Counted from the first letter of the whole stretch, positions 1 to 62,952 are shown. The stretch: 62,952 bases of DNA, filler included, from Ministeria vibrans ATCC 50519 (GCA_943704425.1; 13 parts of 13 records of this genome joined end to end with filler, not necessarily neighbours in it), one strand, 5' to 3'. Translations and numbers: made by a program. The notes: generated from the sequence alone by a model not told the origin.

Positions 1-588
1 TTTTGACTTCTTCGTCTTCGCCCCACTGGACGAGAGAATCCACTTGAAAAAGAAGGTTTTTTTCGTCTTTGCAAATTTGCCCTTTTTGATTCTCGCGACT
101 CTCTCGCCCTTTCGCCTGCTGACCGCCGTCGTGGCGGCGAGCTCATCCGCCGCCGATGCTCTTCTTCTCTCTTTCCCTCTTTGTGCTCTTTTTTGGCCGA
201 ACTGCTCCTTTTCCTTCTCTTGTCCATTTCGCGCCATCCTCTGCCCCACTGGTCGCGCTTCTTTGCCAGCCGCAGTCGCAGCTTCCATCCAGTCTACAGA
301 TGCCAACAAGTGACTCTGTCAAGTGTCCTGACGACGCAGTGAGACGTCCGTTTTTTTTTTCTTATTTCCTGTCCACCGCAACAGCCCACCTTCAGCGTCT
401 TCCTTCTGGGTGGAGGACCGGTATCCTTGCCGGAGTGATGAACAGTCAAAACGCGAGTTGTGTCGCTACTTGTTTTTTTTTTATTTTTTATTATATTTTT
501 CTTTTTTTTCGTATTCTTGACCAAGTTGCTCATTTCGTTTTTTTGCTCACTTCTGTCGTTTTGCGTGCTCCTCTCTTCTTTACTGTAG

Positions 589-3500
589 CTTGCCAGAGAA
601 GCGAACATGATTTCGCGTCTGAACCGCGACGCGCGCACCGCTCGCGAGTACGCAGGTCTCATTTACGCGTGTCGGTCCAAATCAAAAGCCATTCCGCAAG
701 CCAAGTCAGACCAAAAGAACAAGATGGAGGTGAGTGAGGTTCACGCGCCAATGGCGCATCGTTGCGCTCATTTCAATGTCGCTAATCATGTGTCTTGGTG
801 GAATCACGTTGGCGTAGCTGTACGAGAAGTCCTACACAGTACTCAAGCCGGAAGTAGACAAGATGAAGTCGTTTATGCGCTTTCAGACGGCCGCCATCGA
901 GAAATTTGCGCAAGTTGTCGAGTACGTTGTGGCGCTGCACAAGAAGGAGAAGGATCCAGTTGTGTCGGACGCCTTGATGAACGCCATGGTGTCGCTCCTC
1001 GACTCGCTCATCACCGTCGACAACATCAAGAACATGAAGACCGCCTGGAACAACGATTTTGCCCACTACAAACGGTATGGCACTAAGTGTAAAAATATTC
1101 TTTCGTCTTGATGTTGTTTGTTTTTTAAAACAAAAACAAAAAAAAAAACACCCCCACTCATTCTCAATACATTCGTCCACGCGCAGAACATGCCAAAATC
1201 TGAAGAGACTGGACGTTCAAGAGGAGACGGAGAACCAGTTTTTGTATCTTTTTCTGGCCAACAACAATAGCATTGCCATGAACATCCGCGACCATATGCG
1301 CGGCACCAAGGGTCCCCCCACCGCATGTGACGGTGTCGATGGTTTCTCCGAAGCTCTCACCACACTCATCAACTTCTGCGTCGACATGCTTGAGAATGAC
1401 TCAGCTGTTGTCCCAAACGAAAAGTACTCTTTGCTCAGAGTACGTGTGTTGCACAAGAAATCCCACTTCTTTTCTTTTTGTCGTCTAAATCCGATTTTCT
1501 CTATCCCTCCTTTCCCCTATTTGTGTGTGTGTGTGTGTGTGTGTCGTAGGCAATGGCATTTGGAGTGCAGCTTGTGGATGGTCCGGACGAGCGCTCGTCT
1601 GTGCTTAAAAACAAGCGTCTTCGCCTCGACCGTGTCCAAAAGATGGTCAAGGTACAATAGTCTGCAGAATGGCTCATTTTTTTTGCTCTCATTCACGCTT
1701 CACACAGACATACCCGATTATTCCGCTCATGGGTGACATGCAAATTCCCCTTGCGGCGTTGGTCAAGGGCGCTTCGCACATTGACCTGTCCAAGTGGGAG
1801 CTCAGCCCTGACAACGACGAAGAGTTCAAGGCCGCCCAACGCTACTGCATTATCAACCATATTGAGTCCCTTCGCGCGGACTACAAGCGCTTTTCCGCCC
1901 GTCTTGCCATCTTCATCAACAAGGTACAAGAAGTGTGGTATTTATAATAATTCTAAGACGTCAATAATAATAATTGTAAAATTAACATACGTATTAATTG
2001 ACCTTTTTGGTCGCGTTACAGGCGAAGCGCTTCAAGACGTGGGACATTAGCGCAACCTACCCTCTCAACTCGGTGCTCTTCCAAGGTAATATAATTATTC
2101 GTTTTTTTTTTTGACTATTCTCATCTTCCTTATCTTTTCCCTCCTTTCCCTATTTCTTGTCAGGCATCAAAATGGTGGGCAACCTGTCGGCGCGTCTGCG
2201 CGAACAGAGTGCTTGGAAGTACGCGCACCCGACCGACAAGTTTGTCAACAAGGACTGTCCCGACGACGCCACCGAGTACGAGAAGCTTGTGCGCTACAAC
2301 TACACACTCGAGGAGAAGCTGGCCGTCATTGAACTCATTGGTATGATCAAGGGCCTGTCGGCACAGCTCTACTCGCTCGACACTCTCGTTGCCATCCACG
2401 TGCGCCGCGGCATCCATCGTCAACTCACCCTCTTCCTCACCAACACTGTCGAGGAGCTCATTCAGGTCGGTTGAATTTTAATTTTTATGACACTTGATCA
2501 ATTTTTTTTGTTCTTCATCTCACAGGTGACGGCAAAGAAAAAGAAGTCGTCGAGCAAGACACTTATGCTGATCAAGCAGCGTGGACTTGATGTTGCGGCA
2601 GTTGTTTCCACTGGAAATGACGACCAGAGTGGCAAGAAGAAAGCGGCAGCCGGTTTCATGGGCCCCGTTACCCTGCGCAACGTCAAGGCGCGCGCGTGTG
2701 GTACGTCCTCACTTTTTTTTTTTTGCTTCCTTTTTTTATGTGCACACGTATCTCATTGTTTTTGAATGGATGGTATTTCAGGTGCATCGTGGTCTCAGCT
2801 GTTTGTGTTGCGTTCGCTGGTGCAGCAGCTGTCAGACGAACGCAGTGCGAGCATGAAGGGTGGTGCGCTCAAGTCGCGCGACTTCTCGTCGCAACAAGTT
2901 GATGCTCTGCGAGACTTCTTTGACACGTCCGCGACATGGCCCTATTTGCTTGATTTTGCGTCGACGGTGCGCCAATCGGCGGATCTCAGTGAGTTGTGGC
3001 TGCGCGAGTTCTACCTGGAGATCACCAAAGCCATCCAATTCCCCATTGAGCAGTCACTGCCTTGGATTCTCACAAGCACCGTCCTTGACCACCCCCACCT
3101 TACCGACTATCTCCTTATGCCCCTCGACCTGTACAACGATGCTGGCTCCATGGCCCTCAACTCCCTCGACTCTCGCTTTCTTTTTGACGAAATTGAGGTA
3201 GGCTCAAGAAATTGTTATTATTTTTATAATAATAATAATAATTATTATTATTATTAACTCTTTTTTTATATCAGGCTGAGGTGAACCTTTGCTTTGACGA
3301 GCTCATGTTCAAGATCAGTCAGGATGTGTTTGCGCATTACAAGGTGCGTGCGTCGTCGGTGCTGCTCGAGGAGAGTTACAAGCGCCGTCTCACGAGCGAC
3401 GTTGCCTCGCACCGTTACGAGCCTGGTCGTGCCCGATACGACAGGTATACTCACGAAAACTGATTATATAAATGCGTGTGTGTGTCTGTCTGTCTGTCTG

Positions 3501-5611
3501 TACCACGAAAAGCTCCACGAGACATCATCTCACCTTGAATTTGGCTTTTAGTCTGTTACAGCAGCGACATTTCCAGTTGCTGGGCCGTGCAGTAAGCATT
3601 CCCGAGCTGCTCTCCGAGCGCTTCAATCGTATGCTGCGTGCGTCAGTGGACCATGCCATTGCCCGCTTTGAGGCCCGCGACATCACCAGCATTATGGAAT
3701 TAGAAGGTATTTAAGCACGAAGCGCCACTCAACAAGAGTTTATTTTATTCTTGTTCTTTGCAGGTCTCCTGCAACAGTGCGAACTAACGCACAGTTTTCT
3801 TCGGGAGCATCTACCGCACATGGACGACTTTGAGACGATTGTACGTGAGGTCGACGAGGCCCCGAGCTTTGCCACCAACAACGGTCGTGTCATGAACCAC
3901 GTCCTTTCCGAACTCGTCTGGGATTTCCTCCCTAACTACGCATACAACTCGGGAACCGACCAGTATGTCCAATAAAGAAATTAAAAAACTTCACGCACTC
4001 ACTCACGCTGTTTTTAACATTGTGTTTAGCTTTGTACGACCCACTATCTCGGTACCGCTTGGCCCCGACGTTCCGCGCGAACCCATGCCTAAACCCAACC
4101 CTATTCTCCTGTGCGGAAACCGCGCCATGTCTCAGGGTACGTGCGAAGAGCTTTGTGCGTTGCTCATTTTTTTTTTCAGCGTGGTCTGCTCTGTTTGAGA
4201 GCTACAAGGACACGGTGGGTGCGCCGCAAGTGAGTGCGCTTGTGCGTGTGATTGGCAGTAACAATGTTTCCACTCTCATCGAAGAACTCATCAAGAATCT
4301 TGTACGTTTACCTCTTGACTTTGACACACCAAAACAAACCTAATGCTCTGTGTGTTTTTTTTTGTATGTATTTATTTTGTAGGAAATTCAACTGAAGAGT
4401 ATCATTCAGCCATACATTGAGTCGCTGCAGCGCGGTCTCCCAGTCGAGATGAAGCTGCCAATCCACGGCTACGGTACCACCGGCACGTTCTCCTACTACG
4501 TGGCCAAGCTCGAGCCGCTGCTCCAGTACACCGAACTCCGCTCAGAGGTTCGTACATACACGCTTTTTACTGCGAACGGAAGCAAAGAAATCATAACAAT
4601 ATTAACACTTTGTGTTTGTCTTTAGGTGTTCCATGCACTGCGTGAAATGGGCAACTCGCTCATTTTTACGCAGATGATTGAGCAGGTCATGGTGGCGGAG
4701 GACATCTTCAACAATGTTCAGGCAACACCTTTTTACCATTTTGGTGGCGTGGGCTCAAACGTAAATCTTTTTTTTTTTTTTGTTCTTTGCTTGTTTATTC
4801 ATTTGCTTATGGAGCATGTCTTCTTTTTTTTGACTGTACACAGAAAATGGACATGTTCTTTCCGAGCGACCACAATGTGCGTCTGCAAACGCCCACCACA
4901 GCCTTCTCCAACGTGGTGAACCGTCTGTCACAGGGTACGCCGAGTGTCGAACCTCTGCTGGATCGTGCACAGCGAGCAAGTGTGATACATGCGCCGTATC
5001 GCCAGCGCGGCTCTCTCTTCCTGACGCTTTTGCGTCGTCTCGACCGTTTCCTCGATGACATTCGCGACGTTTGGTTGGGAGCGTACCCAGTTAACGGAGT
5101 CATGACCATTGACGAGACGGCCGAGTTTCATCGTCTTTGGTCGGCGCTTCTGTTTGTCTACAACATGCCTACGGTGGGCGGCAGCAGTGCCGGTGAGGCG
5201 GTCAACATGCAATCGTGCAAGGCGGTCTTTGGCGAAGGTCTCCCGTGGGTGGGGGCAACCATTCTGTACCTGCTGGGTCAACGACGTGGCTTTGAGCTTC
5301 TCGATTACTCTTCGCGTGTGCTCAGCGTCTTCGGCATTGACCATAAGGTAGAGAGTGCTGGTGGCATTGACGTGGGACAATTTTTGCGTCAGGCATCGGA
5401 CACAAAGACATTGAACACGAGCATTTTTGCCACGCTTCGTCTGACCATGCCCGAGCGTGACTCAGCCAACGGACTCATCGGCCGCGCACACCCTCCGTCG
5501 GAGCCTGGCGAGGTGGGCATGTACGTCCCCTACAAGGGCGAATTTGGCACGGCCGAGCAGAAGGCTGTGAGTAAGATTGAGGCTGGAGCAGGTTCGGGTA
5601 CGCGTGTCTGA
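589..5611 (+). CDS. CYFIP: CYFIP/Sra-1/PIR121 (WAVE complex subunit), multi-exon; 5' exons probably extend upstream of 589
   Basis: Spliced exons give IYACRSKSKAIPQ, LKSFMRFQ, DNIKNMKTAWNNDF, REQSAWKYAHP, DLSELWLREFYLE..IQFPIEQSLPWILT, YNDA..L..RFLFDEIEAEVNLCFD, EFHRLWSAL, all characteristic of CYFIP; GT-AG introns; TGA at 5609-5611. Confidence 0.95.
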
Positions 5612-5732
5612 CACCTCGGGCGGATTGCGAGAGAAAGAGAGAGAGGGAGAGAAAAAAAACACAGAGTGGAATGAACCGATGCCATTTTTTGACGAAAACA
5701 ATTTGTTTTTTTCTTCATTGGAGCCGAACAGT

Positions 5733-7267
<1,535 letters not shown>

Positions 7268-7279
7268 TAAGAAAAAAAA

Positions 7280-7379
7280 NNNNNNNNNNNNNNNNNNNNN
7301 NNNNNNNNNNNNNNNNNNNNNNNTTAATTAATTAANNNNNNNNNNNNNNNNNNNNNNNNNNNNNNNNNNNNNNNNNNNN
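7280..7379. other. Artificial contig-joining spacer (44N-TTAATTAATTAA-44N); same spacer at 8865, 31586, 36637, 39557, 41856, 44133, 48359, 52730, 55449, 57055, 59591
   Basis: Identical 100-nt structure with a six-frame-stop 12-mer, mostly beside homopolymer, microsatellite or repeat contig ends. Confidence 0.97.
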
Positions 7380-7400
7380 TGGTTTTTTTTTTTTTTTTAG

Positions 7401-7592
7401 TTTCTCCGTGTGGCTGGTGCAACACTCACACGGACATATGGCCGACAAGCAAGAAAGCTACTGATGCTTTTAGCGAAACCCTATATTGCGGCAATGCCAG
7501 AACACTGCGAAGGCAATGTGGCACGCCTGACCTCGATACTCGAGTCCTATCGGAATGGCCTCTTGCCCGAGCCCGTTGGAAAGCTGAGCTGA
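7401..7592 (+). CDS. GLE1: Terminal exon of mRNA export factor GLE1-like protein
   Basis: After polyT-AG acceptor: FLRVAGATLTRTYGRQARKLLMLL..Y...GNVARL..LE...LPEPVGKL, resembling the Gle1 C-terminus (FLEVCG..L...Y..QF.K.L...RL..FLE...P.P.G.L). Confidence 0.7.
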   Translation, partial: FLRVAGATLTRTYGRQARKLLMLLAKPYIAAMPEHCEGNVARLTSILESYRNGLLPEPVGKLS

Positions 7593-7958
7593 TTTATATG
7601 TGCTGAAATTTATCATCTACTGAGCCGAAGTATCAATGACTGTATTATTACAATAATAAAAAATCAATAAGAAAGCTACTAAATACTCCAAAAATACTCC
7701 AAAAGAAACGATAACAGAAAACAAGAATATGAAGTTTTCGACGGGAGTATTGTAGTGCTCTTTGATTTGATAATGCATTGCTTTGACATTGACAGTACAG
7801 CTCTCGATTCTCTATTAAAATTTGAATTAAATCATAATCATTAATATAAATTGGAAATTAATTAATGTTTTCTTCTTCTGTTAAATTTTCTGGTGACTGT
7901 ATCATTAATAAATGGGTTGTATTATTAAATTTTCGTTTTCCGTTCTCTCACTTTCACC

Positions 7959-8662
7959 ATGACCGTGACGGACGCTCTTTTAAACTACCTCCCTGGCATA
8001 GCTATGGCCCTGGTCGTGATTGTCACGGTGCGCTACGTGCGATCATATTCGTCGGATGATTCGTTTTTCACCCCCGCCATCCGATGGGCGCCGCATGCCT
8101 GGCCCAAGGAACCCGCCCACAAACTACGCGCGGTGCTGTGCATTCTGATCACCCTGGCTGGCCGAGTGTTCCAGGTGGCCAAGCCGCTGCTGCTCAAGCG
8201 AGTGGTCGACGACCTTGCCGATAAACGTCCGCTCAACTGGCCGGCATTGCTGTCGCTCGTTGCGCTCGGCTATTCGCAAGATGTGTGCGACAACCTCTTT
8301 GAGGTCTTGTGGTTTCCGGTCGCGCGCAGTACGCACAAGCGTCTCACGCTGGAAACGTTTGAACACGTTCATTCGCTGTCGATCGACTGGCACTTGAGAC
8401 AGCGCGGTGACGTGATTCGGAGCATTGAACGCGGCGCCGACTCGGTCGATGGTCTTCTTCAGCGCCTCCTCTTTGATATCATTCCGTGCCTTCTTGATGT
8501 CGCTATTGGCGTGACATATCTTGCCACACAGCTGACACCGTCGCTCGGGGCAGTCACGCTCTTGACGATGGCCGCCTACGTCTACACAACCAACTTGCTC
8601 TCCTCAACGCACAAGGAGAATCGCCGACTTGCCAATACGACTAACGATCGAGTGAGAACAGT
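7959..8662 (+). CDS. ABCB6/ATM1/HMT1-like half ABC transporter, first exon (TM domain; 3' part beyond gap)
   Basis: FEHVHSLSIDWHLRQRGDVIRSIERGADSVDGLLQRLLFDIIP matches the ABCB6/7 TM motif; GT donor near 8664. Confidence 0.88.
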
Positions 8663-8666
8663 TGGT

Positions 8667-8668
<2 letters not shown>

Positions 8669-8708
<40 letters not shown>

Positions 8709-8811
8709 AAAGCACACTATGCACACTAAGCACACTAAGCACACACTAAGCACTAAGCACACTAAGCACACACTAAGCACCACACACACACCAAGCACAC
8801 ACACACACTAA

Positions 8812-8864
<53 letters not shown>
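8669..8864. repeat. Intronic (CA)n, degenerate CACTAAGCA minisatellite and (TA)n
   Basis: Direct reading. Confidence 0.9.
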
Positions 8865-8964
8865 NNNNNNNNNNNNNNNNNNNNNNNNNNNNNNNNNNNN
8901 NNNNNNNNTTAATTAATTAANNNNNNNNNNNNNNNNNNNNNNNNNNNNNNNNNNNNNNNNNNNN

Positions 8965-9036
8965 GTGTTCTCTCTATCACTGTGTTCTCTCTATCACTGT
9001 GTTCTCTCTCTATCACTGTGTTCTCTCTATCACTGT

Positions 9037-9130
<94 letters not shown>
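8965..9130. repeat. GTGTTCTCTCTATCACT tandem units grading into (CT)n
   Basis: Direct reading; related unit TTTGTTTCCTCTCTCTCTATCAC at about 23020-23125. Confidence 0.9.
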
Positions 9131-9132
<2 letters not shown>

Positions 9133-9153
9133 TCACATTCGTTTGTCTTGTAG

Positions 9154-9264
9154 GAAAAACAGACCGCTCAAAGATTAGCACTAGTCGAGCTTGCCAAAGA
9201 AAGACAGAGAGAGCTCAGAAGGCAGATTGTTGAGCTTGGGGGTTCAGTGGACGACGAAGAGTGA
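9154..9264 (+). CDS. Terminal exon of an unidentified coiled-coil protein (EKQTAQRLALVELAKERQRELRRQIVELGGSVDDEE*)
   Basis: TTGTAG acceptor, open helical frame, TGA. Confidence 0.55.
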   Translation, partial: EKQTAQRLALVELAKERQRELRRQIVELGGSVDDEE

Positions 9265-9635
9265 TCAACGAGTGAATTGTGAATGCAAAGTGTACCTGTT
9301 TAGCTATCAGAAGGGGATGTGCTTTGTGTCTGCGAGGTGTGCGCACGCGACTATGCATTTCCTGTCACAACTTGAGAGTCGAGAAAGACTCAATGTGTTA
9401 TCATATTCAGTTGTGACGGTTTTTCCTAATCGCAACAACAGAAGCCTCTGAAGAGCCACGGAGTCCATGATATATAGGTGAAAGGGTTAAAGGATCAGTG
9501 GTTTACTCGTGATCAAGCGTCGTATTTGTTGAAGCGCTCAGCGGATCTCAGAAAATCTTCGTGTCGAATAGTCATTAGTCGAACGCATTATTTATTTTTT
9601 TTTCCACATTTTTTACACATAAAAGAAAATTCATA

Positions 9636-10533
9636 TGTTCAAACTGCTCCGTAAACAGCCAGGCCTAACCAGTGCTACGACATCAACGGAATGCGGGTCG
9701 TCGGCAGCGTCTGCAGCGTCATCCACGAGAGTTGCAAAAATTTGCGGACACTCTTCGTGTGAATTGACCCAACCGAATTGTTGCCACTGCGCCGACCGCA
9801 GGCCCCGCACGCACGACGGGCTCTATGCAAACTACGTCGACGGCGTGGGCCCGACTCGTACCGCCACACGCCATCAGTACTACTGCCCTCCTTGTCGAAG
9901 TAAGACCCACTCAGTGACTCGGGAATTTTTTTTTTTTTATCTCTCTCTGACTTTTCCGTCTTTGTTTGTTCGCCCCGCCTTTCCTCCTGTGTTAGCTGGA
10001 AGACCGTATCCTTCTCAACGCGAACAGAATCGGGCGTCAAGGTTCGGATTTCAAAAGATTTCTCGTCAAAAGTTCATTTAGCTCAACCCACTCAAAAATT
10101 CATTTCTCTCTCACTCAACAGAAGACCATCCCCGCCGCCCCTTCCACCGCAACGCGAATCGAGTCTTGGCGCTAGCCTCCGTACTCTGTACGACGACGGC
10201 GAAGACGACGTTGACATTCCGTTTGAGGATGGAATGACTGAGACAGAGCGCGATCAACTCGCTCAGGCCATTCGTGAGTCTCTGCGCATCAGCGCCTTGC
10301 CTCCACCTCTCCCTTTCCCCTCTGCGCCCTCCTGCCCAAATCCCCCGCCATTCAATCCGCGTGATCCGTCCGCCACCGAGTGGCCCCAGTGCTGCATTTG
10401 CTGTGACCTCGAAGCTGCTGTGGCCTTTGTGCCTTGTGGGCATCTCACAACCTGTTGTGCCTGCTCAAAGCGTGTCACACAGTGCCCCATTTGCAGAACT
10501 CACGTTCAGACTCATCTCCGGGTCTACGTTCCC

Positions 10534-10536
<3 letters not shown>
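9636..10536 (+). CDS. RING (C3HC4, IAP/MDM2-type) E3 ligase with N-terminal Cys/His-rich domain and UIM-like motif; 2 introns
   Basis: CICC..VAFVPCGHLTTCCACSKRVTQCPICR..RVYVP; DQLAQAIRESL (UIM-like); N-terminal CGHSSC..CCHC.DRRP..YVDGVG..YYCPPCR. Confidence 0.85.
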
Positions 10537-10577
<41 letters not shown>

Positions 10578-10777
10578 GCACGCACGCACACACACACACA
10601 TTGCATAAACAATCAGAAACTGTACTATATAAAGAGTTCAAGTTCAAACAATTATTATGATTAAAGACTTGTTACGATCAAAGGTTTTTGTTCGTCGCAT
10701 ATCTTCCCAAAACACTGCGGTGTACATACAAACAGAGTCGAATAATGAATAAAAATTACAATTATGTACAAATATAA

Positions 10778-13064
10778 TCAGTGGTTTCGCTCCTGAGGTG
10801 GCTGGTAGGCAACGCCAAGTGCCTCGTACACGGACTGCTCAGTAGGCGTGACCAGTGCTTCCCCAACACTAATCTTGTCTCCATTACCTCGCGCCACATT
10901 GATTCGCAGTGCGTGTTGAGACAACGACATTCCGCGATCCTAAGTCAAATTTTAAGTAATAATAATAATTATTATTATTATTATTTTAATAGTATTATTA
11001 TAATATAATTATCTCGCTCACTCTCTCTCTTACCTTTGCATATTTCCGCATGGAGCGATTGGTGTAGTCACTGCCGGTGAAGTAGAGTAGCGAACAGGCG
11101 TACTCTTCGCTGGGCACACAAATAATGTCAAGGCGGCGTGCACGGTGTGTCGGTGACAGACGACACACTCCCATGTACTTGTCATGTGTGTTGGGCTCGC
11201 GCACCGCTCCCGTACCCGTACGAGTCGTCTCCCACTCGTGCCGCGACGACAGTGATGCCTTGGTGCCCAACAGAAACCCCTCGGAAAAGAGTCGCTCAAT
11301 GACACAGGCAAGAATGCCTTCGTGGTCGCCCCCAGGGTTGGTCACAAGCACATCCACATCCCCACACGTCTCCTTCAGGCGCCGATACGAGCCGCACACC
11401 TCCCATGTCGCACCAGCACACACTTCCTTCACCACTGCGCCCACTCGCGCTCCAATCTCACCAGCCTCGTCGCGTGGCATGCGCTCCTGCAAATCATAGA
11501 AATACTCCAATGCCAACGACTGACGTCGATCCAACAGTCGCAGCTGGCGCAACTCATCACGACGCGCAATCGCTTCCTCGCACGAACGCACGCCATGTTC
11601 CATCCATTGGCGTGCACGTGACTGCCCCACACCCCACACACGCTCCAAGTCGGCAATCACATGTGTGTCCTTGGGCACATTCTCAAACTTCTCGTACGTT
11701 CCTTTCAGCAAAATCTCTCCGATATGATCGGCAATCTTGGCCCCAATGCCATGCAGCACACGTGCCTCCTCCATCGACTCAATACGCTTGCCGTGTCGCT
11801 GCAACGCACTAATCGCCTTTCGATAGCCCAACGCATTCCACTTCTTCTCGCCCCCCTCCGCCTTGTACAGTGTCATCATTTTTGTCAGCGGCCCCGTCAA
11901 ATGCGCATTGACATTATTTTTTTCCACCTGCGACACCAACGACACGTGCGACTGCTTGTCGTCACCCTTGCCAATTGCACCAGTCTTCTCTCCGATGCGC
12001 GACGACGATCCCACCGCAAACACAAAGCTCCCCATATTCTTAGGCTCGGCCTTTTGCATAAACGGCGCACCCGCACGACGCATCTCCTCAATGCGTGCCC
12101 GTGCTCGCCGCCCCGCTTCGCTCACAACCACCGCGTCTTCCTCCTCTCCTTTTTCTTCTCCTTCCTGTTCCTCCTCCTCCTCCTCACGCCCTTCCTCCAC
12201 ATCGCTGCTCTGCGGGCCAACAGGCGAGTCGCCACTATTGGCGACACGTCGACTTGACACACGCCGCATGGCAGCCTCGCGCGTGTAGCCGTACAGACCG
12301 TCACCGCGTAAAAGACGCGGTGATTTCACAGGCGATGGTAGGTTGGGCGCTTGAATGGCGTAGGGCTCTTCGTGCGGGCGAGTCGTCGTGCCATGCTTTG
12401 CAATGTCATACATCCAGCCCACCGAGACAAAGTGCTTGTCGCTCGGCAGTTCAACCAGCTTCAGAGCACTCAGCAGCCCCGCATAGTCAAGGGTGCTGAC
12501 CACGTGTGTCGTAGACGAATTCAACTCGGTACTCACCACACCGCCGTGCTTCTCGATGTTTGCCTTGAAAATGGAAAGAGTCACTTTTCCGAGACCGCGT
12601 CGCACAAAGTGCACTTTCACGCCATGCAAGAAGTCGGTCAGACTCTTGGCTTGACCAGCTTTCGACAATGCACCACCTTCACTGGTGGATGGCGCACAAC
12701 TCGTGGTCATTGCGGAACGACGAGCAGCTGCGGACGACGACGAAGGCGAAGACGAAGACGACGAAGACGAAGACGTAGGCGCCAGAAACGGCTGCGACAG
12801 AGGCCGTTGACGCGTCGTCGTGACCGTTTGCGATGCATGGACACCAGATGCGTCTGCTCGTGGTCCAGAGACCCGCTCGTCCGTGCGTTTGTCAGGCGTG
12901 TCAAGACGCGCTCGCTTTTCGTCGCGCCGCTCCACAAGGATCGCACGCACGCGCTTAAAACGAACAGGCTCGCGCGACACCACCAACGATGCTGCCTCCT
13001 CGTCAATCAGCTCCGACCAGGTGCGATCAAGGCGTTCAAAAAACTCGCCTGGATCCCAAGTCAT
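10778..13064 (-). CDS. POLL: DNA polymerase lambda (family X): BRCT, lyase and polymerase domains; 1 intron
   Basis: BRCT (THVV..VGW), YRKAISAL, GIGAKIA, VWGVG, GSYRR..TCGDVDVL, RRLDII, LLYFTGS..NRSMR; last exon GMSLSQHAL..PTEQSVYEALGVAYQPPQERNH*. Confidence 0.93.
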
Positions 13065-13316
13065 AGAAATGAAATAAAGTTGAGAAAATCGAAAAATCAA
13101 AAGATGAAAGAAAAAGACGTAATAATAATATTATTATAATTATATGAGCTGCTTGAGCTCTCGAGCACAGTTCTCGATTCTCTTTTTTATATTTATTTTA
13201 TTAGCTCTCGATTCTCTGTTTGAAAACTGATACGTCACTCAGGCTCTATTGACAGACTGAACGTCAGTCTACTCCGTTCGCTTTTCCAATTGTGTACAGT
13301 TTCATTCTTCATTCAC

Positions 13317-15346
13317 TCAATTCGATGATGAGTCCTTTGTGACATGACGCACAGGCAGTGCTTTGTAGCAGTCGTTAAATTGGCGCATGTGGACATCGCC
13401 GGCTGCAGAGGGCACGCCCCACTCGCGATGAAGCATGTACAGACTTCCACTTGTGTTCACTTCGACTCTACGCAACAAACACACACAACCATTAGCATTA
13501 TTATTATTATTTAACCCTCACTGGATAGCGATTGCACTTGTGCTTTTGTTGTAGATCTGGTGACTGTATCATGAATAAATGGGTTGTATTCTTCTTCTTC
13601 TTCTTATTATTATTAACACTAATTTTTTCTTTACCTTCCTTTTTTCCCATCATTCAAACGGTAAATTTCAGGTGAAGGAACCTCCGACTGTGCAGATAGA
13701 GACGCAGGCCCAACACTGGAAATGTTGAGAGCAGGGTCGACTCGAATGTGCCTAATAGAACAAAAAAAAACAAAACAAACAAACAAAAAAACAACAAAGG
13801 ATCCGTCAAAGTTGGTCGCGCACACGAGAGAGACAACAACATAAAGTTTTCCACCTTGCGAGTAGTGAGACGGTAGCATTGCACTCGTGCGGGGCGCCCA
13901 GAATGACGGGAGTGCGTCCCGACGATACGATAGAGACACGTCCAAACGGCGCAGACGACAGCTGTACGGCAATCGACTCACCCCCGGAAAACACCTAAAA
14001 AAAGAAAACCGATCAGAATGGGACTCTCTTTGTCCCGTCTCATTTGTTTACCGTGAGATTGTCCGAGACCGACCCGACCTGGACTTTTCCCTTGTTGGAC
14101 ACACAATGAACATTTCCGTGAACTGACCCCACCGAGATTCCTTTGTGTGCAGTGAGCGACGCACAGTCTGAAACGTAAATGTCACTGGCCGTAAGCGATC
14201 CGTTTTGCGACAAAATGTGGGCCGTTTCGGATTGAACGCGCGTCACGGAGACATTGCCGTTGACAGTGCTAATATACGTATTGCCAATGAGTGGCTTGGC
14301 GACGCTAATGTCGCCCGAGAGCGACGACAGTTCCACCGAAGACCCTTCAAAGCCATTTTTCAGCATGACAGGGCCCAGTTCAGACTGAACAGAGAGTGAT
14401 CCTCCCGTGAGACGGTCCTCAATGGCAATGGCCGCAGTGCCCTGGGCTCGCACGTTGACATTGACGTTGGGTGGAATCTGCACTTCGAGGGCAAAAGGAA
14501 TGTCTTGGGTGTCCGCTTCGTTGGCCTGTTTCGTGTAAAAGTGAATGAATTTGGGCACAAAGGGCTCGTCGCGCGTCTTTGTCGGTGCGACTCCTTCTCC
14601 TCCGGTCGCTGCTGTTGCTGACGAAGATGGTGTCGTTCGTGAGGTTAATGCTGGTGACTTGTCAAGTACGACTGAGTCGCAGACTTTGGCAAAGGCTCGC
14701 GCAAGGCTGTCAATGAGGTGATCCGTTTGCTCTTCCGTCGCCGTTTCCGTCTCCGATGACGCTGTGGCCGCCGCCTTGGTCGTCTCGGGGCTGCTGGGGA
14801 TCTCCTCAAGGACGTGAGCGTCTGCTGCGGCACCAGGAAGCGTCGGAAAGGGCGACTGTTTGCTTGCGACGACCGACACCCGTCCGTCGTCATCGCCAAC
14901 GCGACAATTGAGCTTGATGGCACGCTTGAAGAAGTCGCTGGCGTCGTTGCTATCCTTGAATGTCGATGAGGAGGACACAGCGCGGACCGAGACGTCCGTA
15001 AGAGCTCCTGCGAGCGCCATTTTAGTGCATTCTTTTTTTTTTTCTTCACACATCGACCGAGAAAATGCGAATTACCAGGATCAAGAACATTGTTCACTCT
15101 GAGGGACACCGACATGGGCGAGACAATGCTGATGGATGTGCAGGGCCGCTTCTCAAGCGACTTGGACCACGAGACGACCTGGAGAGAGGGCAAGTTCAGC
15201 GGAGGCGACGCTTCACGATCACCCGCCATTCCTCGCACCTGGTGGGGTGTCGTCGCCGCCGCCGTGTTGGAAGAGCGGCGCCATGCACCACGCAGGCTTG
15301 TCACTGCCCGACCAACTAACGAGAGGTCTTTGTTATGTCGAAACAT
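13317..15346 (-). CDS. DUF4097 (adhesin-like beta-helix) protein, FAM185A-like, with probable mitochondrial presequence; multi-exon
   Basis: Repeats SSLSGDISV / STVNGNVSV / SQNGSLT / SNKGKVQV; Arg-rich, acid-poor N-terminus. Confidence 0.65.
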
Positions 15347-15435
15347 GACTAAAATAATAACAAGTCAGTATTGAATGTGTCATTCATCTCAAAAATGATA
15401 AATCACTTTTAATCACACAAGATTCATTTTGCTTG

Positions 15436-16017
15436 ATGATCAAGCGCATGGTAAAACACTTGAGGGTCGGCGCGAATGTGGTATTCAACAAATGGGAGAG
15501 ATAAAAAAGAGACAATGTAAAAGTATCAACGACGCAGGTTGTGCAAATGTCGCTGACAGCTCACAGCAGCACTGACGAGGACTGGTTTGGCGACGTTCAG
15601 CTGCAGGTATGAGCCGTGTGTGCCTATCGGCTGGCGGCGACCCTTCCAGACCTCTGGGTTGTCTTGTGTAGGAGGTTTTGGCGGCGTTGCACGACGTTCT
15701 GCCGGCCCTGTTGAAAAGGGACCAGGAAGTGTTTGAATCGGACGTTGCTGCCAAGAAGTCCACTGGCAAAGCTGCTAGTGCCAATGATCTTACATGCATC
15801 TATGCGTAAGCCGAAGATTGCAGTCACGGCGCGTCACAACCATTGTCTCTGCAGTGACTCCCTTAGCATGGTCGTCCGACTCGAACCACTGCGCAACTGG
15901 CAAAGTTTCCTTTCGCCCACGACTCACACACGCGCGGAGAAGCAGCAACATCCGCGATACATGAGCATGCGACTGCTGCGCAACGCAGTCATCGTCACAG
16001 TGCTCCAAAAGGATCGC

Positions 16018-16053
<36 letters not shown>

Positions 16054-17242
16054 ACAACAGCGGTACAACCTTCACGCGCAGATAGCCAATTGGCGCTTCT
16101 CAAGGCAGCCGGATTGCCTGAAAACTCCTCAGCTGTCATCACCGAGCACACATCACCAGTGCGAAAGGCGGGTCGCGTTCAAAAGCGCAGTGGGAGGGAA
16201 CAAGACAACGGGGCGCACGATGATTTTGGGGTGTTTGTGGACGAACGCGAAGCTTCAGAGTCGCCTGAGAAGAAACGACTGAAATTCGGAGAAGCAGATG
16301 ATGAAAGAGGGGGCGAGAAGGAAGAGGAGAAGGAAGAGGAGCAAGAACAGAATGTAGTGAAGGTGTTGGAGGATGAGAGTGACGATTCAGACGGAGACGG
16401 AGGGGAAGAGGGAACAGAACGTGAGAGGGAGAGTGATGATGGTGGACTCAATGCGACGCAATTGGAACTGAAACCGACTCAAGAATCGGAATACTATCAG
16501 ATGAGTGATCAGGCGCTCATTAATTCCGTCAAGTCACTTGGTACCAATGAGAGCTGATTGTGTTAGTGTTAAAACTCAATTATTATCGTGGAAGTGTCAC
16601 TTTCACTCACAAAATAACTACTTATCACTATATTACTCACAGTTCATCAATCTCCCTTTTCTCACACAACCACTGTCCACTTCCCATTCAATCACTCTTT
16701 TCTAATGCCTCGCTCTTTTCATCACTTTGTTTCTCACTCTATCTCGATGTTTCCCACTCCCTCTCCCTCTCTCGACCTTCCCATTGACTCATTCTAGTAT
16801 TTGACTCTCCCTATCTCTCTCTTTCACTTGCTGTTCCTAACCCTAACCCCAATCACTCCTGTTTCAATTTTCCTCATTCTACTCTCTGTCTCTACCACAG
16901 TCCCCCATTTGCGTCGCATCCTTCGTGGTGAAACCCCACACGATCTACACTCCCAATTCCATTTGTCCCATCGCACTCGCAGAATTGCAGTGGATTTTGC
17001 CGCGAATTTGGCCGCTCACTCAAACTTTTCCGAACGTCAAGTCGAACATATTTCAAGAGTAAGCTGCTCCATGCAAGCAATCACGCACAAAATGACTCTC
17101 AACTGATTGTGTGTTGTAGACCTTACGAGAGACATTTTGTAGTAAGGTTCCAATGGGAGTTCCGTACGTATATTGTGTCTTGATGCCCGAAACTCTTTTG
17201 TGCCTTTCCGCCAAATTTGACAAAGACAAATCCAATATGTAA
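15436..17242 (+). CDS. 6-exon protein: SLX4IP(UPF0492)-like N-terminus, acidic linker, PWWP3/MUM1-like C-terminal domain
   Basis: Manual GT-AG splicing gives MIKRMVKHLRVGANV|VVQM..EDWFGDVQLQ|EVLAALHDVL.. and VPHLRRILRG..SERQVEHISR|TLRETF..YVYCVLMPETLLCLSAKFD; intron phases are consistent. Confidence 0.55.
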
Positions 17243-17388
17243 AACAAAGTTTATGTGTGTAAAACTGTAACATATTTGACAATACCACTCACAAAGAGAG
17301 AGAGAGGAGAAAGAAACAAAGCGATAGGCAGAGAGAGAGAAGAAAGAAACAAAGCGATAAAGAGAGAGTGAGAGTGAGAGGGTGAAAA

Positions 17389-18609
17389 TCAGCCGAGAGT
17401 GGCGGAAGTGGTTCCGAAGATAAAGTGTGGGTGAATGTGCGAGGGATAACCCTTTGTGTACATTCGAATCAGCAAAAACGACCTACAACAACAACAAGTC
17501 CTTTTAGTCTTCTTTTTTTTTGTGTGTGTGTGTGAATTGTCTCTCACTGTTCAGGCGCAATTTGCTTGACCATTTCAATTCCAAGCGGATTCAACGACGG
17601 GACGTCGATTGAAAAAATCCGGTCAGCGTCGCCAACAAGTTGCGTTGCACTGTCGTTTCGGGTGTGCATTGAATCAATTAGTGCCTTGAGAAGATTCTCC
17701 GCCACAGATGTTGTCTAAAAAAATGACATAGCCGTTCACATAACACACACACACACACCACAAAGAACCAAAAAGACAGACAGACAAAGCACGACAATAA
17801 AAACGCACTCACACACATAATTATAATAAATAATAATAACGATTAATTATAATGGATTATTATTATTAGAAGTATACATAAACACACACACACACACACA
17901 ATCATAATAATAATTATAACTATTATTATAAATAATATTAATGAAAGCCAACAAGCTGAGAACCGTCTACCATTGCAAACAGAGGACCGACACGCAGAGT
18001 CAATTGTCCGCGACGCACCGCTCCAAATCCGTTGATCTCTTGTGTCGTAGAGTCGATTGAAACAAGTGATATGCTCTCGGGCAGCCTGATCCAGTGGGCG
18101 AGGAACGCTTCTCGCTGTGCCGGGAAACACAGCTGATCGAAGTTTGAAAGCTGATCAAAATCAACATCGCTTGCGCGTTTGAGCTCGCCATGACGAATAT
18201 CGCCGGTGTAAGGGCGGACCACGCCGGAATAGCGCATGCTAGTGTACGCGCGACGGAAGCCGCTCTTCTCGTACGTCTTCTCCTCCTGCGGCACTGCATC
18301 CAGTCCCACATTTGCCGCACCGGCATGGCTCAGCGCGTGCCCGAATATCTCCCGCCCATAGCCACGCCCGCGCATGTCTTTGCGCACAATGTAAAAGCCG
18401 ACAAAGGCCTCGCCGCCGTTCACAACACAACTGCACATTGCAATGATTTCGTCGCTTTTCTCCGCTCGCAACACAAAGAAGCCCTGCGGATCGGACGCGA
18501 AGAACGACGCACCGTCATGCACGCCCGGATTCCACTGCTCCTGGCGCGCCCACGCCATGAACACATCCACAACGGTGTCCTTGTCAGCCAGGGAGATTGT
18601 GTGCGGCAT
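17389..18609 (-). CDS. Tandem GNAT acetyltransferase (YitH/holothin-acyltransferase-like); 3 exons
   Basis: EQWNPG, GFYIVRKDMRGRGYG, GLDAV..YEKSGF, RVGPLFA|TTSVAENLL..IDVP..|RMYTKG..IFGTTSATLG*. Confidence 0.88.
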
Positions 18610-18699
18610 GGCATGCGTATGACAATGAACCTAGGTCGTCACAAAAATAATAACAATAAGTCAACAATTGATCGATCATCATTCAAAAAATTTCTCGTA

Positions 18700-21195
18700 A
18701 TGAAACTTCTCACTGCTTCTCACATTGAACTGGGACCCACCTCGGACCCTACGTGGACTGTGGCCGTCCATCTGAACGACGGCCAGGGTCGTCTGCTGGT
18801 GGCACTCCTCGACGAGCATCTCATTCGAGTGCTGCACGTCCCCGCCTCCAACACGCTTCTGGTGCCGCGCTCCTGGAGCACAGTGCCGCCCCTGCATGGG
18901 GACGACCCCATCGACGGCCGCGAGCGCATCAGCAACGTCGGCTACCCGCTGCGCTCCCCTGCAGGCGTCAGCATTGCCGACGACGGCACAAGCGCGTCGC
19001 TCGCCACGACATTAGTGCGTCTCGACATTCGCTGTTGTCCCTCTCTGCGCCTTGGCTTCTTCTGCGCACAGAGCGGCGACGAACTCGCGCAGGACACCGA
19101 CACCAACGCGTACTTTGTGGGCGAGCCCGACTGTCACGAAGCAGCGGGTGCGTGGATGAGGCACACGGTGCGCCGCCTCGACGGCCAGCGCTTCTTTGGG
19201 CTCGGCGAAAAGACCGGTCCGCTGGAGCGTACGGAACGTCGCTACCGCATGGCATGCGTCGACGCCATGGGCTACAATGCCGAGCTGTCAGATCCGCTGT
19301 ACAAACACATCCCGGCGCTTGTGGTCAAGACGCGTCACTCAGCGTGCGCCTTTGTCTACGACGTCCAAGGCGAAATGGCCTTCGACACAGGCTGCGAACG
19401 CTCCAACTACCACGGCATCTACCGCACCGTTGAAGCACCGCGCGGCGCCGATCTAGACATGTATTGTGTGGCGGGACCGCGGCTGCGCGACGTCGTTCCG
19501 CGCCTGGCGCGCCTGTACGGTGGACATGCATTCTCGCCAAAATGGGCGCTGGGCTACTCTGCTTCCACCATGGCCTATACCGACGCCGCGGAGCCCATGG
19601 AGGCGTTTCGGGAGTTTCTCGCTCGGTGTGCGACGCACCACGTGCCCTGCGACTCCTTCCAGCTCTCCAGCGGCTACACCCTCATCGATGGGAAGCGGTG
19701 TGTCTTTACGTGGGATCGCTCGCGGTTCGATCCGCTCGAGCTCAGTCGCATGTTCGAAGAGGCGCAAATGCGTCTGGCGGCCAACGTCAAGCCGTGTCTG
19801 CTTACGACACACCCGCTGTACGCCGAGGCGTTGCGCCAGCGGCTGTTTGTCGAGACGGCGCAGGGAGAGGCGGTTGTTGAGCCCTTCTGGGCGGGCAGTG
19901 GGTCCTTTCTGGACTTTTTGCGCCCGCAGACACGCGAGTGGTGGCAGCGCAAGCTCAGTGAGGAGGTACTGGGAATGGGGATTGGGACAGCGTGGAACGA
20001 CAACAATGAGTATGAGATTGCAAGTGCGCATGCACAAGTGAGGGTGGGGGCTCTTGCGCAGAGCGCAGTCGATGATGAGGGCGGTGGCGTCGACGACGAT
20101 GACGCATTCATTGGTAGGGGTACGCTCGTGCCATTGGACCGACTGCGGCCTGTCATGGCGCTGCTTATGACGCGCGTGTCGTACGAAGCGCAGTGTGCGC
20201 GTCGGCCCCGCGAGCGGGCGCACGCCATTGTGCGCTCGGGTGGGCTGGGAGTGCAGCGGTACGCACAGACGTGGAGCGGAGACAATGCGACGTCGTGGCA
20301 CTCGCTCAAGTGGAATATTCGAATGGCGTCGGGACTGTCCCTCTCAGGAATTTTCAATCATTCACACGACTGCGGTGGGTTTAGTGGTCCCACGCCGGAC
20401 GCGGAGCTTCTCACGCGATGGGTCGAGTCGGTCCTGTTGCATCCGCGCTTCACAATGCACTCGTGGAAAGACGACGGTACCGCTACCATGCCCTGGCTGC
20501 ATCCAGGCACACCTACCGAGCATGTGGTCGGGCTGCTGCGTTTGCGCTATTCCCTCCTGCCTCATTTGTACACGCTGCTTTGGCGCGCCGTCCACTACCA
20601 CGAGCCAATTGTGCTGCCCGTGCTCTACTATTATGGCGAGGAGGAAGAGGAGCACAACGGCCCGTGCTGGGCCGACTCCGATGCCTACCTTGTGGGTGAG
20701 TCCCTGCTGCTGGCGCCTGTCACTGCACCCGCTGAAAGCACGAAGCGCGTGTGGTTGCCGCTTGCGGCCGGCGCGCACTGGACCAATTGGTACACGGGAG
20801 AGCAGCATTGTGGTGCGCAATGGATCACGGTGAGTGCTCCTGTGGGCAATGGACCGCCCATGTTTGTGCGGAGTGGCTCTGTGGTGGCGGTGACAGACAA
20901 GCCGGGCGAGAGGGTGGCGCACGGAGACCGTCAGCGCGCGCTTGTGGTGTTTCCGCCAGGCCTTGGTCAGGCGCCACTAGTCGACGTCGAGGTGTTGTAC
21001 GAGGACGACGGTCTGACGCGCGACGGCCCTGCGTGTATCTACTCGGTTGATGTGAATGTCGAACGCCAGTCGGACAGCACCGAGCAGGTGTGGGTGGTGA
21101 TGCGCCGTCGTGGTGATTTCGAGCCACCTTATGGTGAGATTGATGTCAGGTTAGGACCGAACGATGATCGAGAGTTGGTGTGTATTCGACAGTGA
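18700..21195 (+). CDS. Glycoside hydrolase family 31 alpha-glycosidase, Aec37-like, intronless
   Basis: FGLGEKTG, DAMGYNAE.SDPLYKHIP, FQLSSGYT, WNDNNEYEI (nucleophile region), QRYAQTWSGDN, HDCGGF, PRFTMHSW. Confidence 0.93.
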   Translation: MKLLTASHIELGPTSDPTWTVAVHLNDGQGRLLVALLDEHLIRVLHVPASNTLLVPRSWSTVPPLHGDDPIDGRERISNVGYPLRSPAGVSIADDGTSASLATTLVRLDIRCCPSLRLGFFCAQSGDELAQDTDTNAYFVGEPDCHEAAGAWMRHTVRRLDGQRFFGLGEKTGPLERTERRYRMACVDAMGYNAELSDPLYKHIPALVVKTRHSACAFVYDVQGEMAFDTGCERSNYHGIYRTVEAPRGADLDMYCVAGPRLRDVVPRLARLYGGHAFSPKWALGYSASTMAYTDAAEPMEAFREFLARCATHHVPCDSFQLSSGYTLIDGKRCVFTWDRSRFDPLELSRMFEEAQMRLAANVKPCLLTTHPLYAEALRQRLFVETAQGEAVVEPFWAGSGSFLDFLRPQTREWWQRKLSEEVLGMGIGTAWNDNNEYEIASAHAQVRVGALAQSAVDDEGGGVDDDDAFIGRGTLVPLDRLRPVMALLMTRVSYEAQCARRPRERAHAIVRSGGLGVQRYAQTWSGDNATSWHSLKWNIRMASGLSLSGIFNHSHDCGGFSGPTPDAELLTRWVESVLLHPRFTMHSWKDDGTATMPWLHPGTPTEHVVGLLRLRYSLLPHLYTLLWRAVHYHEPIVLPVLYYYGEEEEEHNGPCWADSDAYLVGESLLLAPVTAPAESTKRVWLPLAAGAHWTNWYTGEQHCGAQWITVSAPVGNGPPMFVRSGSVVAVTDKPGERVAHGDRQRALVVFPPGLGQAPLVDVEVLYEDDGLTRDGPACIYSVDVNVERQSDSTEQVWVVMRRRGDFEPPYGEIDVRLGPNDDRELVCIRQ

Positions 21196-21450
21196 AGGAA
21201 CAACAATACGTTCGATTGCGTTTTTCGCGACTCGCTCCCCTTTTGACGGACTTTCGACGCTGCTCTTCCAGTGAGTACTTATTGATTATACTAAGAAAAA
21301 TACATAGAGAGCTGATTCAGCCTGCTTTCTTATTTGAGATCAAATAAACATTCAAGTTTTTAGTCAACAATCCAAGAGAATTAATAGAGAATTAATAGTG
21401 ATGAGTGAATGATTACAATCATTAGAATCAACCACCAAAATTATTCACAC

Positions 21451-22875
21451 ATGTCTTCAGCAACGACTTCAACGACAACCACCGCTGCTGCTGAGGGCAG
21501 TCTCGCGGCGAAGAAGGCCGAGGAAGAGACGCGGTTCCGCGAGCGCTTTCTGATCGCCGGAATGAATGAGCCCAACGCACGCGAAAAGGCCCGCAGCAAG
21601 GCCCGCGAGGCTCTCGACGAGATGATCACGTTCATCACCCCCTTGGTGCACAAGGACGCCGGTATTCACTTTGTGCTCTTTTTTTTGCTTACAAAAAAAA
21701 ATGCGATGAGCAATCTTGATTCTTTTTTTTTTCTTTGCATAACAATCTCTCTCTGATTCTCTCTCACTTTGCTTTGTCCAGGGGCGGACGAGCCTGCAGC
21801 GCTTCCGCCACGCATCATGGCACTGCTGCTGCGTGTCGGCGACGACGCCAGCATGCTTGGGAATGTGCCAGTGCGCAACATGTTCCTCTCGCTGATTGCC
21901 GACGGACGCATTGAGCGCGAAGAACAGATCGCCATTGCGCTGCGACACTTCAAAATGGACATGCCGACGCTGGAAAAGCTCTGTGGCGTTGGTGTGGTGG
22001 TGGGTGCCGACGAGATTGCCGCTGTCGTTGCGGCAGTTGTCGAGGAGCACCGTGCAACGCTTGTCGAGCAGCGCTACCGAGCGCCCGTCGGCAAGATGCT
22101 TGTCGAGGCGCGCAACCGCATCCCGTTTGCCGTGAGCAAGGCAGTCCGCGAAGAGTTAGATCGACAAGTTGAGGCGTTGCTCGGTCCCAAGACGGAGGCG
22201 GACATGGGCAAGAAGCCCAAGCAGAAGAAGGGCCAAGCGAGCACCGCCACCGCCACCGCCACCGCCACATCGACAGCAACAGCAGCCACCGCCGATGCCA
22301 GTCCCAGTAGCAGCAACACGGAGGCAGAGCAGATTGTGACGCCGTGGGAGGTACACGGAAGCAGCGACAAGGGCGTCGACTACGAAAAGCTCACGCGCGA
22401 CTTTGGTTGCGAGCGCATCACTCCAGACCTTTTGGCGCGCATGGCACGCGTCACAGGGCAGCCAGTCCACACATTCCTGCGTCGCGAACTGTTCTACTCG
22501 CACCGTGACCTGCATGCGCTGCTGGACACGGTCGAGCAAGGAAAGCCGTTTTACCTGTACACAGGACGCGGGCCCAGCTCGGAGAGCATGCACTTGGGCC
22601 ATTTGGTGCCCTTCTTGTGCTGTGCCTACCTCCAGCGCGCATTCAATGTTCCCATTGTCATCCAGATGACCGACGACGAAAAGTTTCTCTGGAAGGACTA
22701 TCTCTCGCTCGAGAAGGCTCATTCGTTGGCCTTTGAGAACGCAAAGGATATTATTGCGGCCGGTTTTGATCGCGAGAAAACGTTCATTTTTGTCGACTCT
22801 GACTTTGTGGGTGGTCCCTTTTACAAAAATATGGTCAAGTTTCAGCGTCGCGTGACATTCAATCAGGCAAAGGGC
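21451..22875 (+). CDS. WARS1: Cytosolic tryptophanyl-tRNA synthetase with GlnRS-type N-terminal domain; 3' exons absent
   Basis: [57 protein letters not shown]; donor GTAAG at 22876; no KMSAS exon visible. Confidence 0.95.
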
Positions 22876-23017
22876 GTAAGACAATAATACTACTAAGAGA
22901 GTGAGAGACATTTCACACTCATTTACTCAACTCAAACCGCACGTCTGATCACAATTTCACCCACTCTCTTGCAATTCCACTCAGTTTCATTTCGCTCACT
23001 CAATCACATTCATTTTT

Positions 23018-23225
<208 letters not shown>

Positions 23226-23268
23226 TTAGTTTGTCCCTTTTCGCTCTCTTCTTCTCTCAGTCTCATAC

Positions 23269-23934
23269 GTCCTTGGGAACAAGTTGAAACTCGGGAGTGA
23301 GCGGGACTAGTTCAACACGAACATCGTTGACTGCCGCGCTGACTTTGTACATTCCGTAAGTGGGGGGACACACCAGAATGGCTGTAAACGAGGATGAGAG
23401 ATCACCAATGACACACACGAATAAGATATTTCTACCGTCCTTGCCGGGAACACAGAAGATGCGCATCAGCAGATCGATGGCTTCGTCGCTGCCGACGCCC
23501 GTGAAGACGTTCTCTGGCGCAATGCCACTGTAACATAGAGTGAGCTCCCTCTGGCGTTGCGAGCGCCCCAGACAAGGTCTGCGTACCGGAAATCAGCAAC
23601 ACGGCGCTTCAGGTCGAGCTGGTAGGGACACGGGTAGCGGTTGAGGCCTTCGTGGGCGTGTGCCTGGCGGAGAGAGGGAAAGGAGAAACCATTGATCAAT
23701 AGTAAGAGGCACTGTTGCGGCGGATGCGGTGGCGTACGTCGCTCGTTACAGACCCGTAGGCATTCTCATTGGCGTCAAGGAGGATCCCTGGACGAGAGGG
23801 GCGTGAGATCAGAGAGACTGAGTCGAATTTTGAGTACCGTCGCTGTAGTCGTCGCGAGCGCACCGATACGGCACAAGCGCAAGAACGTTGGGTCGCACAA
23901 GGGCCGCCAGAGCTGTTTCAGCGCTGTCAGTCAT
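23269..23934 (-). CDS. HIS5: Histidinol-phosphate aminotransferase, 5' part only
   Basis: VRPNVLALVPYRCARDDY|ILLDANENAYG|LNRYPCPYQ..|ENVFTGVGSDEAIDLLMRIFCVPGKD|..PPTYGMYKVSAAVNDV. Confidence 0.93.
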
Positions 23935-24137
23935 AATGGGTGAAACAAAAAAGAGAAAAAAAATTGTGAAATAGTTTAATAAGAATCGAAACCAATAAAA
24001 ATATCATATTATTCAATCTTTAAAACATGATAATAAATGTTACATTGTTCATCGCTGTGGCCGGCGGTGAATGTGGCACACCACATCAGATCAAAAACAA
24101 TAAAACAACTCTCTGTTCACTCTTCACTGGATCAGTC

Positions 24138-24153
24138 ATGACTCATGACTCAG
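24138..24153. promoter_or_regulatory. Overlapping AP-1/Gcn4-type sites ATGACTCAT and ATGACTCAG about 200 bp upstream of the HisC ATG
   Basis: Perfect match to the optimal Gcn4 site in a short intergenic interval. Confidence 0.4.
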
Positions 24154-24252
24154 TCATCTGTTCACCAGGGGCTTATGAGGCTTGGGATCACTAACGGCGC
24201 AAAAAAGGGGATAATGATGTAGTGCCTCGTCGCTTCTGTATTTCAGAATGGC

Positions 24253-25481
24253 CTACAACGGCGCACCATTACCCGTAGCCTCACTATTAAGCACGTCCAC
24301 CCATGATGCAAACCGAACGCCTGTCTGAACATACACACACACACACAGACAGTCGTCAAGTCAATACAACCTCTCATCCACTGTCAAAGTGTACCTTGAG
24401 CAGCGCAGCTTTCAATTGCGGTGCACACAGCAACTTCAACTCATGCTGTCGCTCCTTTGACCGATTAAACTCGTCCACTACATTACAACATAAAAAAAGA
24501 GAATATGGAAGTGTAACACAGTGCGTACGTCGCTCAGAACACTCTCCCGGATGGCACATCCACTCTACCGAGCGCACTCCTTCTTGACCACAGAGCCCCT
24601 CTACTGCGTGTACTACACGCTCAATGGTCAGGTGGGCGCCCATTAGAGCCAGTCCAACAAACCCACTTGTTGTGGTGAGACCCTAAGAAGGAAGACGGAG
24701 AACGTCAAAGAGACCGATGATCATCCGCGCATTCTTTCCTCACTTGGCGTCTGAATATATCTCGACTGACGGCCCCATACCGAGCAACTGTGCAGAGAAA
24801 TTCAGAAGGGACGAGCCACTCGCAAGAGTATATTTGAGGCTGAGTGAGAGGAACAGCGTTAGCCAAAGGTTGATGGGCATCGTTTTGTTTACGTCGTCTG
24901 GCACTCGAATCGCGCACAGTCCAGACTGGCGCATGACACGAGCAACAATGGGTGCCACATGTGGCCACACGTGAACATGCTGGTGGCCGTCGACGTGGGT
25001 TGGATCGGCGCCAACTTGTGTGCGAAACCATTCGATTTGTGCTTTGATCTCTCGAGTGACTTCGTCCATTGCTAACTCATCGAATCTGAGGGAGGTAGCA
25101 GAGGCGGTGGAAAGGCAACAGCGTCAGTCGAGCCAATGACATGGGGATAGCAGCAGTCGAAGAGAGCGCGCCTTACTCGTCGGATTCAGTGAAGTGGTGA
25201 AAGTGAAATTTGCCTCGGAAGTTCCCGTCCGCTCCGACCAGGCGTCGCAGCCCTTTGGAGACTGGCCTTCCCTCGGTAAGGTTCAAATGAAGTCCCAGCG
25301 GCAGTGAAGCATCCACAGCGCGCTCGATGGCCCGTGACTGGCAGTATGACGAGCAGTTGTCCACCAAGTTGCACACAAGCGATGCCGACGTGACACAGCC
25401 CTTTGCAAAAGCCTCGAGAATGCCACTGTCGCGCCCATCACACATGCCGTAGTCATCGGCATTGATGACAATCAGCTTCAT
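24253..25481 (-). CDS. YDJC: YdjC/ChbG-family carbohydrate deacetylase; multi-exon
   Basis: INADDYG, GVTSAS-like CVTSASL, GLHLNLTEG, EIKAQIEWF, THVDGHQHVH, EWMCHPG, R.HEL.LL. Confidence 0.92.
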
Positions 25482-25916
25482 TCAATATAATTAAAATAAT
25501 TAATAATATTAATAGGAATAAATGAAGTCGAAAAGTTTACTCAAAAAGAAGGAGAGAGAGAGAGAGAATACACATATAAAAGAGAGTAATACAATGCTTC
25601 CGCCACGGACTAACTCCAAAAAGATGGGGCGCAATAATAATTATTATTATTTATATTTACTATGACATTGTGTTAATTGTATAGTGTATTAATAATAATA
25701 ATAATAAAATTAATTAATTTTATTATTATTATTAAATGTTCCGCCATAGACTAGCCCCAAGATTCAAGAAGAGTCATGAATCATGACAGAGTTAAACGAA
25801 AAATTTACAAAGATCTCACAAGAGTATTATAGTAATAGTAAAATTAATAATAATTATTATTATTGCTCTCTATTCTGAATTCTCACAAGTCTTATTATTA
25901 TTAATTTCTTATTATA

Positions 25917-26969
25917 CTAGAAATCTCCAATTTTCCAGTGATCGTGCCAGGTAAAAGAGAAGCTGTCGTGGTCGGCAGGTTGCATGGGCAACCACACGTA
26001 GGTAGCGTTGCTAACAGAGCCAACGCCACTGTTGTTCCAGTCGTCGCCCATGTAGATAAAGAGCTCCTTTCCCGTGTTTGGGTGTATGTAAGGAAGGACA
26101 AAGGTCGATTGAGAGTTAAAGGTGGTCGAAGAACCGGATGGATTGCCCAACGAGGTCCAGGAGGCCCCCGAGAGGTTTGGGGACCAGGCGAGAATGGCCG
26201 CGTTGGGCGACCAACCCGTCAGGTGACTGCCAAGCAAGTAGTAGCGACCGCCCGACTTGAAGATGCACTGCCCTTCCATCTTGGGTCCGCGCGACACGAT
26301 GCCCGTCGTGTTGAGAAAATCTTGGGTGAGCTTGGAGATGCCCGCGTACTGATTGTCGACGGAGCGCACAAGCCAGGCGGAGTCGCCCTCGGCGTACAAA
26401 CCCATATCGAGACTACGCTGACCATCCGGCTGGAATCCATGCACCCACTCAAAGGGACCCTTTGGATTGGCGCTCTGCGCAACGCCCACGGCGCCCATAG
26501 AGAACGAGCTGGTGTCCAGATGGAAATACATGACATATTTTTGAGTGTGTGCGCAAAAGACAACCTTGGGGCGCTCAATGCGGTACGGACCGGGCTGCCA
26601 AACGTCCACAATGCTTGTGTTGTGGAACACCACCCCGTGGTCTGTCCACGTCCCAAGGTCGGTCGACGTGTACAGCGTGATACCCTCCGACAGCCAACCC
26701 GGCTGTGTTTTGATCGAAGTTCCATACCAGTGGTAGAGCGTGCCGACTTTCAGGATGCCGCCGCCGTGAGCATGGATATTCTTGCCACTGGTGTCGGTGG
26801 GGAGCGGGTAGCCCGGAGAAATGACCGTATTCTGCGCCATCAAAACAAACAAACAAACGTTGAAGTGAAAAACATAATCACACACACAAACAACCTCAGG
26901 ATTGGGCGCAGCAACCGTCAGTGCAACAAAAGACCATGTAGCTAGTAGGATGCAAGCGGGTAGATGCAT
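25917..26969 (-). CDS. Secreted glycoside hydrolase family 43 (GH43_24-like galactanase/arabinanase type); 1 intron
   Basis: Signal peptide; IHAHGGGILKVG..YHWYG, IERPKV, SLDMGLY, HLTGWSPN, TFNSQSTFVLP, YMGDDW, YVWLP. Confidence 0.9.
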   Translation of the reverse strand: MHLPACILLATWSFVALTVAAPNPEVVCVCDYVFHFNVCLFVLMAQNTVISPGYPLPTDTSGKNIHAHGGGILKVGTLYHWYGTSIKTQPGWLSEGITLYTSTDLGTWTDHGVVFHNTSIVDVWQPGPYRIERPKVVFCAHTQKYVMYFHLDTSSFSMGAVGVAQSANPKGPFEWVHGFQPDGQRSLDMGLYAEGDSAWLVRSVDNQYAGISKLTQDFLNTTGIVSRGPKMEGQCIFKSGGRYYLLGSHLTGWSPNAAILAWSPNLSGASWTSLGNPSGSSTTFNSQSTFVLPYIHPNTGKELFIYMGDDWNNSGVGSVSNATYVWLPMQPADHDSFSFTWHDHWKIGDF

Positions 26970-27191
26970 TCTTTGAGGCAAGCGTTTATTTTTGACAGAA
27001 ATTTGACTTTTCGACAGTCGCCAGTCGACTTCCTTTTTTCGTCCAACCGGTCGAGCATAATGATTAATGATTAATTAATTACTTTTTACTTGGTCAGTAC
27101 TCAGTGGTCACTTTTTTTTTCTCTTCCCTGACCTCAAGTTGTCAACCAACACGTACATACATCCTACAAACCCTTCCCGTCCATTGTTTCA

Positions 27192-29318
27192 ATGAGCATC
27201 GAAGCGTCACGATCGCTCGAAGAGTCGACCCCCAAAAATTTTGAGGCGACCCTCAAAAATTTGCAATCAAATAATATTGCAACTCCTGCCAAGGCTCAAC
27301 CGGCCGTGGACTGCGGCACCCAACGTACAGCATCAATGGAAAGTGTCGCGGACAGCAGCAGCGAAGACGATGCGTCGGCGGGATCGTCAGACGAGTCGTC
27401 GTCTCCAAGTTCGACCGAGAACCCAGTGCTGGTCGAATCCTCAACAGCTCAACCCAAACTCACCAAAGCCCAGCTTCAGGCTGAAAAACGGATCAATTGC
27501 ACAAGCAATCTTGTTGACAAGCTGACCAAGGACAAGAACTTCGCGGAGTCCATGAAGGTGTGTGAGTCTTTCTTCAACAAATACGCGAGTGAGTACGTCG
27601 ACAGTCACGCGTACGATTGTCAACTTGCCTTGATCTATGTGGCTCTGGGGCGTGCCCATGTCCACTTCAACAACAAGAAAAAAGGACTGGAGCTCTTCTT
27701 CAAAGCGTTTGACATTGAGACCAAGCGTGGTGTCGAGGAGGCCACGCGAATAACCATGGTGGACCACATCTGCCGCCTGGCCATGAAACTCGACGATTTT
27801 ACCACGATGGAAGACTGCTTGGCCCGCCACATGACGCTGGCACGCCCCAACGGCCCTTTGCCGAGCCGGGTGGAAATCCAATTGGCCATGGCTGAGAAGC
27901 TCATGCAGGCAGATTTAAACGACAAGGCAGTGACACTCCTACAAACGCTGCTGGCGCGGGTCCACGAACATTCCGACAGCGACCACGACGCTAACAAGGC
28001 GCTGGAGGCTTCTATTCATCATACACTTGCGCAGTCACTCACAAATGCAGCCGCGCTCCTTCCAGATCGACAGCTGGATGCGTTGAAGCAGCCTGAGCAA
28101 AAGGACGACCAGACGGCCGAGGACACCACCAGCCTAACGGTGGCCACGGGTACTGGTGCCCCTGCTAAGCCTCATGAGACGGCTAGCGAGATGGCACGTA
28201 AACTTCTGGCCAAGGTCAATGCGGATGAGGAGCACCGCCAGAAGTGCAAGGAGCTTATTGAGGATTGTGTCCAGGTAGAGAACAAGCAACTGACAACGGC
28301 CAGTGAGCACTCGAGCAAGGCGGTGGAGCTCGCACGTGGACTCTACGACAAGGGAACGTTCTCGTGGACCGATCTCACCAATACTCTGGTGCAGCATGGT
28401 ACAGTGTTTACACGTCTCGAGAAGTACGACGCGGCACAGGCGGCGTTGAGCGAGGCAAGGGGCGTTGCGCTTGAGGAGATGGCCAGATTCGGCGTCGAAG
28501 TGGAATCGTCAACAGCCACGACGAAGCGCAAGGATGCAGATGCAACCCCCGAGACCAATGTGTACGCCGCTCAGGCTGTTGGTGCCGTGACGCTGTTCTG
28601 TGTCGTTGCTGTCCGGCTCAGTAAGCTTGCGCACACCAGACTGACATCGAGACCCGCAACGGAGTCAGCCGGAAAATCGAGGTCTAAGTTGAAGACTGAG
28701 GAGTGTGCCAATCGCATTCAGGAGCGCATTGCACACGTTGAGAAGCCTATTTTGGAGGCTATAAGCGCGATTGATATGCTCTGCTTGCAATTTTTGCTTG
28801 ACCGCGCGATTGCACGTTGTCTATGGAACATATTGAAGGAGCTGCAGGTACATGTTCAGCGGGTGCTGCCTGCCACTGCCAGCCTTCAAGAGGCCCAGAG
28901 TGCTCTGGGCATTGCTCGCCGGTTGCAAGGCGTGTTTGAGCACATTTTCAATAGTGTGAATTTACTAAAGGCAGCGCTATGGCTCAAGTACGCTCGCATG
29001 GACACGGCGCTGTGCCTGATTGCCTGCGCACGCTTCCAGACGGGTCGACAACTATCAAAGGGCAAGCACTCGCTGGCCGAGGCCATCAGTCTCTTGCACG
29101 TGACGACCCCCGATGCGCCTCTGAATACCCCTGACGTGTGCTTGGAGTTGAGCGTCGCAGCGCACGTGTACATTCTCCAGAGCAAGACGGAGCTTGCCCT
29201 AACCTGTGCTCAGGCAGCCTACACGGCCACATGCACTCTCGTGGAGGACTATCCTGACTCGGTTGAGGCACGCCATGCAAAAGAGGTCTGCAGCAAGACA
29301 CTGATGCAAATTGGCTGA
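27192..29318 (+). CDS. 708-aa intronless alpha-helical (TPR-like) hypothetical protein
   Basis: Long single ORF, Ala/Leu-rich helices (YVALGRAH..KGLELFFKAF; LEKYDAAQAALSEAR). Confidence 0.7.
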   Translation: MSIEASRSLEESTPKNFEATLKNLQSNNIATPAKAQPAVDCGTQRTASMESVADSSSEDDASAGSSDESSSPSSTENPVLVESSTAQPKLTKAQLQAEKRINCTSNLVDKLTKDKNFAESMKVCESFFNKYASEYVDSHAYDCQLALIYVALGRAHVHFNNKKKGLELFFKAFDIETKRGVEEATRITMVDHICRLAMKLDDFTTMEDCLARHMTLARPNGPLPSRVEIQLAMAEKLMQADLNDKAVTLLQTLLARVHEHSDSDHDANKALEASIHHTLAQSLTNAAALLPDRQLDALKQPEQKDDQTAEDTTSLTVATGTGAPAKPHETASEMARKLLAKVNADEEHRQKCKELIEDCVQVENKQLTTASEHSSKAVELARGLYDKGTFSWTDLTNTLVQHGTVFTRLEKYDAAQAALSEARGVALEEMARFGVEVESSTATTKRKDADATPETNVYAAQAVGAVTLFCVVAVRLSKLAHTRLTSRPATESAGKSRSKLKTEECANRIQERIAHVEKPILEAISAIDMLCLQFLLDRAIARCLWNILKELQVHVQRVLPATASLQEAQSALGIARRLQGVFEHIFNSVNLLKAALWLKYARMDTALCLIACARFQTGRQLSKGKHSLAEAISLLHVTTPDAPLNTPDVCLELSVAAHVYILQSKTELALTCAQAAYTATCTLVEDYPDSVEARHAKEVCSKTLMQIG

Positions 29319-29333
29319 ACATCACGTGATGGG

Positions 29334-29366
<33 letters not shown>

Positions 29367-29856
29367 AGGGAGACAAAGTGATAGAGTGATATAGAGAGAC
29401 ATTAAGATGATATAGAGAGATCTAGGAATGAGAGATGAAATGACAACATTTGACCGAGAGACATGTGGGCTAGAGAAAGCGAACAATCAAACGAATAAAA
29501 AAAAACTGTGTGTGAGAAGTAAATAAAGGTTTAGGACGCCAATGATCAATATTATTATAAATACATTAGAGAGAGTCAGAGATCTAGAGGGCCGGGTACA
29601 AGTAACAAGAAATAAGTGACAAGTCAACGAGCTGTTTGTTTTACTTTGAATTTTCTGAACACTTTCTGAAGTGGGTTCAGCTGTTCATCATTGACAATTC
29701 AGATAAGACGTGATCAGTGATGAATCCATGAAGCATTGATCAGTAATGACAATTAAACTTATTTAACTGTTAACATTTTTCTTGACTTCTTCAGATTATT
29801 CACAAGACGCATCACTCACTCACGGTATTAGAGTGGACAAGAAAGATATCTATTAG

Positions 29857-31015
29857 ATGGAAAAGGTTTCATCATCGTCAAGTAGTGCGCGCGGTCGCGA
29901 ATCGGGTGAGCCACTAACTCTCAAACTCTCAAACTCTCAAACTCTCAAACTCTCAAACTCTCAAACTCTCTCAANNNNNNNNNNNNNNNNNNNNNNNNNN
30001 NNNNNNNNNNNNNNNNNNNNNNNNNNNNNNNNNNNNNNNNNNNNNNNNNNNNNNNNNNNNNNNNNNNNNNNNNNNNNNNNNNNNNNNNNNNNNNNNNNNN
30101 NNNNNNNNNNNNNNNNNNNNNNNNNNNNNNNNNNNNNNNNNNNNNNNNNNNNNNNNNNNNNNNNNNNNNNNNNNNNNNNNNNNNNNNNNGCTAACTCTAC
30201 ATGTGTGCTGTATGCAGGGCGTCTAAAGGAGCAGGATGCCACGAAAGTGTTGGATAACTTTACTAGAAGGAAAGTAAGTGCGACTGTCACTTCTGGTGTG
30301 TGTGCACTCTTGTTCGCTCATCGACTCCTTTGCCGTTCAGCGCCAAATGCGACAGCTCCATGCTCTTGAACAGGACAACTTTCAAGACGACCCTAAGCTA
30401 AAGATGGAAGATTTGCCCTCGAACATGCCCAAGGCATTGAAGGAAGACAGTACGACGGCTCGCACTGTTGGTTCCCTTCGTTTCTCTCACACTCGCAACT
30501 ACTTATACTCATTCGCTTCGTTTTTGTTTTGTCTGTCTGTCTGTCTGTCTGTCTGCGTATGTGTGTGTGTGTGTGTGGCACAGTGAAACGGAAGGCAAAG
30601 AAGAAAGGTTCCGTGAGTGCACGCCTGCGCAAGGAGCGAATGCGCGTCACGTTTGCACAGCTCTTAGAAGAAGCCGTAAAACGTTCACAAACGACATAGC
30701 CACCTTCTCCATTTTTGTCTAATTATTTTGCTCTGTTTTCCCCACACAAGAAACTTCACGAACTGCCACGAGACACTCCCTCCTATCTCACTGCCAACGC
30801 GCCTCCTTCGAGAATACCCCCCAAACCGTACTGTGCCGTATGCGGGTAAAACAAAATCAAGAATAATAATAATAATTAATAAACAATATTTTATCGACGA
30901 TTTGACTTGTAGGTTTCCTGCGCCTCACACGTGCGTTGTATGCGGAGTGCGGTACTGTCAGTTGCGCTGTCTCAAGACACACAAAGAGACGCGCTGTCTC
31001 AAATGGACCTCATGA
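29857..31015 (+). CDS. ZNHIT1: Zinc finger HIT protein 1 / Vps71 / Swc6 (SWR1 complex); multi-exon
   Basis: ALEQDNFQDDP, FAQLLEE, SYLTANAPPS..P..YCAVCGFP..TCVVCGVRYCQLRCLKTHKETRCLKWT. Confidence 0.92.
29916..29970. repeat. (AAACTCTC)n octamer tandem repeat in an intron
   Basis: About 7 units read directly. Confidence 0.9.
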
Positions 31016-31109
31016 CGAAAAACAAAAATATACCATAAAATTATTATTGTACTCATTATTAAAAGTTTGGATAGTTACAGAAAAGGTGTGTACATGAGTG
31101 AGTGCGTCG

Positions 31110-31493
31110 TTACAAATGAGGATCGTCTTCGTGTGAGAACGATCCCTGGGACGATACTTGAGTGCGGACTCGGACTCGGTGTCTCTCCGAATCGCGCAAA
31201 TGTCGCTGGAAGAGACAACAAGTCAGAGGAACTCCCGAGACGACAGGATTGCATTGTACCTCAACTTGTGGTGCTGTTTCGCGATCGTACTTGTCGTCGA
31301 GTCGTGCCAAGTACGATTTGGACTGATCGACGTTGCGCGAGAGGGCATCGAGCCAGTCACCGCAGCGCAGAGCAGACGTACTGGCTGGATCGTGGCAGGG
31401 CGTCGACTTGGGCCGTGGCGAACTGCCGCTTGTGCTATGGTGGTGTTGTGCGGGAGTCGCGCTGGTTGTGCTGTTCTTCGCTTTGCCTTTGCC

Positions 31494-31494
<1 letters not shown>
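31110..31494 (-). CDS. 3' fragment of an unidentified gene
   Basis: CAG acceptor after (CT)n, open frame ..WLDALSRNVDQSKSYLARLDDKYD.. Confidence 0.4.
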
Positions 31495-31585
<91 letters not shown>

Positions 31586-31685
31586 NNNNNNNNNNNNNNN
31601 NNNNNNNNNNNNNNNNNNNNNNNNNNNNNTTAATTAATTAANNNNNNNNNNNNNNNNNNNNNNNNNNNNNNNNNNNNNNNNNNNN

Positions 31686-31775
<90 letters not shown>

Positions 31776-31817
31776 CCTCACGAGACGAACCTGATCTCCC
31801 TTCTCCTCGCTCTTAGC

Positions 31818-32749
31818 GCCCCGCCCACAACCACTAGTGCGGCAGAGTCGCTGCAGTCGCGCATGGGCGGACAATTGGCCACTGAGGTACTGCTTTTGCT
31901 TCCAATCGCGTCCTTTTTCAAACCCGCTGTGATGCTCTCTTCATCCTTCCTAACGCTCTCACGCTTAGCTCCTCAGCGCCGGGCGAGCACAAGCAGAAAA
32001 GGCATACACGTCGTATGTGAAGATTGACTTTCTCCGGCCCTACTTCGTGGTGGAGCCGGCGGACGTGCGCTCGCGACTCATGGCCTCGCTTCTGCCACGA
32101 AAGCCAACGGGGGGCGACCAGGCTGCCTTTCAGGGCGATCTCTACTCGCCTCTCATGCTGGTCTTGACCCTTGTGACTGTCCTGCTGTACGGCATGAAAG
32201 CGGGGTCTGCGCCGTCGGTAGGCGTGGAGGGCACGGTGATGGGCACGGCGCTGTTTGCGGCCTTTGGCTATTGGTTTGGCGCATCGACCGTCTTCTCAGT
32301 GCTCGCGTACGTCTTCAATTGCAATCTCTCTATCATCCAGGTGCTCAGCCTCACTGGCTACGGTATATTTGGCTATTGTATTGTGCTCGTTGCGTCGTCG
32401 CTGTTTCCCTCCTCAGGTGAGAGACTGAGAGAGCATTGCCTAAATCACAACACTGAATACGAAAAATGATATAATTCACAATGCTTCACTATGGTTCAGG
32501 GCTATTTTATGTTTTGTGGCTGACCATTGGACTGGCGTGTTCGCTGCGGATTGCAAGCGAGTTCTTCCTGGCGACGACCATCCGGCGCCAGGGTTTCCTT
32601 GTGGGGGCGGTCGTCGCGGCCGTCCACTGGCTCTACCTTTACTATCTCAAGTACGCCTACCACTCCTTTGTCGCCGGTAAGCTCCCTCTTGACTGTTCCC
32701 CACACGCATACTTACATGCCCATTTTTGTGTGTAGGTCTGGTCCATTAA
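31818..32749 (+). CDS. YIPF3: YIPF3 (Yip1-domain Golgi protein); 5' end in gap
   Basis: IDFLRPYF.VEPADVRSRL..SLLP, GDLYSPLMLVLTLV..LLYGMK, EGTVMGTA...FGYWFG, QVLSLTGYGIFG. Confidence 0.88.
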
Positions 32750-33021
32750 GGTTAATTGCTTACATCTGTACAAACGATAATACATTTATTCGCTTTCTTT
32801 TTTTTCAAACCAAGCTCCCTCTTGACTGTTCCCCACACTCAGCAGACTCACGTGCCCATTCTTGTGTGTAGATCATGTCCAAAGTTCACTACCTACTATT
32901 GTACATGCAATAATACAATTATTTTTTCCAAACAAACAAAAAGAAATAAGTTACAATTGTACAAGATGACAGGAGACGAAACAATATAAGAACCGAGTCG
33001 GTTTGAAGTCCAAAGACGCAC

Positions 33022-33744
33022 TCATTGGTTCTGAAACGTCTCAAGTTGGGCTGTAAAGACCTCCTCAGCATGCACACACATCTCCCGCAACTGCGTGAGT
33101 CCCGTCTCCAGCGCACCCGCAGACGCAGACGCCCCTTCTGCGTCCCCACCACCATCGTGCATCTGAACGCGCATCTTCACCTCGCGCTTGCTTGGGTGCG
33201 GCACAGTGTAACCGCAAAATTGCACGTCAGGGCTACAAAGAAAACAGTCACCTCCGTTAGAAAACTCGATTTCGCGGCGGTCATCGCCTCCGTACACACC
33301 ATACAATACTATAATTATACAAATAGGAGTGCCAAAATGAATGGCATTGTAGAAAAGAGAAACGTGATGGGCACATCGTTCTCACATCGTCGTCATGAGG
33401 ACAATCGGGGCACGTTCCCTGGCGCCCCTTTCCCCGACGGCCCACACTGAGAGTACGCTCGCGGGGCCATGTGAGGGGCGAAATGCATTCGTGTGCGAGT
33501 GCAAAATCGTTGTCGCGCTCTCTCGCTCTCCCACTCCCCTCATCCGCTTGCGCACTTACTTCCCCATAATAACATGTCTGAGTGCATTGCCAAGCGTGTG
33601 ATCCTGGTCGTCAAACAGGGCGGTGACGCACGAAAGAGAGCCCTCGTTTCCAATGCTCACTTTCACCGGAATAGCCTTCACCTCGTCCGAAGCGGTGTCC
33701 ATATCGCCCGCACCTGTTCCTTCGGCGTGTTCTGTGTCGGTCAT
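33022..33744 (-). CDS. POLR1D: RNA polymerase I/III subunit RPAC2 (AC19); one 327-nt intron (33233-33559)
   Basis: DQDHTLGNALRHVIMG|NPDVQFCGYTVPHPS..MRVQ..L..GL..L..MC.H...F. Confidence 0.93.
33345..33482 (-). ncRNA. Candidate intronic two-hairpin (H/ACA-like) RNA
   Basis: Hairpin CGCCCCT..AGGGGCG with internal loop and GGCCC/GGGCC upper stem; hairpin AACGTG..CACGTT with internal loop; ACA triplet downstream (33348-33350); H box non-canonical (AGGGAA). Confidence 0.4.
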
Positions 33745-33830
33745 GGCCCCAAAAAACGAGTATAAACAATTTAGTGTTGACTAAGTAGGTTTGAGTTTTT
33801 TTTTGAGTCATTCAATTGATTTATCTCACA

Positions 33831-34991
33831 ATGACTGACTTCTCTGCATTGAAAAGTAAGCTCCACCCTCTAACCCTTGCGCCCCTTGCAATGCTGCTGA
33901 CGTGTATATCTGTGCTCCTGCGTGCGGTGCAGATGAGGAGGTGGCAATGGAAGGCGAGGCGCTCGAGTCCATTTTCGACGACGACTTCGAATACGATCAT
34001 CCCTCGTTTGTCATCCAACTGCGCATCAACGAAGACGACGCCCAGGTCAACGAGGACGACGACGACATCGCCGTCGACGAAGGTGCGTGTTTTCGAGTCT
34101 TGTCCAGCTCTGTCGTGTCTCACTTTCGCTCTTCTCCTTTTCGCTCCCAGCTTACGCAACCTTGCGATGCACTCTGCCTGGCGCATACCCCGATGAGTCC
34201 CCGGTCATGTCGTTGGAAGACTGTGGCGATCTGCTGACTAGAGACAGGCAGGGCGAGCTGATGGAGAAGCTTATGCAAGAGGTACGCACTCACCGCAACG
34301 CAGACGCAGACGCTTGACTCGAGCTGTGTTTTAGGCCGAAGAGAACCTTGGCATGACGTGTGTGTATTCATTGGCCACGGCTGTCAAAGACTACATGATA
34401 GACCTGATCGCCTCTTTGAGAAAGGAAAAGGAGAAAAAGGAACTGGAGCGAGTGCGACAAGAAGTCAACGACGTACGTTTAACGTCTTCTTTCTCATCAC
34501 TGTGTTCTCTCTACGCCCTCTCTATCACTTTGCTTCTTTCTCCCTTCTCCGTCTTTATTTGTGTCTCCCTTCTCCCCATAACTTTGTTTTTTCCTTCCTC
34601 TTCACTTTTTCGCTTTTCCCTTCTTTCTTTTATCCTTTTTTTTCTCTCTATTAAATTTTGTTATCTCCTTTTGGCGTAGGAGGTGGACCGGTCTGGAACA
34701 CCGTGCACAGTCGAGTCGTTTATGGCATGGAAGAATAACTTGTACGCTTTATTAACTACCACTACAACCCGTAACTGATCTCTATACGTGTCATGATTCT
34801 TTATTAATTTTAATAGTGACATTGAGTTAGCTTCAAAGACGAAAAAGGTGGATAAGAGCAGAGCGGGGAAGTTGACGGGAAAGCAACTGTTTCAATCGGA
34901 CTCGAAATTGGCGTTGTCCGATGCCAAGATGATGGCACCCGATGAGGGTACAGTCGAGAAAGACTGACTGACAAAGGGACTAACCAGCGTA

Positions 34992-35033
<42 letters not shown>

Positions 35034-35122
35034 TAGGAGATGTGGAGATTGATGAGACGCTGTTTGAGGAAGATGATGCCGCAACGGAGGTGGCAGGAGG
35101 GTCGCAAGAGGACAGTGACTGA
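33831..35122 (+). CDS. RWDD1: RWD domain protein 1 / Gir2 (DFRP2); multi-exon
   Basis: EGEALESIF, YPDE.P, AEENLGM..VYSL...KD, GTPCTVESFMAWK, KLTGKQLF, VEIDETLF. Confidence 0.92.
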
Positions 35123-35303
35123 GTTAAGTATGTGGGTGAATGAGTGAGCTGTACAGAACGAGAAGCCAAGTTAATGTGAGAAGGAAATTTCGATGGGGTA
35201 AAAGATTAGGGACCGCTGTGCTTAACACAATCAACACAGTTGGTCCGTGTATATAAGAGAGTATGAGTGTATGTAAAGTGTTCAACAAGAGCGGATGATG
35301 GCT

Positions 35304-35518
35304 CTAGGGATCATTGTCGATGTGATTGCCAACGACAAAGGTATGGCGCTTGGGGCGAGGGTGGACGGCATTGCCTGCCCGCGCAACTGGCACAACCATC
35401 TCCACCAGATCCAACGACAAATGTCGGTGCACCAGCGAGTGCAAGTTCTGGCTCTCGTTCACCAGTCCTTGTCTGAATAACGTGCGTCAGCCAAGTCACA
35501 CACCCACAGACACACACA

Positions 35519-35550
<32 letters not shown>

Positions 35551-36636
35551 CAAGCTCAAGTCGTACCGTCTCAAGAGCAGCTCCACGTCGGCAATGCTGC
35601 TCACTCGTCGGCGCCCATGCTCACTGAATGCCTCCACATCATCCATAGCCTGCCCTACAAATTCATGCGCACTATATAGACACACATGCAACAATAAATA
35701 GAGATCAGAATAGAACGATGGAGACGGTGTTTGACGTACAGCGAACAGAGCTCCTCGGTTGCCTCCGTGGTGATAATGTGACCAGGCAGAAAAGAGAGGA
35801 AGGTATCGCGTGCCATGTGAGGAGTGATGCGCGACGTCTTCTTCTTGCGCGGCTTCTTCGCCTGCCCGTCTAGCGTGCGCTTCACCGCCCCCGTCCGGCC
35901 TCTGGAAGCCGCATCCAACAGGGCGTCCCTGCGCGGACCCATCTGCTCTGTCTTCACCAGCCCTTCCTCCGCCACCCGCATCACCGGTTGGATTTTGGCT
36001 GGTAGTCGTCGCAGTCGCGCCCCAATCTTCACCGCGTCCCCTTCGCTTGATTCACTCATGGGTGCCGGCTCTTCGTCGCTCGACGACTCACTTTCAGATG
36101 ACTCTGATTCAGACAAGTCCTCTTCTTCTCTTTCCTCCCCTTCCCTCTCCTCGTCCTCTGCTTCTTCTTCTTCTACTTCTCCTTCCTTCTCCTCCTCCTC
36201 CTCCTCTGCCTCTTCAACGATCACACTAGCAAAGCAATGCATTAGTACACTATCTTTCGTCTTGGGAGTGCACCTTTCACTGCGCTCACGCGACGACGAC
36301 TCAAAGCGAGGCTTCTTGACAGACGGGCCACTCGGCGGTGTCGGCACTACGCGTAATAAGAGAGCACAGTCAGCATCGGCAATCGGGTGGGCAAGCAAGG
36401 CGTACACGTCGCCATGACGCCGCGCATCAGCGTCCGCGGCGTCTCCTTGCCCGCTGTTGCCGCCGCTGTCGCCGCCGCTGCCTTCCGGACACTCTTGCGC
36501 GTCGATCCAGACGTTGTGCCATCCGCCGGGTCGGGCGAGGGCTCCATTACCGCTCGCATCTGCGCAAAGTGTTGACAAACCGTCAAAGAAGAAAGTGATC
36601 TCTGCTGCTGACGAAGACGGTGATGAGGAGGAAGAA
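35304..36636 (-). CDS. CENPT: Centromere protein T-like (C-terminal histone fold)
   Basis: QAMDDVEAFSEHGRRR..ADVELLLRR|QGLVN...LHSLVHRHLSLD..VVPVARAGNAVHP matches the CENP-T tail; N-terminal TPRTLMRGVM motif; acidic linker. Confidence 0.82.
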
Positions 36637-36772
36637 NNNNNNNNNNNNNNNNNNNNNNNNNNNNNNNNNNNNNNNNNNNNTTAATTAATTAANNNNNNNN
36701 NNNNNNNNNNNNNNNNNNNNNNNNNNNNNNNNNNNNGCGACGAGTGAGTCTGGCAAGACATCAAAACGCATA

Positions 36773-37009
36773 CCATCAAGAAGCTGAAGAATGCGCCCTC
36801 TGGAGTCGGGTGCCTCCGTCGAGAGCTGTTGGATACGCTGTCGCATCCCCTCGTCGGCCAAACGTGCGTGGACTTGCTCCCTATATCCCCAACGAGACGG
36901 GCGTCTTGAACTTGGCGCCAAAACCACAAAGGTTGTTCCCAATTCATAAAACACACCTCAAAGCTGCAAGTTTCTCATCAGGCAGTGACCTGTCAGGATT
37001 AGTCATCAT
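36773..37009 (-). CDS. 5' fragment of a CEP76-like centrosomal protein
   Basis: Spliced MMTNPDRSLPDEKLAALR|EQVHARLADEGMRQRIQQL resembles the CEP76 N-terminus (SLPPEK..ELKQLIHQQL...VHGRIREIL); short match only. Confidence 0.45.
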
Positions 37010-37302
37010 CGTGAGGTCGACAGCAACAAACGCACGGAAATAAGTCTGATCAACTGGTTCAACATTATACTCGATTATAATTTATATTCTCTTTCAACTT
37101 GGCTCAGCTCAAATTCATACAGTGATTTCACTTGAATGAACGACCAACAACCATTAGACATTGATCGCTTGATTCGCCGTCTCGATCCTGTGCGACCCAC
37201 GCGCGTCCCCGCCAAAATAATACTCACCTCAATCTCATCACTCCCAACCAAAAGAGAGATTAGCCACTCTTTATTTCAATGTACAACTTCCCCCACCTTC
37301 TT

Positions 37303-37795
37303 CTACTGCGGCGTAAGATTGGTCAGTGAGTGCTTGAGATCTTCTCGGAAGCGACGCGCCTCTTCCGAGTCCGGCTCCACATCCTCTGCATCCATCCCAT
37401 CCACTCGATCGTCTTCCTCTTCCTCTTCTTCTTCCTCTTCTTCATCACTGCTATGCGTTGCCCGCCACTGATTCTTCGTCTGACTACGCGTGCCACTCGT
37501 TGGTTCTCCCTTGAGATCCCGTTCGAGCCGTTCGCGCGCCTCACTTGCGCGCTCCTCGTCCTTCGCATTGCGCATGGCCCGTCGACGCTCATACTCCTTG
37601 CGGTAATCCTGCTCGTACTCTGCGTGTGCCCCATCCACCGCCGCAAAAAAATCATCCATTCCAGCACCCGTCATTGCTAAACACAACCAATGACGTATGG
37701 GTACGCGAACATACACAAAGACACACAAAGACATACACAAAGTAGACACACACATCAAATCACAATCCCAAATGCGGCATATGCTCACTTCTCGT

Positions 37796-37829
<34 letters not shown>

Positions 37830-39029
37830 CACTCTCTTACCCGACACCCCAACAGTGCGCAACTTCTCATAAAACTCGTCAAGTACAAGAGACATGGAGC
37901 GTGCAAGACTGCCCATGTACGATGTCTCGGCAGCAACGGCGTCTTGGAAGGCCTCAAAGTCGGCCATCCACTCGGCGGCGAAGGCATGCGACATGACATC
38001 TGTCTTGTTGAAGCACACAAAGAAGGGCAGCCCCGTCTTGTACAGGATGCTGCACGCGTACAGCATGTTCGACATGAACGTGATGGGAGATGCACACCGC
38101 GGCGTGTCCACCACATACACAATAATGGTCGGAAGAAGTCCCGCAAGTGCCTAATGGCCATGATTGAGTGGTGAGTGACAGTCAAGTCTTGTGGCGTGCG
38201 GTGCGTCTACCTCTTGAATGATTGAACCGCTGGCGCTCCACGTGAATACTTCAATTTGACCTGGGGTGTCCACAAGTACATAGTCGTGCTGGGGCGCGCG
38301 AGCCTCGACAATCTTGAGAACCTGTGAAGACAAAAAGTGTTTTGTTAAGGGGTTTCTTTATTTTATTCTTGTTGTTGTACTTGATCAAACTGCGTGGTAA
38401 ACAGGTTGAGCGCGGTCATGATGGCACCGTTGGGTCCCAGACCGTACTCGCGCATCACATCCTTGTACTTGACTGTGTCCCGAATGTCAATGTTCACCTC
38501 GTACGGAACCTACCAGAACCAACGCACGTTTGACTCCCGCTCTGCCCTGCATCTACACATATACATACCTTGTGGACTGCCGGGTCCAGGTTGAGCACAT
38601 ACGCTCGCTCGTTTCGCTGTCTAATTGAAGCAAACACTCGCTACAAAAACGAAGGCAAATTCGATCATCAGTCGGAGAACGAGTGTGCTATCAGCACACT
38701 ACCACCACCCCAGCCCCCTCCAACACACCCTCACAAACAGACCCCGCTGCACGTCGTGGCGCGACGTGGCGTGCCCCCCATCAGCGAGCACAGGCGCTGG
38801 TACTTGATCAACGTTTCTCTCTCTCGTGTCACACAAAACGTCTCTCTACCTGCATCAAAGTGCTCTTGCCCGAACCAGCCATGCCAAGGAAGATGAGCAC
38901 GGGCGTCTGTCGCTTCTCGCTGGCCGCCGTTGACGGTGCGGAAGTCGGCGAAGGAAGCGCAGACGACGCATCGGCCCTGCGGCTGTCTCCTGGCCCTGCG
39001 GCTGCTGCGTCTTCCGCTACACTCTCCAT
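37303..39029 (-). CDS. GPN1: GPN-loop GTPase 1 (Npa3/XAB1); multi-exon
   Basis: [65 protein letters not shown]. Confidence 0.97.
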
Positions 39030-39656
39030 GTCACCGAGTAGCGGGTGTACTGCGAAAAGAAATATGAAAATTGTGACCTGTCAACTATTTATTCATTCGT
39101 TTTTTTCAATTTTCACTCTTTCTTTGGATTCACTACTTTGCTCGACAGCAGTTTGAATCTAGAAGTCCCAGGAGCACTCCCCTAAAGTCCAGGCTATACC
39201 CAGCGTGCCCCATCCGGACCATGGCCGAGCCCAGACCACTCGATGTCCAACTTGCAGCGCTCTGCAAACAGCTGAAGCACCCCAGCGAGAAGAAGCGAAC
39301 GACCGCTGCCAGCACCCTCTGGTAAGACCCCCCCGTGCACCCCGCCCTCCACACCGCCTCTTCCCCCCTCTGAACAGCGACAAGGCCAAATCCGACGCGT
39401 TTCCGTTTTCTCGCTTTCAGTTTGACCCCTCGCCAGCCCGAACGCCGCACTCCTCCCTCGCCAACACTCCGACATAACAGCTGCTTAATAGAGCGCAACC
39501 CAATGACCAAACCAAAGCAAAATCTGAGCAAAAAAAAAAAAAAAAAAAAAAAAAAANNNNNNNNNNNNNNNNNNNNNNNNNNNNNNNNNNNNNNNNNNNN
39601 TTAATTAATTAANNNNNNNNNNNNNNNNNNNNNNNNNNNNNNNNNNNNNNNNNNNN

Positions 39657-39811
39657 ACCTCAACACCATTGGCTGTTTCGACATCGACACTTTTACCATT
39701 GTCACTCAGCCTTTTTTTACGTAGTGCTGTCCCAATAGTTTGCGACGGCCAAAAAGGGCTGAGTGACAATGGTAAAAGTGTCGATGTCGAAACAGCCAAT
39801 GGTGTTGAGGT
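39657..39811. repeat. 55-bp perfect inverted repeat (39657-39711 / 39757-39811) at a contig start
   Basis: Left arm is the exact reverse complement of exon sequence 45 bp downstream. Confidence 0.92.
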
Positions 39812-40817
39812 TCTGGTGCAGCACAAACTGACCCGATGTAGAGTCCCACAACATGATAGGACTCGACAAGTGCGAAGTGCTTCCGTCAAAGTAGTTTCCT
39901 GACAACGACAGACAGATGAGAGGCAGACAAATGAGTGCCATACCACACACACACACCACACCACACATTCATAATATATATATATATTATAAATTACAAA
40001 AAATCACATACCAATGATGAGCAAGTGGTCATTTCCAATGTTGAGATAGGCTGCCTCAAAAGCACCAGTCGTGGGAATGGTCGCATTCAGCACAAACTGC
40101 GATCCTGTCCATGTCATCAGCTGCGAATTCGCATTGTATCCGGTCGCTAATCACATATAGGATTGATAATGAGTACACACACATCTTTCTTTTCTTTTCC
40201 TCTTTTTATGTTCTGACCTGCATTGCGATTGTTCACAATAAACAGAAAGTCAATTCCGTCGAATGAGAAGAAGAGCATTTCAGTGGCACCCGTTGTCGCA
40301 ATCAACTGAAACTGTTCAAAGCGCTGCGAGACCACGTTGAAGCGGTAAATGGCACTGTCCAGGTCAAATCGGTTGTTGGCCCAGCGAGGCAATCCCAAAT
40401 AGTCCACTCCTACACATAACAACACAAAACACACACACACATAGACAGACACATTGTGGTTGAGAGGAATCACGTCCTTTCCTCTCACACATACCATCAA
40501 TTGTGAAGTGCGACACTTTGAAGAGGCCGGGGAGCGTGAGATTCTGGAAGACAGTCCATTCTCTGACTGCAATGAACAACACACAGTCAGCTGAAAACGC
40601 ACACAACGCTGACTCGTCTCTCGTTACCACCGGGTGCACGGGTGTAGATGATAGACACCTCTGAAGGACGGAATGAAGGAACCGCCAAAAACAAATTGGG
40701 GCTCGTCAAAAGTTGGAACGGTGTCACATCCTAAAAGGGAAAGATAAAGGATCAGACAAGTGCTGCTGCACAATGCTCGCGTTGCGTCTCTCGCAGATAC
40801 GGTGCAGNNNNNNNNNN

Positions 40818-40867
<50 letters not shown>

Positions 40868-41529
40868 GAGAAAGAGCTCTTTTCGCTTACCATTGCGCCT
40901 GCCAGCGAGGTGTTTTGACGTCGAATGAACCCCGTCTGAATGATGTTCTGCTGAGCCTCGGAGGCGAATGCCCAGGCGTTGAGCGCCGAGAGGTCGGGCG
41001 CAGTGCCGTTCAGAGCAGTCGCGGCGTCCAGCTGCTGGCGGATGAGCGTGTTCTCCGCCTGCAGCTGGGTGAGGGTGCTCTCCAGCGTGCTTTGGTTTCG
41101 CTGCAGGTCGTGCATTTGGCCAGACAGCGTGTTTATGGTCGTTTCAATGGTCGTCAGACGGGGCTCGAGCGTCGACAGGACGGCGCTGCTCACGCCGTCG
41201 AGCGTCGACCCGTCAAATATGGTCCCGGAGATGTTGAGGTAGCCATTGAGCTGCAGCTGCACCGCGTCCACGCTCACGCCGTTGTGTGAGTCTGCTTTCA
41301 TGTGGATGCCAAGAGTGGGTGGCGACAGAATCTCAACGCCACTGCCGTCCACAACCTTGATTCGGGCCCTGCGCAACCAACCGTATGAGAGAGGAGAGGG
41401 GGGGTAGGGATAAGGGAGGAGAGGAAGGAGGGAGCGTGAGGGCGGAGCGTGATCTTATTATCCATTTTACGTGTCTGATGCGCTTGTGAGTGCGATTGCC
41501 GCAACGAAAGCTAGTACACGGGTGATCAT
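39717..41529 (-). CDS. Secreted coiled-coil + EAR/EPTP-repeat protein (TSPEAR/LGI-type propeller); 3' truncated
   Basis: Signal peptide MITRVLAFVAAIALTSA; heptad region; FEQFQLIATTGATEMLFFSFDGIDFLFIVN and FVLHQNLNTIGCFDIDTFTI..FLAVANY. Confidence 0.75.
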
Positions 41530-41761
41530 CGCAGATGGCGAAGAGCTCTAGAGAGTGAATTGACAAATATTTTTACTCTTTACAGACATTCCAGTTTATC
41601 ACATTATTCGTAAGGTGAACTCGATATCACTCAAACAGACTGACAGTCTCTCACACGAACATTCACTCACTCACTCTCCAAGTCTGAAGTCTCCATAGTC
41701 CATACTTTTTTGTTTAAGTTGCTTTGCGTCTTTATCGAAGCACTTCATCCGCGCTTGAACA

Positions 41762-41791
41762 ATGGCTGAAGAAAAGCAGGAAGACGTTACG
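41762..41791 (+). CDS. Probable first exon of an unidentified gene (MAEEKQEDVT|)
   Basis: ACAATGG context, GTAATA donor, divergent from the EPTP gene. Confidence 0.4.
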
Positions 41792-41810
41792 GTAATAGAT
41801 AAAAGATTAT

Positions 41811-41855
<45 letters not shown>

Positions 41856-41955
41856 NNNNNNNNNNNNNNNNNNNNNNNNNNNNNNNNNNNNNNNNNNNNT
41901 TAATTAATTAANNNNNNNNNNNNNNNNNNNNNNNNNNNNNNNNNNNNNNNNNNNN

Positions 41956-42102
41956 CACAATCAGTACACAATCAGAACACAATCAGTCATGAGCATCAGA
42001 CCAGAACCAGACCAGACATTTGGGCAATCAGATCAGTCACTCAAGCAATCAGACCAGACATCTGAGCAATCAGATCAGAACGACTGTTCTGGTCTGATTG
42101 CA
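41956..42102. repeat. Cluster of CAATCAG / CAGAC repeats with one inverted copy
   Basis: GCAATCAGACCAG near 42045 and its reverse complement CTGGTCTGATTGC near 42089. Confidence 0.65.
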
Positions 42103-42459
42103 AACCCGAATTTTTTGTGGAGATTTTGTGCGTCGAAAAAGTTTGATTGCGCAAGAGTAAATACTGTTTTTGATTTTTTAAAAAACAAACAGAGCAGATT
42201 TATATGCGGACTGATTGAGATTTCAAATGGTGACAGACAGGTGAGGATCGGTGAGAATGAAATTAAGGATGTCACAATGACATCTTGTGTTCACTTTCAG
42301 TGATGATTGTTTGAGACGTACAATTTGTAATTTTTGTATTCCCGATTTTTTTTTCTTCTTCTCTTCTGCTCGTTCCTTGTAACACTCGCACACAGTCTCT
42401 CTCTGTATCTTTCTCGCTCTTTCTCGACTATCTCTCACTCTCATTCACCAACAAAACTC

Positions 42460-42536
<77 letters not shown>

Positions 42537-42542
42537 AGTCAG

Positions 42543-43950
42543 TCAGTCAGTCGCAAAGAGCACGCGAGCAGCGTTGCGGATGCGCGACCATTTGCCGAGC
42601 GTCAGCTGACACTCAGCCTTGAACAGCGCAGCCACTGCGTCGTTGCCAGGCTCCACCACAGTCGCCATAAACTCTCCGTCGACCTCCTGCTCGGCCACAA
42701 GCGCAATCGTGCTCTCATCAAGCGAGAGCTCGTCGCGCAGCCACCGAGACACCTACAAAGAACAAACCAAGGGACATTGCTGTCACGTAATAACCACAAT
42801 CTATTCATATATTACGTCGTCGACGCTCCACAGAGACGGGTGTCCAGAGGACGCAGAGGGAGCGAGCGGGCGGGGCGCAGCGGAGAGGGCGTCGCGGCAA
42901 AGGATGGTCGCCAGGCGAAACACACAGTGCGCAATCACGGGCTTCTCTTCGGGCCGAATGTCCGGCATGGCGTCGTGGTCGCCGCGATTGCCAAACTCAC
43001 GCAGCAAGTGCAGGTCGTCAATGACTTGCTTGGGGTGCTGCCCTTTCAGCTGAAAAATGCGTTCGTTGCTCGACTCGCTCAGTGGCTTCGCCTGCGCTTT
43101 CGTGGCCGGTTTCAGTTTGGGCGGACCCAGATAGAACACGAGGAATCGCTCGCTGAAGAGTCGCCCTCCTTGGTGCGACACCACCGACAGCATGTCACCG
43201 TAGCGCTCCTGCAATCGAAAAATCAGCGAACAGCAATCTCTTGTGACTCAATTATCATACCTGGAGTAGGTTCATAGCGAGACCCGCGCGATACACAGCC
43301 GCATACTGCTCTTTGGCCGTCGAGTCTTTGCGGTTTTGCTGGCCACACGTGAACAGAGCGTCGCGCGTGTCACACCACTGCTTCATAGTGAACTCTGAAG
43401 GTGGATGACTGTCGGCTGTCATGTCAACGAGCGAAGGTGACGAACCCAGAGGGGAGTCGGCGGCATGAAGATCCCGACTGCCGCCAGAGGGCATACAGAG
43501 GTTGGGCTGCACTGGAGGTGCACGAGTGCGCGGCTTTGGCGTTGGAGGGCCGCGTTGGGTCCTGCTTGATGATGTGGATGCAGCCGCTGACTGAGCGGGC
43601 GACATGGCAGGGTAGGCGGGAGGAGGATGGCCGAGCCGTCCCGTTCGCCTGCGCTCCTGCTCCTCTTCGTTTCGTTTCTCCAACTCCAATCGCTCCCGCT
43701 GCATAGTGGCCAGCTTCAGTCGCTCCGCTTCTTCCTTCAACTGCATCTCCCGCTCCTTTGCCTGTCGTTTGCGCTCTTCCCTTTGCGCCCTCTCCAACTC
43801 TTCCTTCTTTAGCTGTGCTTGTGCACGTGCCGCTGCCTCTCTTTGCGCCCTCTCGAGCTCTTCCTTCTTTCGCTGTGCCTGTGCACGTGCCGCTGCCTCT
43901 CTTTGCGCCCTCTCGAGCTCTTCCTTCTTCTTCCTTTCCTGCTGGTCAAC
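42543..43950 (-). CDS. Coiled-coil protein with 60-bp internal repeats and C-terminal SAM-like domain; 5' truncated
   Basis: KKEELERAQREAAARAQAQ repeats; last exon VSRWLRDELSL..EQEVDGE..LTLGKWSRI is SAM-like. Confidence 0.6.
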
Positions 43951-44045
43951 CTACAGAAGTGAAACCGAAACGTGAAAGACGGAACCGGTTTGGAAATTCC
44001 ACACTGACTTGGCCTACAAAGAAAACCCTCAAAAGGTGAGAGGAC

Positions 44046-44132
<87 letters not shown>

Positions 44133-44381
44133 NNNNNNNNNNNNNNNNNNNNNNNNNNNNNNNNNNNNNNNNNNNNTTAATTAATTAANNNNNNNNNNNN
44201 NNNNNNNNNNNNNNNNNNNNNNNNNNNNNNNNGTGACACTCACGTATGTTTAATCAGGCTGTCCCGAACGATTTCCGCGTAATTTTGTAATTTCTGACAG
44301 TGTTCTGACTAGAGCCCCGAAAAAACCCCCCTTTTCGATTTTCCGTCATTCTTCAGTCTTCTTCTATTTTGTCTCTCCCAG

Positions 44382-45739
44382 CGACAACGATCATGCTGTG
44401 CTACAAAACCCTCAAGACACGCTGGGGCTCGCAGTGGATGAGGGTAATCGAGTCTCCGTCGCGAGATATCGTCTCTCTCCTGTACCACACAGGGGTGCTT
44501 GTGCTCTTTCTTGCCAACGCCATGCAGAGCTTCCTGGCGTCGCTGTCGACGCCGCACGGGCGGATTGCAGTATTGGCTGTGAATGGATGTGTCTGTGCTG
44601 TGTTATTACTTGAATTCGCCGTCCGCTGTGCGTTTGCGGGGACGTTTTACTATCGTGCGAAATCGACGGGCGGACGACTGCGGTATCTCTTTGGCACGGC
44701 GGTCAATGTCGTCGACATGGTGCTCCTTGCGTGCGTAATATGGCTCTTGGTGAGTGTGCAGGAGGCGGCGGCGGGCCATGCGAGTGTGCTTGCGCGTGTT
44801 GTGCCCATAATGTGTCTGGTGCACTTTGAGCGGTACATCGGCAGTGTGTCTCTCATGCTGGGGGTGATCAAGGACTCGCTGCGCGAACTTCGGGCGGCCT
44901 TCTTTCTCGTCGGCATGCTTGTTGTTGTCGTTGCCGTGGGGGGCTTTCTGGCGGAGCGATCAGCGCAGCCGATTGATTTTGGCTCTCTCGCCACCTCACT
45001 GTACTGGTCGGTCATTACCGTGTCGACAATCGGCTATGGCGACTTGTCGCCCGAAAGTGGAGGAGGGCGTGCTATTGCGTCGGTAGGCGCATTGTTTGGT
45101 CTGCTACTGATTGGAATTCCGGGTGGGCTGGTGGCCACTCGCTTTGCATTGTACGCGGAGCGCACCAGCGGTGAAGAGGCTGTCTTACTGCGCCGCCGCA
45201 TTCTTACGGTGCGTAATTTACAAGCTTACTGGCGATTAAATGGTATGAGTTCAATGTTGTTGTCTGAGTGTGTTTATGTGGTGAGCCGAATGAATGTTCT
45301 TCTTCCTCCTTTTGTTGTTGATGCAGCACTGATGCGTCCCCATTCGGCGACACGAAAGTACTTTTTGCGGCGAGCAGCTCGTGCTCGAACGGCGCGACAA
45401 CGGCGGCTGGCAATTGGAGGAGGAGGAGGAGGAGAGCATGGGGTGCAGATGCCGGATAGTGTTGTGTTTGCTTTGGCGGGCGCATGCCTTCGAGCAAGGC
45501 TGCGCAACACTATAGATGCGCTGAGGCAAGAGAAGGCGCGAAGTGTGCTGCATGATACTCAGGATGTATTCAATGCGATTGGAGCGATCGAGGTTAACTT
45601 GAACGCTCGATTGTTGCACTCTGAAAAGGCCTCTGAGCGCGCTCGGTCTTTCGCTCAGCGAGATCTGCAGGAGCGCCTCGAGCGCATTGAGTTGAAGTTG
45701 GATCGATTACTTGAGGGCCAAAACGCAACCGTCTTATGA
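44382..45739 (+). CDS. KCNQ/Kv7-like 6TM potassium channel; 1 visible intron
   Basis: ESP..LLYH, EFAVR..AG..GRLRY, TVSTIGYGD filter, GIPGGL..FAL, IQ-like LQAYWR, DTQDVF, terminal LERIELKLDRLL coiled coil. Confidence 0.85.
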
Positions 45740-45938
45740 GTAAGCGGAAAGGAATCGGACAAAAATCGGGTTGTAATAATTAATGACGTAATACATTTTT
45801 GATTTATATTGACTCTATAGATTAAAGATTTATAAGTTATAACTCATTCTTTTCTTACCAAGACATCCATCTCTCTTCTCTCTACCGTGTCCGCCCAGCG
45901 CCCAGCCGTGAGTCTGCGCCTTGCCCCTGTTTGCGTCC

Positions 45939-47983
45939 ATGTCGCTTCCATTCTTCCTCTTGTTCTTGTTCTCCGTCATTTGCGGCATCGACGCCATCAC
46001 CACGCCGTCGATCGACACGTCGCCGCAGGTCCTCAACTACCCTGGCTACACGCTGAGTGGCGGCGAGACAGGTCGCTTCATTGTGGTGTTTAAGCCGGCT
46101 GAATCGGTGGCGACGCGCGTCTCGCTCGAAGCGCAAATCGCGCTTGCCTCTGCCGTCGACATCCTCGACTTTGATTTGGGCAACCAGCTGGCGTTTGCAG
46201 CGAACCTCACGAGTGCCGCGTTTGCGCTGCTTCTCTCTCAGTCGACTGTAAGACGCGCAGCATTTTTCTCTCTTATATATTCTCCACTATTTTTATATAT
46301 ACATCTCAATTCCCCACACGTCTCTTTGCTGGCACCCTCATATTGAAAACCTCTTGATAGATCGACTATATTGTGCCGGATGCAGTGGCGCACGCGAACG
46401 CACTGAGCTGCAGCAGCGATTCGACAACAAGGACAACGTCATTGTGGAACTTGGACCGCATTGACTCGCGCGAGCGCGCCTTCTCGGGCTCATACACATC
46501 GCCGAGCGAAGGCGGGGCTCAGGCACATGTCTATGTGTTGGACACGGGCATTCGTGCCACGCACGTTGCTTTCACTGGTCGCATGGGCGCCGGTGCCAAC
46601 TTTGTCAATGATGGAGGAGGAACCAACGACTGCAACGGACATGGAACGCACGTTGCCGGTACCGTTGGCGGCACTGGCTATGGAGTCGCGCAGCGAACTA
46701 TCTTGCATGCCGTCCGTGTGCTCGGGTGCGATGGCTCGGGGTTCTTGAGCAACGTCATTCGCGGGCTCGAGTGGGTACGCACTCAAGGCGAACGACCCGC
46801 GATTGCGAGTCTTTCACTTGGTGCGGCTGCAAACCAGGCTCTGGATGACGCAGTACAGCTTGCAGCAGCTGCCGGTGTGACTGTGGTTGTTGCAGCCGGC
46901 AACAGTAACACAGACGCCTGCAATTCGTCACCCGCTCGCTCCACACACGCCATCACAGTGGGCGCCACCGACATCCACGACCATCGCGCAAGTTTCTCCA
47001 ACTATGGTACTTGTGTCGATCTGTTTGCGCCCGGTGTGGACATTGTTTCAGCTTCAATTGCCTCCGACACAGCCTCAACCACGCTCAGTGGCACGAGCAT
47101 GGCCTGTCCCGCCGTCAGTGGCCTCGCCGCTCTCCTCCTGGCAAACTCGCCGACCACACGATCCACCACCTCAAGTGCAATCATCTCATGCTTGGCCACC
47201 AATGGACCGGTCAGCGACACCGGTAGTGGCTCGCCCAATCTGCTTTTGTACGTTCCCCCACACGTGTGCAACACGACCAACTCACAAGAAGAAGCAGACG
47301 GCACACACACTCCCGAAGAACCCTGCACGGTGCTCTCTCCCTGTATTGAAGATATCGTTGTCATTTCCTCGAGCAACCAGCACGTTGTAGTTCCCTCAGC
47401 AACCTATCACAACGCAACCACCGATGGGCTCCATCGTGGCCATTTGTCATGCAACGACACTACTGCGACCGTCTCGCTTGGTCTGTGGTACTGGGATGAC
47501 GACCGCTGGCGACTCGTCGAGCGCACAGCGGGCGATGCATGCGACGCTTCACTCGTCTACGAAGGCCCCGCCGGCGCCTACTTCTGGTCAGCGTCATCTA
47601 CCACTCCCATCAATGGCACACTCCGCAGCAAGCGCCCCTCGTCCGCCCCCCTTGCCGCCTCGTTTGACGACGATGGCGACGGCGAGTTTGACGACGACCC
47701 TTGCTACAATATTGCAGGGCAGTCGTCAAAGCCTCTTTCGACCGAAGTCATCCTGTTCATCACGGCAGGTGCGGTTGCTGCCACTGCTCTCCTTGTCTTC
47801 CTCATCTATCTCCTCGTCTTGCGGCATCGTCGAAGGCACACTCAAGAGAAATACGCTCCTCCTATCGTCGATGGGACTGTGGCGAGTCCCAAGAGCCGAC
47901 AGCACCGTGCCGAGCTGGAGCGTCGCCACAACGCACCCGCCATAATCATGAACGATTTCTCCTCTAATGTCTCAGCTGTATAA
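45939..47983 (+). CDS. Subtilisin-like S8 (aqualysin/proteinase K type) protease with I9 prodomain, C-terminal beta domain and TM anchor; 1 intron
   Basis: Signal peptide; [31 protein letters not shown]; [27 protein letters not shown] followed by RHRRRH. Confidence 0.95.
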
Positions 47984-48213
47984 CAACTATTATAGTATAA
48001 TTATTATAACAAACATGATCAGTTTGTTTCAGTCGACCGATACAAAAAAAAAAGCTCTGTATCGACTCTTCTTACTCTTATAAGTTATACGTTATGACTC
48101 TTGGCTACATATAACATCGTAGACGGTGTTTTTATTTATTTATTTATACAGTCATAAAAATTGGGTTTACTTACTCCTGACTTTGTCGCTAAATCGCCAT
48201 TATTTTTTTGCAT

Positions 48214-48358
48214 ATGACGTTTGTCTTTCTCTTGTTCTCCGTCATTTGTGGCATCGACGCCATCACCACGCCGTCGATCGACACGTCGCCGCAGGTCCTC
48301 AACTACCCTGGCTACACGCTGAGTGGCGGCGAGACAGGTCGCTTCATTGTGGTGTTTA
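48214..48358 (+). CDS. 5' end of a tandem paralog of the S8 protease
   Basis: About 130 bp nearly identical to about 45964-46092, with its own ATG ([16 protein letters not shown]..). Confidence 0.75.
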
Positions 48359-48470
48359 NNNNNNNNNNNNNNNNNNNNNNNNNNNNNNNNNNNNNNNNNN
48401 NNTTAATTAATTAANNNNNNNNNNNNNNNNNNNNNNNNNNNNNNNNNNNNNNNNNNNNTTTTTTTTGCAG

Positions 48471-50079
48471 GTTTATGGTCCATCAACTAAATGACATTGT
48501 TGTCAGCGACTATTCCATGGTTCTCTTTTACGCCGGCATGACTAACGAGAACCGTCCGTCTATTGCGTGGTTTCGCAGCGTCTACAGAGTCCTCGACAGA
48601 AAGTACGCACCTCCCCCCCTGGCGCCAAGTGGGCGCACTCACGATGAATGCGCCTCTCACTCTTTCTCTCTTGACAGATTTAAGAAAAACTTGAAAAATT
48701 TATACATTGTGCACCCCACGACGGGTGTACGAGTGCTGTTGGGTCTGATGCGACCATTCATCAGTGGCAAGTTCTGGCGCAAACTGGTCTACATCCATGC
48801 GCTGTCCATGCTCGACAGTGTTGTTCACGCCGACCAGCTGTCCATCCCCATTGCCGTGCGCGACCACGACCGCACACTGCACCCAGTCAATGTTGCGAAA
48901 TCAGTGACCATGCCACCACTAGCAACAGCGGCGCCACCACAGAAGGGATTGGTGTTTGGTGTTGCACTGAGAGTAATAAGAGTGCTTTTCGTTCCAATGA
49001 ACCACACTCCATCTCACACCTTTCTTAGGAATCCGCCACTGAAGCAGAACCTGTGCCGTGGCTCATTCGCGAATGTGCCGACCGTCTTCTCTCCATCGGT
49101 ACGCAGTGCTCTTGACTCCTATCCATCGACACACAGACACACACACACAAAGACACACACACACACACAGAGAGACCGTGCACAAGATTCTAACACTCGC
49201 TCAAACACTCCAGGACTTCAAGTGGAGGGAGTGTTTCGTCGCTCGGCAAGCAATGCAGCAATGAAGGCCATCAAGGCGCGTCTCGATGCGGGCGAGAAGG
49301 TCTCCTTTGCCAGCGAGCGTGCTGATGCGCATCTCTGCGCTGTCATGATCAAAATGTATTTGCGCGAACTGCCCGAACCACTGTTGACATTTGAGTTGTT
49401 TGAACCCATCAACAGTGCCATCGAACGTAAGAAAGATACTCAATAACGATTTTTCTCTGGCTGTCTGTTTGCGTTTGTTGACACACCCGTGCACAGAGAC
49501 GCTTACGGAAGAAAACACGCGCGAGCTGCTGAGTCGATTGCCGCGTTGCCACTACGCTACGCTGACGTATATATTTGCACTGTTGCGCACCATTGCAACA
49601 CATTCGGTATAGTTATGATTCAAATGGAGGAAATACCCGCGTCCCGACTGAATCCGTGGGGTTTATTGTAGGCGGTGAATTTGATGACCGAGTCCAACAT
49701 GGCCGTTGTGATCGGGCCTAACATCCTGTGGTCACGCGACACAGCTGTCTCCTTTGCCAGCATTTCCAATGTCAATGTCTTTTCCCGCTTCCTTTTGGAG
49801 CACTTTGAAGCACTCTTTGGCACAGATGCAGTTCCCTCGAACATGCAAGCAGTAGCAGCAGCACCGGCAGCAGCCACGCCCGCACCAGTCGAGGAGCAGA
49901 AGGAAGCCGACCGGGAAGAGGCAACGACAGAGACCGCGATGGACAGCGACAGGCCGACTGAGACAGAGCCTGAATCGATGTCGGGCGAGCTGTCCGTGTC
50001 TGCCGAGGAATCAGCATTGCTCCATGGTGCAGCACATTCATCGACTCGCTCGCGACCAGCGTCGACAAACGATCACTAA
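48471..50079 (+). CDS. ARHGAP1: BCH/CRAL-TRIO + RhoGAP protein (ARHGAP1/8, p50RhoGAP type); 5' truncated
   Basis: NRPSIAWF..Y..LDR|FKKNLKNLYIVHPT..ISGKFWRKLVY; EGVFRRS, KMYLRELPEPLLT, NLMT..NMAVVIGPNIL. Confidence 0.9.
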
Positions 50080-50169
50080 CAACAATGCAATACACTCTCA
50101 CTCTCAACTCATCATCATCATCACATACACCCACCACGATCACCACCACCAAGCAGATACCTTCTTTCA

Positions 50170-51814
50170 TCATCGCACGCGTGTGCCATCAATGCACACG
50201 GAGGGCAATCGTGTAGGACACTCGGAAGACCCTTGCGTGTACACCAGACGCCAACCGGTGCGTTCTTCAAGCTGGCGTGCCGTCAAAGCGAGTGCCTCGA
50301 GTGACAATGACTCTGTGTTGAGCGCAATGACCGAGTCAACAAGACCCGTCAGCATCGCGTGCATATACTGGCTCTTCCACGGCGTCTGGTGTGTCATGCC
50401 CGGATTGTTGTTCACTTCGATGAAATATGGGCGAAGGTGTGTGTCAAACATGAAATCGAGACCGTACAGCTGGAAGGTGCCTGGTGTATGCTCGACGCGG
50501 GGCTGCAACAGCCGCATGAGAACCCGCGCAACATGCGTCGAGAACGACTTGAAACGTCGGTCGACCGTGTCGCTGTTGTGACCGTCGCGACGCACAGCCG
50601 AGAGGAAGCGATCCCAGGAGAGCAGATGATCGTCACGCGACTGGTTATACAATGCGCCCAGTGTTGTCTCTTGCACATGCGTGTTGGTGAGCTGTCCCGC
50701 CGGTCGAGGATCGGTTGCGGGCAGAAGTGCTCGGCGGATGTAGCCCTCATAGACTAGGCCAATGAGCGGGCGTGTGCGAGCGACCAACAGGTACGAGCGG
50801 ATGTCCATTTTGTGGCCGTTAAGAAGAAGGGGCTCCTTCAAGTAGTGCTGGACGAGGTAGGAGACAAGCGATGCGCCTGGGGCAGCAGAATGATCGCGAA
50901 TTTCGTCCGCAGACAGCAGGTGTCGGTGGAACACGATAGGAACGGTATTTCGCTGGAAGGTCGATGATGCAGGGGACGCCGACGACGTACCGTTGTTGTG
51001 GGCTATGCTACCAGCGCAGTAGTCGCGAACGAGAGCCGAGAGGAGAGGCGACGAGCTGTCCACAATGCGAATGCCTTCGCCTGCCATCCCACCTGACGGC
51101 TTTACGATGATCTGCTCGTTGCGCGTGGCGGCGTGTGAGATCAATTGGCGCAGGTCGTGACACGCCGTCTGGCTTTCCTCTTCGGAATTTGCTGCACCCG
51201 TGAGTGCTACCGACGACGGCATCAGTTGCAGATCGTCCAATGAGCATCCCTCTGAGGACGCCAATGCAGCGAGTTCGCGCACAAGCGTCACTTTGGAGGC
51301 GCCCAGCGTCTGCCCGCCCACGACACGATTGACAAACACATGTTGTGGCACGCGAATGCCCAAGCCTCGATCGTCGTTTTGCATGGTCCATCGCAATCGC
51401 TGAAGCCAATGCAGCCCGCGCCGTGTCGTGAAGACCATGTCGGCACCCAGTGGGTCGTCAGTGTAGCTGGGGAATGTACGGAAAGACAAGATAATAAAAT
51501 AATAATATTATAAACATTTTGTTCCTTCATGCGCGTTCGACTGACCTCCAATTACGTGCGAGCATGGTGTTGGCATACGCAAGGGTTCGCATAGCATCGA
51601 CGAACGCAAATTTGGGGGTACTAAGAGTATTTTCGAGCCAGTCCATGTCGGCTGGCACCGCCGCACATTGTGACACTGATTGAACTTGAAAATCCGTCAC
51701 ACCAAAACCGTCAACCGTATCATTTCCAGCTGTGTGCATGAGAGCCGCCACTGTCAAGTAGAATATGCACAAAAAAAACGCGGATGCGTACGCGACAAGC
51801 CGTTTTTGAATCAT
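50170..51814 (-). CDS. Tubulin-tyrosine-ligase-like ATP-grasp protein with N-terminal hydrophobic anchor; 1 intron
   Basis: IVKPSGGMAGEGI, VQHYLKEPLLLNGHKMDIRSYLLV, LTNTHVQ, FQLYGLDFMFD..PYFIEVNNNP. Confidence 0.88.
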
Positions 51815-51885
51815 TAATAATTGAGAAAGAAAAAAAAATAATAGTGTTATAATATGATTGATTGATAATTATTATTACAATGTTA

Positions 51886-52512
51886 CTATTCGCCTTTGGG
51901 CAGACTGTTGCGCCACGACACATTCCGCTCGTCTGTCTCGGTCATGCGCCCGCCAATGCCACATGTACCGACGCCGACGCGCCCTGATGCACCTTCGGGA
52001 GTCGCAAAAATGCTCTTTTTTCCCTTGCTACTCTTCTTGTTGAACTGCTGCCACTTGTCCTTCACCTGTTCGCGGACCTTTTCCGCCGCTGCCGCCTTCT
52101 CCTTCTTCTTCGTCGACTTTGCGCGCTTGGCCAACTTGGCGGCGGCCACCGAGTCGGCACTAGGACCTTTGACGAGGCGTTTGCTGTCGGGCACTTTAGG
52201 GATGTGTGCGGCGGACGAGCCTACGGCGCGCACATAGTCCATGGCCACCTCGGAGGGCTCCGTCTCGCTCGAGTCGTCAAAGCACACCGTTATGGTGTGC
52301 ATAAGGGTGTTCACGGACGCGACTGTCGCCCGATGGTAGTGGCCATCGACGCTCGAGACGGCCTCACACTTGTCGCCCACTTTGAACGACGGGGATGCGC
52401 GTGATGCCGACGCGGTCGACGTCGTGGTCAACGATGCACCCTCTGCGGCGGCTGGTGCGGCTGTGGAGGACGGCGGGGCGGCGGCTGAGGCGCCGGTTGA
52501 CGCGGACGCAGC

Positions 52513-52551
<39 letters not shown>

Positions 52552-52653
52552 TGCCGCTGCGGCGGAGGGCGCTGCGGCGCTGCTGGCCGACGCTGCGGCC
52601 GACGAAATTTGCTCAATCATTTCTTCAAGGTCTACTTTCAGAGATTTGAGCGC
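51886..52653 (-). CDS. SMNDC1: SPF30/SMNDC1 Tudor splicing factor; 5' truncated
   Basis: LKVDLEEMIE, FKVGDKCEA..DGHYH.ATV, KWQQFNKK, KKSIFATPEG..GRVGVGTCG. Confidence 0.92.
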
Positions 52654-52687
52654 CTACAGCGTATGTGGCCAAAGACGTGAGCCACTT

Positions 52688-52729
<42 letters not shown>

Positions 52730-52983
52730 NNNNNNNNNNNNNNNNNNNNNNNNNNNNNNNNNNNNNNNNNNNNTTAATTAATTAANNNNNNNNNNNNNNN
52801 NNNNNNNNNNNNNNNNNNNNNNNNNNNNNGGGGGTTCACACATGGCAATCAATAAAATTAATACTATTATTGTTGTTGTTTTAAGAATACTGATCAGATC
52901 AGCGTGTATAATAGTCAATTATTTTCCTTCTCTCTCATTTTTATTCGATTTTTTCTCTCTCACTCCCTCTCACTCGCATCCCT

Positions 52984-55448
52984 CTAGTAGGCCTGCTCGA
53001 AGGCCGGATTGACGACCTCACCGTCATCAAGTGCAATCATGTCGCCACGGCCCATCTTACGGAAGAGGTCTGTGTCAAAGCTCGCCTCGGCATCGGGCGA
53101 GAAAACAGACGAACTGGCGTTCTGAGGTGAAGTAAACGTGGGGGTCACAGGTGCAGCATTGTAGTGGGGGGTGCCGGCAGACGCACTATACGGGTTGCTG
53201 GTGGGCTCAAGCTCAACGGTCATGTCGGAAGTGCGCGCGTGGTACTTGCCGCCTGTTGCGCCGTTGCGACGACGCACAACAAACACAATGAGTAGGAAGA
53301 GAAGTACCGCGCCCACAAGACCAAAGAAAACGCCCAGACCCACCGCAACGCTGTCCGTGCCACCGTTGTTACCGCTTGAAGCAGCGGCCACTGTCGACGA
53401 CGACACGACGGGAATGGTGCCGACAGTCGCGCTCGTGCCCTGGTTGGACAGGGACGTTCCCGACGCCTGTGTAAGAGAGTTGTCAATCGCTCCTGAGACG
53501 CTCGTCGTGTGAGACGTGACCACCGCACTGCCCGGTGTAATCGCATCAATGACTGTCTGGTTGGTGAAAATCTTCTGGTCTGCCGGCAGGCCATTGTTCA
53601 CCGTGTCCGTCACGTCCTGCTGCAGCTTGCCATCGGGCATGGCGTACAGCTGCTCGACTGTCGAGCCCAAAGTAATGTCCACAGTCGTGTATGAGTACGA
53701 CTCCTTCACCACCGTCGCACAGGTGACTCCAGAGTAGCCATTGGGACACGCGCAAGTGAAGCTGTTGATGCCATCCGTGCATGTGCCAAAGCCACAGGGG
53801 CTGGACACACACTCGTCAATGTTGGTCGCACACTGTGCGTCTGTGTATCCTGCAGGACAAGTGCACACAAAGCCATTGACGTTGTTTGCACACGTGCCGC
53901 GCACGCACGGCGACGAAGCACACTCGTCAATGTCTGACTCGCAAAGGGGGCCCGTCCGGCCCGCGGCACACACACACGCAACTTGGTTCACCCCGTCCGT
54001 ACACGTACCACTGTTTCGACACGGTGAAGAGGCGCAATCATCAATGTTAGTTGCACATGTAGCATCGGTGAAGCCCGCGGCGCAAGTGCATGTATAGCCT
54101 ATAGCAATATCAATGCATGAGGCGCCATTGTGGCACGGTGACGATGTGCACTCATCCACTTTCGTCCCGCAATCAACAGAGGTGAATCCAGCGGTACACG
54201 TGCAAACAAAGCTGTTCACACCATCAGTGCAGCTACCTCCATTTTGGCAAGTCGTCCTGGCGCACTCATCGATGTTCTCGTCGCACTGAGCGCCCGTATA
54301 CCCAGCCATGCAAACACAGACAAAGCCATTGACTTGATCGCTGCACGAACCGCCGTTTTGGCAGGGGGTACTTGTACACTCGTCAATGTTGGTCGCACAC
54401 TGCACGTCTGTGTAGCCCGCAGAACAAGTGCACACAAAGCCATTGACGCTGTTGGCGCACGTACCACGCACACACGGCGATGAGGCACACTCGTCAATGT
54501 CTGACTCGCAGAGGAAGCCCGTGTAGCCCGCAGCACAGACACATGAGTACTGGTTCACCCCGTCGGTGCAAGATCCGCCGTTTTGGCACGGTGCCGATGC
54601 GCAATCGTCGATGTTCTCGTCGCATTGGGTGCCCGTATAGCCGACAGAGCAAACGCAGACAAAGCCATTGCCTCCATTCACACAGGTGCCTCCGTTCAAG
54701 CAGGGCATACTGCTGCACAAAGAAGTGGACGCTGCCGTGGTAGCAGCAGGCGCAACAACAACCAACGAGGAGGCGGCAGGAGGAGGAGCTGCCATCGAAG
54801 ACATGGCCGGCGGAGCGACAACAGCCGCGGAGGACATGGCCGGCGGTGCGACAACAGCCGCAGAGGACATGGCCGGCGGTGCGACAACAGCCGCAGAGGA
54901 CATGGCCGGCGGAGCAACAACAGCCGCAGAGGACATGGCCGGCGGTGCAACAACAGCCGCAGAGGACATGGCCGGCGGTGCGACAACAGCCGCAGAGGAC
55001 ATGGCCGGCGGAGCAACAACAGCCGCAGACGACATGGCCGGCGGTGCGACAACAGGCATCGAGGACATGGCCGGCGGTGCGACAACAGGCATCGAGGACA
55101 TGGCCGGCGGTGCGACAACAGCCGCAGAGGACATGGCCGGCGGAGCAACAACAGCCGCGGAGGACATGGCCGGCGGTGCAACAACAGCCGCAGAGGACAT
55201 GGCCGGCGGAGCAACAACAGCCGCAGACGACATGGCCGGCGGTGCGACAACAGGCATCGAGGACATGGCCGGCGGTGCAACAACAGCCGCAGAGGACATG
55301 GCCGGCGGTGCGACAACAGGCATCGAAGACATGGCCGGCGGTGCAACAACAGCCGCAGAGGACATGGCCGGCGGTGCAACAACAGCCGCAGAGGACATGG
55401 CCGGCGGAGCAACAACAGCCGCAGACGACATGGCCGGCGGAGCAACAA
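52984..55448 (-). CDS. Type I membrane protein: mucin-like repeat, 9 EGF repeats, SEA-like domain, TM and tail; 5' truncated
   Basis: Nine EGF units, mostly calcium-binding type (IDEC..PC.NGG.C); TPGSAVV; TM VAVGLGVFFGLVGAVLLFLLIVFVV-RRR. Confidence 0.92.
54795..55448. repeat. 33-bp coding tandem repeat, about 20 units (MSSAAVVAPPA / MSSMPVVAPPA)
   Basis: Contiguous GACATGGCCGGCGG.GC.ACAAC.. units without spacers. Confidence 0.97.
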
Positions 55449-55560
55449 NNNNNNNNNNNNNNNNNNNNNNNNNNNNNNNNNNNNNNNNNNNNTTAATTAA
55501 TTAANNNNNNNNNNNNNNNNNNNNNNNNNNNNNNNNNNNNNNNNNNNNGGATGGCAACAT

Positions 55561-55593
<33 letters not shown>

Positions 55594-56102
55594 GGGGAGG
55601 GGGGAGCTCATGTCAGGCTTGATCGTTGAGCTTACCATGCTGACAACTGGACGAGACCAAAGAGAGTTGAAGGACACGCGAAAGAGAGAAGAGAGAGAGA
55701 AAAGGGTCAGAAAAAAAATCGTGTCAAAGAAGCAACAGAGAGACAAGGTGAAGAGGCGACTGTGGCGCCATGTGAGAGCAACGGCAAAGAGAGAACACGC
55801 GAGGCGGGCGGCGGCGCTGGTCCGGCGCTGCGTCCAGTGGGGTCGCAGAAGGATTGTGAAAAAAAAAAAAAAAAAAAANNNNNNNNNNGCTTAGAGCGAT
55901 CTGGAGCGACGAGAGGAGGTAGCACGTCTGGCGCGACTGGGAGATAGTGTCGAAGCGTGCAAGGAAAAGCGCCATTCGCAGGGTGAAACGCAGCGCAAGG
56001 GTCCCGCAAATGAGGGTGTGCAGCAAGAAAGCGCGGACGTGGGCGAGCCGAGAAGGACCGCGTGGATTTAATCCACAAGGAGAAAAATGGCCAATCTGAC
56101 GG

Positions 56103-56147
<45 letters not shown>

Positions 56148-56572
56148 GAAAGACGCAGGCGTAAGGCAGCACTGCTGATGCCACAGCGCCCCGTTGCACA
56201 GAAGAGCTTGAGAGCGAGCAGGCAAGCGCGTCTGGCGTAAGGAGGGCTGTGGAATGGGAGTGTGGGGCGACGACGGGCCGACAGACACACCAATCCACAC
56301 ACACACACACACACACACACACAAGCACACACGAGCACACACATGGCAACAGTACCTGTAAGAGGCGAGAAAAAAAAAGATCGATCAAATGACAAATGAT
56401 ACTATGTTCACTGTCTCTGATACTCAAATCAAAGGCCAAAGGTAAAAGCAAAAAACTAAAAAGTTCTTTTCCGACTCTTCTCGACCTGTTATCCACGGTC
56501 GGCGGCTAGTTACTCGGAGACGTGTGGACCCCTCTCCTGGACCAGTGCGTCTGAACCTTTCTCTCAGCTGCC

Positions 56573-56856
56573 ATGGTGGTAAGTTTTGCTCTGGCCGCTT
56601 ACGCTCCCTTGCGCTTCTAACACCCATCGTTGTATCTGCAGCACAAAACTAGCGTGATTGAAGAAAATGGTATGTGACATTGTCGTTTTATATGTTCTTC
56701 TTACGAAACACTGAGCGTCGTTTTTTTTCGTTTTTCTCTCTGTCTCTCCGCTTCTCTCTGGTTAGCTCATGCCGACGGCATATGGGGGGTGTGTTGGGCG
56801 ACGGGCGATGAAATTGTCACGGCGTCGGCCGACGATGAAGTCAAAGTGTGGCAGTG
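56573..56856 (+). CDS. WDR61: WDR61/Ski8 WD40 protein, first three exons
   Basis: MV|HKTSVIEEN|AHADGIWGVCWATGDEIVTASADDEVKVW resembles WDR61 AHDDAIWSVAW..VVTGSLDDLVKVW. Confidence 0.75.
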
Positions 56857-56903
56857 GTAAGAGCAAGAGCGATTGTGAGGTCGGGCAGCGCTCAATCTGT
56901 CTC

Positions 56904-57054
<151 letters not shown>

Positions 57055-57239
57055 NNNNNNNNNNNNNNNNNNNNNNNNNNNNNNNNNNNNNNNNNNNNTT
57101 AATTAATTAANNNNNNNNNNNNNNNNNNNNNNNNNNNNNNNNNNNNNNNNNNNNAAAAAAAAAAACAGAAACGAGTCAGAAGGGAGAGCAAAGGGGATAG
57201 GGGAGCGGGGGAGATGGGGGAGTGTGTGGATGGGCGTAC

Positions 57240-57391
57240 CGACGAGGGTGACGGCCCAGGGCAGCAGTTGCATTCCGACGACACTGTAGATAAACCAGGA
57301 GTTCTCCCAGGGCCAGTGCTTGCGCGTGAACTTGGTTGGGGTGGTGAAGAAGCCGCTGGTGGACGAGGAGGGGGGTTAGCAAGGAAGCGCC

Positions 57392-57462
<71 letters not shown>

Positions 57463-57646
57463 CCGACCCCGACTCGGCCGCCTTCCTCGTTCATCTCGGC
57501 CGTGCCTTTATTCTCGACGAGAGAGAGAGAGAACGGTACTTGATGAAACCGCCAATGGTACACATTGCAATGCCAATGATCGTGTCCCGGCATGTGGGCG
57601 TCATGGCGACCCCGCTGGACAGCGTGTCCCATAGGCGCTCGTACAT
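57240..57646 (-). CDS. RhaT-family (L-rhamnose/H+ symporter, DMT superfamily) transporter, 5' exons
   Basis: Spliced IIGIAMCTIGGFIN|GFFTTPTKFTRKHWPWENSWFIYSVVGMQLLPW matches the RhaT motif G.F..P.K....W.WE..W.......LPW. Confidence 0.72.
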
Positions 57647-57907
57647 GAACAGTCAATAGACAATCGTATAATAATTATTATAATGACTTATGATTATAAT
57701 CTTCTTATCTTGTCATCAAAATTACTTCATTATCGTCTTATAGTAAAACACTTCTCGAGATTTCAATTTTTGGGAAGATTTCGCACGCGCGCACAAGAAA
57801 AACGGATGCGTAAGTCAACTCATAACGCACTCACTCATTGACTCATAGTGTTAATAATAAAGTGTAGTGAAAAAAACGAACAGGACAGAGTAAAGTTTAT
57901 TTTTTTA

Positions 57908-59028
57908 TCAACCAACAAGCATTTTGGCACCATCATCAATAAAGGTATACTCGGGAACCTCGAGATTGAGCGGAGCAGGACCCTAAACATGTCAAACCAA
58001 AGACACATGGGAAGAAAATGTTAACCCTAACTCACAACTTGTTTTTGTTTTTGTTTTTTACCTTTCGAATGCGACCGCTGGTGTCATAATGGGAACCATG
58101 GCACGGGCAGAAGTAGCCACCATACTAAAAAGATAAAAAAAACAAAACTTGAGAGTTAGGATTGGGGGTCGGTTAGGACTTAAGTCAGTGTGTTGCGTAC
58201 GTCACCCTCGTGGGAAATGGGGACACATCCCAAATGAGTGCATACGCCCAGAACCACAAGCCACTTTGCATCGCCCTTGATTCGCATGTCGTCACTTTCG
58301 GGGTCGCGAAGAGAGTTTTTGTCGACCTATGGAAAAAAAAAACGTTAGTTCAGACCATCTTTGCTACTTTTTTCCTTTTTTTGTATACCTTTCGAGCGGC
58401 TTGAATCTCTGCAGAGGTGCGGTGGCGCACAAAGAGGGGCTTTCCACGCCACTTCATGACCAGATTTTTTCCTTCGTCAATCTTAGTCAGATCAATTTCA
58501 GCCTAAACATAGAGAGAGAGAGAGAGGGTGAATACAGAATTGGGTTGGGAGTGATTGAAGGTACCTTCGACATGGCGAGGACATCCTGAGAGGCACTCAT
58601 GGTCTTGACGAAACCCATGACGAGGGATTTGGCAGTGCTTGCGGCGAGCACGCCTGCACCGCCAATCATGACGTAGGAGAAGGCGCGGCGGGTGGGGTCG
58701 CCCTTGAGCTCGCCACGACGCTCGTGCGTGTACGCGGAGAAGTCGGGGACCTTCAAGTCCGTGTGCACAAGACGGATCTGTCGTGTGCCTGAAGGAAGAG
58801 AGAGAAGGGAAAAGGAAAAAAGAGTGAGAGACAGAGAGAAAGAAGGTAAAAAAAACGCAAAGTGATACAGTTGTGTGTATGAGTGTGAGAGAGAAATGAG
58901 AGAGGAGCAGAGAGACACAAAAGTGACAAAGAGAGAAAGAGAAAAAGAACAATAAGTTAATTAGCTCTCTTGTTGATGCATCTGACACAACCACCCACCG
59001 AGGCGCGCACACCACGAGAAAATGAACA

Positions 59029-59064
<36 letters not shown>

Positions 59065-59211
59065 AGGGGGAATTTTGATCGAGATGATTAGAATTTGCAC
59101 CTGTGAGTGAGGTTGAGAGGGACGGCGATGCGCCGCTGGGCAGCATCGAGGCCTCGGTGCGCCTGACAAGCGGCGTGGGTGCAATCTGCGCCACTTTCGG
59201 AACAGACGCAG
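57908..59211 (-). CDS. UQCRFS1: Cytochrome bc1 Rieske Fe-S protein; first exon(s) beyond gap
   Basis: [74 protein letters not shown]. Confidence 0.98.
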
Positions 59212-59690
59212 CTGAAAGGAGAGAGAGAGAAAGAGAGAGAGAGAGAGTGTGAGATCAGTTTGAAAGATTGAAAAAAAAAAGAATGAAAAATCGGCTGAAA
59301 AAAAAATCGACAAGAAGTAAACGAAGTAATATTGATGGAAAAACAAGGCATATGCAAGGAGGAAGGGCAGGGCGAAGAGCGCAAGGGAAACGGTGGCGAT
59401 TTAAAGGAGAAATCAGCGGAAGAGAGTGAGAGCGGATGGAACGCCTGTTCGGCTCGCAAACGGGTTTAGCAGCGCAGCCTGCGCCCCAAAATGCCATCAG
59501 CAGCATGGAAAGCACTTGTGGCACTGCTTTCTGTGTCGCATGCGTCTCATTGATGCGAAGCGAAGAATTTTTTTTTTTTTTTTTTTTTTTNNNNNNNNNN
59601 NNNNNNNNNNNNNNNNNNNNNNNNNNNNNNNNNNTTAATTAATTAANNNNNNNNNNNNNNNNNNNNNNNNNNNNNNNNNNNNNNNNNNNN

Positions 59691-62600
59691 ACATCCGTTG
59701 CCATCAATGGTATGTTCTACCTCTTTGGCGGCAACCTCAATGTTTTCGACTATCGGTAAGCGAGACGACCACTCGTCGACCACTCGTCGACCACTCGTCA
59801 TCCACTCCTCACCCCTTCACACTCCATTTTTGTTTTGTTTTGTTTGTTGACTGTTGTAGGCGTGTCCTCAATGACTGTTGGAAGTTTGACCCGTCCACGC
59901 GACTCTGGACCGAAATTCCAACACCTTCAGTCATAGAACCGCGCGAGCTACATTCGTCAAGTAGCCCCCCCTACACCATACGCCATTCTTTAATACTTTT
60001 TTTGTTTTTTTTTTTTCTTTTGCAGCGACCACCGGTGACTATATGTTCATTTATGGTGGGGTTGGTACCGCAACGTACGATACTGAGTTTGTCATGGAGG
60101 TCCTGGACGACTTGTGGGCGCTCAATACGGTCACCCTGGTTTGGCAGCGACTGCAGCCCAGTTCAGCGGTACGATCATCTTTGAGCAAAGCGCAACGTTT
60201 TGACGTGAATTGCAAACAGGTTCAGCCAGGAACGTACTCGGCGTCCATGGGTGGTCTCAAAGCGTTACCACCGTCTGCAGACAATATCACGCACTGCCAG
60301 TTTGTGCTTTCAGGCGGTCTTACCTCGGGCATTACCGTTGACCTGCCTACCACGACGTACACTGTCAACCTTTCAATGTCACAGCCAGACCCCGCTCAAC
60401 TCAGTGTGGCGCCCAACAACGTCTCCTACCTCGACACGCACACCGCCGGCAAATGGCGTCTTGTCACGACCATCAGTGCCCCCTCATCGCGGTCGGGTGC
60501 CGCCTACGCCGTCTCCAACAACATCATGTATGTCTTCGGTGGTGGTCTCACCTTTTCCAGTGGCGAGCTTTCCAACGACATGTACGCGCTCAACATGACT
60601 GAGGCGGTCAACGATGACGAGTCGCTATGGATCCACTGTACACACATGTGTCTAGACGAATGATCACTAATGGATTTGAGTGTAGTGAACAGCGATCACA
60701 TTTACGACAAGCCAGTGGGGCGGATGTATGCGGCATCGCACTACTCCCCTGTCACCAACCGCATCTATGTGTTGCAAGGTTCAGAGGTGTACTTTGCGTC
60801 AAACGCTCCTCTCGATGACGGATGGTACGCCAAATTGCTATCACAGTCAACCCTACTTTCCTTTTTCTTTCCGTTTTGTTTCTTTCAATACCACTTTGTG
60901 TTTGGTTTACTCTTTTCTTTTCTTCTCTCTTTCATCTTTCTTTCTTTTCTTGTTGGTCTCTGTGTCTGTGTTTGTCTGCTTTTCTCACTATCATTTTTGT
61001 TCTTTCTCACTCTCCATCACTATATTTTTTTGGTTCTTTCTCACTATTTCTCCCTCTCTCTCTTGCGTTGCTGTTGCATTCTCTCTCTCATTAAGGTTTC
61101 TTGACCTGAACACTCAAAGCTGGTCGCGAGCGGAAAGCATGCCGATTAGCGCGCGATACGCACACACTGCGACATATTCGGTATTCGAGTAGAAATCGAG
61201 AGCAGTAGAATTGATTGGTATAATTTTTGTCAGAGTGTCACGGGTCTTTCGTACGTGTACGGCGGATGCTATGGCAATCTCACAGACTGCTTCACCATGT
61301 ACTCTGATGTATATTCTTTTGACGAGCATACGCTTGAGTTCACGACGGTGTCTGTGCCCGCCAATCAACTTCATCCCATTCAACGATACTTCCACGTCTC
61401 GGTGATGCTTCATGGCACTCAAATGGTTGTGTTTGGGGGTCTTCAAAATGCCACCTACGGTACGAGTGTGTCATCTTTTGCTCATAATTTTGAATACTGG
61501 TTGTATCACATAGAGGAGTGGAAGAATGTGTGGGTTCTGGATGTAATTTCACTTGAATGGTCTGTGCGAAGACCCAGGCCCGGGCAACTGTGGCCCGCCA
61601 GCAGCCGTACGTCTGTGCCAGCCTCTGGTTGTTCTCATGTGTTACCTTCTTTTCTTGCTTAGTGATTCCCGTTGCAACTGAAGTGGACAACCGTATGTAC
61701 CTGTCGGGCGGGCTAGGCGGCGATTCGTTTGACATTATGTGGATTTTCGACGTTATGACAAACGACGTAATTGAAATTTGCACAATCATGTTTTTATTGT
61801 TTTTGATTTGCAACCGTATTTGTCTGATGGTGTAGTGGGAACGGCTGGTCACTGTGACTGCAGCGGACGTTGCGGGTCGCTCTCGCTGGGGCTTGGCATC
61901 AGCAACACTTGGAACAAAGGTTGGTAAATTGTTTGTTTCGCGTGTATTGATCCGATTGGGGCGCAGATTCTGGCATATGGGGGCTCTGCGACCAACCAGT
62001 CCTTTCTGGCTGACGCCGACGGCTTCTTTTCCAACACGTTTCTTCAGTACGACACTGTCTCCAATGCATGGGTCACCATCGACACCGACGGTCAGAGTGA
62101 GTACTTGCGAGGGGGAACGGGTTACAACATTCTTAATGGCGTAAGATTGTGTGGAGGGAGCAAACAGCGGAGAGAGACGGGAGAAAGAGTGAGAGAGAGG
62201 AAGGGGGAGAGAAACTGTGAGAGGGAGGGAGAATGAGAAAGAGAGAGAGAGAGCAAGGGGGAGAGAAACTGTGAGAGGGAGGGAGAATGAGAAAGAGAGA
62301 GAGAGGAAGGGGGAGAGAAACTGTGAGAGGGAGGGAGAATGAGAAAGAGAGAGAGAGAGAGAGAAAGAGAGGCGTTTGTTGTTGAAATTCTTCCTGACAG
62401 ACTTTTGCGATGTACGGTGGAGCGACGCCATACTACGCCACTTCGACTGTTCTCATGGTACGTCATAAAAACACATACGTAAATTAATTTATATTATTGA
62501 TTAATTTTATTAATTTTTTTGTTGTACGTCTTGTTTTGTAGTTGACTCCTGGGTGTACGATTGGGAGTTACAGTTCCAATTACAGAATATACCCATGTAC

Positions 62601-62812
62601 AGATTGCGAAGCGGGTATAACTCATTGGGCTTGAGTGCGTTTCATGTGTGCTTTTGACACGTTTGTCTGTTAGGATATTATTCGGCCGTGAGTGGGGCTA
62701 CCGAGTGCACAAAGTGTCCAGGACAGAGCTACACGAGCCAGACGGGCGCAACTGACGTGTCTGCGTGCAACGAATGTCAATCGGATGTCTGCAATGGCAA
62801 TGGAGTGTGTAG
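59691..62812 (+). CDS. Extracellular Kelch-repeat protein with ephrin-receptor-like Cys repeats/EGF (attractin/MEGF8-like); both ends truncated
   Basis: YLFGG, MFIYGG..DDLW, MYVFGG, ARYAHTA, YVYGG, QRYFH..VVFGG, MYLSGG; YYSAVSGATECTKCPGQSYT..CNGNGVC. Confidence 0.8.
62183..62365. repeat. Three ~53-bp purine-rich tandem units in an intron
   Basis: AAGGGGGAGAGAAACTGTGAGAGGGAGGGAGAATGAGAAAG repeated 3 times. Confidence 0.9.
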
Positions 62813-62864
62813 GTAAGGCAGAGAGACGGAGGAGTAAAAGAGAAAGAGGGGAGAAAGCGTGCAA

Positions 62865-62952
<88 letters not shown>

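What the first reader, a model, noticed from the sequence alone, without database searches (positions are those of the whole stretch)
21451..22875. TrpRS fused to the N-terminal tRNA-binding domain of eukaryotic GlnRS
Seen: about 200 aa (F..AGMNE..ARE; [19 protein letters not shown]; [16 protein letters not shown]...V...VEEHR..LVEQRY; [33 protein letters not shown]) run through an Ala/Thr linker into [20 protein letters not shown]. The junction lies inside one exon (21782-22875). Established: these motifs, including the GVG hinge, mark the GatB/YqeY-like N-terminal domain of yeast Gln4 and human QARS (tRNA_synt_1c_R1/R2), which enhances tRNA binding. TrpRS appendages I know of are WHEP (vertebrates) and AlaX-like (apicomplexans). 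Inference: a domain swap between class Ib and Ic synthetases, which could change tRNA-Trp affinity, tRNA range or synthetase-complex membership. I do not know of this architecture being described.
Basis: partly seen in the sequence, partly recalled or inferred. Interest (0 to 1): 0.9.

Follow-up and report, generated by a model that had tools for sequence, protein, structure and literature searches.

The report
TrpRS carrying a GlnRS-type N-terminal domain
This protist's only cytosolic tryptophanyl-tRNA synthetase really does carry, in one expressed polypeptide, a copy of the tRNA-binding N-terminal domain of glutaminyl-tRNA synthetase, but public protein sets already hold the same fusion in at least 13 named choanoflagellate species, so it is a new, divergent member of an existing though apparently undiscussed architecture.

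Summary
One uninterrupted exon (21782-22875) encodes Pfam tRNA_synt_1c_R1 (1.1e-17), tRNA_synt_1c_R2 (2.8e-9), a Lys-rich and Ala/Thr/Ser linker, then the N-terminal half of a eukaryote-type TrpRS (human TrpRS 7.6e-72).

An independent DNA contig has the identical junction. RNA-like contigs from three studies splice out intron 1 and run through the junction. They then continue into an exon that lies on another contig of the same assembly (C2235). The gene is therefore whole (about 642 aa by coordinates), and contig C475 is probably mis-joined in a (CT)n intron repeat.

The organism's GlnRS keeps its own NTD, so this is a domain duplication, not a swap. No second cytosolic-type TrpRS was found.

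The architecture is not unique. Public sets show it in at least 13 named choanoflagellate species, including the NCBI/UniProt Salpingoeca rosetta protein. Gene content (opisthokont EF-1alpha insertion, many SH2 and cadherin domains) marks the host as a heterotrophic holozoan, probably a choanoflagellate or close relative.

The likely role is a cis-acting tRNA-binding module; the GVG hinge is kept. No paper describing the fusion was found. Interest is moderate.

The parts
21451..21661 (+). Exon 1 (70 codons plus 1 nt), start codon at 21451. It encodes a Thr/Ala-rich N-terminus followed by helix-like '[28 protein letters not shown]', which by position corresponds to the first helices of the GlnRS NTD.
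   Evidence: Reading. RNA-like contigs cover it from 21449 or 21468 and join it to exon 2. No significant family hit for this exon alone. A second in-frame ATG lies at 21409 in AT-rich sequence, with no RNA contig laid over it.
21662..21781 (+). Intron 1, 120 nt, GT..AG, T-rich.
   Evidence: The joint 'skips 120, GT..AG' appears in contigs of runs X8, X17 and X18. It is present in the genomic contigs.
21782..22875 (+). Exon 2, a single open frame that holds the whole junction: GlnRS-type NTD, linker, then the N-terminal half of TrpRS.
   Evidence: Identical in the independent DNA contig L014. Contiguous in RNA-like contigs; record coordinates run without a gap across 22235-22315.
21856..22131 (+). 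Match to Pfam tRNA_synt_1c_R1 (profile positions 61-160 of 162).
   Evidence: 1.1e-17 in the whole exon, 1.6e-18 for the NTD piece alone. The AF2 model is helical here with pLDDT 85-98.
21985..21993 (+). Gly-Val-Gly hinge between the two NTD subdomains (within CGVGVVVG).
   Evidence: Sequence. The column is conserved in the fused TrpRS and GlnRS rows. In yeast Gln4, G112-V113-G114 is the hinge, and mutating it lowers tRNA affinity (PMC3333875).
22144..22314 (+). Match to Pfam tRNA_synt_1c_R2 (profile positions 1-54 of 94), including LLGPKTEAD and the Lys-rich run GKKPKQKKG (about 22207-22233).
   Evidence: 2.8e-9; alignment.
22237..22323 (+). Low-complexity Ala/Thr/Ser linker (ACC/GCC codon repeats) between the NTD and TrpRS.
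   Evidence: AF2 pLDDT is below 50 for exon-2 residues 150-179.
22324..22875 (+). TrpRS part of exon 2: the eukaryote-specific N-terminal extension (VTPWEV...) and the first half of the Rossmann fold, with the HIGH-type motif HLGH at 22591-22602.
   Evidence: PF00579. Human TrpRS 5ujj/2quh at 7.6e-72. Foldseek 1r6u at 4.9e-13, rmsd 2.2 A.
22876..23042 (+). Start of intron 2 (donor GTAAGA) and unique intron sequence up to the repeat.
   Evidence: RNA-like contigs leave the window at 22875/22877 and continue with the 30-mer that is unique to G000:C2235:47796-47825.
23043..23222 (.). (TC)n array interspersed with copies of CTATCACTTTGTTTC. This is the probable point of the assembly mis-join; the mRNA does not use what follows on this contig.
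   Evidence: TRF and motif hits. A similar repeat precedes TrpRS exon 3 on C2235. The independent contig L014 stops at the repeat border.

Best explanation
The locus is the 5' part of the organism's single cytosolic-type tryptophanyl-tRNA synthetase gene. By coordinates, its eight exons give about 642 aa; exons 3-8 are on contig C2235.

The protein has three parts: an N-terminal paralogue of the GlnRS N-terminal domain (two helical, GatB/YqeY-like subdomains joined by a Gly-Val-Gly hinge, followed by a Lys-rich stretch), a disordered Ala/Thr/Ser linker of about 30-45 residues, and a complete eukaryote-type TrpRS core (HLGH and KMSSS motifs).

Shown here: the architecture, its transcription and splicing, the fold prediction, and retention of the hinge. 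Also shown: the organism's GlnRS keeps its own NTD, and the same architecture occurs across choanoflagellates.

Inferred: the appended domain works in cis as an auxiliary tRNA-binding module. It would grip the tRNA body by hinge closure, as proposed for Gln4 and GatB, and lower the Km for tRNA-Trp. This is the role other eukaryotic synthetases fill with Lys-rich, EMAPII-like or WHEP appendages.

Also inferred: the fusion arose once, by duplication of the GlnRS NTD, in an ancestor shared with choanoflagellates.
For: - Domains: Pfam R1, R2 and tRNA-synt_1b, all above their cut-offs, in one exon.
- PDB sequence matches to human GlnRS 69-217 (8.5e-17) and human TrpRS (7.6e-72).
- AF2 model: a confident helical NTD and a disordered linker. 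Foldseek finds the yeast Gln4 tRNA-binding domain 3tl4 (2.2e-5, target-normalised TM 0.59, 150 columns) and human GlnRS 4ye9 (1.3e-6), besides TrpRS structures.
- An independent DNA contig has the identical junction.
- RNA-like contigs of 1808-1993 nt from three studies remove intron 1, span the junction and join 22875 to the exon at C2235:47794.
- Exons 3-8 on C2235 carry KMSSS and the C-terminal helices and end in TGA.
- Among the PF00579 loci of the genome, only C475 and C2235 match eukaryote-type TrpRS.
- Only two R1 loci exist in the genome. The second is GlnRS, with R1, R2 and the catalytic domain.
- GVG hinge conserved; its function in Gln4 is given in PMC3333875.
- About 20 fused homologues, of which 12 are named choanoflagellate species.
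- The AU test does not reject a clade of the window plus the choanoflagellate TrpRS (p 0.219).
- The residue equivalent to Gln4 W160 is Phe in the window and in most TrpRS-linked NTDs. It is Trp in the own GlnRS and in the GlnRS P0155.
Against: - No biochemical data exist for any member.
- Exon 1 and the first ~24 residues of exon 2 show no significant similarity to R1 positions 1-60, so the first NTD subdomain may be divergent.
- The W160 equivalent is Phe. In Gln4 the W160F variant bound tRNA less well.
- The 180-column TrpRS core tree leaves the window outside the choanoflagellate clade in an unresolved position.
- A profile of choanoflagellate TrpRS-NTDs scores the window NTD (73 bits) no better than GlnRS NTDs (86 bits for P0155; 37+29.5 bits for the own GlnRS pieces). 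A single origin is therefore not demonstrated.
- The runs used are only guessed to be RNA and are contigs, not reads.
- The full-length protein was never assembled or searched as one sequence.
Confidence: 0.6

Rival explanations
1. The appended NTD is mainly a protein-protein docking or regulatory module, for example anchoring TrpRS to a multi-synthetase or other complex or serving a non-translational role, rather than a tRNA-affinity enhancer.
For: Appended domains of eukaryotic synthetases often mediate complex assembly (general knowledge; PMC6794377 and PMC4394549 were listed but not read in detail). The W160-equivalent Trp is replaced by Phe in nearly all TrpRS-linked NTDs, which may signal a changed ligand. 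The N-terminal subdomain is divergent.
Against: The GVG hinge, the LLG.KT motif and the Lys-rich tail, all linked to RNA binding in Gln4, are retained (PMC3333875). No partner is known, and no complex was tested here.
Confidence: 0.2
2. The fusion in this organism arose independently of the choanoflagellate one, by a separate capture of its own GlnRS NTD (convergence), or reached it by gene transfer.
For: The best pairwise match of the window NTD is to the organism's own GlnRS piece (48% over 56 aa), against 30-44% to choanoflagellate TrpRS NTDs. R2 is detected by Pfam in the window but not in the Choanoeca proteins. The TrpRS core is not placed inside the choanoflagellate clade. The choanoflagellate NTD profile does not favour the window NTD over GlnRS NTDs.
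Against: The domain order is the same, the linker is in a similar place and the total lengths are similar (615-660 aa). The Phe at the W160 position is shared. The AU test does not reject one clade. Host gene content is holozoan or choanoflagellate-like. The pairwise stretches are short.
Confidence: 0.25
3. The fusion is an artefact: a chimeric assembly, or a gene model that merges two genes.
For: Contig C475 is evidently unreliable just downstream: truncated genes meet at a (TC)n repeat. The assembly has 2860 contigs and comes from a metagenome.
Against: The junction lies inside one open exon with no repeat boundary other than the codon-level ACC/GCC run. It is identical in an independent DNA contig and in spliced RNA-like contigs from three studies. 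The same architecture occurs in about 20 other proteins, many of them complete ORFs from transcriptomes.
Confidence: 0.02

Closest known systems
Choanoflagellate TrpRS with an N-terminal tRNA_synt_1c_R1 domain, e.g. Salpingoeca rosetta PTSG_04448 (P0177), Choanoeca perplexa EP00045_P007052 (P0003), Savillea parva (P0163), Didymoeca costata (P0170)
   Same: Same domain order: GlnRS-type NTD, then a basic/low-complexity linker, then eukaryote-type TrpRS. Similar length (615-660 aa against about 642). GVG hinge, LLG.KT motif and Phe at the Gln4-W160 position.
   Different: Only 36-45% identical over exon 2. The window also scores on Pfam R2, whereas its first subdomain is less recognisable. It is not placed inside the choanoflagellate clade in the 180-column core tree. 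These proteins are database entries only; no publication on them was found.
N-terminal domain of eukaryotic GlnRS (yeast Gln4 residues 1-187, PDB 3TL4; human QARS, PDB 4YE6/4R3Z)
   Same: Homologous by sequence (8.5e-17 to human GlnRS 69-217) and by predicted fold (3tl4, TM 0.59). Two helical subdomains with a GVG hinge and a basic tail. This is the proposed tRNA 'sensor' related to the GatB helical and tail domains (PMC3333875).
   Different: It is attached to a class Ic TrpRS core instead of the class Ib GlnRS core. Trp160 is replaced by Phe. The cognate tRNA would be tRNA-Trp, not tRNA-Gln.
Other N-terminal appendages of cytosolic TrpRS: the vertebrate WHEP domain (PF00458) and the apicomplexan AlaX/tRNA_edit-like domain (PF04073; PMC3680381)
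   Same: The same position, N-terminal to the eukaryote-specific extension of the TrpRS core and connected by a flexible linker. Both kinds were seen among the hits (for example P0234 and P0246 with PF00458; P0011 and P0198 with PF04073).
   Different: Unrelated folds and origins. Neither PF00458 nor PF04073 matches the window protein.
YqeY/GatB-tail domain appended to the C-terminus of Deinococcus radiodurans GlnRS (PMC1865053)
   Same: Another case of a GatB/YqeY-type tRNA-binding module recruited in cis by a synthetase.
   Different: Bacterial, C-terminal, and on GlnRS. No direct sequence relation was tested here.

Membership tests
Eukaryote/archaeal-type TrpRS (class Ic, Pfam tRNA-synt_1b) | Rossmann-fold catalytic domain with a HIGH-type signature (HxGH) | tested here: met
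   PF00579 at 24.5 bits (cut-off 21.1) on the exon-2 half. HLGH at 22591-22602. Human TrpRS 7.6e-72. Foldseek 1r6u at rmsd 2.2 A.
Eukaryote/archaeal-type TrpRS (class Ic, Pfam tRNA-synt_1b) | KMSKS-type second signature and C-terminal anticodon-binding helices | tested here: met
   These are not in the window but on G000:C2235. Exon 5 reads '...KMSSS...' and hits PF00579 positions 191-220. tblastn of Capsaspora and Choanoeca TrpRS covers the exons through to the stop. The linkage to exon 2 rests on the RNA-like contigs.
Eukaryote/archaeal-type TrpRS (class Ic, Pfam tRNA-synt_1b) | Eukaryote-specific N-terminal extension preceding the core (human residues about 64-150) | tested here: met
   Exon-2 aa 163-364 align to human TrpRS 64-265.
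Eukaryote/archaeal-type TrpRS (class Ic, Pfam tRNA-synt_1b) | Tryptophan activation and charging of tRNA-Trp | not testable with these tools
   Needs an enzyme assay. Indirect support: it is the only cytosolic-type TrpRS found among the genome's PF00579 loci.
GlnRS N-terminal domain (Pfam tRNA_synt_1c_R1 + R2; GatB/YqeY-like) | Pfam R1 and R2 matches above the gathering score | tested here: met
   R1 64.9 bits (cut-off 28.6) and R2 38.1 bits (cut-off 25.1).
GlnRS N-terminal domain (Pfam tRNA_synt_1c_R1 + R2; GatB/YqeY-like) | Complete first subdomain (R1 profile positions 1-60) | tested here: inconclusive
   The R1 match starts at profile position 61. Exon 1 alone gives no hit to Pfam, PDB, the fused-protein alignment or the choanoflagellate NTD profile. 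The joined exon 1 + exon 2 protein was deliberately not built, so it was not tested.
GlnRS N-terminal domain (Pfam tRNA_synt_1c_R1 + R2; GatB/YqeY-like) | Two all-helical subdomains joined by the conserved Gly-Val-Gly hinge | tested here: met
   GVG at 21985-21993. AF2 helices with pLDDT 85-98. Foldseek 3tl4 at 2.2e-5, target-normalised TM 0.59.
GlnRS N-terminal domain (Pfam tRNA_synt_1c_R1 + R2; GatB/YqeY-like) | Conserved Trp (Gln4 W160) packing against the hinge | tested here: not met
   The window has Phe (IPFAV), as do most TrpRS-linked NTDs. The own GlnRS and P0155 have Trp. This is a conservative change.
GlnRS N-terminal domain (Pfam tRNA_synt_1c_R1 + R2; GatB/YqeY-like) | RNA/tRNA binding that lowers Km(tRNA) | not testable with these tools
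   Known only for Gln4 (PMC3333875).
GlnRS proper (class Ib, Pfam tRNA-synt_1c) | Class Ib E/Q catalytic domain | tested here: not met
   No PF00749 in the window gene. It is present in the separate GlnRS gene on C538 (117.5 bits).
WHEP-TrpRS (vertebrate type) and tRNA_edit/AlaX-TrpRS (apicomplexan type) | N-terminal PF00458 or PF04073 domain | tested here: not met
   Neither family appears in the Pfam scan at E up to 1.

The most novel reading that the evidence does not exclude
The host may be a holozoan outside, or at the base of, the known choanoflagellates. The GlnRS-NTD-TrpRS fusion would then be an ancient holozoan or choanozoan character. Animals would have lost it (vertebrates later appended a WHEP domain at the same place), and it would measurably alter tRNA-Trp recognition or recruit TrpRS into a synthetase complex. 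Alternatively, the same fusion arose twice. Either way, it would be a natural experiment on how a tRNA-Gln 'sensor' is re-tuned for another tRNA.
Probability: 0.25. Interest if true: 0.55.

Novelty: new member of a known kind. Interest (0 to 1): 0.4.

Why it matters
Appended domains are how eukaryotic synthetases gained tRNA affinity, complex membership and non-translational roles. Here a module thought to be specific to GlnRS, and evolutionarily tied to the GatB amidotransferase, is reused on a synthetase of another subclass and kept across a whole protist lineage next to animals. That offers a simple test of whether the GatB/YqeY-type 'tRNA sensor' is a generic tRNA-body binder or can be re-specialised. 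It also adds a data point on what TrpRS carried before vertebrates appended WHEP at the same position.

It is not a unique or unprecedented architecture, because it is already visible in public protein sets. For the assembly, the finding flags a mis-join in contig C475.

Tried and rejected
- Alga hypothesis (Nannochloropsis-like, from the 29.7 Mb size and the 'algae metagenome' label). Dropped: no light-harvesting protein (that search rang in no control genome either, so it is weak) and no PsbO in the genome (control valid), while EF-1alpha carries the opisthokont insertion and SH2 and cadherin domains are abundant.
- ESM Atlas search: no usable hit.
- The search for homologous proteins with the window NTD alone found only the window's own fragment and one 249-aa R1+R2 protein. 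The length window excluded full-length relatives.
- phmmer of the NTD against the first 150 representatives saw only two fused relatives. A profile of the fused proteins was needed.
- Exon 1 against Pfam, PDB, hhalign and the choanoflagellate NTD profile: nothing significant.
- Exact look-up of a neighbouring 708-aa ORF to name the organism: not on record.
- Run X2 (DNA) laid no contig, although it holds 96% of the words. This is a filter effect, not absence.
All searches were exon by exon and by reference. The 642-aa length is arithmetic on coordinates.
- The aminotransferase and Met2-like labels for the truncated neighbours rest on weak Pfam hits (0.03 and 0.001) plus reading by eye.

Full report
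**What is in the window.**
The finding's piece (8965-31585) is the whole of contig C475 of a 29.7 Mb, 2860-contig eukaryotic assembly. On the + strand an ATG at 21451 opens exon 1 (21451-21661). A 120-nt GT..AG intron follows (21662-21781), then exon 2 (21782-22875), which ends at a GTAAGA donor. The split codon G|GG keeps the frame.

Exon 2 is one open frame. Its translation carries three Pfam domains, each above its curated cut-off:
- tRNA_synt_1c_R1: 64.9 bits, aa 25-116.
- tRNA_synt_1c_R2: 38.1 bits, aa 121-177.
- tRNA-synt_1b: 24.5 bits, aa 253-344.

Against PDB sequences, residues 30-172 match human GlnRS 69-217 (8.5e-17) and residues 163-364 match human TrpRS 64-265 (7.6e-72). An AlphaFold2 model built on an alignment of 24 relatives gives a confident all-helical N-terminal domain (pLDDT 85-98). 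It also gives a disordered stretch at residues 150-179 and the first half of a Rossmann fold. Foldseek retrieves TrpRS structures (1r6u, 4.9e-13). It also retrieves the yeast Gln4 tRNA-binding domain 3tl4 (2.2e-5, target-normalised TM 0.59 over 150 columns) and human GlnRS 4ye9 (1.3e-6).

**Is the junction real?**
- A Logan contig from a different run (L014, 1774 bp) carries the same genomic sequence, intron included. It has a few upstream differences and an identical junction.
- The stretch occurs in runs of ten studies.
- Contigs from three runs of three studies, guessed to be RNA, skip exactly the 120-nt intron and run uninterrupted from exon 1 through the NTD, the linker and the TrpRS half. 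Their record coordinates are continuous across the low-complexity 22235-22315 region that the tool masked.
- These are contigs of runs only guessed to be RNA. The precise GT..AG excision is nevertheless what spliced mRNA would give.

**The rest of the gene, and an assembly problem.**
After 22875 the window holds a (TC)n array (23043-23222) interspersed with the 15-mer CTATCACTTTGTTTC. Beyond it lies the 5' part of an aminotransferase-like gene on the minus strand, which itself breaks off at the repeat.

The three RNA-like contigs leave the window at 22875/22877 and continue GTTTGGGTTCGCTGGGGACAGCAACATCGG. That 30-mer occurs once in the genome, at C2235:47796-47825, directly after a similar repeat and an AG acceptor.

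From there six further exons encode the rest of a eukaryote-type TrpRS, including KMSSS and a TGA stop. In L011 coordinates they are 3795-3955, 4068-4133, 4201-4306, 4606-4695, 4808-4898 and 4947-5056.

C475 is therefore most likely mis-joined inside the repeat-bearing intron 2. This does not touch the NTD-TrpRS junction.

**Swap or duplication; the only TrpRS?**
R1 matches only two loci in the genome. The second, on C538, is GlnRS, with R1 (32.5 bits), R2 (62.2 bits) and the class Ib catalytic domain (117.5 bits). GlnRS kept its domain, so TrpRS gained a copy.

Among the nine tRNA-synt_1b matches in the genome, eukaryote-type TrpRS queries match strongly only C475 and C2235; they give only weak hits (about 1e-4) on C1696 and none on C313 or C2077. 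The rest look like TyrRS or organellar enzymes. The fused gene is thus the working cytosolic TrpRS.

**How common is the architecture?**
- A HMMER scan of 1.84 billion representatives returned the window's own fragment, a few fused proteins and many ordinary TrpRS.
- A profile of the fused proteins then found about 20 proteins of 546-810 aa annotated PF04558+PF00579.
- Twelve of them resolve to named choanoflagellates of both major orders: Choanoeca perplexa and C. flexa, Salpingoeca rosetta (NCBI PTSG_04448), S. infusionum, S. punica, Hartaetosiga gracilis and H. balthica, Codosiga hollandica, Barroeca monosierra, Savillea parva and Didymoeca costata. One more is an unnamed MMETSP transcript.
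- A thirteenth named species, Monosiga brevicollis, has a partial NTD detectable with a local profile. Capsaspora TrpRS has none.
- Unnamed metagenomic and Logan members fall inside choanoflagellate clades in the tree.
- Five full-text searches found no paper that mentions this fusion.

**Who is the host?**
- The genome lacks PsbO. A search for light-harvesting proteins also found none, but that family rang in no control genome, so it carries little weight.
- Its EF-1alpha carries the insertion GWEVDRDKNGKASGKTL at the site of the classical opisthokont insertion (the marker is recalled from established knowledge).
- It has at least 28 SH2 domains, one of them on C2235 itself, and at least 48 cadherin repeats in very long ORFs.
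- This points to a heterotrophic holozoan, most likely a choanoflagellate or near relative. That is an inference, and the organism could not be named.
- In a 180-column TrpRS-core tree the window sits unresolved just outside the choanoflagellate clade. An AU test does not reject uniting them (p 0.219).

**One origin or two?**
Evidence that leaves this open:
- The window NTD's best pairwise match is the organism's own GlnRS (48% over 56 aa).
- A choanoflagellate TrpRS-NTD profile scores it no higher than GlnRS NTDs.

Evidence for a shared origin:
- All TrpRS-linked NTDs share domain order and length.
- With few exceptions they also share Phe where GlnRS has the conserved Trp (Gln4 W160), the window included.

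I favour a single origin, weakly.

**Mechanism.**
In yeast Gln4 the NTD is two GatB-like subdomains joined by a G112-V113-G114 hinge. Deleting the NTD or mutating the hinge or W160 lowers tRNA-Gln binding; G112P raises Km(tRNA) tenfold (PMC3333875). The window protein keeps the GVG hinge, the LLG.KT motif and a Lys-rich tail, and joins them to TrpRS by a flexible linker.

The most likely function is therefore a cis-acting, largely sequence-independent tRNA-body binding module that raises the enzyme's affinity for tRNA-Trp. This is inferred, not shown. A docking or regulatory role is the main rival.

**Verdict.**
This is a new, divergent member of an architecture already present in public data for choanoflagellates but apparently never discussed. 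It is of moderate interest to synthetase evolution and of practical interest as a flag for a contig mis-join.

Noticed in passing
window 23043-23934 (and 22876-23042): Contig C475 looks chimeric at a (TC)n repeat. TrpRS intron 2 runs into the repeat. On the other side sits the 5' third of an aminotransferase class I/II (HisC-like) gene on the minus strand, whose own intron donor (about 23268) also runs into the repeat. The family assignment is weak (Pfam 0.03 plus motifs read by eye).
   Followed up: partly
L011 (G000:C2235:44000-52000) 3081-3365, and the repeat at 3380-3730: Upstream of TrpRS exon 3 on C2235 lies the 3' end of an alpha/beta-hydrolase gene that reads like homoserine O-acetyltransferase (Met2). 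It likewise abuts the CT repeat, so several contigs may have been shuffled at such repeats.
   Followed up: partly
window 23022-23110; L013 1647-1714; L004 471-485; L012 259-444 and 5985-5999; L020 2382-2489; L011 3388-3609: The 15-mer CTATCACTTTGTTTC, embedded in (CT)n tracts, recurs in introns or spacers on six different contigs of the few sampled (C475, C538, C1696, C313, C1633, C2235). It is a dispersed repeat family of unknown nature and a likely cause of assembly breaks.
   Followed up: partly
G000:C2077:9033-9941 (L003): The strongest tRNA-synt_1b match in the genome (2.9e-58) has two in-frame TGA codons inside a 354-aa frame. This could be an intron artefact, an organellar or bacterial-type TrpRS/TyrRS, or a contaminant with TGA read as Trp. 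It was not examined.
   Followed up: no
window 21409-21453: A second in-frame ATG lies 42 nt upstream of the presumed start, in AT-rich sequence. The RNA-like contigs begin at 21449 or 21468, so the true 5' end and start codon are not fixed.
   Followed up: partly
window 21481: Contigs of two runs (X8, X18) read C instead of A, changing codon 11 from Thr to Pro in the low-complexity N-terminus. This is a strain polymorphism.
   Followed up: no
proteins P0011, P0198, P0230, P0040, P0045, P0047, P0062, P0066, P0076: Cytosolic-type TrpRS in public data carries a variety of other N-terminal additions. Examples are a tRNA_edit domain, a spermine-synthase-like pair of domains, and extensions of 250-490 aa with no Pfam match at all.
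   Followed up: no
window 10998-13100 (-), 18190-21195 (+), 25173-25481 (-), 25917-26981 (-), 27192-29318 (+): The neighbouring genes are ordinary: a family-X DNA polymerase with a BRCT domain, a GH31 alpha-glucosidase, a YdjC-like exon, a GH43 hydrolase, and a 708-aa ORF with no Pfam match.
   Followed up: partly
L013 (G000:C538) about 1954-2340: A run of N (gap or withheld stretch) interrupts the region just upstream of the GlnRS NTD exons, so the 5' end of the GlnRS gene could not be read.
   Followed up: no
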